A stretch of DNA of 32,000 nt from NCBI RefSeq assembly GCF_000189295.2, contig NC_016803.1, positions 3,450,001 through 3,482,000 on the forward strand. The letters are read 5' to 3'. This DNA is from Pseudodesulfovibrio mercurii. GTDB lineage: Bacteria > Desulfobacterota > Desulfovibrionia > Desulfovibrionales > Desulfovibrionaceae. A program made the position numbers and the translations under genes. The notes under the pieces were generated by a model. It was not told the DNA's origin. It made no database searches and saw nothing but the letters and a program-made list of their open reading frames with translations. Positions 1-32,000 of the stretch are shown one piece after another. Each line of letters opens with the position of its first letter. Position 1 is the first letter of the stretch.

Positions 1-2597
1 ACCAGGATGGCCATGACCAGCAGGACCCACAGGCCGCGCATGGAGTCCTGGAAGGCCTGGGCCTCGCCCTGGAAGCTGGTGGAGACCGAGGCCGGGACCA
101 CCTCGGCGGCCAGCTTCGAGACCGCGTCCACGGCCGAGCCCAGGGACTCTCCCGGCGGCAGGTTGAAGGAGATGGTCGCGGACGGCAGCTGGCCCGAGTG
201 GTTGACGGACAGCGGGCCCACGCCCAGGCCCCACTTGGCCAGGGTTTCGAGGCGCACGAGCTTGCCGTTGGCGGAGCGCACCGAGAGCATGGCCAGGGCG
301 TCCGGGTTGGACTGGTACTGCGGGCCCAGCTCCATGATGACGTCGTAGGTGTCGGTGGGCGCGTAGATGGACGAGACCTTGCGGTTGCCGAAGGAGGTCG
401 AGAGGGCGTCCTCGATCTGGTAGGCCGAGATGCCGAGCGCCGAGGCCTTGTCGCGGTCGATGTCGATGGCCAGCTCGGGGTTGTCGAACTCCATGTCCGA
501 GGACACGTCCTGGATGCCGGGCAGCTCCTGCATGCGCTTTTCCATGTCCGCTGCGGCCTGGAACAGGACCTCGGTGTCGGGGCTCTGCAGGGTGTACTGG
601 TACTGGCCCTTGGAACTGCGCCCGCCGATGCGGATGGCCGGGGGATTGGACACGAAGGCCCGGATGCCCGGCACCTGCGAGAGCTTGGCCCGCAGCCGCT
701 GCTGGACCCCCTCGATGGGGCCGCGTTCGCTGCGCGGCTTGAGATCGACCATGAGGCGGCCGGAGTTGCCGCCCCGGTTGGGGCCGCCCCCGCCGACCAC
801 GGACATGTAGTTCTGCACGGCCGGGTCGTTGGCCACGATCCGCATGAGCTGCTGCTGGCGCTCCTTCATGATGTCGAAGGCCACGCCCTGTTCGGCCTCG
901 GTGGAGACCATCAGGCGGCCCGCATCCTCGGTGGGCAGGAAGCCCTTGGGGATGGCCCGGAACAGGACCACGGTAAGAATCAGGACCAGGATGGAGGCGA
1001 GCATGGTCAGCCGGTGGTGGCGCAGGGTCCAGTCCAGGGTGCGGGCGTAGAACCGGCGCAGCCCCTCGAAGCCCCGCTCGAACAGGTTGAACAGTTTGCC
1101 GTGATGCGTCTCCCCGTTGTGCGGCTTGATGATCAGGCTGCACAGCATGGGGGTCAGGGTCAGGGAGACCAGCCCGGAGATGAGGATGGAGGCGCAGATG
1201 GTCACGGCGAACTCGTGGAACAGGCGGCCCACGATGCCGCCCATGAAGAGCACGGGCAGGAACACGGCGGCCAGGGAGATGGTCATGGACACGATGGTGA
1301 AGGCGATCTCCTTCGAACCGTCCATGACCGCCTCCAGGGTGGACTTGCCCATCTCCCCGTGGCGGACGATGTTTTCGAGCATGACGATGGCGTCGTCCAC
1401 CACGAAGCCCACGGACAGGGTCAGGGCCATGAGCGATATGTTGTTCAGGCTGAACCCGTAGAGGTACATGACCGAGAAGGTGCCGATGACCGACATGGGC
1501 AGGGCCAGGCTCGGGATGATGGTGGCCGACAGTCTGCGCAGGAAGAGAAAGATGACCAGGATGACCAGGCCCACGGTGAGCAGCAGGGTGAACTGCACGT
1601 CCCCGATGGACTCCTTGATGGACTCGGAGCGGTCGTAGAGCACGTTCAGGTTGATGGCGGCGGGCAACTGGGACTGGAAGGAGGGCAGCAGGGCGCGCAC
1701 GGCCTTGACCACCTCCACGGTGTTGGTGCCGGGCTGGCGCTGGATGGCCAGGACCATGCCGGGCTGGCCGTTGTACCAGTTGCGCCGTCTGGTCTGCTCC
1801 ACGGAGTCGAACACGTCGGCCACGTCGGACAGGCGCACGGGCGCGCCCTTGCGCCAGGCCACCACCAGGGGCTTGTAGTCCTCGGCGTTCATGAGCTTGC
1901 CGCTGGAGCGGACGATGTACTCGCGCACGGGGCCGGCCACGGTGCCCACGGGCAGGTTGACGTTGCCCTTGCGCACGGCCTCGGCCACCTCGTCCACGCC
2001 GAGCTCCATGGCCGACAGCCTTTCGGGCGAGAGCTGGATGCGCACGGCGTACTTCTGGGAGCCGTAGACCTGGACCTGGGCCACGCCGTTGACCATGGAG
2101 ATGCGCTGGGCCATGAAGTTCTCGGCGTACTCGTTGACGTCGGACAGCCGCATGGTCGGCGAGGAGAGCGAAAGATAGAGGATGGGCGAGTCCGCCGGGT
2201 TGACCTTGCGGAAGCTCGGGGTGGAGGTCATGTCGTCGGGCAGCCGCCGCAGGGCCGTGGTGATGGCCGACTGCACGTCCAGGGCCGCGTCGTCGATGTT
2301 CCGCTCCAGGGTGAACTGCAGGGTGATGCGCGTGCTGCCCAGGCTGGAGATGGAGGTCATGGAGTCCAGCCCGGCGATGGTCGAGAACTGTTTTTCCAGG
2401 GGCGTGGCCACGGACGAGGCCATGGTCTCGGGGTTGGCCCCGGACAGGGAGGCCGAGACCTCGATGGTCGGGAAGTCCACGCTGGGCAGGTCGCTGACCG
2501 GCAGGCGCAAGTAGGCCATGACGCCGAAGACCAGGATGGCGGTCATGACCAGGGTGGTCATGACCGGGCGGCGGACGAACAGGGCGGACGGATTCAT
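1..2597 (-). CDS. RND efflux transporter permease subunit (HAE1 type, MdtB/MdtC/AcrB-like); C-terminal end lies outside the window
   Basis: My own minus-strand translation from the ATG at about 2597 gives MNPSALFVRRPVMTTLVMTAILVFGVMAYLRLPVSDLPSVDFPTIEVSASLSGANPETMASSVATPLEKQFSTIAGLDSMTS..., the canonical RND pump N-terminus. The same frame at the window edge still reads membrane-like sequence (QAFQDSMRGLWVLLVMAILV). It is missing from the ORF track because there is no in-window stop. The start overlaps the stop of the upstream MFP gene (TAATG). Confidence 0.9.
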   Translation of the reverse strand, partial: MNPSALFVRRPVMTTLVMTAILVFGVMAYLRLPVSDLPSVDFPTIEVSASLSGANPETMASSVATPLEKQFSTIAGLDSMTSISSLGSTRITLQFTLERNIDDAALDVQSAITTALRRLPDDMTSTPSFRKVNPADSPILYLSLSSPTMRLSDVNEYAENFMAQRISMVNGVAQVQVYGSQKYAVRIQLSPERLSAMELGVDEVAEAVRKGNVNLPVGTVAGPVREYIVRSSGKLMNAEDYKPLVVAWRKGAPVRLSDVADVFDSVEQTRRRNWYNGQPGMVLAIQRQPGTNTVEVVKAVRALLPSFQSQLPAAINLNVLYDRSESIKESIGDVQFTLLLTVGLVILVIFLFLRRLSATIIPSLALPMSVIGTFSVMYLYGFSLNNISLMALTLSVGFVVDDAIVMLENIVRHGEMGKSTLEAVMDGSKEIAFTIVSMTISLAAVFLPVLFMGGIVGRLFHEFAVTICASILISGLVSLTLTPMLCSLIIKPHNGETHHGKLFNLFERGFEGLRRFYARTLDWTLRHHRLTMLASILVLILTVVLFRAIPKGFLPTEDAGRLMVSTEAEQGVAFDIMKERQQQLMRIVANDPAVQNYMSVVGGGGPNRGGNSGRLMVDLKPRSERGPIEGVQQRLRAKLSQVPGIRAFVSNPPAIRIGGRSSKGQYQYTLQSPDTEVLFQAAADMEKRMQELPGIQDVSSDMEFDNPELAIDIDRDKASALGISAYQIEDALSTSFGNRKVSSIYAPTDTYDVIMELGPQYQSNPDALAMLSVRSANGKLVRLETLAKWGLGVGPLSVNHSGQLPSATISFNLPPGESLGSAVDAVSKLAAEVVPASVSTSFQGEAQAFQDSMRGLWVLLVMAIL

Positions 2598-3841
2598 TAT
2601 TGTTTGTCCTCGGCCGGGGCCTTGGCGGGAGTCCCCGCCGCGCCCTTGCCGTCGGCCTTGGCCGCGTTTTTGCCCATGTTCTTGATGGACACCTTGGCGC
2701 CGGGGCTCAGCCCCACCTGGCCGTCCAGGACCACCATATCGCCGGGCTCGATGCCGGACCGGATGACCGTGCGTTTGCCCACGATGTGGGCGGTGACCAC
2801 CTGCCTCGGCTCCACGGTGCCGGACGCCGGGTCGTCCCCGGCGGTCTTGACCACGTACACGTAAGGCCCGTCCATGCCCTGGAGGACCGCCCCGGTGGGC
2901 AGGAGCAGGGCGTCCTTGAGGGTCCGCAGGGTCAGCTCCACCCGGGCGAACTGGCCGGGCCAGAACCGGGTGTCGTCGTTGGGGTAGGAGGCCAGCAGCC
3001 GGATGGTGCCCGTGGTCGTGTCCACGGCGTTGTCCACGGCGGCCAAATCCCCGTCAACGGGCGTGGAGGTCATGCCGGACGGGGTGATGCTGACGCGCAT
3101 GGGCCCCTGTCTGCGGCGCTCCATGATCTCGCCCAGGTAGCGCTCGGGCAGGGTGAAGGAGACGTTGATGGGCCGGATCTGGTTGATGACGCACAGGGTG
3201 CGGTCGTCGTTGGCCTTGATGACGTTGCCCACGTTGACCTGGACGATGCCCACCCGCCCGGAGATGGGGGCGCGGATGGCGGCGTAGTCGCGGTCGAGCC
3301 GGGCCTGCTCCAGGGCGGCCTCGTTGAGCCGGATGGTGTTTTCCAGTGAGGTGGCCTCGGCAAAGGTGTTGTCGTAGGACTCCTGGGCGACCACGTTCAG
3401 CTCGCGGAGCTTGGAGTAGCGGCGCAGGTCCTCCTTGGCCTTGTTCAGGTGGGCGCGGTCGCGGTCGAGCCGGGCCTGGGCCTCCTTGATGGCCAGGTCG
3501 AAGGAACGCGGGTCCACCTGGAAGAGCAGGTCGCCCGCCTCCACGTCCTGGCCGTTCTGGACCAACTGCTTGACGATGATTCCGCCCACCCTGGACTTGA
3601 TCTCCACCGAGGCCAGCGGGGTGACGTTGCCCACGGCGGATAGGGTCACGGGCACGTTCTCGCGCACGGCGGCCACGGCCGTGACCGGGACCACGCGCTC
3701 CCGTTTGGCCTTGTTTTCATTGCCGCCGCAGGCCGCGAGCAGGGCTGCCGCGAGCAGGCAGAGCAGCCCGGCCAGGACCGGGCCGGGAACCCGTTTCCGG
3801 GGCCGGTTTCCATGCGGAACAGAGACAGATGAGCGAGGCAC
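2597..3841 (-). CDS. RND efflux membrane fusion protein (HlyD/AcrA family periplasmic adaptor), probable lipoprotein
   Basis: ORF 2597..3964 contains typical MFP sequence (VEIKSRVGGIIVKQLVQNGQDVEAGDLLFQVDP, coiled-coil region, IRAPISGRVG). The likely start is the GTG at about 3841, preceded by GGAGGG. That start gives a signal peptide with a lipobox (LLAAC). The ATG at 3964 would add an Arg/Pro-rich non-signal extension and would overlap a promoter-like sequence. Confidence 0.88.
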   Translation of the reverse strand: MPRSSVSVPHGNRPRKRVPGPVLAGLLCLLAAALLAACGGNENKAKRERVVPVTAVAAVRENVPVTLSAVGNVTPLASVEIKSRVGGIIVKQLVQNGQDVEAGDLLFQVDPRSFDLAIKEAQARLDRDRAHLNKAKEDLRRYSKLRELNVVAQESYDNTFAEATSLENTIRLNEAALEQARLDRDYAAIRAPISGRVGIVQVNVGNVIKANDDRTLCVINQIRPINVSFTLPERYLGEIMERRRQGPMRVSITPSGMTSTPVDGDLAAVDNAVDTTTGTIRLLASYPNDDTRFWPGQFARVELTLRTLKDALLLPTGAVLQGMDGPYVYVVKTAGDDPASGTVEPRQVVTAHIVGKRTVIRSGIEPGDMVVLDGQVGLSPGAKVSIKNMGKNAAKADGKGAAGTPAKAPAEDKQ

Positions 3842-3921
3842 GTGCCCTCCAGGTCGTCGGCCCCGTGCGGGCGGGGACCGGAAGTCCGTCCGGGCGCGGA
3901 GACCCGGTGGACGGTTGTTCA

Positions 3922-3950
3922 ATTCATACTGCCCGCGTTTATAATTGCAA
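3922..3950 (-). promoter_or_regulatory. Candidate sigma-70 promoter of the efflux operon (TTGCAA-16 nt-TATGAAT on the minus strand)
   Basis: The minus strand reads TTGCAATTATAAACGCGGGCAGTATGAAT about 80 nt upstream of the proposed GTG start. This is a hexamer match only, with no other support. Confidence 0.25.
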
Positions 3951-4244
3951 AGAAACGCAAACACAATGGGTCCGCTCCGGGGAAGGTCGGAGGGCCGGGT
4001 CCGGGCATGTCACCGCCCGGAGAATCCTCAAGCGATCCGCTCTCTTGCCGTTCCGAAAAAAATGGCGGGGGAAGCTGCGGGCGGGGCGGCAGGCTCCCGG
4101 TCGCGAACCGCTCCGTTCTTGTTTCGGGCCTGTCCCATCACTTTTTATTTATTAATTTTTTATCGACGGCGTGGGGCCGTGCGCCGGGGAGCGCGCAGGC
4201 TCGGGTCCGATTGCCGAAATCGTCAAACGGCCCTCGGGCGCGGC

Positions 4245-4264
4245 GGCCGGGGGTGCGCCCGGCC
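4245..4264 (-). terminator. GC-rich hairpin just downstream of the Crp/Fnr gene stop
   Basis: GGCCGGG-N6-CCCGGCC inverted repeat 8 nt past the stop codon. No clear U-tract follows. Confidence 0.3.
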
Positions 4265-4271
4265 CCTGTGC

Positions 4272-4967
4272 TCACTCCGTTTCGTGGGCGGCGGCCAGGC
4301 CGTCGTGGTCGAGGATGCGGATGTTCCGGCCCGAGGCCTCGATGAGGCGGCGGCGTTTGAACTTCTGGATGACGCGGGACAGGGTCTCCGGGCTGGTGCC
4401 GACGATGCGGGCCATCTCGGTGTGGGAGATGTGCAGGGAGAAGGGGTCGCCGGGGCGGGCGGCGCAGCATCCCTCGGAGTGCTGGAGGAAACAGGCGATG
4501 CGCTTCTGGGTGCCGTGCAGGGCCAGGGACTCCACGAGGTTCATGGTTTCCAGCAGTCTGCCCGCCAGGGTCTGCATGATCTTGAGCAGGAGGATGGGCT
4601 GGCGCCGGGCCAGGTCCTCCATGTCCTCGGACGGGATGCCCGCCACAAGGCTCTTTTCCAGGGCGGCCACGTCCACGGGATAGGGCCGGTCCGTGAAGGC
4701 CGAGCAGAAGCAGAAGGGCTGGCCCGCCTCCACCAGATAGAGGATCTGCTCCTTTCCGTCCGGGGTGCTGCGGAAGATCTTGGCCCGCCCGGACAGGACG
4801 ACGAAGAAGGCCTGGGTCTCGTCGGACCGGCTGATGACCCGTTCGCCGGGTTCGTAGCGGCTGAGCCGGGCGCGGCTGGCCAGGGCCATGACCGCCTCGT
4901 CCTCAAGGCCCGAAAAGAGGGGGGTTTTTCGCAGCAGGCGGAAGGTGTCCATGACAATTTTTCCCAT
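4272..4967 (-). CDS. Crp/Fnr family transcriptional regulator (cNMP-binding-like domain plus C-terminal HTH)
   Basis: 231-aa ORF. The N-terminal beta-roll region resembles the cNMP-binding fold (FSGLEDEAVMALASRARLSRYEPGERV...FFVVLSGRAKIF). The C-terminal HTH is HTEMARIVGTSPETLSRVIQKF, with an FNR-type E--SR recognition-helix motif. The start may be Met1 (4967) or Met6 (4952). Confidence 0.9.
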   Translation of the reverse strand: MGKIVMDTFRLLRKTPLFSGLEDEAVMALASRARLSRYEPGERVISRSDETQAFFVVLSGRAKIFRSTPDGKEQILYLVEAGQPFCFCSAFTDRPYPVDVAALEKSLVAGIPSEDMEDLARRQPILLLKIMQTLAGRLLETMNLVESLALHGTQKRIACFLQHSEGCCAARPGDPFSLHISHTEMARIVGTSPETLSRVIQKFKRRRLIEASGRNIRILDHDGLAAAHETE

Positions 4968-4972
4968 AAAAA

Positions 4973-4986
4973 TTGATCGCGATCAA
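4973..4986. promoter_or_regulatory. Perfect FNR-type box TTGATCGCGATCAA (TTGAT-N4-ATCAA) in the divergent intergenic region
   Basis: A 14-bp perfect palindrome identical to the FNR consensus half-sites. It sits between the Crp/Fnr gene and the FeS/NrfD/cytochrome operon. A TATGCT hexamer at 5009-5014 would put the box centre near -41.5, which is class II geometry. Confidence 0.6.
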
Positions 4987-5062
4987 TGTGACAATGGAAA
5001 AATTCTCCTATGCTACAGACGTGAATACTCGGTAATGGTCTATAATGAAAGGAGGAATACTG

Positions 5063-5971
5063 ATGACAATTTCCCGCAGAGGATTTTTGGGAGCGTTGGG
5101 GGTCGCGGGGGCGGTCTCGGCGGTGCCCGGAAATGCGCAGGCGTGGGAATCCAAGGCGCCGCCCGATCCGTTCGGCTGCCTGGTGGACCTGTCCCGGTGC
5201 GTGGGGTGCAGGAAGTGCGAACAGGCTTGCAAGGAGGTCAACGACCTGCCCGAGCCCGCCGTGAAGTTCGACGACCTGACCGTGCTCGACGCCAAGCGGA
5301 GGCCGGACCAGAACGCGTTCACGGTGATCAACCGGTACTATCCGGGGCGCATCGACGACCGCGACAAGCTGGCGCCGACCTTCGTCAAGGTGCAGTGCAT
5401 GCACTGCCAGGACCCGGCCTGCGTCTCGGCCTGCATCACCGGGGCCCTGACCAAGAAGGAAAACGGGGCCGTGCACTACGACGTGAACAAGTGCATCGGC
5501 TGCCGCTACTGCATGGCCGCCTGCCCCTTCGAGATCCCGGCCTACGAGTACGACAAGCCCATCCTGCCCAGGGTGCGCAAGTGCACGTTCTGCTTCGAGC
5601 GCATCTCCAAGGAGGGCGGCAAGCCCGGCTGCGCGTCCATCTGCCCGGTGGAGGCCATCACCTTCGGACGGCGGGGCGAGCTGCTCAAGCTGGCCCGCGG
5701 GCGCATCGAGGGCGATCCCGGCAAGTACATCGACCACATCTACGGGGAGCACGAGGTGGGCGGCACCAGTTGGCTGTACATCTCCAACGTGCCCTTCGAG
5801 AAGGTCGGCTTCCAGACCCTGCCGACCCGGCCCATGCCGCAGACCACGGAGACCATCCAGAGCGCGCTGTTCAGCTACCTGTGGTCCCCCCTGGCCCTGT
5901 TCGGGGTCCTCGGGGCGGTCATGGGCGCGACCTCGCGCAAGCACAACAAGGAGGGCGGTGATGACGCATAA
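5063..5971 (+). CDS. Tat-exported 4x[4Fe-4S] ferredoxin-type subunit (NrfC/HybA/HmcB/PsrB family) with a C-terminal membrane anchor
   Basis: ORF 5045..5971. The likely start is the second ATG (5063), after AAAGGAGGAA, giving the twin-arginine signal [13 protein letters not shown]...AQA. Four Cys clusters are present ([40 protein letters not shown]...CASICP). The hydrophobic C-terminus is [20 protein letters not shown]. Confidence 0.9.
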
Positions 5972-7124
5972 GCCCCAACCCGTGGACCGGCCCTTCTGGA
6001 CGCCCGGCGTGCTGGTCATGCTGGCCCTGATGATCGCGGCCGCCCTGACCCTCGTCGTGCGCTACACCTACGGGCTGGCCGCCGTGACCAACCTGAACAA
6101 CCACTACCCGTGGGGCATCTGGATCGGCCTGGACGTGGCCTCGGGCGTGGCCCTGGCCGCGGGCGGCTTCACCACCGCCTTCCTGGCGCACATCCTGGGC
6201 CGCCACTACTACGAGGCCGTGACCCGGCCCGCGCTGCTGACCGCAGCCCTCGGCTACACCTTCGTGGCCCTGGCCGTGTTCTTCGACATCGGCCGGTCCT
6301 GGGCCATCTGGAAGCCGATCGTCTACCAGAACCATACCTCGGCCCTGTTCGAGGTGGCCATGTGCGTGATGACCTACGTGACCGTGCTGTGGATCGAGTT
6401 CATCCCGGTCCTGGCCGAGCGGCTGGGCGGGAAGATCAAGCTCCTGGCCTTCCTGGACCGCATCCTGGACAAGACCATGTGGGTCTTCATCATCCTCGGG
6501 GTGGTGCTGTCCTGCATGCACCAGTCCAGCCTGGGCACCCTGATGGTCATCGCGCCGACCAAGACGTCGCCCCTGTGGGCCACGCCGCTGCAACCGCTGC
6601 TGTTCCTGACCTCGGCCTTCGCCGTGGGCTATCCCATGGTCATCGTGGAGACGACCATCGCCACCTCCTCCCTCAGGCTGGAGTCGGAGATGAACGTGCT
6701 CTCGCCGCTGTCCAGGATCACCATCCTGCTGCTCGGCGTGTACATGGCCCTCAAGGTCGGGGACCTGATCTCGCGCGGGGCGTACACGACCCTGCTGGAC
6801 GGCTCGGCCCAGAGCAACTCCTTCCTGGTGGAGGTGGGGCTCGGGGTGATCCTGCCCTGGCTCATGCTGCTCGTCCCGGCGGTGCGCCGCTCGCGCAGGT
6901 GGCTGTTCATCGCGGCCCTGCTCATCGTCTCGGGCGTGATGCTCAACCGGTTCAACGTGTTCGTGGTTTCCTTCAAGGCCCCGTATGCGAACTACCCGTA
7001 CTACCCGGCCATCGGCGAGATACTCGTCACCGCCGGAGCCGTGGCCACGATCTTCTTCCTCTACCGGCTGATTGTGACCTGGTTCCCGGTGCTTTCCGCC
7101 CAACGACAGGAGGTTTCCCAATGA
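5958..7124 (+). CDS. NrfD/PsrC/HmcC-family integral membrane quinone-interacting subunit
   Basis: 388-aa polytopic membrane ORF with multiple hydrophobic helices and NrfD-family-like sequence ([24 protein letters not shown]). It overlaps the upstream gene by 14 nt and the downstream gene by 4 nt (ATGATGA), so the three genes are translationally coupled. Confidence 0.88.
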
Positions 7125-9286
7125 TGAGGGAGATGAAGAGACTCGGGTGGCTGGCCATCGTGGTCGCGGCCGTGGTCCTGGCGGGGCTGACGCCCTCCCG
7201 GGCCGCCACCGCGCCCGGCGCGGCCGCCGAACCCCCGGCCAAGTCCCGCAAGGACCTGACCCCCATGCCCGAGGGCTGGTCGCCCGCCGACGAGGTCAAG
7301 GCGGAGAAGGTGGCCCGCGAGGCCTACCCGTTCGTGGAGAAGGTCCTCAAGGAGGACCTGGTCCTGCGCCAGCAGCGGCTGCGCAAGCTAGGCATCGGGC
7401 CCAAGGACATCAAGCACAGCTACTTCCTGCTCGACAGTCCGCTGGTGGACACCTACGAGCGCAAGTACGAGCCCGTGCGGTTCATGCATGCCAAGCATGC
7501 GGCCGCCCTGGGCGGCGACTGTGCCTCCTGCCACCACTACCGCCCCGAGGACCCCAAGGCCTCGGAGACCGTGGCCTGTCGTTCCTGCCACCAGGACTCC
7601 TTCTCGGCCGAGCATCCCGAACGCATCGGGCTGAAGGCCGCCTACCACATGCAGTGCATGAACTGTCATGAGAAGATGAAGAAGGGTCCGGTCAGCTGCG
7701 AAGGCTGCCACACCAAGCGCCCGGTGGACCACAAGGAGCTGGTCAAGCTCCCGGAGAACCCCACCCCGCAACAGGTGACCCAGGAATGCCTGCGCTGCCA
7801 CGAGCAGGCGGGCGAGGACATGCTCGACTCGGCCCATTGGCTGTGGCGCGGCCCGTCCCCGTACACGGTGGAACACAGACAGAGCGTCATGTCCGGAAAG
7901 GGGACCACGACGCTCAACAACTTCTGAATATCCCCCATCAGCAACGAGGCTCGTTGCACATCATGCCATGCGGGATACGGTTGGAAGGACTCCACCTTTG
8001 ACTTCAAGAATATGAACAACCTCGACTGCCTGGTCTGTCACGACACCACGGGCAGCTACAAGAAGGCCCCGCCCGCGGCGGGCATGCCCGACCCCAAGGT
8101 GGACCTGCTCTACGTGGCCGGGAACGTCGGCCCCACCAGCCGCAAGACCTGCGGCGCCTGCCACTTCAGCGGCGGCGGGGGCGATGCGGTCAAGCACGCG
8201 GACATGTCCTCGGAACTGTACTGGCCGGACCGCAACTGCGACGTCCACATGGGCGGGTACAACTTCGAGTGCACGGAGTGCCACAAGACGCGCAACCACA
8301 AGATATCGGGCAGGTCCACCTCGGCCCCGGTGGCCGAAGGTTCCCGCGCCTGCGAGGACTGCCATACCTCCAAGCCTCACTACGGCGAGACCCTGCTCGA
8401 TCATCACCTGAACAAGCACTGCGAGACCGTGGCCTGCAACACCTGCCACTCGCCCATCTACTCCAAGTGCACCCCCACCAAGACGTGGTGGGACTGGTCC
8501 ACCACCGGCGACAAGGAGCGCAAGGTGGGCAAGGACAAGTACGGCAAGCCCGACTACAACTGGATGAAGGGCGACTTCCGCTGGGGCGAGTCGGTCAAGC
8601 CCGAGTACGCCTGGTACAACGGGTTCATGCGCCGGCTGCTGCTCGGCGACGTCATCAACCCCGAGGCCAAGGGCTTCAAGTCCGGCGAGCACCTGACCGA
8701 CGAGCAGAAGGCGAACATGGTGAAGACCAACATCACCGAGCCCATCGGTTCCATCGGCGACCCGCACTCGCGGATCACGCCGTTCAAGATCATGTCCGGC
8801 ATCCAGCCTGCCGACGCCAAGTACCGGTACCTGCTCATCCCGCACCTGTATCCGTACAACAAGGATGACAAGACCGCCTACTGGAAGGGCGCCGACTGGC
8901 AGACCGCCTTCAAGGAGGGCATGAAGAAGGCCAACCTGGCCTACAGCGGCGATTACATGTGGGTGGCCACGGACATGTACTGGCGCATCGAGCACGAGGT
9001 TATGCCCAAGGAGCACGCCCTGTCCTGCGTGCAGTGCCACGACAGCCTCAAGGGCGAAAAGACCTGCGACCGCTGCCATCAGGATACGCGCAACATCAAG
9101 TTCCGCGAACTGACGGAAAAGGGCGCGGACTTCGAGCTGCTCAAGATGATGGGCCGCGACGTGGGCGACCTGATCGGCCAGACCGACTACATCGACTTCA
9201 GGAAGCTCGGCTACAAGGGCGACCCGATCCTCTACGGCGGACGGTTCACCCAGCTGCCGCTCGGCCAGGGGCCGGACAAGAAGTAG
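7121..9286 (+). CDS. Periplasmic multihaem cytochrome c with 13 CXXCH motifs: a c3-like tetrahaem module fused to an octahaem tetrathionate reductase (OTR)-family module. An in-frame UGA at 7925-7927 is a probable selenocysteine codon
   Basis: ATG 7121 follows AGGAGG, and the signal peptide is [31 protein letters not shown] pieces 7121..7927 and 8012..9286 are in the same frame. The 84-nt gap translates without stops as ISPISNEARCTSCHAGYGWKDSTFDFKN and contains a haem motif. Motifs before the UGA: CASCH, CRSCH, CMNCH, CEGCH, CLRCH. Motifs after it: CTSCH, CLVCH, CGACH, CTECH, CEDCH, CNTCH, CVQCH, CDRCH. If the UGA is a real stop, this locus is a pseudogene or a split gene. Confidence 0.75.
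7941..7957 (+). other. Candidate bacterial SECIS hairpin downstream of UGA 7925-7927
   Basis: GCAACGA-GGC-TCGTTGC: a perfect 7-bp stem with a GG-containing apical loop. The stem begins 13 nt after the UGA and the loop 20 nt after it. Flanking CAT...ATG could extend the helix. This spacing and loop resemble known bacterial SECIS elements such as E. coli fdhF. Confidence 0.6.
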
Positions 9287-9312
9287 GCGCGAGACTGCGC
9301 AACCGACAACCG

Positions 9313-9350
9313 GGCCCGGCGTCTTCTGACGCCGGGCCTTTCTCTTTGTT
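9313..9350 (+). terminator. Rho-independent terminator of the FeS/NrfD/cytochrome operon
   Basis: GGCCCGGCGTC-TTCT-GACGCCGGGCC (11-bp perfect stem) followed by TTTCTCTTTGTT, 27 nt after the cytochrome stop. Confidence 0.8.
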
Positions 9351-9361
9351 CCGGGAGACGG

Positions 9362-9778
9362 CTACGGGGTCACGTGCAGGTCCAGGACAGCGTCGATGAG
9401 CGGTTTGGCCTTGACCCCGCCGCAGCTCGACTTGGAGACCTCGTTGAGCAGGATGATGACCGTGTACTCGCCGGGGACGGCAAAGGTCACGGTGGTCTCG
9501 GGATAGCCGGGCCGGACCTTGGGCTTGTCGCCCTCGGGCCGGTTCGGGAACTCCAGGTTCACGGCGGTGTAGGCCCCGGCCGGGAACCGGTAGCCGTTGA
9601 GGTCGAAGACGACCTTGACCGGCTGGCCGACCTTGGGCGCGCCGTCCAGGTGGACCCGGCCGCCGGGCACCGAGGTGTGCAGGGCGTCGGCCAGGGCCGG
9701 GCCGGACAGGAGCGCGGTCCAGGCCAGGGCCAGGACGGCGCAGGCCGCGAACAGGGTGGGGAGGGTGCGCTTTTTCAT
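9362..9778 (-). CDS. Small secreted hypothetical protein (138 aa, Sec signal peptide)
   Basis: This is the C-terminal part of ORF 9362..11263. From the ATG at 9778 it reads MKKRTLPTLFAACAVLALAWTALLSGPALA-DALHT..., a clear signal peptide, followed by beta-strand-rich sequence. I recognise no family. The upstream 495 aa of the listed ORF is a shadow of the + strand regulator gene. Confidence 0.6.
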   Translation of the reverse strand: MKKRTLPTLFAACAVLALAWTALLSGPALADALHTSVPGGRVHLDGAPKVGQPVKVVFDLNGYRFPAGAYTAVNLEFPNRPEGDKPKVRPGYPETTVTFAVPGEYTVIILLNEVSKSSCGGVKAKPLIDAVLDLHVTP

Positions 9779-9850
9779 GCCTTGATCATACGCCGGGTCC
9801 GGTATATTGCAAGACATGGGTATCCATTGGGTATACGCGAGGGAGGCGGC

Positions 9851-11185
9851 ATGAAGAACCGGTCGGGCGAGCAGCGGCACTACTGGGACATGCTCCTGGC
9901 CATGGAGCAGGAGGAGGACTATTTCCTGGAGCGCTGGTCCGTCCGCATGGAGCAGGCGGGCTACCTGGAGCACACCACGGCCAAGCGGGCGGACTGCCTC
10001 CTGGCCCTGTCCGACTTTCTGGCGCCCATGCGGGAGCACCGGGACCGGGGGCTGGCCAACCCGGACTTCCCCTGGCTCATCCGCCACGAGGGGGAGTGGG
10101 GCCGCCCGCAGATCGAGTCCGCCCGGCGGCACCGCATGCGCGGCATCACCGCCGACATGTACATCGGCTGCTTCAAGACCTTCATCCACAGCCTGGTGGA
10201 CGTCATTGAGAAGCTGGACGGCTCCTACGAGAGCAAGGTCCAGGCGCGCCGCCACGTCAAGCTCTACGGCGACGCCCTGGAGGTCCTCTTCGTGCGCGAC
10301 TGGACGCGCATCCTGCCGGACCTTGCCGCGCAGAAGCTGGACGAGGCCAACCGGTTGCTGACCCTGGAGAAGTGCCGCTACGAGAACATCCTGGACGCCT
10401 CGTCCGAGCTGATTCTGGTGGTCGGCGGCGACGGCCGCGTGACCAAGGCCAACCGGGCGGTCCAGGCCGTGCTGGAGGGACGGGACGTCATCGGCGCGCC
10501 CATCTGGGACGTTCTGTCCATGGAGGGGCAGTCCATGGAGGACCTGCTCAAGTACTACCCCGAGGGCACGTCCTGCGAGATGAACCCGTTCGACGAGGCC
10601 GTCATCTACCGCATGCAGATCAACTCCATCGGCAGCGTGTCCATGGCCAGCGACGAGTACATGCTCATGCTCAGCAACATCACGGCCCACGCGGCCCAGC
10701 GCGAGACCCTGGAGCGGGTGGTCTCCGAGCGGACCGAGGCCCTGCGCCGCGAAAAGGAGCAGCTCGAGGAGATGAACATCACCCTGCGCAACGTGCTCCA
10801 GTCCATCGACCGCGAGCGGGAGCAGCTCCTGGGCGAGGTCTCGGCCAAGGTCAACAACCTGGTCCTGCCCGCCCTGGAGCGGATCGAGAACGAGGACGAC
10901 GCGGCCATCCGCAAGGGCTACCTGACCGTGGCCAAGGACCAGCTGGCGCGGCTCGCGCCCGGCAGCGGCGGCTCGGACCCGCTGCTCCTCAAGCTGACCC
11001 ACATGGAGACCCGCGTGGCCCAGTTCATCCAGGCCGGGCACCCGTCCAAGGAGATCGCGGAGACCCTGAACATCTCCCTGGAGACCGTCCAGACCCACCG
11101 CAAGAACATCCGGCGCAAGCTCGGCCTGCACGGCAAGAGCGTCAGCCTGTACGCCCACCTCAAGACCTTGGGACTGACCGCCTGA
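9851..11185 (+). CDS. PAS-domain LuxR-family transcriptional regulator (no receiver domain)
   Basis: ATG 9851 follows GGGAGG, within ORF 9374..11185. There is a central PAS-like region (ENILDASSELILVVGGDGRVTKANRAVQAVLEG), a coiled-coil region, and a C-terminal LuxR HTH (LTHMETRVAQFIQAGHPSKEIAETLNISLETVQTHRKNIRRKLGL). Confidence 0.85.
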   Translation: MKNRSGEQRHYWDMLLAMEQEEDYFLERWSVRMEQAGYLEHTTAKRADCLLALSDFLAPMREHRDRGLANPDFPWLIRHEGEWGRPQIESARRHRMRGITADMYIGCFKTFIHSLVDVIEKLDGSYESKVQARRHVKLYGDALEVLFVRDWTRILPDLAAQKLDEANRLLTLEKCRYENILDASSELILVVGGDGRVTKANRAVQAVLEGRDVIGAPIWDVLSMEGQSMEDLLKYYPEGTSCEMNPFDEAVIYRMQINSIGSVSMASDEYMLMLSNITAHAAQRETLERVVSERTEALRREKEQLEEMNITLRNVLQSIDREREQLLGEVSAKVNNLVLPALERIENEDDAAIRKGYLTVAKDQLARLAPGSGGSDPLLLKLTHMETRVAQFIQAGHPSKEIAETLNISLETVQTHRKNIRRKLGLHGKSVSLYAHLKTLGLTA

Positions 11186-11194
11186 TCCACACCT

Positions 11195-11220
11195 GAATGG
11201 GTAGGACGGCCTACCCATTC
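11195..11220. other. Perfect 11-bp-arm palindrome GAATGGGTAGG-ACGG-CCTACCCATTC; either a terminator of the regulator gene, an operator upstream of the torD/dms-like operon, or both
   Basis: Seen directly. It lies 10 nt after the LuxR-type gene stop and 89 nt before the TorD-like ATG. No U-tract follows, so terminator function is uncertain. Confidence 0.4.
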
Positions 11221-11308
11221 TATCCCCACTTTCCCGTCTGTCGCCTTCGCGCAACATTATCATACTCGGTAATCATGATTCCCGTATGTTGTGCAGTGGA
11301 GGTGAAAC

Positions 11309-11875
11309 ATGGCGGACCAGACAGACATTCGTGACCAGGCGCGGGCCCTTCGGGACTTCTTCGCGTCGCGCGACGCAACGGACCTGAGGCGCACGGCGCT
11401 CGCCGTTTCCGGACTCTTTCACCGAGAGCTTGCGCCGGACACCGACTGGACCGGCGCGGAGTACGACTTCAACCGGCTCTTTGTCGGGCCCATGGCCGTC
11501 CCGGCCCCGCCCTACGCCTCGGCCTACCAGGTGGAGCCCGCGCTCATGGGCGGGCCGACCCTGGACGTGCGCGAGGCCTACCGCGCCCTGGGACTCCGAG
11601 TCCCGGACCAGGGGCGCACCCCGGACGATCACCTGGCCTTCGAGCTGGACCTGGCCGCGGCATTGCCGGGTCCTGGCGAGGGAGCGGCGGACGACCCGGT
11701 CCCGGCCGAGGTCCGGGAGTGGCTCATGGGCGAACACCTGCCCGGCTGGGTCCCGGCCTTCATCGGGGCCGTGGAGGCGCAGCCGGACGTGTCCGCGCCG
11801 GTGCGCATGGCCGTGGCGGCCCTGGGCGGCTGGCTCGAATCGATCCGGCCCCCGGCAGGGGCCGGCCAGGCATAG
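11309..11875 (+). CDS. TorD/DmsD-family redox enzyme maturation chaperone
   Basis: 188-aa ORF preceded by GGAGGTGAAAC. It carries family-typical motifs (EYDFNRLFVGP, PPYASAY, DHLAFELDL) and sits immediately upstream of a Tat-dependent molybdoenzyme gene. Confidence 0.8.
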   Translation: MADQTDIRDQARALRDFFASRDATDLRRTALAVSGLFHRELAPDTDWTGAEYDFNRLFVGPMAVPAPPYASAYQVEPALMGGPTLDVREAYRALGLRVPDQGRTPDDHLAFELDLAAALPGPGEGAADDPVPAEVREWLMGEHLPGWVPAFIGAVEAQPDVSAPVRMAVAALGGWLESIRPPAGAGQA

Positions 11876-11908
11876 GCAACCTTTCAACGTGATCTGGAGG
11901 AGGATCAT

Positions 11909-14152
11909 ATGACGAAACAACGTATGTTCGGCAGACGGCGATTCCTGCAAGGGGCGGCCGCGGCGGGCGCGGCGGCCATGCTGCCGTGTTCCCTGCTGGT
12001 GCCCGATCAGGCCCGCGCGGCCGCTTTCGAGGAGGGCGACTACCAGGTCTTCCGCAACGCCTGCCCGCGCAACTGCTACGACACGTGCAGCATCAAGACC
12101 TACGTCAGGGACGGGGTCGTCCAGTTCATCGAGGGCGCGCCCGAGTCCACCTTCACCAAGGGCGGCCTGTGCGTGAAGGGCTACAGCTACACGCGGCGGC
12201 CCTACAGCCCGGACCGGGTCAAGTACCCCATGGTCCAGGACGGCCGCCGGTCCGGCAAGTGGCGGCGGGTGTCCTGGGACGAGGCCCTGGACATGATCGC
12301 CAGGAAGATGCTCCAGCTGAAAGAGGAGGACGGCAGCCTGCTCGGCCTGGGCATGACCAAGTATTCCGGCAATTTCGGCATCACCAACTACGGCGTGGAA
12401 GGGCTCATGTCCTCGCTCGGCTACACCACCCGCTTCGTGGGCACCCCGTGCTGGCCCGCGGGCATCGACGCCCAGAACTACGACATGGGCAACATGTGGT
12501 GCAACGACCCCGAGGACATGGTCAAGGCGCGCTATATCATCGTCTGGGGCGCGAACCCGGCCTGGTGTTCGGTCCACTCCATGAAATACATCATGGAGGC
12601 CAAGCGGCGCGGGGCCAAGATCGTGGTCGTGGACCCCGTCTTCACCCAGACCGCGGCCAAGGGCGACGTGTTCTGGCAGCCCCGGACCGCCTCGGACGGG
12701 GCGCTGGCCCTGGGCATGGCCCGGCACATCCTGGACAAGGGGCTGGTGGACGAGGACTTCGTCCGCAATCACGGCCTCGGCTTCGACGAGTTCGCCGACT
12801 ACCTGCGCAACAACGTGACCGTTGAGTGGGCCGCCGAACAGTCCGGCATCCCGGCCCGCGAGATTATGGAGGTGGCCGAGGAGTTCGCCTCGGCCGACCC
12901 GGCGACCATCTGGATCGGCTACGGCATGCAGCGCCACACCAACGGCGGGGCGTCCGTGCGCTCCATCGACGCCCTGGTGGCCATGACCGGCAACATCGGC
13001 AAGGAGGGCGGCGGCGCGCGCTACGGCCATCTCCAGACCTGGGGCTTCAACTACCACGCCCTGATCCAGAAGCAGCCCGAGGGGTCCAAGGGATTCCTGG
13101 GAGGCGCGGCCAAGGGCGAGTTCGACTTCACCAGCGGCTCCGGGGCGAGCTACACCGACCGCACCGTGAACATCAACAAGACCGCCCAGGCCATCCTGGA
13201 CACCGCGGACCCGGCCATCCGCATGCTCTGGGTCTCCTGCAAGAATCCCTTCGGCCAGGATTTCGACCGGCCCAAGCTGGAAAAGGCCTTCGACAAGCTG
13301 GAGATGGTCGTCACCGTGGACCAGTTCTTCAACGAGACCGTGGCCAACTCCGACATCGTCCTGCCGGTGACCACCCTGTTCGAGGAATGGACGGTCAACG
13401 TCTCCTACTGGCACTACTGGCTGTCCATCAACGAGCAGGCCATCAAGCCCATGTTCGAGACCAAGTCCAACATCGAGATCGCGGCGGCCCTGTCCGGGAA
13501 GATGAACGAGCTGGCCCCCGGCTCCTGCACCTTCCCCCGGGACATCGACACCAAGGAGTGGATGGAGAAGGAGTTCAACCAGTCCATCTACGACATGTTC
13601 GGCATCGACGACTGGACCGCCCTGCGCAACGGGCCGGTCAAGGCCAGGCTCAAGTCTTCGGCGGCGTGGAGCGACAAGACCTTCGCCACCCCGTCGGGCA
13701 AGTACGAGTTCAAGTCCGAACTGTGCGCCGGAAATGGACACAAGGCCCTGCCCGAGTTCAAGTCCGGGCGCGAGAACTACGACAAGTTCCGCCTGCTGAC
13801 CCCGCACACCAAGTTCGGCCTGCACTCCCAGTTCGTCAACCTGGACTGGATGCACGAGTACGACAAGGAACCCTTCATCTACATGCACCCCAAGGCGGCC
13901 GCCGGGAAGGGCATCGCGGACCTGGACACGGTCCGGGTGTTCAACAAGGTGGGCGAGCAGAAGGCCAGGGTCAAGCTGACCGACAACGTGGCCGAGGACT
14001 GTCTGCTCATGTACGAGGCATGGTTCGGCCGGGGCAATGACTTCAACGTCCAGAACCTGGTGGACGACGAGTCCGCCGACATGGGCGCGTTCAAGGCCGG
14101 GGCTCCGGGCGTGGCCATCCACGACCAGTTCGCCGACATCGAGCGGGCGTAA
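11909..14152 (+). CDS. Tat-exported molybdopterin (bis-MGD) oxidoreductase catalytic subunit, DMSO reductase superfamily; substrate unknown
   Basis: 747 aa. Twin-arginine signal MTKQRMFGRRRFLQGAAAAGAAA...ARA. N-terminal FeS-0 motif CPRNCYDTCSIK...C. RBS GGAGGAGG. A long molybdopterin-binding body follows (IIVWGANPAW, KIVVVDPVFTQTA). Confidence 0.88.
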   Translation: MTKQRMFGRRRFLQGAAAAGAAAMLPCSLLVPDQARAAAFEEGDYQVFRNACPRNCYDTCSIKTYVRDGVVQFIEGAPESTFTKGGLCVKGYSYTRRPYSPDRVKYPMVQDGRRSGKWRRVSWDEALDMIARKMLQLKEEDGSLLGLGMTKYSGNFGITNYGVEGLMSSLGYTTRFVGTPCWPAGIDAQNYDMGNMWCNDPEDMVKARYIIVWGANPAWCSVHSMKYIMEAKRRGAKIVVVDPVFTQTAAKGDVFWQPRTASDGALALGMARHILDKGLVDEDFVRNHGLGFDEFADYLRNNVTVEWAAEQSGIPAREIMEVAEEFASADPATIWIGYGMQRHTNGGASVRSIDALVAMTGNIGKEGGGARYGHLQTWGFNYHALIQKQPEGSKGFLGGAAKGEFDFTSGSGASYTDRTVNINKTAQAILDTADPAIRMLWVSCKNPFGQDFDRPKLEKAFDKLEMVVTVDQFFNETVANSDIVLPVTTLFEEWTVNVSYWHYWLSINEQAIKPMFETKSNIEIAAALSGKMNELAPGSCTFPRDIDTKEWMEKEFNQSIYDMFGIDDWTALRNGPVKARLKSSAAWSDKTFATPSGKYEFKSELCAGNGHKALPEFKSGRENYDKFRLLTPHTKFGLHSQFVNLDWMHEYDKEPFIYMHPKAAAGKGIADLDTVRVFNKVGEQKARVKLTDNVAEDCLLMYEAWFGRGNDFNVQNLVDDESADMGAFKAGAPGVAIHDQFADIERA

Positions 14153-14160
14153 GGAGAACG

Positions 14161-14721
14161 ATGATGAAAAAGCAATACGCATTCCTGGTCGACACCGAGC
14201 GGTGCATCGGCTGCTTCACCTGCGCCATGGCCTGCCGCAACTACTACCATCAGGTGGAGGGCGTGGTCTGGCGTCAGGTCCACCCCCTGAGCGAGGAGAT
14301 CTACCCCCACCGCGAGCGGGCCTTCCTGTCGCTCTCCTGTAACCACTGCGAGAACCCGGCCTGCCTGAACGTCTGCCCGGTGGAGGCGTACACCAAGCGG
14401 GAGGACGGCGTGGTCGTCCACCATCAGGAGAAGTGCATCGGCTGCGGCAACTGCATCCGCTCCTGTCCCTACGGCGCGCCCAAGTACAACCCGGTGGAGA
14501 AGCGCGCCGAGAAGTGCAGCCTGTGCCACGAGCGCCTGGACGCCGGGCTCAAGCCCGCCTGCGTGCAGGCCTGCCCCGTGGAGGCCCTGCAACTCATCGA
14601 CCTGGCCGACTTCGAGGAGACCAACGAGGTCCAGTACCCGGCGGGCTACCCCCGGATGGAGAGTCTCAACCCGTCCACCCGGTTCGTCCTGCCCCAAACC
14701 CCCAAGATGGTCAGGAGGTAG
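14161..14721 (+). CDS. DmsB-type 4x[4Fe-4S] electron-transfer subunit
   Basis: 186 aa with four ferredoxin-type Cys clusters (CIGCFTCAMAC, CNHCENPACLNVCP, CIGCGNCIRSCP, CSLC...CVQACP). No signal peptide is present, which is consistent with hitch-hiking on the A subunit. Confidence 0.88.
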   Translation: MMKKQYAFLVDTERCIGCFTCAMACRNYYHQVEGVVWRQVHPLSEEIYPHRERAFLSLSCNHCENPACLNVCPVEAYTKREDGVVVHHQEKCIGCGNCIRSCPYGAPKYNPVEKRAEKCSLCHERLDAGLKPACVQACPVEALQLIDLADFEETNEVQYPAGYPRMESLNPSTRFVLPQTPKMVRR

Positions 14722-14723
14722 TC

Positions 14724-15524
14724 ATGCAATCCATGGAAATTCCGCTCGTCCTGTTCACCGTGTTCTCCCAGGCGGCCATCGGCCTGACCCTGATGCGCGT
14801 GGTCCGCACCACGGCCGACGGGGACGGGGCCGAGTCCGGCGACGCCCGCAGCGAATGGCGGCTCATCGCCGGGCTCATGATCCTGGGCATGTTCGGCTCC
14901 CTGTTCCACCTGGGCCATCCCCTGTCCGCGCCCACGGCCCTCAAGCACCTGGGCACGGCCTGGCTCAGCCGCGAGGTCTTGTTCGCCGGGCTGTTCACCG
15001 GCGTGACCGTGCTGGCCGTGCTCCTGGCGGGCAAGGCGGGCAGGCCCGTGCTGGCCTGGCTCGGCACGCTGCTCGGCCTGGGCGTCATCGTGTCAGCGGG
15101 CATGACCTACGCGCCACCGGCCCTGCCCGCCCTGAACAACGCCCTGCCGTTCAGCTTCTTCCTGACCTCGGCCGTGATCCTCGGCTCGGGCTTCGGCAGC
15201 TGGTTCGCGGGCAGCGAGCGCGCCCCGCTCATGACCCGCATCTTCACCACGGCCCTGGTGGTCGGCCTGGTCCTGAACCTGGTCGCCCCGTGCGTCTGGC
15301 TGTCGGGCGGCGCGGTCATGCGCATGACCGCCCAGGCCTGGCTGGGCTCGGGCTTCTATTGGGCGCACGTGGCCGTGCTGATCGCCTGCCTGGGCGTGGT
15401 CTGGAAGTTCCGGACCATCCCGGCCGGGCTGCCGCTCCTGGCCCTGCTCGGCGAACTGGCCGGACGCGCCGGGTTCTTCGCCGACACCATCCACGCCGCC
15501 GCCAACATGGGCGGCCTGTACTAG
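14724..15524 (+). CDS. DmsC-type membrane anchor subunit
   Basis: ATG 14724 follows AGGAGG, within ORF 14433..15524. The sequence MQSMEIPLVLFTVFSQAAIGL... is a polytopic hydrophobic protein of about 266 aa, matching the DmsC N-terminal pattern. Confidence 0.8.
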   Translation: MQSMEIPLVLFTVFSQAAIGLTLMRVVRTTADGDGAESGDARSEWRLIAGLMILGMFGSLFHLGHPLSAPTALKHLGTAWLSREVLFAGLFTGVTVLAVLLAGKAGRPVLAWLGTLLGLGVIVSAGMTYAPPALPALNNALPFSFFLTSAVILGSGFGSWFAGSERAPLMTRIFTTALVVGLVLNLVAPCVWLSGGAVMRMTAQAWLGSGFYWAHVAVLIACLGVVWKFRTIPAGLPLLALLGELAGRAGFFADTIHAAANMGGLY

Positions 15525-15537
15525 CAACCTCCACACC

Positions 15538-15561
15538 GGGCGGGACTTGCCGGTCCCGCCC
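15538..15561 (+). terminator. GC hairpin after the dms-like operon
   Basis: GGGCGGGAC-TTGCCG-GTCCCGCCC (9-bp perfect stem) 14 nt after the stop. No U-tract follows. Confidence 0.4.
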
Positions 15562-15600
15562 GCATCCTCTCGGCCGGAGCGGGTCCTCCTTCCCCCCGGC

Positions 15601-15637
15601 GACAAAACGCCCCGCAGCGAAGATTCGCTGCGGGGCG
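15601..15637 (-). terminator. Rho-independent terminator of the sigma-54 activator gene (possibly bidirectional)
   Basis: CGCCCCGCAGCGAA-GA-TTCGCTGCGGGGCG (14-bp perfect stem). On the minus strand TTTTGTC follows it. It lies 26 nt past the stop at 15663. Confidence 0.7.
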
Positions 15638-15662
15638 CCGTTGTTCGGAATCGGGAGAGGGG

Positions 15663-17732
15663 TCAGCCCTCGATGTGGTAGCGCTCCATCTTGGCGTACA
15701 GGGTGTTGCGCCCGATGCCCAGCGCCTTGGCCGTCTTGCTGATGTTCCCGTCGTGGAAGTCCAGGGCCTCGCGGATGGCGTTGGCCTCGCGCTGCTTGAG
15801 CAGGAAGCCCTTGCCCTTGGCGTGCCCGTTGCCGGAGACGGCCTTGCCGCTGGTCCGTTCCAGGAGGTAGTGGGGCAGGTGCTCGGGCAGGAGCAGGTCC
15901 CCGGTCAGGTTGTTGGCCGCGTACTCCAGGCAGTTGATCAGCTCGCGGACGTTGCCGGGCCATTCGTGGCCGGCGAGCAGCTCCCTGGTCTCGGCGGCGA
16001 TGGCCGGGCAGGGGATGCCGAAGGAGTCGCACAGCCGCCTCAGGTGGTACTCGGCCAGCAGGGTCACGTCGTTGCCGCGCTCCCGCAGGGGCGGGATGGC
16101 GATGGTGACCACGTTGAGCCGGTAGTAGAGGTCCTCGCGGAACCGCCCCTGGTCCACCAGCTCGCGCAGGTTCTTGTTGGTGGCGGCCAGGATCTTCACG
16201 TCCACGGGCAGGGGGCTGGTGCCGCCCACCGGGACCACGGCCCGCTCCTCCAGGGCCCGGAGCAGATTGACCTGCTGGGACATGGGCATTTCGGAGATTT
16301 CGTCCAGGAAGAGCACGCCCTTGTCCGCCTTCTGGAACTTGCCCACCCGGCCGCGCTTGACCGCGCCGGTGAAGGCGCCCTCGCGGTAGCCGAACAGCTC
16401 GCTCTGGACCAGCTCCTCGGAGAACGCGCCGCAGTTGACGGCCACGAAGGGCTGTTTGGCCCTGGGACCGGCCTGGTGGATGCCCCGTGCGAACAGCTCC
16501 TTGCCGGTGCCGGACTCGCCGGTCAGCAGGATCGTGGACGGGGTCCGGGCTGCGTTGGCCGCCTGGCGGATGACCTGACGCATGGCCGAGCTGCCGTGGA
16601 GCACGTGCTCGAAGCCCTTGACCTCCTCGGGCTCCGCAGGCTTGCGGGGCGAGGCGGCCGGACCCGTGGTGAACTGCCTGGAGCGCTGGGTCTCGCTGAC
16701 CGTGACGATGGTGTCCAGCCACGCGCCGCTGGCGCTGAAGGTCGGCATGACCCGGATGTACAGGCCGGGGTTGACCAGGCACTTGACGATGACCGGCTCG
16801 CACAGGGAGGCGTTCTTGGCCTGGGCCAGGTACGGACCCATGTCGAAGAGTTCCTCGGCCTTGCGGCCGCGCAGGGCGCCGCCGGGACGGCACAGGAGCA
16901 GCTCGGCGGTGTTGTTGGCGCTGGTGATCCTGCCGGACTTGTTCAGGAACAGCACGCCGGTCATGACCGAGTTGAACATGGAGGAGAACAGGGAGGCCAT
17001 CTGGCCTTCGAGTTCGGAACAATAGAGGCGGCTCAGGTTCTGTTCCAGGGCGCGGGCCGCGTGCAGGACCAGGTCCATGGCGCCCGAGTGGTCGGACGAG
17101 GTCGGACCGGAGACGTCGAAGCAACCCCAGACGTTGCCGCGCGGGTCCAGGATCGGAGCGGCGGTGCAGTTCCAGCTGTGGTGGGACTCGCAGAAGTGCT
17201 CCGAGGCGAAAACCTGCATGGGGCGACCCGTGGCCAGGGCGGTGCCGATGGCGTTGGTGCCCACGCAGGACTCGGACCAGTTGGCGCCGGGGCCGAAGTT
17301 CAGCTTGTCCGCCTCGCGCAGGACGTCCATGTCGCCGCAGGTGCGGGCCACGCGGGCGTCGGCGTTGACGATGGTCATGAGCAGCCCCTTGCCCTTGATG
17401 ACCTCGTAGGCCGTGGATTCGACCTCGCCGCAGATCTTTTCCAGGGTGGTGGTGAACTGCTCCAGCTGGTTCATGGGCAGAAAGTCCCAGCAGCTGCGCG
17501 GGGCCGGATCAACGGCCATGTCCTTGCAGCGTTGCCAGGAGTCCAGCAGGGCCCGGTCCACGTTTTTGTTTTTCAGGCGTTTGCCTTCGACGAACTGTTT
17601 CCAGTTCGAGTAACTCAGTTGGGCGTTCCGCTGTTTATGGGCGCAGGATATGGGCAGCGTCACCGCCGCATCCGGCGCGTGCGGGTCCCGTCGTATTTCG
17701 AATCCGTTTCCATCTCTGAGGAGCAGGTGCAT
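15663..17732 (-). CDS. acoR: Sigma-54-dependent transcriptional activator, AcoR type (GAF-like sensor, PAS, AAA+ and Fis HTH domains)
   Basis: 689 aa. The N-terminus has AcoR-like GAF sequence (SWQRC...GTNAIGTALATGRPMQV...EHFCESHHSWNCTAAPI). The AAA+ core carries GESGTGKELFARGIH and the GAFTGA motif. The C-terminal HTH is ISKTAKALGIGRNTLYAKM. The gene is divergent from an operon that carries a -24/-12 promoter. Confidence 0.9.
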   Translation of the reverse strand: MHLLLRDGNGFEIRRDPHAPDAAVTLPISCAHKQRNAQLSYSNWKQFVEGKRLKNKNVDRALLDSWQRCKDMAVDPAPRSCWDFLPMNQLEQFTTTLEKICGEVESTAYEVIKGKGLLMTIVNADARVARTCGDMDVLREADKLNFGPGANWSESCVGTNAIGTALATGRPMQVFASEHFCESHHSWNCTAAPILDPRGNVWGCFDVSGPTSSDHSGAMDLVLHAARALEQNLSRLYCSELEGQMASLFSSMFNSVMTGVLFLNKSGRITSANNTAELLLCRPGGALRGRKAEELFDMGPYLAQAKNASLCEPVIVKCLVNPGLYIRVMPTFSASGAWLDTIVTVSETQRSRQFTTGPAASPRKPAEPEEVKGFEHVLHGSSAMRQVIRQAANAARTPSTILLTGESGTGKELFARGIHQAGPRAKQPFVAVNCGAFSEELVQSELFGYREGAFTGAVKRGRVGKFQKADKGVLFLDEISEMPMSQQVNLLRALEERAVVPVGGTSPLPVDVKILAATNKNLRELVDQGRFREDLYYRLNVVTIAIPPLRERGNDVTLLAEYHLRRLCDSFGIPCPAIAAETRELLAGHEWPGNVRELINCLEYAANNLTGDLLLPEHLPHYLLERTSGKAVSGNGHAKGKGFLLKQREANAIREALDFHDGNISKTAKALGIGRNTLYAKMERYHIEG

Positions 17733-17805
17733 GCCTTACCTCCGGACTGACACAAGAAATCTTTATGACCGCATGGTTTTTGTCCTCCAAGGGTAAAAAA
17801 CTGTC

Positions 17806-17828
17806 AAGTGTTCGATTTTTGAACGCTT
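17806..17828. promoter_or_regulatory. Candidate enhancer (UAS) site A: AAGTGTTCGATTTTTGAACGCTT (GTTC-N7-GAAC inverted repeat)
   Basis: A near-palindrome about 200 nt upstream of the predicted sigma-54 transcription start. It shares the GTTC-N7-GAAC core with site B. Confidence 0.4.
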
Positions 17829-17908
17829 CCAGGGAGCCAAAATAAGGATTAAGTTTTTTAAATCAGCGTGATGCGGTGTACTGGACAGGTTGGCGGAGAA
17901 AGGCCTCC

Positions 17909-17931
17909 AGTTGTTCATCCACCGAACACTT
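17909..17931. promoter_or_regulatory. Candidate enhancer (UAS) site B: AGTTGTTCATCCACCGAACACTT (GTTC-N7-GAAC)
   Basis: It has the same core and spacing as site A. CGAACACTT here is the exact reverse complement of AAGTGTTCG in site A. It lies about 95 nt upstream of the predicted start. Confidence 0.4.
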
Positions 17932-17990
17932 AGCCGGTACATACAGTAATATATACTGTTATCCGGCTTGAATCATTGACCTATGCCGCT

Positions 17991-18006
17991 TGGCACCAGC
18001 GTTGCA
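17991..18006 (+). promoter_or_regulatory. Sigma-54 (-24/-12) promoter TGGCAC-CAGCG-TTGCA
   Basis: An exact match to the TGGCAC-N5-TTGC consensus, 45 nt upstream of the E2 ATG and facing the operon. A sigma-54 activator gene is adjacent. Confidence 0.85.
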
Positions 18007-18050
18007 ATCCCTCCGGCAACGTATGCAAAAAAAACCAGGAGGACTTGGTT

Positions 18051-19388
18051 ATGGCTCATGATGTGATTATGCCCAAGTGGGGCCTGACCATGAAAGAAGG
18101 TAAGGTCGCACGCTGGCTCAAGGGCGAAGGGGACCCGGTCGAAGCCGGGGAGCCTCTGTTCGAAGTCGAGACCGACAAGATCACCAACTCGGTCGAGGCG
18201 CCCGCCAGCGGCGTCCTGGCCAAAATCATCGTCCCCGAGGGGGACGTGGCCCCGATCCAGGCCGTTTTGGCCATCATCGCCGCCCCGGGCGAAGCCGTCG
18301 ATGCGTCGGCTCCCGCCGGTGCGGCCAAACCCGCGGCCGAAGCGGCCCCCGCCGCCGCTGCCGACAAGCCCGCCGCCGCTGCCCCGGCCGGGGACGGCAA
18401 GTTCGTTCCGGCCATGCCCGCAGCGCGCAAGCTGGCCAAGGAACTGGGCGTGGACCTGTCCACGGTGACCGGTACCGGCAAGGACGGCAAGATCACCGCC
18501 AAGGACGTCCAGGACGCCGCTGATTCCGCCTACGCCGGGATCAACGCCAGCCCCAAGACCATTGACTTCGCCCGCAAGCAGGGCGTGGACCTCAGCCAGG
18601 TGACCGGCACCGGCGAGGACGGCAAGATCACCAAGGCGGACATCCTGCGGGCCATGAACCCGTCGGCCGCCCAGCCCGCCGCCGGGCCTGCGCCCGCCAA
18701 GGACACCATCGTGCCCATGGAAGGCGTGCGCAAGCTCGTCGCGGACAACATGCAGGCCAGCCTGCAGAACGCGGCCCAGCTGACCGTGTTCGTCGAGCTC
18801 GACGTCACCGAGATGGTCGGCCTGCGCGCCAAGCTGCTCGAGCGCAACAAGCGCAACGCGGACTACCGTGTGTCGTACAACGACATCATCGCCTACGCCG
18901 TGTGCCGCGCACTGAAGCGTCACCCGGTCATGAACTCCACCCTCCAGGCGGACGGCATCCATCTGCATCCGCACGTCAATCTCGGCATCGCCGTGTCCAT
19001 CGACAAGGGGCTCATCGTGCCCAACGTCAAGGAAGCGGACACCTTCGGCCTGGAAGAACTCAAGGACAAGGTTCGCGACGCGGCCGGTCGGGCTCGCAAG
19101 GGCGGCCTGAACATGGACGAGATCACGGGCGGCACCTTCACCATCAGCAACGTGAGCATGCTCGGCGTGGACGGTTTCACGCCCATCCTCAATCCGCCGG
19201 AGACCGGCATCCTGGGCGTCGGCCGCATCGTCGAGAAGCCCGCGGTGCACAACGGCGAGATCGTCGCGCGCCAGATGATGACCCTGTCCCTGACCTTCAA
19301 CCATATGACCACGGATGGGGCTCCGGCCATGGCCTTCCTGCGCGAGCTGGGAGACATGCTGGAAATGCCCGGCCTGATGATCGTCTAG
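18051..19388 (+). CDS. acoC: Dihydrolipoamide acyltransferase (E2) of an acetoin/2-oxo acid dehydrogenase complex
   Basis: ATG 18051 follows AGGAGG. The lipoyl domain carries EVETDKITNSVEAP. There are Ala/Pro linkers and two peripheral-subunit-binding-like repeats (PAARKLAKELGVDLSTVTGTGKDGKITAKDV and DFARKQGVDLSQVTGTGEDGKITKADI). The catalytic domain ends ...SLTFNHMTTDGAPAMAFL. Confidence 0.9.
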   Translation: MAHDVIMPKWGLTMKEGKVARWLKGEGDPVEAGEPLFEVETDKITNSVEAPASGVLAKIIVPEGDVAPIQAVLAIIAAPGEAVDASAPAGAAKPAAEAAPAAAADKPAAAAPAGDGKFVPAMPAARKLAKELGVDLSTVTGTGKDGKITAKDVQDAADSAYAGINASPKTIDFARKQGVDLSQVTGTGEDGKITKADILRAMNPSAAQPAAGPAPAKDTIVPMEGVRKLVADNMQASLQNAAQLTVFVELDVTEMVGLRAKLLERNKRNADYRVSYNDIIAYAVCRALKRHPVMNSTLQADGIHLHPHVNLGIAVSIDKGLIVPNVKEADTFGLEELKDKVRDAAGRARKGGLNMDEITGGTFTISNVSMLGVDGFTPILNPPETGILGVGRIVEKPAVHNGEIVARQMMTLSLTFNHMTTDGAPAMAFLRELGDMLEMPGLMIV

Positions 19389-19398
19389 GGGGCACCCC

Positions 19399-19824
19399 AT
19401 GGCGCTGAAACGGTTTGCTATCGAACTCGGCTATGCCGCCGACCTGCACGGCGAGGACATGACCAAGGCCGCCGTCAGGGCGGTGCGCGACGCCGTGTCC
19501 CGCATATGCCTGTGCGGCATCGTGGAGATCTGCGGCCGTGATCAATTCCAGGGTGTGCACGTCCACGCGGACGTGGCCGTTCCGAATCCCGACGGCGTGG
19601 ACCGCGACGCGGTGCTCGCCTGCATCCCCATCGGCGAAAAGACCCTGACCGTGGTCCCCGGCGGCATGAGCGTGCCGGGCATCGAGGTCCCCTGTTTCGC
19701 CCCGGGCGTGAGCAACATCGTCGCGGCCTGTGCGGCCCTGACCGTCTCCATCGAGACGGACCTGGCCGCGGGAGCGGATGGATCGAAAAACCAGGCCTGC
19801 GGATGCGCCGCCAAGGCCAAATAA
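19399..19824 (+). CDS. Lin0512-family protein (uncharacterised conserved family)
   Basis: 141 aa. The N-terminus FAIELGYAADLHGEDMTKAAVRAVRDAV fits the family signature GxGxDxHG as I remember it (GYAADLHG, one Gly replaced by Ala). It is tightly packed between the E2 and E1 alpha genes, with gaps of 10 and 18 nt. Confidence 0.6.
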   Translation: MALKRFAIELGYAADLHGEDMTKAAVRAVRDAVSRICLCGIVEICGRDQFQGVHVHADVAVPNPDGVDRDAVLACIPIGEKTLTVVPGGMSVPGIEVPCFAPGVSNIVAACAALTVSIETDLAAGADGSKNQACGCAAKAK

Positions 19825-19842
19825 CCTACAGGAGAGAAAGCA

Positions 19843-20802
19843 ATGGCTCTCAGCAAGAAGACATTGGTTCACATGTACGAAACCATGAACAAAATTCGTT
19901 TGTTCGAGCAGAAGCTCCAGGAATTCTTCGCCGCCGGCGAGATTCCGGGTTTCGTGCACCTCTATATCGGTGAGGAAGCCGTGGCCACCGGCGCCTGCTC
20001 GGCCCTGACCGACGCGGACATGATCACCTCCACCCACCGCGGCCACGGCCACCTGCTGGCCAAGGGCGGCGACCTGAAGCTGATGATGGCCGAAATCTTC
20101 GGCCGCTCCACCGGCTACTGCAAGGGCAAGGGCGGCTCCATGCACATCGCGGACCTCAACCTCGGCATCCTCGGCGCCAACGGCATCGTGGGCGGCGGCG
20201 GTCCCCTGGCCGTGGGCTCGGCCCTGGCCTCGAAATACAAGCAGACCAAGGACGTGACCGTCTGCTTCTTCGGCGACGGCGCCTCCAACCAGGGCACCAC
20301 CCAGGAAGCCCTGAACGCGGCCTCCGCCTGGAAGCTGCCCCTGGTCTTCGTCAACGAGAACAACGGCTACGGCATCTCCTGCCCGCAGTGCAAGTCCATG
20401 GCCGTGGTCGACATCGCCGACCGCGCCGCCGCCTATGACATGCCCGGCGTGGTGGTGGACGGCAACGACGTGCTGGCCGTGTACGAGGCCGTCACCGAGG
20501 CCGTCAAGCGCGCCCGCAAGGGCGAGGGCCCCTCGCTCATCGAGTGCAAGACCTACCGCTGGCGCGGCCACTTCGAGGGCGACGCCTGCACCTACCGCTG
20601 CACCGAGGAACTGGAAGAGTGGATGGCCAAGGATCCCATCCCCCGGTTCGAGGCCAAGCTTGTCGAGGGCAAGACCCTGACTCAGAACGAAGCGGACAAG
20701 ATCAAGGAAAGCATCGCCAAGGACATCGACGAAGCCGTGGCCTTCGCCAAGGAAAGCCCGATGCCCAAGACCAGCGCGCTCATGGACGACGTCTACGCCT
20801 AG
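19843..20802 (+). CDS. acoA: TPP-dependent acetoin dehydrogenase E1 component, alpha subunit
   Basis: 319 aa. It closely resembles AcoA-type E1 alpha sequences (PGFVHLYIGEEAVATG, TSTHRGHGHLLAKGGDL, MAEIFGRSTGYCKGKGGSMHIAD, CFFGDGASNQG, VFVNENNGYGIS). Confidence 0.92.
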   Translation: MALSKKTLVHMYETMNKIRLFEQKLQEFFAAGEIPGFVHLYIGEEAVATGACSALTDADMITSTHRGHGHLLAKGGDLKLMMAEIFGRSTGYCKGKGGSMHIADLNLGILGANGIVGGGGPLAVGSALASKYKQTKDVTVCFFGDGASNQGTTQEALNAASAWKLPLVFVNENNGYGISCPQCKSMAVVDIADRAAAYDMPGVVVDGNDVLAVYEAVTEAVKRARKGEGPSLIECKTYRWRGHFEGDACTYRCTEELEEWMAKDPIPRFEAKLVEGKTLTQNEADKIKESIAKDIDEAVAFAKESPMPKTSALMDDVYA

Positions 20803-20850
20803 GCGGCGATTCACCTTTCTCGAATCCTTAAAAATTCAATGGAGAGTACA

Positions 20851-21822
20851 ATGTCCGAAAAAACATATCTTCAGGCACTCAATGAAGCTTTGAAGTCGGA
20901 AATGGAGCGCGACGAGAACGTCTTCATTCTCGGCGAGGACGTGGGACGGTTCGGCGGTTGCTTCGGCGTCACCCAGGGTCTGTTCGACCAGTTCGGCGAG
21001 CGGCGGGTCATGGACACCCCGATCACCGAGAGCACCATCGTCGGCGCCGCCGCCGGTGCGGCCGCTGCCGGTCTGCGGCCCGTGGCCGAGCTGATGTTCG
21101 TGGACTTCATCGGCGTGGCCATGGACCAGCTGTTCAACCAGGCCGCCAAGATGCGCTTCATGTTCGGCGGCAAGACCACCGTTCCCATGACCCTGCGCAT
21201 GCCTCAGGGCGCGGGCATCGGCGCCGCGGCGCAGCACTCCCAGTCCCTGGAGTCCTGGTTCATGAACATCCCGGGCCTCAAGGTCGTCATCCCTTCCACC
21301 CCCTATGACGCCAAGGGCCTGCTGATCAGCGCCATCCGCGACGACAACCCGGTTGTCTTCCTGGAGCACAAGCTGCTCTACGGCATGTCCGGCGAGGTCC
21401 CGGACGAGAGCTACACCATCGAGCTCGGCAAGGGCGAGATCAAGCGCGAGGGCGCGGACGTGACCATCGTGGCCACCTCCCTCATGGTCAACTCCGCCCT
21501 GGAGGCGGCCGAACGTCTGAAGGCCGACGGCATCGACGCCGAGGTCGTGGACCCGCGCTGCCTGCTGCCGCTGGACAAGGACATCATCCTTGACTCCGTG
21601 AAGAAGACCCACGCCCTGGTCGTGGCCCACGAGGCCGTGCAGTTCGCCGGTCCCGGCGCCGAGATCGCGGCCATGGTCGCCGAAGAGGCCCTGGACTACC
21701 TGGATGCCCCCATCAAGCGCGTGGGCGCCCCGTTCTGCCCGGTGCCGTTCTCTCCGCCGCTGGAGCAGTTCTACATCCCCAACGCGGACAACATCGTCGA
21801 AGCCGTCAAGAGTCTTCGCTAA
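20851..21822 (+). CDS. acoB: Acetoin dehydrogenase E1 component, beta subunit
   Basis: Within ORF 20839..21822. The ATG at 20851 follows GGAGAG; 20839 is an alternative start. Transketolase-like pyrimidine-binding and C-terminal domains are present (VFILGEDVGRFGGCFGVTQGL, RVMDTPITES, VVIPSTPYDAKGLL). Confidence 0.92.
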   Translation: MSEKTYLQALNEALKSEMERDENVFILGEDVGRFGGCFGVTQGLFDQFGERRVMDTPITESTIVGAAAGAAAAGLRPVAELMFVDFIGVAMDQLFNQAAKMRFMFGGKTTVPMTLRMPQGAGIGAAAQHSQSLESWFMNIPGLKVVIPSTPYDAKGLLISAIRDDNPVVFLEHKLLYGMSGEVPDESYTIELGKGEIKREGADVTIVATSLMVNSALEAAERLKADGIDAEVVDPRCLLPLDKDIILDSVKKTHALVVAHEAVQFAGPGAEIAAMVAEEALDYLDAPIKRVGAPFCPVPFSPPLEQFYIPNADNIVEAVKSLR

Positions 21823-21833
21823 TCCCATAGCCT

Positions 21834-21866
21834 GGCGGGAGGGCGGCTTCGGCCGCTCTCCCCGCC
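21834..21866 (+). other. Intercistronic GC-rich stem-loop with a TTCG (UUCG) tetraloop between acoB and acoX
   Basis: GGCGGGAGGGCGGC-TTCG-GCCGCTCTCCCCGCC. The stem is imperfect but long. It lies in the only sizeable gap (65 nt) inside the operon. Confidence 0.45.
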
Positions 21867-21887
21867 GCATTTCATGAGGGCGCCCCA

Positions 21888-22877
21888 TTGAGCATCGCAG
21901 CCATTCTGGCCAATCCCGCTTCCGGCAAGGACATCCGTCGCCTGGTGGCCCACGGGTCTGTTTTCGACAACCAGGAAAAAGTGCGTATGGTCAGGCGGCT
22001 CATTCTCGGCCTGGAAAAGGCCGGAGTGACCAAGATTCTGTACATGCCCGACGGGTACGCCATCGTGCCGAGGGCCCTCAACGCCATCTCCCCTTCCATC
22101 CCCGTGGAGCCGGTGGAAATGCCCATCCGCAACAACCAGACCGACACCACCATCGCGGCGGGCATCATGGAAACCCTCGGCGCAAAGTGCCTCGTCATCC
22201 TCGGCGGCGACGGCACCAGCCGGGCGGCCTGCAAAGGTTCGACAGCCATTCCCGTTCTGCCGCTCTCCACGGGGACAAACAACGTCTTCCCCATCATGGG
22301 GGAGGCCACCGTGGCCGGGCTGGCCGCCGGCCTGGTGGCCAGCGGTCGCCTGCCGGTGGAGTCCTGCTGCTACCGGTCCTGCAGGCTCGACATCCTGATC
22401 AACAACGAGGTCGTGGACATGGCCCTGGTGGACGCGGCCGTGTACGAGGACGTCTTTCTCGCCTCCAAGGCCGTGTGGCACATGGACAAGGTCCCCCAGC
22501 TGTTCATGACCCGGTGCAGCGCCGGGTCCATCGGACTGTCCGCCATCGGCGGCCAGCTGCGCTCCATCAGCCCGGAGGAGCCCGTCGGCCTGGCCCTGCG
22601 GCTGGGCGCCGGGTCCCCGGTGGTGGTCACGGCGGCCATCGCGCCGGGCATGTTCGCCGACGTGCCCATCTGCGGCATCTCCGAGATGGCCCCCGGCCAG
22701 ATATTTCCCATCGAGACCAGCCCCGGACTCATCGCCCTGGACGGCGAACGCGAGGTTGAGATACACAGCGGGTCCAGGGCAGCCATCCGTCTGAACACCG
22801 AAGGCCCCATGGTCATCGACGTGGACAAAACCATGGCCCTGGCCAGGACCGAGGGGCTGTTCCGTCAACCGTCATAA
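21888..22877 (+). CDS. acoX: ATP-NAD kinase-family protein, AcoX type
   Basis: 329 aa with a TTG start after GAGGG. It carries NAD-kinase/diacylglycerol-kinase-like motifs (ILANPASGKD, VILGGDGTSR, LSTGTNNVF). An acoX gene accompanies acoABC in known acetoin operons. Confidence 0.8.
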   Translation: MSIAAILANPASGKDIRRLVAHGSVFDNQEKVRMVRRLILGLEKAGVTKILYMPDGYAIVPRALNAISPSIPVEPVEMPIRNNQTDTTIAAGIMETLGAKCLVILGGDGTSRAACKGSTAIPVLPLSTGTNNVFPIMGEATVAGLAAGLVASGRLPVESCCYRSCRLDILINNEVVDMALVDAAVYEDVFLASKAVWHMDKVPQLFMTRCSAGSIGLSAIGGQLRSISPEEPVGLALRLGAGSPVVVTAAIAPGMFADVPICGISEMAPGQIFPIETSPGLIALDGEREVEIHSGSRAAIRLNTEGPMVIDVDKTMALARTEGLFRQPS

Positions 22878-22892
22878 TCGCAAGGAGCAATC

Positions 22893-23201
22893 ATGAGCAA
22901 CGCACTGAAGGCCGCGTTCATCTTCGTCGCACCGGGCGCCGATCCCGCGCGCAACCGCAACTGGGTCAAGACCGAGGCCGTGGAGCTCGTGGCCGTGGCC
23001 GTCAAGGACTATGCCCAGGCCGAGGCCGTGGCCCGTGAACTGGTGGAGAAGGAAGGCATCGCCGCCATCGAGCTGTGCGGCGGTTTCGGCGCGGCCGGCA
23101 CCGCGCGCATCGCCGCGGCCGTGAACGTCCCGGTGGGCGTGGTTCGTTTCGACATCCACCCCGGCCTGAACAACGTCAGCGGCGACACCCTGTTCGGCTA
23201 G
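22893..23201 (+). CDS. Small conserved-looking hypothetical protein (102 aa), last gene of the aco-like operon
   Basis: An ORF with RBS AAGGAG, 15 nt after acoX. Its composition is coding-like. I cannot confidently name a family. Confidence 0.6.
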   Translation: MSNALKAAFIFVAPGADPARNRNWVKTEAVELVAVAVKDYAQAEAVARELVEKEGIAAIELCGGFGAAGTARIAAAVNVPVGVVRFDIHPGLNNVSGDTLFG

Positions 23202-23215
23202 CCGAAACAGCGACA

Positions 23216-23255
23216 CATCCCCGGTTTGCCGCGCCAAAGGCGCAACCCGGGGATG
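23216..23255. terminator. Long GC hairpin after the aco-like operon
   Basis: CATCCCCGGTTTGC...GCAACCCGGGGATG arms with an inner GCGCC-AAA-GGCGC, 15 nt after the stop at 23201. No U-tract directly follows. Confidence 0.45.
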
Positions 23256-23281
23256 CGGGGGGTGCGAACCCCTTCCGTCGG

Positions 23282-23345
23282 AGGCGACAAATCAGCTGAA
23301 GACGCCGCGTAGCGGCCTCCTCATCTGATTTTTCGCCTTTTTGTC
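23282..23345 (+). terminator. Second hairpin, followed by a T-tract, in the convergent intergenic region
   Basis: AGGCGAcAAATCAG ... CTGATTTtTCGCCT is followed by TTTTTGTC. It lies between the aco-like operon and the convergent thioesterase gene. Confidence 0.4.
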
Positions 23346-23362
23346 GGAATGGTTCGGGGGGA

Positions 23363-23752
23363 CTAGGAACCGGCGAGCACGTGCTGTTTGGTCACGAAGC
23401 AGGTGAACGTGCCGCTGAAGACCACGTCCTCGCCGCACGAGACTTCCACCTGCACGAGATGCTTGCGCTCCTGCGGGGTCTGGTCCTGCGCCTCGGCGAC
23501 GAGCACGTCGCCCACGCGGGACGGCTTGAGGAAGCGCGTCTCGGCTGCGCCCAGGACCACGTTGGGATGGTTGACGGAGAGCATGGCCGCGTAGTCGGCC
23601 AGGCCGAAGATGAACCCGCCGTGCACCAGGCCGCTCGCGTCGGCGGCCATGTTCGGGGTGCAGGTCAGCCGCACCGTGCTGCCGCCTTCACGGATCTCGA
23701 CCGGTTCCCCGCACAGGGAGCGGTCAATGCCTTCATGCGTCTTGATATCCAT
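23363..23752 (-). CDS. PaaI-family (hotdog fold) thioesterase
   Basis: From the ATG at 23752, within ORF 23363..23980: MDIKTHEGIDRSLCGEPVEIREGGSTVRLTCTPNMAADASGLVHGGFIFGLADYAAM..., the typical PaaI/YbgC-like pattern. The upstream extension of the ORF is Arg/Pro-rich and not credible. Confidence 0.8.
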   Translation of the reverse strand: MDIKTHEGIDRSLCGEPVEIREGGSTVRLTCTPNMAADASGLVHGGFIFGLADYAAMLSVNHPNVVLGAAETRFLKPSRVGDVLVAEAQDQTPQERKHLVQVEVSCGEDVVFSGTFTCFVTKQHVLAGS

Positions 23753-23861
23753 GGTTGCCTCGGGTGCGGGCCGTGCGCCCGCCGTTTTTCGACGGCGGAC
23801 CATCGGGAGCCGGGGAAGGCGCGTGCGCCCTCCCCGGTCCCGATACAATACCGCCGTTCGG

Positions 23862-24188
23862 TTAGTCGAACAGGTCTTCCAATTCATCGAAGACGTAATG
23901 CATCTGCATGATCTTCGGCGAGCCGCCCATGGCGCAGGCCAGCAGGGCCGCCTGCATGATCTCTTCCTTGGAGGCGCCAAGGCTGGCCGCGGACTGGATA
24001 TGCAGGGAGATGCACATGTCGCACTGGGACATCACGGAACAGGCGATGTGGATCAGTTCCTGCGTCTTGTGGTCGATGGGACCAACCTGGCTGATTTCCT
24101 TGGTGAAGGCAAGGTAATTGGGGAAGACCTTACCCGCACGCTGGGTCATTTTTGCCAAAGTCATTGAAGCTTTTTCAGCTGCATCCAT
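23862..24188 (-). CDS. Carboxymuconolactone decarboxylase-family protein, AhpD-like (E-X11-C-X2-C-X3-H motif)
   Basis: 108 aa. QELIHIACSVMSQCDMCISLH matches the AhpD-like redox motif exactly. RBS AGGAGA. Confidence 0.85.
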   Translation of the reverse strand: MDAAEKASMTLAKMTQRAGKVFPNYLAFTKEISQVGPIDHKTQELIHIACSVMSQCDMCISLHIQSAASLGASKEEIMQAALLACAMGGSPKIMQMHYVFDELEDLFD

Positions 24189-24205
24189 GAGAGTTTCTCC
24201 TGGGT

Positions 24206-24234
24206 TTTAAAGTTGAGATGCAGCTATACAGCAA
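24206..24234 (-). promoter_or_regulatory. Candidate sigma-70 promoter for the CMD/thioesterase genes (TTGCTG-17 nt-TTTAAA on the minus strand)
   Basis: Hexamers with 17-nt spacing end about 18 nt upstream of the CMD ATG, just ahead of the AGGAGA RBS. Sequence match only. Confidence 0.25.
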
Positions 24235-24379
24235 GGAGTATGCCCCAGTAGTATTTCCTTGTAAAATCAATGTGTTGTTGGCGATATCGGATTGCGGTAA
24301 TGGGGAAATGGGGCCGGAGCCTGTCCCGGACGTGAACATTGATCGGATTTCGAACAAGTCCGCCCGGCCGGGACAGGTC

Positions 24380-25357
24380 TCAGAACAGGCAGTCCAGGAG
24401 CACGGGCAGGGTCACGTCGTGCAGGTATTCGTCCAGGGGCACGTCGGCCAGCCGGGCCTCGAGCTCGGAGCGCTCGTGGCGGCAGCCGAGCAGCCGCTCC
24501 TCCAGGGCGTCCACGTCGCGCACGCCGAAGTAGTCGCCGAACAGCCGCGCCTTGAGGATGCGTCCCTTCTTGACGTACAGGTTCACGTCCAGCAGGCCGC
24601 CCTCGGTGCGGGTGCGCCGGGAGAAGTTGTAGGCGGGCGAGGAGCCGAAGTTCCAGTCCCAGGTGCGGTAGCGCCTGTCGGCCAGGGTCTTGATGACGGC
24701 GGTTTCGTCGTCGCTCAGGGCCATGTCGTCGGGCGACGCGCCGCCGGAGACGAAGTCCATGAGCGCCCGGATGAAGTCCGTGACCTCCATGGCGACGGGC
24801 AGGTGGCTCGCGATGTTGGTCACCCGCGAGCGCACGCTCTTGACCGCCTTGTCGCGGTACTTTTCCGGGTCCACGCGCAGGGCCCCGGTCAGGTCGGTCA
24901 TGTCCGAGGAGAAGAGCAGGGTGCCGTGGTGCAGGATGCGGCCGCCGTGGAAGTGCTGGGCGTTGCCCGAAAACTTCTTGCCGTCGATGAGCAGGTCGTT
25001 GCGGCCGCTGAAGACGCACTCCACGCCCATGGAGCGCAGGGCCTTCTGAATGGGCACGGTGAAGCGCTCGAAGTCCAGGCCTTCCGAGGGGTTGCCGTTG
25101 TTGATGAAGGTGAAGTTGATGTTCCCGAGGTCGTGGAACACGGCCCCGCCGCCGCTCAGCCTGCGGACCACCGGGATGCCGCGCTCCCGGGTGAAGGCCT
25201 CGTCGATCTCGGCCAGGGTGTTCTGGTTCCGGCCGACGATGACCGCGGGCCGGTTGCGCCAGAGCATGAAGATTTCGTCCCCGGATTCGGTCAGCAGCCA
25301 TTCCTCGGCGGCCAAGTTGAAGGTGGGGTCGGTGGATTGGTTGTATATGTATCGCAT
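24380..25357 (-). CDS. lplA: Lipoate-protein ligase A
   Basis: Within ORF 24380..25384. The likely start is MRYIYNQSTDP, after AAGGAGA. LplA signatures are present (NLAAEEWLL, VIVGRNQN, VVRRLSGGGAVFHDLGN, GKKFSGNAQ). Confidence 0.9.
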   Translation of the reverse strand: MRYIYNQSTDPTFNLAAEEWLLTESGDEIFMLWRNRPAVIVGRNQNTLAEIDEAFTRERGIPVVRRLSGGGAVFHDLGNINFTFINNGNPSEGLDFERFTVPIQKALRSMGVECVFSGRNDLLIDGKKFSGNAQHFHGGRILHHGTLLFSSDMTDLTGALRVDPEKYRDKAVKSVRSRVTNIASHLPVAMEVTDFIRALMDFVSGGASPDDMALSDDETAVIKTLADRRYRTWDWNFGSSPAYNFSRRTRTEGGLLDVNLYVKKGRILKARLFGDYFGVRDVDALEERLLGCRHERSELEARLADVPLDEYLHDVTLPVLLDCLF

Positions 25358-25534
25358 GCTGTCTCCTTTGCCCGGGCGATGCAAAAGACGGGCCTCGGGG
25401 AGGCGGGGGATCTGGCCGGGCCGTCCGCCCTATACCCGGCTCCGGACCGCCGGGCAAGGGGCGCGCATGCCGCTGGCCTCGGACGGGCGAAGGGGGTATG
25501 ACCTTTGCACCGAGAGCGCGAAAGGAGGGAACAC

Positions 25535-26329
25535 GTGACCGATTGCATCGATATCGACCTGGTGGCCAACGCGGGCGTACTGGTCCGAGGGAACGGACTG
25601 GGGCTGCTCGTGGACGGCATGCACGATCAGGACGGGCATCCGTTCGACCGGGTGGGCGCGGGCGACATGGCCCGCATGGGCCGGGGCGAGGGCATCTTCG
25701 CGCGGCTGGACTACTTACTGTTCACCCACGAGCACCCGGACCACTTCACCCCGGAGCTGGTCCTGGACCACCTGGAACGGCGGCCGGTCAAGGGGGTTTT
25801 CCTGCCGGACGCGGCCCATGGGTCGCCCGACCTGGAACGGCTCATCGGCGTGCTCGAACGCCGGTCCGTGCCGTACTGGACCATGGGGCTCAATCCCGGA
25901 CAGGCCCGCACGGTCACGCCCGAGCCCGGCCTGACGGTCACGGCCGTGGGCACGCGGCACATGGGCAAGCAGTTCCAGGAGGTGCGCAACGACTGCCTGC
26001 TGGTCACCCTGGGGACCATGCGCCTGCTCTTCACCGGCGACGCGGACCACGTCGCGGCCTATTACGAGGAGCCGCTTAGGGACGTGCCCATCGACGCGGC
26101 CTTCGTCAACCCGATCTTCTACCACAACCCGAACGGCCAGGCGATCATCGACGACATCTTCCGGCCGCTGGAGGTGGTCATCTACCACATGCCGTCCGAG
26201 GCCCGGGACCCCTTCCACCTGGCCTTCACGGTCAAGCGGGCCATGCAGAAGTACGCCCGGCCGGACATGCCGGTCCACGTGCTCGCCGCGGCCTCTCCCC
26301 ACGTGAGCCTCTGCCCGCCCATGGAGTAG
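25535..26329 (+). CDS. MBL-fold metallo-hydrolase
   Basis: Within ORF 25505..26329. The likely start is the GTG at 25535, after AGGAGGG. It carries the HxHxDH motif (LFTHEHPDHF) and a later TGDADH. Confidence 0.75.
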   Translation: MTDCIDIDLVANAGVLVRGNGLGLLVDGMHDQDGHPFDRVGAGDMARMGRGEGIFARLDYLLFTHEHPDHFTPELVLDHLERRPVKGVFLPDAAHGSPDLERLIGVLERRSVPYWTMGLNPGQARTVTPEPGLTVTAVGTRHMGKQFQEVRNDCLLVTLGTMRLLFTGDADHVAAYYEEPLRDVPIDAAFVNPIFYHNPNGQAIIDDIFRPLEVVIYHMPSEARDPFHLAFTVKRAMQKYARPDMPVHVLAAASPHVSLCPPME

Positions 26330-26406
26330 GGCGGATTCCGTCGGGCCGCATTGCGGTCGCGGGCGAATGCGGCTACTGATGGGGGACGCGCCCCCGCGCG
26401 GCAGGC

Positions 26407-28278
26407 ATGGCCATGAACACACCCGCGTCCTCGCCCACCCCGGATTCCCGGTTGTCCGAACGCCTCAAGCGGCGGCTCTTTCTCTACGCCTCCGGGGCGC
26501 TGCTGGTCCTGGCCCTGGGCGTGGGGCTGTCCGTGGTGGCCACCCTGTTCCACCAGCTCAAGCAGGCCGAGGAGGCCGGGCTGGCGCACATCGCCGAGAC
26601 GCGCGGCCTGGCCGTGGGCGAGTGGTACCGGCGGGCGCTTGACCTGTCGCGCCAGGTGACCAGCCGGACCCGCATCCGCGAGGAGCTGGCCGCCTACAAT
26701 GCGGGCCGGCGCTCCCTGGAGGAGCTGGCCGCGTTCACCCGGCCCAAGCTCGCGGACGCCATGGACCTGTCCGGCGAGGTGGTCGGCCTGACCCGGCTGG
26801 ACCGCATGGGCCGCCCGGTGGCCTCGGTGGGCGCGCCGGTTCCGCCGAACCTGGTCGGGGACATGGCCGGGAGCGCGCCCGGGAACGCGGCCGGGCCGTC
26901 AGACGACGTGCGCTTTTCCCCGCCCGTGGTCCCGGAGGGCCGTCCGTGCATGGTCGTCGCCGCGCCCATCCTGGCCAGGACGGGGCAGCGGGTGGGCACG
27001 GACCTGGTGGTCATGGACATCGCCCGGCTCCTGGAAATCATCGAGCGCGGCCGGAACGTCCGGGGCGCGGGCACGGTCTGCCTGGGCTACGCGGCCGGGC
27101 CGGACATCCGCCTGTTCCCGGACGGGACGGGCCGCGCGGCCGCACCCACGCCGAGCCAGGCCGAGGCCTTGCGCCGGGCCGTGGCCGGGAGCGGCGGCAT
27201 CCTCACGGCCGGGGACGAGGTCACGGCCTACACCCCTGCGGGCGGCGCGGGCTGGGGGCTGACCGTGTCGGTCAACGAGCGCGAGCTGTACAACCCGCTC
27301 AGGCTGCGGCTCATCCAGCTGGCCCTGTATTCCCTGCTCATCTACGCGGTCTGCGTCATCGGGCTGTGGCGGCTGCTGCGGCCCCTGACCGGACGGCTGC
27401 TGCTCCACGCCTCGGAGCTGGAGTCCGAGGTGGACGCCAAGACCGCCACCCTCAAGTCCGAGCTGGACGCCCGGCTCAAGGCCGAGCAGGCCCTGCACCG
27501 GGCCCACCAGGAGCTGGAGGACCGCGTGCGCGAGCGCACCCGCGAACTGGCCGAGGCCAACGAGGCGCTGCAACGCATCCACCACCGGCTGGAAGGGGAG
27601 CATGAGCAGCGCAAGCTCCTGTCCCGCGACCTGATCAACCTCCTGGAGGAGGACCGCCGGGAGGTGGCCCGCGAGCTGCACGACCATACCGGCCAGCTGC
27701 TGACCACGCTGCGCCTGGACCTCCAGGCCGCCCTGGAATCCCTGGCCTCGGCCGACGGCTGCTGCAAGGGGCAGCTGGAGAGCGCGGCGGACAAGATCAC
27801 CCTGGTCCAGCGGGACATCAAGTCCATCTCCAAGGGGCTCAGGCCCGACACCCTGGAATACCTCGGTCTGGCCCAGGCCCTGGAGGCCCTGCTCGACGAG
27901 TACCGCGCGTCCACGGACCTGGACATCCATTTCTTCCACAAGGGCGTGCCCAGGCGGTTCGACGGCCAGAAGGAACTGGCCCTGTACCGGATCACCCAGG
28001 AGGCCCTGACCAACACGGTCAAGTACGCCGGGGCGCGCCAGGTGCACATCAGCCTGATCAGCCGCGACGGGCGGCTGGGGCTGACCATCGAGGACGACGG
28101 GCAGGGGTTCGACCAGGCGGCCGTGGCCGCGCGGGCCGGGACCTCGGGCAGCCTGGGGCTGACCCTGATGAAGGAGCGCATGGTCCAGCTGGAAGGGACC
28201 TTCCACATGGAATCCGCGCCGGGCCGGGGCACCCAGATCCTGGCCGAACTGGATATCGGGAGCGCAAACGATGCATAA
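26407..28278 (+). CDS. Membrane sensor histidine kinase, HisKA_3/NarX-LiaS class, with a periplasmic sensor domain of about 250 aa
   Basis: 623 aa. Two TM segments (residues about 24-47 and 303-325) flank a probable extracytoplasmic domain. A coiled coil follows, then the H-box ARELHDHTGQLLTTL and the HATPase region (LTIEDDGQGF, GLTLMKERM). Confidence 0.88.
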   Translation: MAMNTPASSPTPDSRLSERLKRRLFLYASGALLVLALGVGLSVVATLFHQLKQAEEAGLAHIAETRGLAVGEWYRRALDLSRQVTSRTRIREELAAYNAGRRSLEELAAFTRPKLADAMDLSGEVVGLTRLDRMGRPVASVGAPVPPNLVGDMAGSAPGNAAGPSDDVRFSPPVVPEGRPCMVVAAPILARTGQRVGTDLVVMDIARLLEIIERGRNVRGAGTVCLGYAAGPDIRLFPDGTGRAAAPTPSQAEALRRAVAGSGGILTAGDEVTAYTPAGGAGWGLTVSVNERELYNPLRLRLIQLALYSLLIYAVCVIGLWRLLRPLTGRLLLHASELESEVDAKTATLKSELDARLKAEQALHRAHQELEDRVRERTRELAEANEALQRIHHRLEGEHEQRKLLSRDLINLLEEDRREVARELHDHTGQLLTTLRLDLQAALESLASADGCCKGQLESAADKITLVQRDIKSISKGLRPDTLEYLGLAQALEALLDEYRASTDLDIHFFHKGVPRRFDGQKELALYRITQEALTNTVKYAGARQVHISLISRDGRLGLTIEDDGQGFDQAAVAARAGTSGSLGLTLMKERMVQLEGTFHMESAPGRGTQILAELDIGSANDA

Positions 28279-28921
28279 GAAGACCACCCTGCTCATCGTC
28301 GACGACCACCGGGTCGTCATCGCGGGCATCCGCAGCCTGCTGGCCCCGAAGGCGGACATCGAGATCGTGGGCGAGGCCACGGACGGTGCCGAGGCCGTGG
28401 CCCTGTCCCGGGAACTTGCGCCCGACATCGTCATCATGGACATCTCCATGCCCGAAATGGACGGGGTGGAGGCCACCGGGCTGATCCGCCAGGTCTCGCC
28501 GCGGACGCGGATCATCATCTACACCATGCACTCGGACCAGCGGTTCATCCTGGAGCTGTTCAAGGCGGGCATCTCGGGCCACGTACTCAAGGAGGGCCCG
28601 CCCGCCGACCTGTGCGCCGCCGTGGAGGCGGTCATGGCCGGGAAGACATACTTCACGACCATCGACCCGGCCGCGCTCCTGCGCCAGCTCTCCCCGGAGC
28701 GGTCGGGCCGGGAGGACCTCTTCGACCACCTCAGCCCGCGCGAACTGGAGGTCTTCCGGCTCCTGGCCGACGGCCTGACGGTCAAGGAGGCGGCGGCCGA
28801 ACTGCACATCAGCCCCAAGACCGTGGAGACCCACAAGTACAACCTCATGGAGAAGCTCGAGGTCGGGACCATCCCGGACCTGACCAAGCTGGCCATCCGC
28901 CACGGGCTCATCTCGGTCTGA
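28271..28921 (+). CDS. NarL/FixJ-family response regulator (receiver plus LuxR HTH)
   Basis: 216 aa. Receiver motifs are LLIVDDH and DIVIMDISMPEMDG. The LuxR HTH is LSPRELEVFRLLADGLTVKEAAAELHISPKTVETHK. It overlaps the kinase gene by 8 nt. Confidence 0.9.
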   Translation: MHKKTTLLIVDDHRVVIAGIRSLLAPKADIEIVGEATDGAEAVALSRELAPDIVIMDISMPEMDGVEATGLIRQVSPRTRIIIYTMHSDQRFILELFKAGISGHVLKEGPPADLCAAVEAVMAGKTYFTTIDPAALLRQLSPERSGREDLFDHLSPRELEVFRLLADGLTVKEAAAELHISPKTVETHKYNLMEKLEVGTIPDLTKLAIRHGLISV

Positions 28922-29113
28922 CACGCTCCCGCCACGCCCCTTAGGGAAATTCCCCACCCCGGATCGCGGGCCGCGCGCGGTCTTGCGCCGCGTTCGCTTT
29001 GCAATACACTGTAATAATGAAATAAAAAGAAAGATGTCCCAGGGGCGACCGGGTGAGGAAGGAACCGTCAAATCAGAAGGTTCCCGATTGTTCCGGTGGC
29101 GAATCCGTCGCAT

Positions 29114-29148
29114 TCTCCGGGTAAACGCGCGAAGCGCAACCGGAGGAG
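29114..29148 (+). promoter_or_regulatory. SD-sequestering helix in the 5' leader of the ttrB-like gene
   Basis: TCTCCGG (29114-29120) can pair with CCGGAGG (29140-29146), which overlaps the GGAGGAG ribosome-binding site. The helix encloses a GCGC-GAA-GCGC hairpin. A further hairpin, GGAACC-N12-GGTTCC, lies at 29061-29084. Confidence 0.35.
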
Positions 29149-29151
29149 TTC

Positions 29152-29871
29152 ATGGACAGAAGGAAATTTCTCAAGCTCGCCTGCGCCGGGGTGCCCGCTC
29201 TGGGTGCGCTCACGGCGACGGAAGTGCGTGCGGAGGGCGGCAAACCCCGGTACGCCATGGTCATCGATCTCAGGCGGTGCGTGGGCTGCCATTCGTGCTC
29301 GGTCTCCTGTTCCGTGGAGAACCGTGTGCCGGTGGGCAAGTTCCGGGCCACGGTGGGCGAGTTCGTCATCGAGGACGCCGGGATCGCCCCGACCATCGCC
29401 CCGCTGCCCAGGCTGTGCAACCACTGCGAGGAACCGGCCTGCGTGCCGGTCTGCCCGGTGCACGCCACCTACAAGGACGAGAACGGCCTGGTCCTGGTGG
29501 ACAGCGACAAGTGCCTGGCCTGCGGCTTCTGCGTCCAGGCCTGCCCCTACGACGCCCGGTACATCAACCCGGTCACCCACACCACGGACAAGTGCACCTT
29601 CTGCGTGCACCGGCTCCAGGCCGGGCTGCTGCCCGCCTGCGTGGAGAACTGCGTGGGCGGGGCGCGCATCTTCGGCGACCTGAACGACCCGCAGAGCCTG
29701 GTCGTCCGGACCCTCAGGGAGCACCAGGGCGACGTCAACGTCCTGGCCCCGGAGATGGGCACCAGGCCCAACGTCTACTACATCAATCTGAACGCCTTCC
29801 TGGAGAGCCCGGTCAACGTGGGGCTGCCCATGGCCGAAGGCGCCATGACGGCGGGAGGTGGACATGCCTAA
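29152..29871 (+). CDS. ttrB: Tat-exported 4x[4Fe-4S] subunit, TtrB/PsrB/NrfC family
   Basis: 239 aa. Twin-arginine signal MDRRKFLKLACAG...VRAEG. Four clusters are present (CVGCHSCSVSC, CNHCEEPACVPVCP, CLACGFCVQACP, CTFC...CVENC). The ttr assignment rests on the B-C-A gene order and the A-subunit sequence. Confidence 0.7.
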   Translation: MDRRKFLKLACAGVPALGALTATEVRAEGGKPRYAMVIDLRRCVGCHSCSVSCSVENRVPVGKFRATVGEFVIEDAGIAPTIAPLPRLCNHCEEPACVPVCPVHATYKDENGLVLVDSDKCLACGFCVQACPYDARYINPVTHTTDKCTFCVHRLQAGLLPACVENCVGGARIFGDLNDPQSLVVRTLREHQGDVNVLAPEMGTRPNVYYINLNAFLESPVNVGLPMAEGAMTAGGGHA

Positions 29872-30835
29872 GGTCATCGAACTGGTCAACGTGCCCCCGG
29901 CCATCACCTGGGAGGTCCTGGAGCCCCTGGCCCTGACCCTGCTCACGGCGGCGGCCTGCGCGGTCCTGCTGGGCGGCGGCCTGACCCTGGCCGGACGCGG
30001 CGCGGACGTGCGGCGCGGGCTGCTGACCACGGGCATCGCCTCGGTCATCACCGGGCTGGGCGCCCTGGCCCTGTCCCTGGGCAACCCCTTTCATCTCTAC
30101 ATGTTCATGGTCTCGCCGTCCTTCAGCTCCTGGACGACCATCGGCACCTTCCTGCTCCCGGTCTTTCTCGGCGTGTCCCTGCTGGCCCTGTACCTGGACA
30201 GCGACGGCGACGGCCGCGCCCGGCCCGTGGCCGGACTGGCGGTTTTCCTGGCCCTGGGCGTGCTGACCTACGCCTCGCGCGAGATCGGCTACCTGCCGGG
30301 CCGGGTCATGTGGCACGCCAAGGCGCTGCCTCTGGGCTTCGTCCTGGCCGGGCTGTCCGGCTCCGCCGGGCTGTCCGCGCTCCTCGGCGCGTTCAAGGGC
30401 CGGTCCATGCCCACCTGGCTCACGGCGGTCATGATCGCGGCCTCCCTGCTCTGCGCCGGGGCGGGCTTCCTGCTGACCCCGCCCGAGGGCTACGTGCTGG
30501 CCGCGCCCTCGGCCTGGACCGCGCTTTCCCTGATCGGCGCGGTCGCGGCCGTGCTCGGCCTGATCGCCCTCAAGGCCCGGGGCCTGACCGCCCTGGCCGG
30601 GCTGTTCGCCTACGGCGCGGGCCTGGGTTTCTACGTCCGGCTGATCTTCCTGGGCCAGTCCATTCCCCGCAAGTCCTTCACCGCCGTGGACGCGGGGGCC
30701 GTGGCCCATCTGGTCTCGGCCAAGTCCCTGCTGATCCTGGCGGTGAGCCTGGTCTTCCTGCTCGGCCTGGGCGCGGTCCTGGGCGGTCTTTTCAGCAACG
30801 TCGCCCTGGCAAGGAGGGAGCACTCCCATGGATAA
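29864..30835 (+). CDS. ttrC: NrfD/PsrC-type integral membrane anchor, TtrC-like
   Basis: Within ORF 29858..30835, with the ATG at 29864 after GGGAGGTGG. A polytopic hydrophobic protein of about 323 aa. It overlaps both neighbouring genes by 8 nt. Confidence 0.7.
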   Translation: MPKVIELVNVPPAITWEVLEPLALTLLTAAACAVLLGGGLTLAGRGADVRRGLLTTGIASVITGLGALALSLGNPFHLYMFMVSPSFSSWTTIGTFLLPVFLGVSLLALYLDSDGDGRARPVAGLAVFLALGVLTYASREIGYLPGRVMWHAKALPLGFVLAGLSGSAGLSALLGAFKGRSMPTWLTAVMIAASLLCAGAGFLLTPPEGYVLAAPSAWTALSLIGAVAAVLGLIALKARGLTALAGLFAYGAGLGFYVRLIFLGQSIPRKSFTAVDAGAVAHLVSAKSLLILAVSLVFLLGLGAVLGGLFSNVALARREHSHG

Positions 30836-32000
30836 GAACAGACGCGAACTGGTCAAGAACACCCTGGCCGTGGCCGGGCTGGGCATGCTCGGCGCGGGCG
30901 CGCTCCTCAAGCCGGGCCGCGCCGAGGCCGCGCAGGCGGCCATGCCCGAGGACCCGGCCAGGGTCTCGCCCGAGTCCCTGGCCCCGGAATACGAACGCAC
31001 CCCGGAGGGCGTCCGGCTGGGCGAAGGGCAGCACATGGCCTTCAACCAGTGCTGGGGCTGCACCACCTTCTGCGGCGTGCGCCTGCACATCGACGACGCC
31101 ACGGACGACGTGGTCCGGGTGGCGGGCAACCCGTACAACCCCCTGTCCCATGAAAAGCACTTCCCCATGTCCATGCCCGTGGGCGAGGCCCTGGATCGCC
31201 TGTCCGCCGACAAGGACATGGGCCACGCCCAGCGGTCCGCGGTCTGCGGGCGCGGGGCGGCCATGTTCGAGACCGCGCACAGCCCCTTCCGCATCACCCG
31301 CTGCCTCAAGCGCGCAGGCAAGCGCGGCGAGAACAGGTGGACGCACATCTCCTTTGAACAACTGCTCGAAGAGGTCGTCGAGGGCGGCGACCTGTTCGGC
31401 GAGGGCCACGTGGACGGCCTGCGGGCCATCCGCGACCTGAAAACCCCGGCCAACCCCGGTCACCCGGAGTTCGGGCCGGTGAGCAACCAGCTGCTCCTGA
31501 CCTACGCCGTGGACGACGGGCGCAGCGACTTCTTCTTCCGCCGCTTCGGCATGAACGCCTTCGGGACCAAGAACTTCGGCAAGCACGGGGCGTACTGCGG
31601 CCTGTCCTTCCGCATCGGCTCGGGCATGTTCATGGACGACCTAACCAAGAACGCGCACATCAAGCCGGACTGGGCCAACTGCGAGTTCGCCCTGTTCTGG
31701 GGCACCGCGCCGTCCCAGGCGGGCAACCCGTTCAACCGCTCGGCCCGCATCCTGGCCTCGGCGCGCACCGACGGGGACCTGCACTATGCGGTCATCGACC
31801 CGGTCCTGCGCATGCCCGCCTCGGACGCGGCCCGCGAGCGCTCCCGCTGGGTGCCCATCAACCCCGGCATGGACTCGGCCCTGGCCATGGGCATGATCCG
31901 CTGGATCATCGAGAACGAGCGCTATGATCGGAACTTCCTGGTCCGGCCGAACACGGCCGCCGCCGAAAAGGCGGGCGAGATCAGCATCTGCAACGCCACC
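30828..32000 (+). CDS. ttrA: Molybdopterin oxidoreductase catalytic subunit, tetrathionate reductase TtrA-like; truncated by the window end
   Basis: My own translation from ATG 30828 (after AAGGAGGGAG) reads MDKNRRELVKNTLAVAGLGMLGAGALL... (Tat signal), CWGCTTFCGVRLH...C (FeS-0), KRAGKRGENRWTHISFEQLLEEVVEGGDLFGEGHVDGLRAI, KHGAYCGLSFR, ALFWGTAPSQAGNPF. It is open to position 32000. These segments closely resemble my recollection of Salmonella TtrA. It is missing from the ORF track because there is no in-window stop. Confidence 0.7.
   Translation, partial: MDKNRRELVKNTLAVAGLGMLGAGALLKPGRAEAAQAAMPEDPARVSPESLAPEYERTPEGVRLGEGQHMAFNQCWGCTTFCGVRLHIDDATDDVVRVAGNPYNPLSHEKHFPMSMPVGEALDRLSADKDMGHAQRSAVCGRGAAMFETAHSPFRITRCLKRAGKRGENRWTHISFEQLLEEVVEGGDLFGEGHVDGLRAIRDLKTPANPGHPEFGPVSNQLLLTYAVDDGRSDFFFRRFGMNAFGTKNFGKHGAYCGLSFRIGSGMFMDDLTKNAHIKPDWANCEFALFWGTAPSQAGNPFNRSARILASARTDGDLHYAVIDPVLRMPASDAARERSRWVPINPGMDSALAMGMIRWIIENERYDRNFLVRPNTAAAEKAGEISICNAT

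Follow-up and report, generated by a model that had tools for sequence, protein, structure and literature searches.

The octahaem tetrathionate reductase (OTR) of Shewanella oneidensis (SO4144; PDB 1sp3) is a soluble protein, about 440 aa long, that stands alone. Its haem II has been assigned the C74xxC77H78 motif and, as an unusual ligand, Lys56 (PMC3769277). OTR has no dedicated quinol dehydrogenase; a proposed electron donor is CymA (PMC12949373). In vitro, OTR reduces tetrathionate, nitrite and hydroxylamine (PMC4911364, PMC12949373). In the NrfABCD system of E. coli and in MccABCD/SirACD, an NrfD-type membrane protein and a four-cluster NrfC-type FeS protein are combined with a periplasmic catalytic multihaem cytochrome. 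Catalytic cytochromes encoded with such partners (Nrf, Mcc/Sir) are quinol-dependent reductases, and in Nrf a separate pentahaem protein, NrfB, acts as the wire (PMC8076601). The Ohc module of Desulfovibrio is a three-gene, periplasm-facing system whose cytochrome is octahaem and whose FeS protein resembles HmcB (PMC4641369, PMC4287179); its membrane subunit, OhcC, is described as a haem-b protein, and the genes are arranged as ohcBAC. MccSep of Geobacter sulfurreducens (GSU2936/ExtKL family) is a multihaem selenoenzyme that reduces polysulfide and selenite, and its selenocysteine (Sec) adjoins the active-site haem and is essential for polysulfide reduction (PMC13510729).

A preliminary description of the window (the whole 32,000-nucleotide stretch of the Pseudodesulfovibrio mercurii genome that was analysed) placed three coupled genes at positions 5063-9286, and all three were located there on the plus strand, in the order FeS, NrfD and cytochrome (Table 1). 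The FeS gene starts at an ATG preceded by an AGGAGG site at a distance of 8 nt. The NrfD gene probably starts at the ATG favoured by its ribosome-binding site, with an 11-nt overlap; the overlap of 14 nt given previously corresponds to the GTG start and is less likely. The 4-nt overlap between the NrfD and cytochrome genes stands, with the cytochrome start codon contained in an ATGA sequence.

Table 1. Features of the selenocytochrome locus and its flanks (positions in the window)
Feature	Position	Strand	Remarks
Crp/Fnr-family transcription regulator	4272..4967	-	divergent from the operon
FNR/CRP-type palindrome TTGATcgcgATCAA (putative)	4973..4986		divergent promoter region; read from sequence
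FeS subunit gene	5063..5971	+	302 aa; periplasmic; HybA/HmcB-like
NrfD/PsrC-family membrane subunit gene	5961..7124	+	HybB type; alternative start GTG 5958
Cytochrome gene	7121..9286	+	721 aa; 13-haem c-type selenocytochrome
Tetrahaem cytochrome c3-like domain	7460..7720	+	aa about 114-200; Pfam PF02085 (Cytochrom_CIII), PF14537 (Cytochrom_c3_2)
OTR-family octahaem catalytic module	7727..9046	+	aa 203-642; TIGR04315
Lys260 codon	7898..7900	+	equivalent to Lys56 of Shewanella OTR by 1sp3 alignment
In-frame TGA, selenocysteine 269	7925-7927	+	aligns with Cys64 of Shewanella OTR
Candidate SECIS element	7940..7959	+	hairpin GCAACGA-GGC-UCGUUGC (7941-7957), begins 16 nt after UGA
C-terminal extension	9047..9283	+	13th haem motif C649-H653; conserved GYxGDP...GGRF motif
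Terminator	9312..9339		GC-rich 12-bp hairpin, then T-rich run; after the third gene, between convergent genes
Small convergent gene	9362-9778	-	

The FeS subunit contains a twin-arginine signal (RRGFLGALG; Pfam TAT_signal), a Pfam Fer4_11 domain, 16 Cys residues in four [4Fe-4S] cluster motifs and a single C-terminal hydrophobic helix (aa 269-287) that forms the membrane anchor, as expected for the Tat-exported, anchored four-cluster protein described earlier. The assignment of the second product to the NrfD/PsrC type is supported by the Pfam NrfD family (81.2 bits, cut-off 25.8). This protein contains about 10 transmembrane helices by hydropathy, is free of cofactor motifs and has 35% identity with E. 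coli HybB, with which it shares the invariant residues R89, Y99, E148, H184, D58, D109, S129, E133, K198, E291 and R329. Replacement of R89, Y99, E148 or H184 in HybB impairs Hyd-2, according to the account of Lubek 2019 in PMC8076601.

The proposed analogy with Hmc, Nhc and Tmc is borne out by the closest family matches: HmcB/HybA for the FeS protein (352 bits for HmcB, cut-off 420; 262.6 bits for HybA, cut-off 263), HybB/HmcC for the NrfD protein (335 bits for the HybB-type PRK10881, cut-off 450; 263 bits for HmcC) and HmcA/NhcA for the c3 domain. However, every score lies under its equivalog cut-off, and the operon lacks hydrogenase genes, HmcDEF, TmcB-type cytoplasmic subunits and NhcD. 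The cytochrome also differs from those of Hmc, Nhc and Tmc in carrying a catalytic module rather than electron-transfer haems alone. Compared with NrfD and NrfC, the subunits are of the 10-helix HybB type instead of the 8-helix type and of the anchored HybA-HmcB type. Unlike Ohc, the module has a cofactor-less NrfD membrane subunit and the gene order FeS, NrfD, cytochrome.

The cytochrome begins with a Sec-type signal peptide and contains exactly 13 CXXCH motifs. Pfam, the 1sp3 alignment and fold comparison all agree with the earlier view of a c3 domain fused to an OTR-like module. The nine motifs outside the c3 domain were counted correctly but do not all belong to the OTR module, which holds eight; the ninth lies in the C-terminal extension. 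The c3 domain has four CXXCH motifs at aa 134-197 plus four further invariant His residues (invariant His at 123, 126, 138, 139, 157, 176, 183 and 197), and among PDB entries it is most similar to the C-terminal c3 domain of HmcA (1h29 residues 443-512), to NhcA and to acidic c3; it also resembles TmcA. OTR family membership of the following module is established by a TIGR04315 score of 479.6 bits (cut-off 375) and by its match to 1sp3 (E = 6.4e-114; 197 of 404 aligned positions, or 49%, identical). Its eight motifs (aa 223-640) are colinear with those of Shewanella OTR, and Lys260 does not vary in alignments A1 and A3. The N-terminal c3 domain and the one-haem C-terminal extension distinguish the cytochrome from Shewanella OTR. 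The 1sp3 alignment stops at aa 641, ahead of the extension, in which C649, C652, H653, G697, Y698, D701, P702 and R708 are invariant. An AF2 model of P0001, a Cys homologue with 84% identity, has a pLDDT of 82.6 and a pTM of 0.82; in Foldseek it matched 1sp3 (TMt 0.85) and the c3 structure 3cao (TMt 0.67). No match to NrfA or MccA was obtained in an NCBIfam search of the cytochrome, whose catalytic part differs from those of the NrfABCD and MccABCD systems.

The cytochrome reading frame is interrupted by one TGA only, at residue 269. In 1sp3 numbering, this position follows Lys56 by 8 residues and precedes the CXXCH motif of haem II by 10. Among 80 species-level related loci, the equivalent codon is TGA in 34 and Cys (TGC/TGT) in about 39. 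The Sec forms make up one clade with scattered reversions to Cys inside. The 34 TGA-bearing genomes span 50-85% protein identity, and the frame remains open and is conserved both before and after the codon. Downstream of the TGA, 33 of the 34 Sec-type genes compared share the 20-mer AGCAACGAGGCTCGTTGCAC without a mismatch, and the remaining gene (L004) has one loop change. Six consecutive third-codon positions in the hairpin are free of variation, whereas flanking third positions show 4-19 variants of 34. The hairpin is absent from Cys-type genes. It matches no curated SECIS family in an Rfam search and shows no covariation because its sequence is invariant. The TGA/Cys split at the Cys64 position and the frozen downstream hairpin indicate that the TGA encodes selenocysteine, and one member is annotated as a selenoprotein by NCBI (PMC13188914). 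At the level of sequence comparison, the reading of codon 269 as selenocysteine, previously called probable, is confirmed. MccSep, also a c-type multihaem protein with Sec, provides a mechanistic precedent but is an unrelated pentahaem homotetramer that has Cys rather than Lys as the ligand of its active haem and for which an NrfCD-type partner has not been described.

Directly upstream of the cytochrome gene, a survey of OTR-module neighbourhoods found the FeS and NrfD genes, in this order, at about 70 of the 80 species-level loci. These conserved partner genes set the P. mercurii type apart from Shewanella OTR. The neighbours are absent from four stand-alone OTR genes (L072, L074, L077 and L078). 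NrfD and the c3-OTR cytochrome form a single ORF in 25 of 71 loci, as also in the proteins P0122, P0127, P0128 and P0159; in these fusions, the part corresponding to the cytochrome signal peptide forms an eleventh transmembrane helix. Such natural fusions argue for a physical complex and, with the conserved gene order, bear out the idea of a cytochrome hard-wired to an NrfCD-like module. The complex is widespread in sulfate-reducing bacteria. Because the order is kept in so many loci, the module is common, in both Desulfobacterota and Acidobacteriota, and its proteins are already deposited under generic database names; the label "unusual" holds against characterised systems but not by frequency. 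Our literature search found no paper describing the FeS-NrfD-c3-OTR module, and a 2026 review mentions the Sec form only as "GenBank annotated" (PMC13188914).

The divergent regulator matches the NCBIfam CRP, FtrB and Fnr families, each under the equivalog cut-off. Orthologues occupy the equal divergent position at loci L001-L003 (58-66% identity) and L041 (38%). The palindrome lies 91 nt upstream of the FeS start codon, and a TTGAC-N4-ATCAA or TTGAC-N4-CTCAA box is found 79-112 nt upstream in L001, L002, L003 and L041; we infer that the P. mercurii box is a regulatory site for the operon. A sigma-54 PAS activator is divergent at 33 other loci. Dedicated regulators of these kinds (Crp/Fnr with an FNR box, or a sigma-54 PAS activator) are typical of alternative-acceptor reductases and point to an acceptor-specific reductase.

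We consider it somewhat better than an even chance that the three genes, which overlap one another, follow an FNR-type promoter box and end at a single terminator, form one operon and that their products constitute a menaquinol-dependent terminal reductase similar to NrfABCD or MccABCD/SirACD, with a Lys-haem and selenolate site that cleaves S-S or Se bonds in inorganic sulfur or selenium compounds. This respiratory complex would sit in the cytoplasmic membrane and face the periplasm. The 10-helix HybB-type subunit would exchange electrons and protons with the menaquinone pool, and the electrons would then travel via the four [4Fe-4S] clusters of the anchored, Tat-exported HybA/HmcB-like subunit. 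Their entry point into the cytochrome would be its integral tetrahaem c3 domain, perhaps with assistance from the additional C-terminal haem, and from there they would follow the octahaem OTR chain to haem II with its ligand Lys260. The fused c3 domain would take the role of the NrfB wire, which is separate in Nrf. Sec269, which from its sequence position and the 1sp3 structure presumably lies near haem II, would be the nucleophile that attacks the substrate, a further difference from the active sites of NrfABCD and MccABCD. The likeliest substrates would be tetrathionate, polysulfide or elemental sulfur, thiosulfate and selenite. The reductive direction is consistent with the quinol-dependent Nrf and Mcc/Sir systems and with the in vitro activities of OTR described above. 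It is also supported by an acidobacterial otr gene that rose 36-fold on tetrathionate addition in sediment microcosms (PMC8528874). Conversely, otr is dispensable for tetrathionate respiration in Shewanella ANA-3, in which sulfite reduction was suggested instead (PMC12949373). The complex could reveal the natural role of OTR enzymes.

Hyd-2 HybAB, Hmc, Nhc and Qrc, to which the FeS and NrfD subunits are most closely related, are mainly quinone-reducing, which counts against a terminal reductase. The module might instead run in reverse as an electron-input system of the Nhc, Qrc or Hyd-2 type, with the HybAB-like part reducing menaquinone. In one variant, H2 or formate would feed periplasmic type I cytochrome c3, which would pass its electrons to the c3 domain; in the other, a low-potential compound, for instance sulfide or polysulfide, would be oxidised at the OTR site. 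The family matches of all three proteins fit this direction, and the c3-domain relatives HmcA, NhcA and TmcA are acceptors from TpIc3 in published models. Moreover, the retained HybB proton-path residues serve quinone reduction in Hyd-2 (PMC8076601), and a cytoplasmic CCG/HmcF-type subunit is absent, as in the quinone-reducing Nhc and Ohc (PMC4287179). Electron input is nevertheless unlikely in our estimation. At +198 mV (quoted in PMC8528874), the tetrathionate/thiosulfate couple is unable to reduce menaquinone, and every OTR activity of appreciable size in the reports is a reduction. A module for electron entry alone would have no use for a complete, conserved catalytic site with its Lys ligand and Sec/Cys, and the inducible dedicated regulators suggest an acceptor-specific reductase.

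A quinol-dependent nitrite or hydroxylamine reductase or detoxifier, which would replace or supplement NrfHA and in which the Sec/Cys role would be secondary, also appears improbable, despite the faster in vitro turnover of both compounds than of tetrathionate by OTR enzymes (PMC12949373, PMC10949509), which counts against the S-S/Se-bond reductase. In Thermosulfurimonas dismutans, the missing nitrite reductase has been suggested to be Otr, whose gene also adjoins a membrane "cytochrome b subunit" there (PMC4911364). The P. mercurii architecture parallels NrfABCD. However, a Sec/Cys exchange pair in the active site marks a redox-active chalcogen nucleophile. Neither thiol nor selenol is needed in NrfA-type nitrite reduction chemistry, which weighs against a nitrite substrate. 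In addition, it was tetrathionate that the otr transcript answered to in the sediment microcosms (PMC8528874), and the only characterised haem-Sec enzyme uses polysulfide and selenite, not nitrite (PMC13510729). A true stop at the TGA, which would leave a pseudogene or split gene and no single 13-haem protein, is very improbable. Gene callers do split such genes, 424-425-aa C-terminal fragments (P0080, P0104 and P0105) are present in the protein database, and the hairpin lacks an Rfam SECIS match. Yet a downstream fragment would be without a signal peptide, and the recurrence of the TGA across divergent genomes with Cys elsewhere, the conserved frame around it, a hairpin frozen at synonymous sites in TGA genes only and the NCBI selenoprotein annotation (PMC13188914) all speak against termination.

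A canonical molybdoenzyme operon of the TtrBCA-like type, together with a two-component system, occupies 26380-32000 of the window, 20 kb from the three-gene operon, and tetrathionate may thus already be covered in P. mercurii.

The three tightly packed plus-strand genes reported in the preliminary description at 5063-9286 form an operon that encodes an FeS protein, an NrfD-family membrane protein and a cytochrome. Genes 1 and 2 overlap as described, but by 11 nt with the start favored by the ribosome-binding site rather than by the 14 nt obtained with the GTG start. Downstream, a small minus-strand gene at 9362-9778 (138 aa, GC3 0.96) with a clear signal peptide converges on the operon, so that the terminator hairpin sits between convergent genes; in the 80 related loci analyzed, no counterpart of this small gene accompanies the module. 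Upstream, the Crp/Fnr-family gene and the FNR-like box are kept in the closest Desulfovibrionaceae relatives of the module, and a divergent sigma-54 PAS-domain activator occupies the place of the Crp/Fnr gene in 33 other loci. The regulators track the module across loci. The sigma-54-dependent activator (33 loci within the series of related loci L010-L075) is encoded on the minus strand ∼2-4 kb upstream of the cytochrome in most Desulfobacterales loci. Its N-terminal PAS domain contains several cysteines and may sense the inducing signal.

Features of the three-gene module and its boundaries (window positions in nucleotides; domain positions in residues of the cytochrome)
Feature	Position	Strand	Remark
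Crp/Fnr-family gene, divergent from operon	4272-4967	-	flanks palindrome TTGATcgcgATCAA
Perfect FNR/CRP-type palindrome TTGATcgcgATCAA	4973-4986		between operon and divergent Crp/Fnr-family gene
Gene 1, FeS protein, 302 aa	5063-5971	+	ATG 8 nt past AGGAGG
Gene 2, NrfD-family membrane protein	5961-7124 (alternative start GTG 5958)	+	ribosome-binding site favors ATG 5961
Gene 3, cytochrome, 721 residues	7121-9286	+	start inside ATGA overlap
Class III c3 domain	aa 114-200	+	PF02085 6.6e-11, PF14537
OTR module	aa 203-642	+	TIGR04315 479.6 bits, cut-off 375
Single in-frame TGA, residue 269	7925-7927	+	aligns with Cys64 of Shewanella OTR
Candidate SECIS hairpin, 7 bp, GGC loop	7940-7959	+	starts 16 nt past UGA
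C-terminal extension	aa 643-721	+	absent in Shewanella OTR
GC-rich 12-bp hairpin and T-rich tail	9312-9339		operon ends here at terminator

The cytochrome begins with a Sec-type signal peptide and contains exactly 13 CXXCH motifs, the number counted in the preliminary description. The c3 domain combines four CXXCH motifs with four further invariant His residues, giving eight invariant His residues in all, and is nearest to the C-terminal c3 domain of HmcA (1h29 residues 443-512), NhcA and acidic c3. An AlphaFold2 model was generated for the database protein P0001, a Cys-containing homologue that is 84% identical to the window cytochrome, and was confident overall (pLDDT 82.6, pTM 0.82). The c3 fold of this model matches 3cao in Foldseek (TMt 0.67), and the Pfam assignment, the His pattern and the fold match all agree with the tetrahaem c3-like domain proposed earlier. 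The OTR module matches the crystal structure of the Shewanella octahaem tetrathionate reductase (OTR; 1sp3) over chain residues 4-416 with a phmmer E value of 6.4e-114 and identity at 197 of 404 aligned positions, and its eight CXXCH motifs are colinear with those of 1sp3. Comparison of the P0001 model with 1sp3 gave a TMt of 0.85 (Foldseek, E = 7e-41). Given these matches and the TIGR04315 score over the cut-off, the module initially termed OTR-like is a member of the OTR family. The C-terminal extension contributes the invariant thirteenth haem motif and a conserved GYxGDP...GGRF motif. In Shewanella OTR, Lys56 and the C74xxC77H78 motif have been assigned to haem II (PMC3769277). K260 of the window cytochrome aligns with Lys56, is invariant in the protein alignments A1 and A3 and is predicted to ligate a haem.

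The catalytic module is an OTR family member in which one defining residue, Cys64, is replaced by a predicted Sec. The conserved Cys of the family is missing from the window cytochrome and is represented by a Sec variant at the TGA, which is located 8 residues past Lys56 in 1sp3 numbering (K260 here) and 10 residues ahead of the C74xxC77H78 motif (C279-H283 here). When one genome was scanned per species, at least 587 relatives emerged, and the best 80 were analyzed. In this set of 80, the codon aligned with residue 269 is TGA in 34 and TGC or TGT in ∼39, with a few Leu, Trp or other codons. Cultured carriers include Desulfosarcina alkanivorans PL12 (L011) for the Sec form and Desulfobacter curvatus (L023) for the Cys form. 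The 20-mer of the hairpin, AGCAACGAGGCTCGTTGCAC, is identical in 33 of the 34 selenocysteine-type genes compared, and one loop base is changed in the remaining gene (L004). Six consecutive third-codon positions inside the hairpin exhibit zero variation across the selenocysteine-type genes, and variants occur in 4-19 of the 34 sequences at third positions on either side. No such hairpin was observed in the Cys-type genes compared. Since an Rfam gathering scan of the whole window and a relaxed scan of 7880-8030 yielded no match to a SECIS family or any other, the hairpin is a candidate resting on conservation and not on a model; it is nucleotide-invariant and hence permits no covariation. No tRNA genes were found within the 32-kb window. 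In a neighbor-joining tree, the Sec forms constitute one clade with scattered returns to Cys. From these sequence comparisons, the TGA is predicted to encode selenocysteine (Sec269). In a 2026 review, TIGR04315 is one of the selenoprotein families for which GenBank annotation is the only source (PMC13188914), and the Sec form is thus recognized in databases yet unstudied.

Three 424-425-aa database proteins named "octahaem" (P0080, P0104 and P0105) start at an internal Met that corresponds to window position 8012. Gene callers often split selenocysteine-type genes at the TGA, and many database entries are therefore truncated. One related locus, L046, contains TGG (Trp) at the Sec/Cys codon (6805-6807) and retains the downstream peptide ISTISNEARC of the selenocysteine type; its FeS and NrfD genes are found 3.5 kb upstream and are not adjacent. 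The Trp codon could reflect a recent Sec loss, a decaying copy or a sequencing error.

The FeS protein displays the features of the HybA/HmcB type, namely a twin-arginine signal, 16 cysteines arranged in four [4Fe-4S] motifs and one C-terminal hydrophobic membrane helix. In NCBIfam, it scores best against HmcB (352 bits, cut-off 420) and HybA (262.6 bits, borderline to the cut-off of 263). The membrane protein is recognized by the Pfam NrfD family (PF03916, 81.2 bits, cut-off 25.8), contains ∼10 hydrophobic segments without cofactor motifs and is matched best in NCBIfam by HybB-type PRK10881 (335 bits, cut-off 450) and HmcC (263 bits). Because the scores are under the HmcB, HybA and HybB-type cut-offs, neither protein is an equivalog of a named subunit. 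The membrane protein shares 35% identity with E. coli HybB. In an alignment of E. coli HybB and seven module proteins, R89, Y99, E148 and H184 are invariant, and D58, D109, S129, E133, K198, E291 and R329, among the proposed quinone or proton-path residues, are also kept relative to E. coli HybB. Replacement of HybB R89, Y99, E148 or H184 lowers Hyd-2 activity (PMC8076601). The name of the database protein P0032 and the top-scoring NCBIfam families suggest that the partner genes are annotated after subunits of hydrogenase 2 (cytochrome b subunit, HybA), yet the window ORFs scanned contained no [NiFe] hydrogenase genes.

The FeS and NrfD genes belong with the cytochrome gene. In ∼70 of the best 80 loci (of at least 587), the cytochrome gene is directly preceded by FeS and NrfD homologues arranged as in the window. 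Four exceptions to the FeS-NrfD-cytochrome order are loci cut by contig ends, and L072, L074, L077 and L078 contain short stand-alone OTR genes without a c3 domain or partner genes. The NrfD and c3-OTR genes are joined into one continuous ORF in 25 of 71 loci, which belong to a Cys-type Desulfobacterales subclade, a Myxococcota MAG and Acidobacteriota; L050 is one example of such a fusion. The fused proteins have an eleventh transmembrane helix, formed by the segment equivalent to the signal peptide of the cytochrome. The NrfD-cytochrome layout of the 25 fused loci is shared by four independent 50%-identity cluster representatives. This natural fusion is the strongest evidence that the three genes belong together. 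P0032 (1043 aa, NrfD and cytochrome) was rejected as a Rosetta-stone fusion because the last NrfD helices are missing and the junction resembles an assembly or frameshift artifact; the in-genome test with its 25 clean fusions was used instead.

The module is distributed over Desulfovibrionaceae, Desulfobacterales, Acidobacteriota and Myxococcota. Among the 50%-identity cluster representatives, OTR occurs alone (∼450-500 aa), fused to c3 (∼700 aa), fused to NrfD (∼1,100 aa), as tandem OTR modules and in proteins of up to 1,400 aa. Given these many architectures, attachment of the OTR module to other domains is a theme of the family. The database proteins P0121 (1000 aa; two complete OTR modules in tandem duplication), P0133 and P0147 (1429 aa) contain OTR modules as a tandem duplication or inside very large multihaem proteins, and one of these has C-terminal NrfH/NapC-like motifs and a transmembrane segment. 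A divergent NrfD-fused group of Acidobacteriota loci (L064-L067, L069, L071 and L073) retains the Cys and exhibits SL in place of GK at the Lys56 equivalent; in L076 and L079, the haem II CXXCH motif is also lost. These relatives look like a subfamily in which the active-site haem is ligated differently. In three selenocysteine-type loci, the module is adjoined by a gene encoding a metallo-beta-lactamase fold and two rhodanese domains (L011:8030-9583, L013:9357-10742 and L028:383-1759). This fusion resembles persulfide dioxygenases and sulfurtransferases and hints weakly at a connection with sulfur metabolism.

In its architecture, the module resembles the quinol-dependent multihaem reductases NrfABCD and MccABCD/SirACD, and an electron path is proposed on this basis. 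Electrons from menaquinol would enter the HybB-like subunit and pass through the four FeS clusters to the fused c3 domain, a counterpart of NrfB. From there, they would travel along the OTR haem chain to the Lys-ligated haem II, and the substrate would be attacked by the Sec269 selenolate. We infer which way the electrons flow, that the c3 domain acts as a wire, that Sec is catalytic and what the substrate is. The Sec/Cys exchange pair marks a redox-active nucleophile. In MccSep from Geobacter, the only characterized haem-Sec enzyme, Sec is needed for polysulfide and selenite reduction, and nitrite is not acted upon (PMC13510729). This Sec dependence and the Sec/Cys pair together favor S-S-bonded sulfur intermediates or selenium oxyanions as substrates. 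Tetrathionate addition increased an acidobacterial otr transcript by 36-fold (PMC8528874), and an Otr gene adjoins a membrane subunit in the Thermosulfurimonas genome (PMC4911364). A plain "tetrathionate reductase" label is opposed both by Shewanella ANA-3, which respires tetrathionate without needing OTR, an enzyme whose role is under open debate (PMC12949373), and by a TtrBCA-like operon in the window. We tentatively suggest that the OTR family may have its natural context in the FeS-NrfD-cytochrome module, which would act as a menaquinol-driven, selenium-dependent reductase of S-S-bonded sulfur intermediates (polysulfide/elemental sulfur, tetrathionate) in sulfate reducers and sediment Acidobacteriota, in which Sec would cleave the bond by the side of the lysine-ligated haem.

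Judged by the closest relatives of its FeS and NrfD subunits, the module would also fit an electron-input complex of the Nhc, Qrc or Hyd-2 type that feeds menaquinone, but this assignment is unlikely, as it clashes with the conserved catalytic site, the known OTR activities and the high tetrathionate/thiosulfate potential. Reduction of nitrite or hydroxylamine, which matches the in vitro preferences of OTR, seems improbable as the function of the module and leaves the Sec/Cys pair unexplained. The comparative data on codon 269 effectively exclude a true stop, and this reading or that of a pseudogene deserves hardly any credence.

The assembly is distinguished from known complexes in several ways. 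Its subunits score under the equivalog cut-offs of Hmc and Hyb. It lacks the hydrogenase genes of Hyd-2/Hyb and, unlike Hmc/Tmc, has no adjacent gene for a cytoplasmic CCG-type subunit (HmcF/TmcB) or a cytochrome b subunit. In Ohc, as published, the membrane subunit OhcC is a haem-b protein and the gene order is ohcBAC, whereas the module uses an NrfD-family protein in the order FeS-NrfD-cytochrome. The preliminary description allowed for a previously characterized complex of this three-gene arrangement, and none was found in the literature searched, where no description of an FeS-NrfD-c3-OTR module, an OTR-NrfD complex or a 13-haem (tridecahaem) cytochrome was located. The module is also absent from the list in the NrfD review (PMC8076601). 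It is widespread, uncharacterized and present in databases under generic or misleading names.

The crystal structure of OTR has been available since 2004, yet its physiological role was never established (PMC12949373). The dedicated quinol-handling module, the NrfD-cytochrome fusions and the Sec/Cys pair make this role directly testable and point to a membrane-coupled respiratory function with chalcogen-nucleophile chemistry. A selenium-dependent S-S reductase, if true, would be the second, independently evolved haem-selenolate sulfur reductase after MccSep and would help settle the physiology of OTR. If sulfur intermediates are reduced by the module, this activity would have a bearing on cryptic sulfur cycling in sediments.

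Other respiratory genes are encoded on the plus strand of the window. At 26380-32000, a two-component system (HisKA_3 kinase and NarL/LuxR-type regulator) precedes three ttr-like genes for a TtrB-like FeS protein (290.6 bits, best hit), a TtrC/NrfD-like protein and a TtrA-like molybdoenzyme, of which the first 417 aa are present before the window end (480.9 bits over profile positions 5-389). This region is a canonical tetrathionate-reductase-like operon, ∼20 kb from the OTR module. The unit at 11309-15524 opens with a TorD/DmsD-like chaperone, after which come a DmsA-type molybdoenzyme and a DmsB-type FeS protein. It then encodes a hydrophobic protein (starting at ∼14727) that resembles a DmsC-type anchor and matched no NCBIfam family. 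A LuxR-type regulator with a true start at ∼9851 is located ahead of this unit, which represents a third periplasm-facing respiratory reductase in the window. A functional link between the module and this molybdoenzyme was rejected because the unit is a complete TorD and DmsABC-type set with its own anchor, and because the molybdoenzyme is only 27% identical to that found after the module in 11 Desulfobacterales loci. A sigma-54 activator at 15663-17735 on the minus strand is followed by a 2-oxoacid dehydrogenase cluster that contains E2, a Lin0512-family protein, E1 alpha, E1 beta, an NAD-kinase-like protein and DUF6506, and a lipoate-protein ligase is encoded at 24380-25429 on the minus strand. 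The gene set at 15663-25429 is unusual for a sulfate-reducer-like genome.

Follow-up and report, generated by a model that had tools for sequence, protein, structure and literature searches.

An in-frame UGA that probably encodes selenocysteine in a 13-haem OTR-type cytochrome c

Gene architecture and operon context

In a 32,000-nt stretch of Pseudodesulfovibrio mercurii DNA (hereafter, the window), positions 7121–9286 of the plus strand very probably constitute one gene, in which the UGA at 7925–7927 encodes selenocysteine (Sec) within a multihaem cytochrome c related to octahaem tetrathionate reductase (OTR) (Table 1). Retranslation yielded a single 722-codon frame with this TGA as its sole internal stop, in agreement with the initial annotation, which had assigned two open reading frames to a common frame separated by the TGA alone. 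The 84 nt between the TGA and the second of them had also been read as coding sequence, and positions 7928–8011 indeed lack a stop, translating as ISPISNEARCTSCHAGYGWKDSTFDFKN with a CXXCH motif inside. The conceptual product exceeded the 375-bit cut-off of the NCBIfam profile TIGR04315 with 479.6 bits, its single matching stretch running across the TGA, and the Shewanella oneidensis OTR structure (PDB 1SP3) matched with E = 6e-114. N-terminal to the OTR module, the c3-like domain resembles the C-terminal domain of HmcA, as indicated by matches to positions 475–540 of the NCBIfam HmcA profile, to TmcA, and to HmcA and c3 structures in the PDB. Lys occupies the Lys260 column in all 32 aligned homologues and in every Sec-type or Cys-type locus, and the first Cys codon of the CTSCH motif that follows the UGA forms the end of the 3' arm of the hairpin described below.

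Table 1. Features of the cytochrome gene and its surroundings (window coordinates)
Feature	Position	Strand	Remarks
Crp/Fnr-family regulator, divergent	4272..4967	-	Pfam cNMP_binding and HTH_Crp_2; NCBIfam Crp/Fnr-type matches all below cut-off
HmcB/HybA/NrfC-type periplasmic 4Fe-4S protein, first operon gene	5045..5971	+	Tat-type signal; Pfam Fer4_11 and related
NrfD/HmcC/HybB-like integral-membrane subunit, second operon gene	5958..7124	+	Pfam NrfD, E = 1.4e-22
Shine-Dalgarno GGAGG	7108..7112	+	8 nt 5' of ATG 7121, the true start; read from sequence
Complete CDS of the probable selenoprotein	7121..9286	+	721 residues, Sec as codon 269, 13 CXXCH, ends at TAG 9284-9286
Predicted Sec-type (export) signal peptide	7121..7204	+	basic N-terminus, hydrophobic core, A-x-A-like cleavage site; judged by eye
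Tetrahaem cytochrome c3-like domain, 4 CXXCH	7454..7720	+	Pfam Cytochrom_CIII, residues 114-197
OTR-type octahaem module, 8 CXXCH	7727..9046	+	TIGR04315, residues 203-642; 1SP3 residues 4-416 aligned
Lys260 codon AAG	7898..7900	+	aligns with OTR Lys56 (1SP3)
In-frame UGA, probable Sec269	7925..7927	+	aligns with OTR Cys64
Putative SECIS hairpin GCAACGA-GGC-UCGUUGC	7941..7957	+	7 bp, 3-nt loop; inside invariant 20-nt core 7940-7959
CTSCH, haem-2 attachment motif of OTR module	7955..7969	+	sixth of the 13 CXXCH; begins 10 codons past Sec
Extra CDRCH, 13th haem site, C-terminal	9065..9079	+	past the end of the Shewanella OTR match (query residue 641)
Intrinsic terminator	9312..9349	+	12-bp stem, 10 G-C pairs, T tract; closes operon

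The cytochrome is encoded by the last gene of its operon, and its start codon overlaps the TGA stop of the preceding gene (ATGA). On the plus strand, no terminator was found inside the operon, a strong one occurring only after the TAG. The product of the first gene scored 352 bits with the NCBIfam HmcB profile (cut-off 420) and 262.6 with HybA (cut-off 263), and that of the second, presumed to be the quinol-interacting subunit, scored 335 bits with a HybB-like profile and 263 bits with HmcC, both under cut-off. Nearly every locus of the Sec or Cys type has an NrfC-like gene on the 5' side of the cytochrome gene, and an upstream NrfD-like gene is likewise conserved across loci. Its context makes the divergent Crp/Fnr-family gene a candidate for regulating the operon. 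Neighbouring genes use TGA as a normal stop, which indicates local recoding rather than an altered genetic code.

Cysteine/UGA alternation and the associated hairpin

The residue aligned with the UGA is typically cysteine. In the alignment of 1SP3 to the window protein, NNFC(64)VAISSNEPRCTSCH is matched to NNF-TGA-ISPISNEARCTSCH, and the conserved NNFC cysteine anticipated in the initial annotation exists and is Cys64 in the chain numbering of 1SP3. The OTR structure of Mowat et al. (2004) reportedly places Cys64 in the haem-2 distal pocket, that is, in the active site, with Lys56 as the axial ligand of this catalytic haem. Among 117 full-length homologues, 108 have Cys in the UGA column and the other 9 have Leu, Ala or Thr, such that the residue appears dispensable for the fold.

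Comparison of orthologues at this codon, which the initial annotation had proposed, revealed that TGA alternates with TGC/TGT at exactly the same position. The codon is TGA in 16 related loci, the TGA set including 11 genome loci counted at species level (Desulfovibrionaceae, Desulfobacteraceae, Desulfohalobiaceae and others) and 4 metagenomic contigs, and every complete TGA locus keeps 434–453 codons beyond the TGA and lacks none of the 13 CXXCH motifs. Cys forms are nested inside the Sec clade, implying at least three Sec-to-Cys reversions; one contig (L081) has kept the hairpin with TGT as the codon and looks like a recent case of such a reversion.

A perfect 7-bp hairpin had been noted 13 nt after the TGA, with its loop starting 20 nt after it, and likened to the SECIS element of E. 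coli fdhF. Both positions agree with our measurements, and the hairpin spacing and loop start resemble those of fdhF. The fdhF element, the paradigm of bacterial SECIS structures, is a coding-sequence hairpin located directly after the UGA, with a spacer of about 11–13 nt and a G-G-first apical loop, and it binds SelB. The window hairpin differs from it in sequence, has no evident bulged U and has a nominal 3-nt loop. A GGC loop of 3 nt is small for a SelB-binding loop, and it may open to AGGCU.

Folding of the minimal hairpin gives -9.0 kcal/mol (z = -3.6; none of 200 shuffles was as good), whereas the 71-nt region 7925–7995, for which folding had been suggested, is unremarkable (z = -0.38), and an Rfam scan of the window produced no match. 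Perfect hairpins of at least 7 bp that begin 8–20 nt downstream follow 5 of the 372 plus-strand TGAs in the window, so that the hairpin on its own is a ~1% event, and the case is made by the comparative data. All 16 TGA loci carry the hairpin at +14 to +30, compared with none of 12 loci with TGC/TGT (Fisher p = 5.6e-7, a value that ignores kinship), and the only difference among the 16 is one loop base in a single locus (L013). The hairpin overlaps the codons for S-N-E-A-R-C, and its invariance across families is probably explained by both arms encoding conserved residues (S-N-E and A-R-C). No compensatory covariation was detected in the arms among the TGA loci; given that the arms are invariant, support for the structure comes from the frozen synonymous sites and from co-occurrence with TGA.

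In Sec forms, codons +5 to +10 are frozen, including the synonymous sites under the hairpin; for Arg, for example, all 14 Sec forms use CGT and none of the 12 Cys forms does. GC3 is 92.5% gene-wide and 57% in codons +1 to +14, and overlapping intervals just past these codons drop to 50%, the gene minimum, the lowest GC3 of the gene being that of roughly the first 20 codons past the TGA. The local codons ATA, GCT, CGT, ACA, TCA and CAT correspond to the signature of the Sec type and not to that of the Cys type.

Using the 20-nt hairpin core as the query, we scanned metagenomes and obtained matches in at least 120 contigs; of the 119 matches that could be assessed, 118 lie within an OTR-type gene and are preceded by a TGA at a distance of exactly 5 codons. 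The metagenomic Sec-type proteins are 39–89% identical to the window protein. Of the 62 metagenomic Sec-type genes that are complete, 36 share the arrangement of 5 CXXCH motifs before and 8 after the UGA, and Sec occurs in both the 13-haem, c3-fused type and the classic 8-haem type. The downstream frame is intact in every complete copy except for a few frameshifted contigs (L085, L125, L145).

Competing explanations of the in-frame UGA

A stop within the frame would by default be read as the mark of a pseudogene, here one with a strain-specific nonsense mutation that truncates the protein at codon 268 and leaves the downstream part to decay, and the frameshifted metagenomic copies could be taken to favour this explanation. 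However, TGA occupies the identical codon in the 16 related loci and 118 metagenomic contigs, no related TGA locus has lost the downstream codons or any of their 8 CXXCH motifs, and the TGA is kept despite divergence to 39% identity, which requires long-term purifying selection on the translated product. The downstream half does not look neutral, and the comparative data effectively refute a pseudogene, which we consider extremely unlikely. Equally, a sequencing or assembly error has next to no probability, because the same TGA is found in many independent assemblies from different projects and methods, and the local codon usage is of the Sec type rather than the Cys type. Public gene calls present several orthologues as separate 266-aa and 424-aa (or 425-aa) products, the kind of mis-annotation that had been anticipated for this locus. 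Taken literally, these calls, along with the presence of ATG 8012, would correspond to two genes, namely, a 268-aa pentahaem cytochrome (7121–7927) and a 424-aa heptahaem protein (8012–9286). Against this arrangement, the 84 nt between the two frames contain no stop and supply the haem-2 CXXCH along with family-invariant residues, the junction is spanned by one HMM stretch, and Cys-type orthologues are single polypeptides of ~720 aa. Furthermore, as had been claimed, no Shine-Dalgarno sequence precedes ATG 8012, nor is there any site comparable to the GGAGG of the upstream start, and the downstream piece lacks a signal peptide although haem attachment demands export. We therefore assign the two-gene reading a negligible likelihood.

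Read-through of the UGA that does not involve selenium, through near-cognate suppression (Trp or Cys) or a misacylated tRNA, with the hairpin as a general enhancer of read-through or pausing, would fit with the lack of covariation in the hairpin and with the fact that selA, selB, selC, selD and tRNA genes were not found within the window. Because the sel genes are absent from the window, we infer host Sec competence from taxonomy; few bacteria are as rich in selenoproteins as the Thermodesulfobacteriota, and the selenoprotein richness of the host clades argues against such read-through. So do the identity of the aligned residue, Cys, a classic Cys/Sec exchange, and the annotation of family members as Sec proteins by NCBI curators. 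A 20-nt sequence that is invariant across families would not be needed without a role in Sec insertion, and its hairpin fits, in spacing, size and G-first loop, the rules for bacterial SECIS elements. Overall, we judge selenium-free read-through to be very unlikely, and Sec insertion at the UGA is the explanation we adopt below.

Known relatives and a possible mechanism

The initial annotation placed the protein outside the known selenoprotein families, a view that is outdated. Sec forms of TIGR04315 appear in a 2026 review as "GenBank annotated", with WP_331457571.1 as the example, in an entry that gives the Sec motif as "-" and names neither a SECIS element nor a literature reference (PMC13188914). 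These forms belong to the same HMM family as the window protein, with one Sec per protein, and the window gene almost certainly falls in this category, for which the Sec position, SECIS element and function appear to be undescribed. With the Shewanella OTR, the window protein shares 440 aligned residues, eight CXXCH motifs in register and the GK of Lys56, but the Shewanella protein is a soluble octahaem cytochrome with Cys in place of Sec; the window protein adds the N-terminal tetrahaem c3 domain, the C-terminal 13th motif and the NrfC-like and NrfD-like partners. The catalytic five-coordinate haem of OTR sits in the N-terminal module (PMC9250108). The physiological substrate of OTR is uncertain, with the reduction of tetrathionate, nitrite and hydroxylamine all attributed to it in the literature.

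A characterised selenoenzyme with comparable features is MccSep/ExtKL of Geobacter sulfurreducens (GSU2937-2936; NF040886), a pentahaem polysulfide reductase in which reduction of the S-S bond needs Sec (PMC13510729). Both are periplasmic multihaem cytochromes c with one UGA-encoded Sec (predicted in our case) and a SECIS-like hairpin just downstream, mis-called as two genes, with Cys types nested in Sec-type clades and overlapping host phyla; in MccSep/ExtKL, Sec adjoins the catalytic haem, as it presumably does in the window protein. Nevertheless, the families are unrelated, the window protein having no NF040886 match in the NCBIfam scan, and MccSep differs in its five haems and Ig-like domain, its tetrameric state and its His/Cys-ligated catalytic haem, unlike the presumably Lys-ligated catalytic haem of OTR. 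The activity and selenium content of MccSep are experimental; those of the OTR-type Sec protein are predicted. The transmembrane Hmc/Nhc/Tmc redox complexes of sulfate reducers (HmcABC) offer another parallel, the Fe-S protein resembling HmcB and the membrane subunit HmcC/HybB, with the c3 domain matching the tetrahaem domain at the C-terminus of HmcA, but the scores stay below the equivalog cut-offs (352 vs 420, 263 vs 550 and 63 vs 400), the gene order is different, with the cytochrome gene last in the window operon, and the cytochrome includes a catalytic OTR module, suggestive of a terminal reductase rather than a pure electron conduit.

Translation of the cytochrome would start at ATG 7121 via GGAGG, coupled to that of the NrfD-like gene by the ATGA overlap, and the hairpin would recruit SelB-GTP-Sec-tRNA(Sec) to the UGA, with translation continuing to TAG 9284. 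The product would be exported by the Sec pathway and loaded with 13 haems, distributed among the tetrahaem c3-like domain, the OTR-family octahaem module and one C-terminal site. Sec269 would substitute for the family Cys (Cys64), 9 residues after Lys260 and 10 before the haem-2 CXXCH. As to catalysis, our confidence in the following scheme is evenly balanced. Electrons could flow from the quinol pool through the HmcC/NrfD-like and HmcB/NrfC-like Fe-S subunits into the haem chain and to the catalytic haem, or else be supplied by periplasmic donors through the c3 domain. The Sec269 selenolate may then serve as the nucleophile that attacks a chalcogen-chalcogen bond, for instance in tetrathionate or polysulfide, with the Se-S adduct being resolved reductively by the haem. 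OTR-type Sec proteins are widespread, and GenBank annotation already flags them.

A UGA codon within the frame of an OTR-family cytochrome

The cytochrome gene at 7121–9286 (+) is, on translation of the window, a single frame of 722 codons whose sole internal stop is the TGA at 7925–7927. Mechanical ORF calling breaks this frame into 6110..7927 and 8012..9286, both in the same phase, and the 84 nt that separate the two calls are open: their translation, ISPISNEARCTSCHAGYGWKDSTFDFKN, contains a haem-attachment motif of the CXXCH type. The initial annotation had described the single frame, the open gap with its haem motif and a hairpin beyond the TGA, and translation and direct reading confirmed all of these. 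The ATG at 7121 shares an ATGA with the TGA stop of the gene before it and has a GGAGG located 8 nt to its 5' side; upstream of the ATG at 8012, we looked for a ribosome-binding site and found none. Between the TGA and ATG 8012, the plus strand contains no terminator-like site, and a strong terminator is present at ~9312–9349 (+), after the TAG stop of the frame. Two genes of the window, the NrfD-like and the LuxR-type one, use TGA as an ordinary stop codon, so the code here is the standard one.

Read-through of the TGA gives a product that matches the NCBIfam model of the octahaem tetrathionate reductase (OTR) family, TIGR04315, scoring 479.6 bits (cut-off, 375) in one stretch (residues 203–642; profile positions 2–429 of 440) that spans the TGA. 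Residues 114–197 make up a tetrahaem domain of class III (c3), similar to the C-terminal domain of HmcA, and the N-terminus, assigned by eye from the sequence, looks like a Sec signal peptide. The protein contains 13 CXXCH motifs, four in the c3 domain, eight in the OTR module and one extra at the C-terminus. The structure of Shewanella oneidensis OTR (1SP3) aligns to residues 204–641 (E = 6e-114), with CLRCH, CTSCH, CLVCH, CGACH, CTECH, CEDCH, CNTCH and CVQCH in register with the eight OTR motifs. In this alignment, the TGA column (codon 269) coincides with the Cys of NNFC, Cys64 by chain numbering, and Lys260, invariant in 32/32 sequences, corresponds to the GK lysine, Lys56, of OTR. This Lys56 was reportedly recognized by Mowat and colleagues in 2004 as the unusual axial ligand of the catalytic haem 2 of OTR. 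It is the N-terminal module of OTR that houses the catalytic, five-coordinate haem (PMC9250108). The stand-alone, soluble octahaem build of Shewanella OTR is not seen here: with its 13 CXXCH motifs and its NrfC-like and NrfD-like partners, the predicted protein is of a fused subfamily architecture within the OTR family, common to many Cys-type homologues.

Recurrence of the UGA codon and its hairpin

A protein search yielded >3000 homologues, and, among those listed, the 117 full-length sequences were taken for a count of residues in the TGA column, which holds Cys in 108 of them and Leu in 7, with single cases of Ala and Thr. The conserved Cys that the initial annotation had placed at this column is thus real, in the homologues as well as in 1SP3. 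The homologous proteins with Leu, Ala or Thr at the Cys/Sec position (P0103, P0108, P0110, P0111, P0114–P0117 and P0120) belong to a c3-OTR subgroup that, judging from these substitutions, may employ a different catalytic chemistry or perform no catalysis at that site. Three listed proteins of 424–425 aa start exactly at MNN[IM]DC, and the contigs encoding them show 266 aa, an 84-nt gap and 424 aa, with a TGA at the same codon.

Scanning one genome per species identified 25 loci, 11 of which have TGA and 12 TGC or TGT at this codon, so that the orthologous loci alternate between Sec forms (TGA) and Cys forms (TGC/TGT) at exactly the same position. The 11 TGA loci come from Desulfovibrionaceae, Desulfobacteraceae and Desulfohalobiaceae, along with MAGs labelled Deltaproteobacteria and Pseudomonadota. 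All the TGA loci keep 434–453 in-frame codons beyond the TGA along with all 13 CXXCH motifs, indicating that the sequence after the TGA is under protein-level selection. A hairpin at the same offset from this codon was found in 16/16 TGA loci (one of them with a GUC loop variant) versus 0/12 Cys loci (Fisher p = 5.6e-7, uncorrected for phylogeny). In a neighbour-joining tree, the Cys forms of the related loci L005/L007/L008/L010, L012 and L022 fall inside a broad Sec clade, which implies at least three Sec-to-Cys reversions.

We extended the comparison to metagenomes with the 20-nt hairpin core, AGCAACGAGGCTCGTTGCAC, located at 7940–7959 of the window, which matched at least 120 contigs. Among the matches listed, the TGA lies exactly 5 codons upstream of the core in an OTR-type context (NNF-U-xxxxSNEAR-CTSCH) in 118 of the 119 assessable cases, and the proteins hosting the core are 39–89% identical to the window protein. 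Also among the matches listed, 62 copies are bounded on both sides, including 36 of the 13-haem, c3-fused type and 22 of the classic 8-haem type; 58 of the 62 have their motifs complete in a 5+8 or 1+7 arrangement, and the other 4 are frameshifted or lie at a contig edge. A second Sec in the shortened copies was considered and rejected, these being frameshifts or contig ends. Three metagenomic Sec-type OTR genes (L085, L125 and L145) carry frameshifts downstream of the TGA, which may reflect faulty assembly or true pseudogenization. The sole hairpin-bearing copy with TGT among the matches listed, L081 (contig Ga0233414_10115719), looks, from its sequence, like a very recent Sec-to-Cys change that preceded decay of the SECIS element. 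Among the matches listed, the core was seen only in OTR-type genes, making it a near-perfect DNA tag for the Sec type.

The hairpin itself, GCAACGA-GGC-TCGTTGC at 7941–7957, starts 13 nt 3' of the TGA and consists of a 7-bp stem and a GGC loop that begins 20 nt after the UGA. The minimal hairpin has a free energy of -9.0 kcal/mol (z = -3.6), and 0/200 shuffled sequences were as stable; the 71-nt region that the initial annotation had singled out for folding turned out to be unremarkable (z = -0.38). This geometry is that of a bacterial SECIS under the bSECISearch rules, which ask for an apical loop ~16–37 nt away from the UGA that has a G among its first positions, for a stem no shorter than 4 bp and for a free energy of -7.5 kcal/mol or lower. 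A perfect hairpin of at least 7 bp starting 8–20 nt downstream accompanies 5 of the 372 plus-strand TGAs of the window, so that the hairpin alone would be a ~1-in-75 coincidence and its significance must come from comparison with other sequences. The extended lower stem, AUAUCC/GGGAUA, occurs in close relatives only and is not kept in distant Sec forms; the conserved part is the 7-bp hairpin. Searching the whole window against Rfam at the gathering threshold gave no matches.

None of the 7 stem pairs varies across 14 sequences, and with invariant arms there is no covariation to score. Codons +5 to +10 (AGC AAC GAG GCT CGT TGC) are frozen in the Sec forms, the freezing of synonymous sites being confined to these forms; for example, the Arg codon is CGT in 14/14 Sec forms and in 0/12 Cys forms. 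GC3 is 92.5% gene-wide and drops to its lowest, 50–57%, in the ~20 codons after the TGA, showing that an RNA-level constraint overrides codon bias in this stretch. From the coding sequence, the hairpin appears to be frozen because its arms encode S-N-E and A-R-C, the final C being the first Cys of the haem-2 motif, so that a compensatory change would alter a conserved residue. Codons +7/+8 (7946–7951) always encode Glu-Ala in the Sec forms, apart from Glu-Ser in the related locus L013, versus mostly Trp-Pro or Glu-Pro in the Cys forms (L005–L028); hence, the RNA element appears to dictate part of the peptide, a case of dual coding.

Other explanations are that the gene is a pseudogene, that two separate genes are present, or that the TGA is a sequencing error. 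Automatic gene callers divide the window gene and many of its orthologues into two genes, which are bogus. All three explanations conflict with the repeated occurrence of the TGA, with the conservation of the frame beyond it and with the coding nature of the supposed spacer, as well as with the downstream piece, which has neither a ribosome-binding site nor a signal peptide. Selenium-independent read-through of the UGA is a further alternative, but it leaves unexplained both the alignment of this codon with Cys and the strict tracking of the UGA by the hairpin, and we consider it very improbable. Selenocysteine recoding, as originally proposed in the initial annotation, gains support from the alternation of Cys and TGA codons, the hairpin that tracks the UGA and the retention of the downstream frame, and on these comparative grounds, UGA 7925–7927 is very probably decoded as Sec269. 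Under the recoding model, SelB with Sec-tRNA(Sec) would bind the hairpin at 7941–7957 and insert Sec at codon 269, and the resulting 721-residue precursor would then be exported and loaded with haem.

Within the 32-kb window, we found no selA, selB, selC or selD and, with ARAGORN, no tRNA; a tRNA search of the flanks of 36 Sec-type loci detected one tRNA-Leu alone, and thus no linked selC. Taxonomically, the host belongs to the Desulfovibrionaceae close to Pseudodesulfovibrio, a selenoprotein-rich clade.

Operon organization and genomic neighbourhood

The features of the neighbourhood are collected in the table.

Features of the cytochrome operon and its surroundings in the window
Feature	Coordinates	Strand	Position or remark
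HmcB/HybA/NrfC-like 4Fe-4S protein, Tat signal	5045–5971	+	First gene of three-gene operon
NrfD/HmcC/HybB-like membrane protein	5958–7124	+	Second gene of operon
13-haem cytochrome	7121–9286	+	Last gene of operon
Crp/Fnr-type regulator		opposite to operon	Upstream of operon
603-aa protein, only C-terminal LuxR/GerE helix-turn-helix recognized	9374–11185	+	Between cytochrome and molybdoenzyme operons
TorD-like chaperone, Tat-exported molybdopterin oxidoreductase and 4Fe-4S subunit	11309–14721	+	Operon adjoining OTR operon
Sigma-54 activator with GAF and PAS domains	15663–17732	-	Upstream of 2-oxoacid dehydrogenase cluster
2-oxoacid (acetoin or pyruvate-type) dehydrogenase cluster	17976–21822	+	E2 17976–19388; E1 alpha 19843–20802; E1 beta 20839–21822

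NrfC-like and NrfD-like genes are located upstream of the cytochrome gene in nearly all Sec-type and Cys-type loci. By NrfD identity (93–94%), the closest genomes are those of Pseudodesulfovibrio karagichevae and 'Desulfovibrio caledoniensis', both of which carry the Cys form. The components of the operon score below the equivalog models of the Hmc complex (HmcB, 352 bits vs 420; HmcC, 262.8 vs 550; HmcA, 62.8 vs 400), and we rejected membership in that complex; by these scores, the encoded complex is related to Hmc but distinct. One homologous protein record, P0032 (1043 aa, 'Ni/Fe-hydrogenase cytochrome b subunit, partial'), combines an NrfD-like domain (PF03916) with a c3-OTR cytochrome; the record may result from a gene call that ran over the boundary where the two genes overlap, and it exemplifies the annotation trouble in this operon.

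The LuxR-type protein may regulate the cytochrome operon or the molybdoenzyme operon. The molybdopterin oxidoreductase finds its best matches among the models for DMSO/selenate and for thiosulfate-reductase PhsA, with scores that fall well short of every equivalog cut-off, and the placement of its operon beside the OTR operon could reflect a shared sulfur/selenium theme. The ORF that follows (14855–15742) has no family match. Only one other pair of long ORFs with high GC3 shares a frame across a single TGA: 24690–25049 / 25050–25538, with the TGA at 25047. Neither ORF has a Pfam match, and we rejected a second selenoprotein gene here; these are probably two neighbouring genes (TGAATG) or an artefact of reading a minus-strand gene in an antisense frame.

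Possible catalytic role and relation to known haem selenoenzymes

Multihaem cytochrome selenoproteins are no longer unprecedented, given that MccSep/ExtKL, predicted in 2007, was demonstrated in 2026 to reduce polysulfide in a Sec-dependent manner (PMC13510729). A 2026 review lists Sec forms of TIGR04315 with 'GA = GenBank annotated' as the sole source and no Sec motif given (PMC13188914), so this category is already known to NCBI curators. The claim of the initial annotation that such a protein would fall outside the usual selenoprotein families was, therefore, overstated, and our finding confirms and details a known annotation rather than revealing a new kind of system. In the papers that we searched, we found no account of the Sec position, SECIS element, distribution or function of Sec-type OTRs. 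What is new here is the mapping of Sec to Cys64 of OTR, the invariant, dual-coding SECIS core as a diagnostic, the two architectures, the conserved NrfCD-like operon and the repeated Sec-to-Cys reversions.

We rejected assignment of the window protein to MccSep/ExtKL itself because NF040886 is not among its NCBIfam matches at E <= 1e-3. MccSep has five haems, the catalytic one being His/Cys-ligated, and carries an Ig-like domain at its C-terminus (PMC13510729), whereas the window protein combines 13 haem motifs with an OTR-type fold; in both families, Cys forms are nested in Sec clades.

By analogy, a catalytic scheme can be sketched whose chances we judge to be about even. Electrons would pass from the quinol pool through the NrfD-like and FeS subunits or, alternatively, from periplasmic donors to the c3 domain, and the haem chain would carry them to the Lys-ligated haem. 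There, the Sec269 selenolate would attack an S-S or chalcogen bond, with reduction of the resulting adduct to follow. The closest parallel is the MccSep working model, which has Sec attacking polysulfide beside the His/Cys-ligated haem (PMC13510729). Cys/Sec exchange at a putative catalytic-haem residue is a classic mark of a redox-active nucleophile and favours S-S or chalcogen chemistry, with S or Se substrates rather than nitrite, as the physiological role of OTR-type enzymes.

Combining these strands, we tentatively put forward a joint reading, its prospects falling somewhat short of even. Sec269 would be the nucleophile in the distal pocket of the Lys-ligated haem, and Sec-type OTRs would constitute a second class of haem selenoenzymes, mechanistically unlike MccSep. 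The protein would be the terminal reductase of an undescribed quinol-linked, HmcBC-like complex in sulfate reducers and relatives, acting on substrates with S-S bonds or Se, for example, tetrathionate, polysulfide or selenite. The 20-nt SECIS, invariant across families, would be frozen since both arms encode conserved residues, and would force the 'SNEAR' peptide specific to the Sec type.

In practical terms, AGCAACGAGGCTCGTTGCAC comes close to a perfect diagnostic for repairing split gene calls, and Sec269/Cys64 is a precise residue for mutation. The physiological role of the OTR family has been in doubt since 2004, the substrates suggested for it including tetrathionate, nitrite and hydroxylamine, and the Sec-type OTR offers a well-founded and testable selenoenzyme hypothesis with a bearing on OTR function. 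Sec-type OTR would be the second multihaem cytochrome to use selenium, unrelated to MccSep, and its wide occurrence in sulfate-reducing and sediment bacteria bears on the links between sulfur and selenium cycling. If the joint reading is true, chalcogen chemistry, not nitrite reduction, would be the ancestral role of the whole OTR family.
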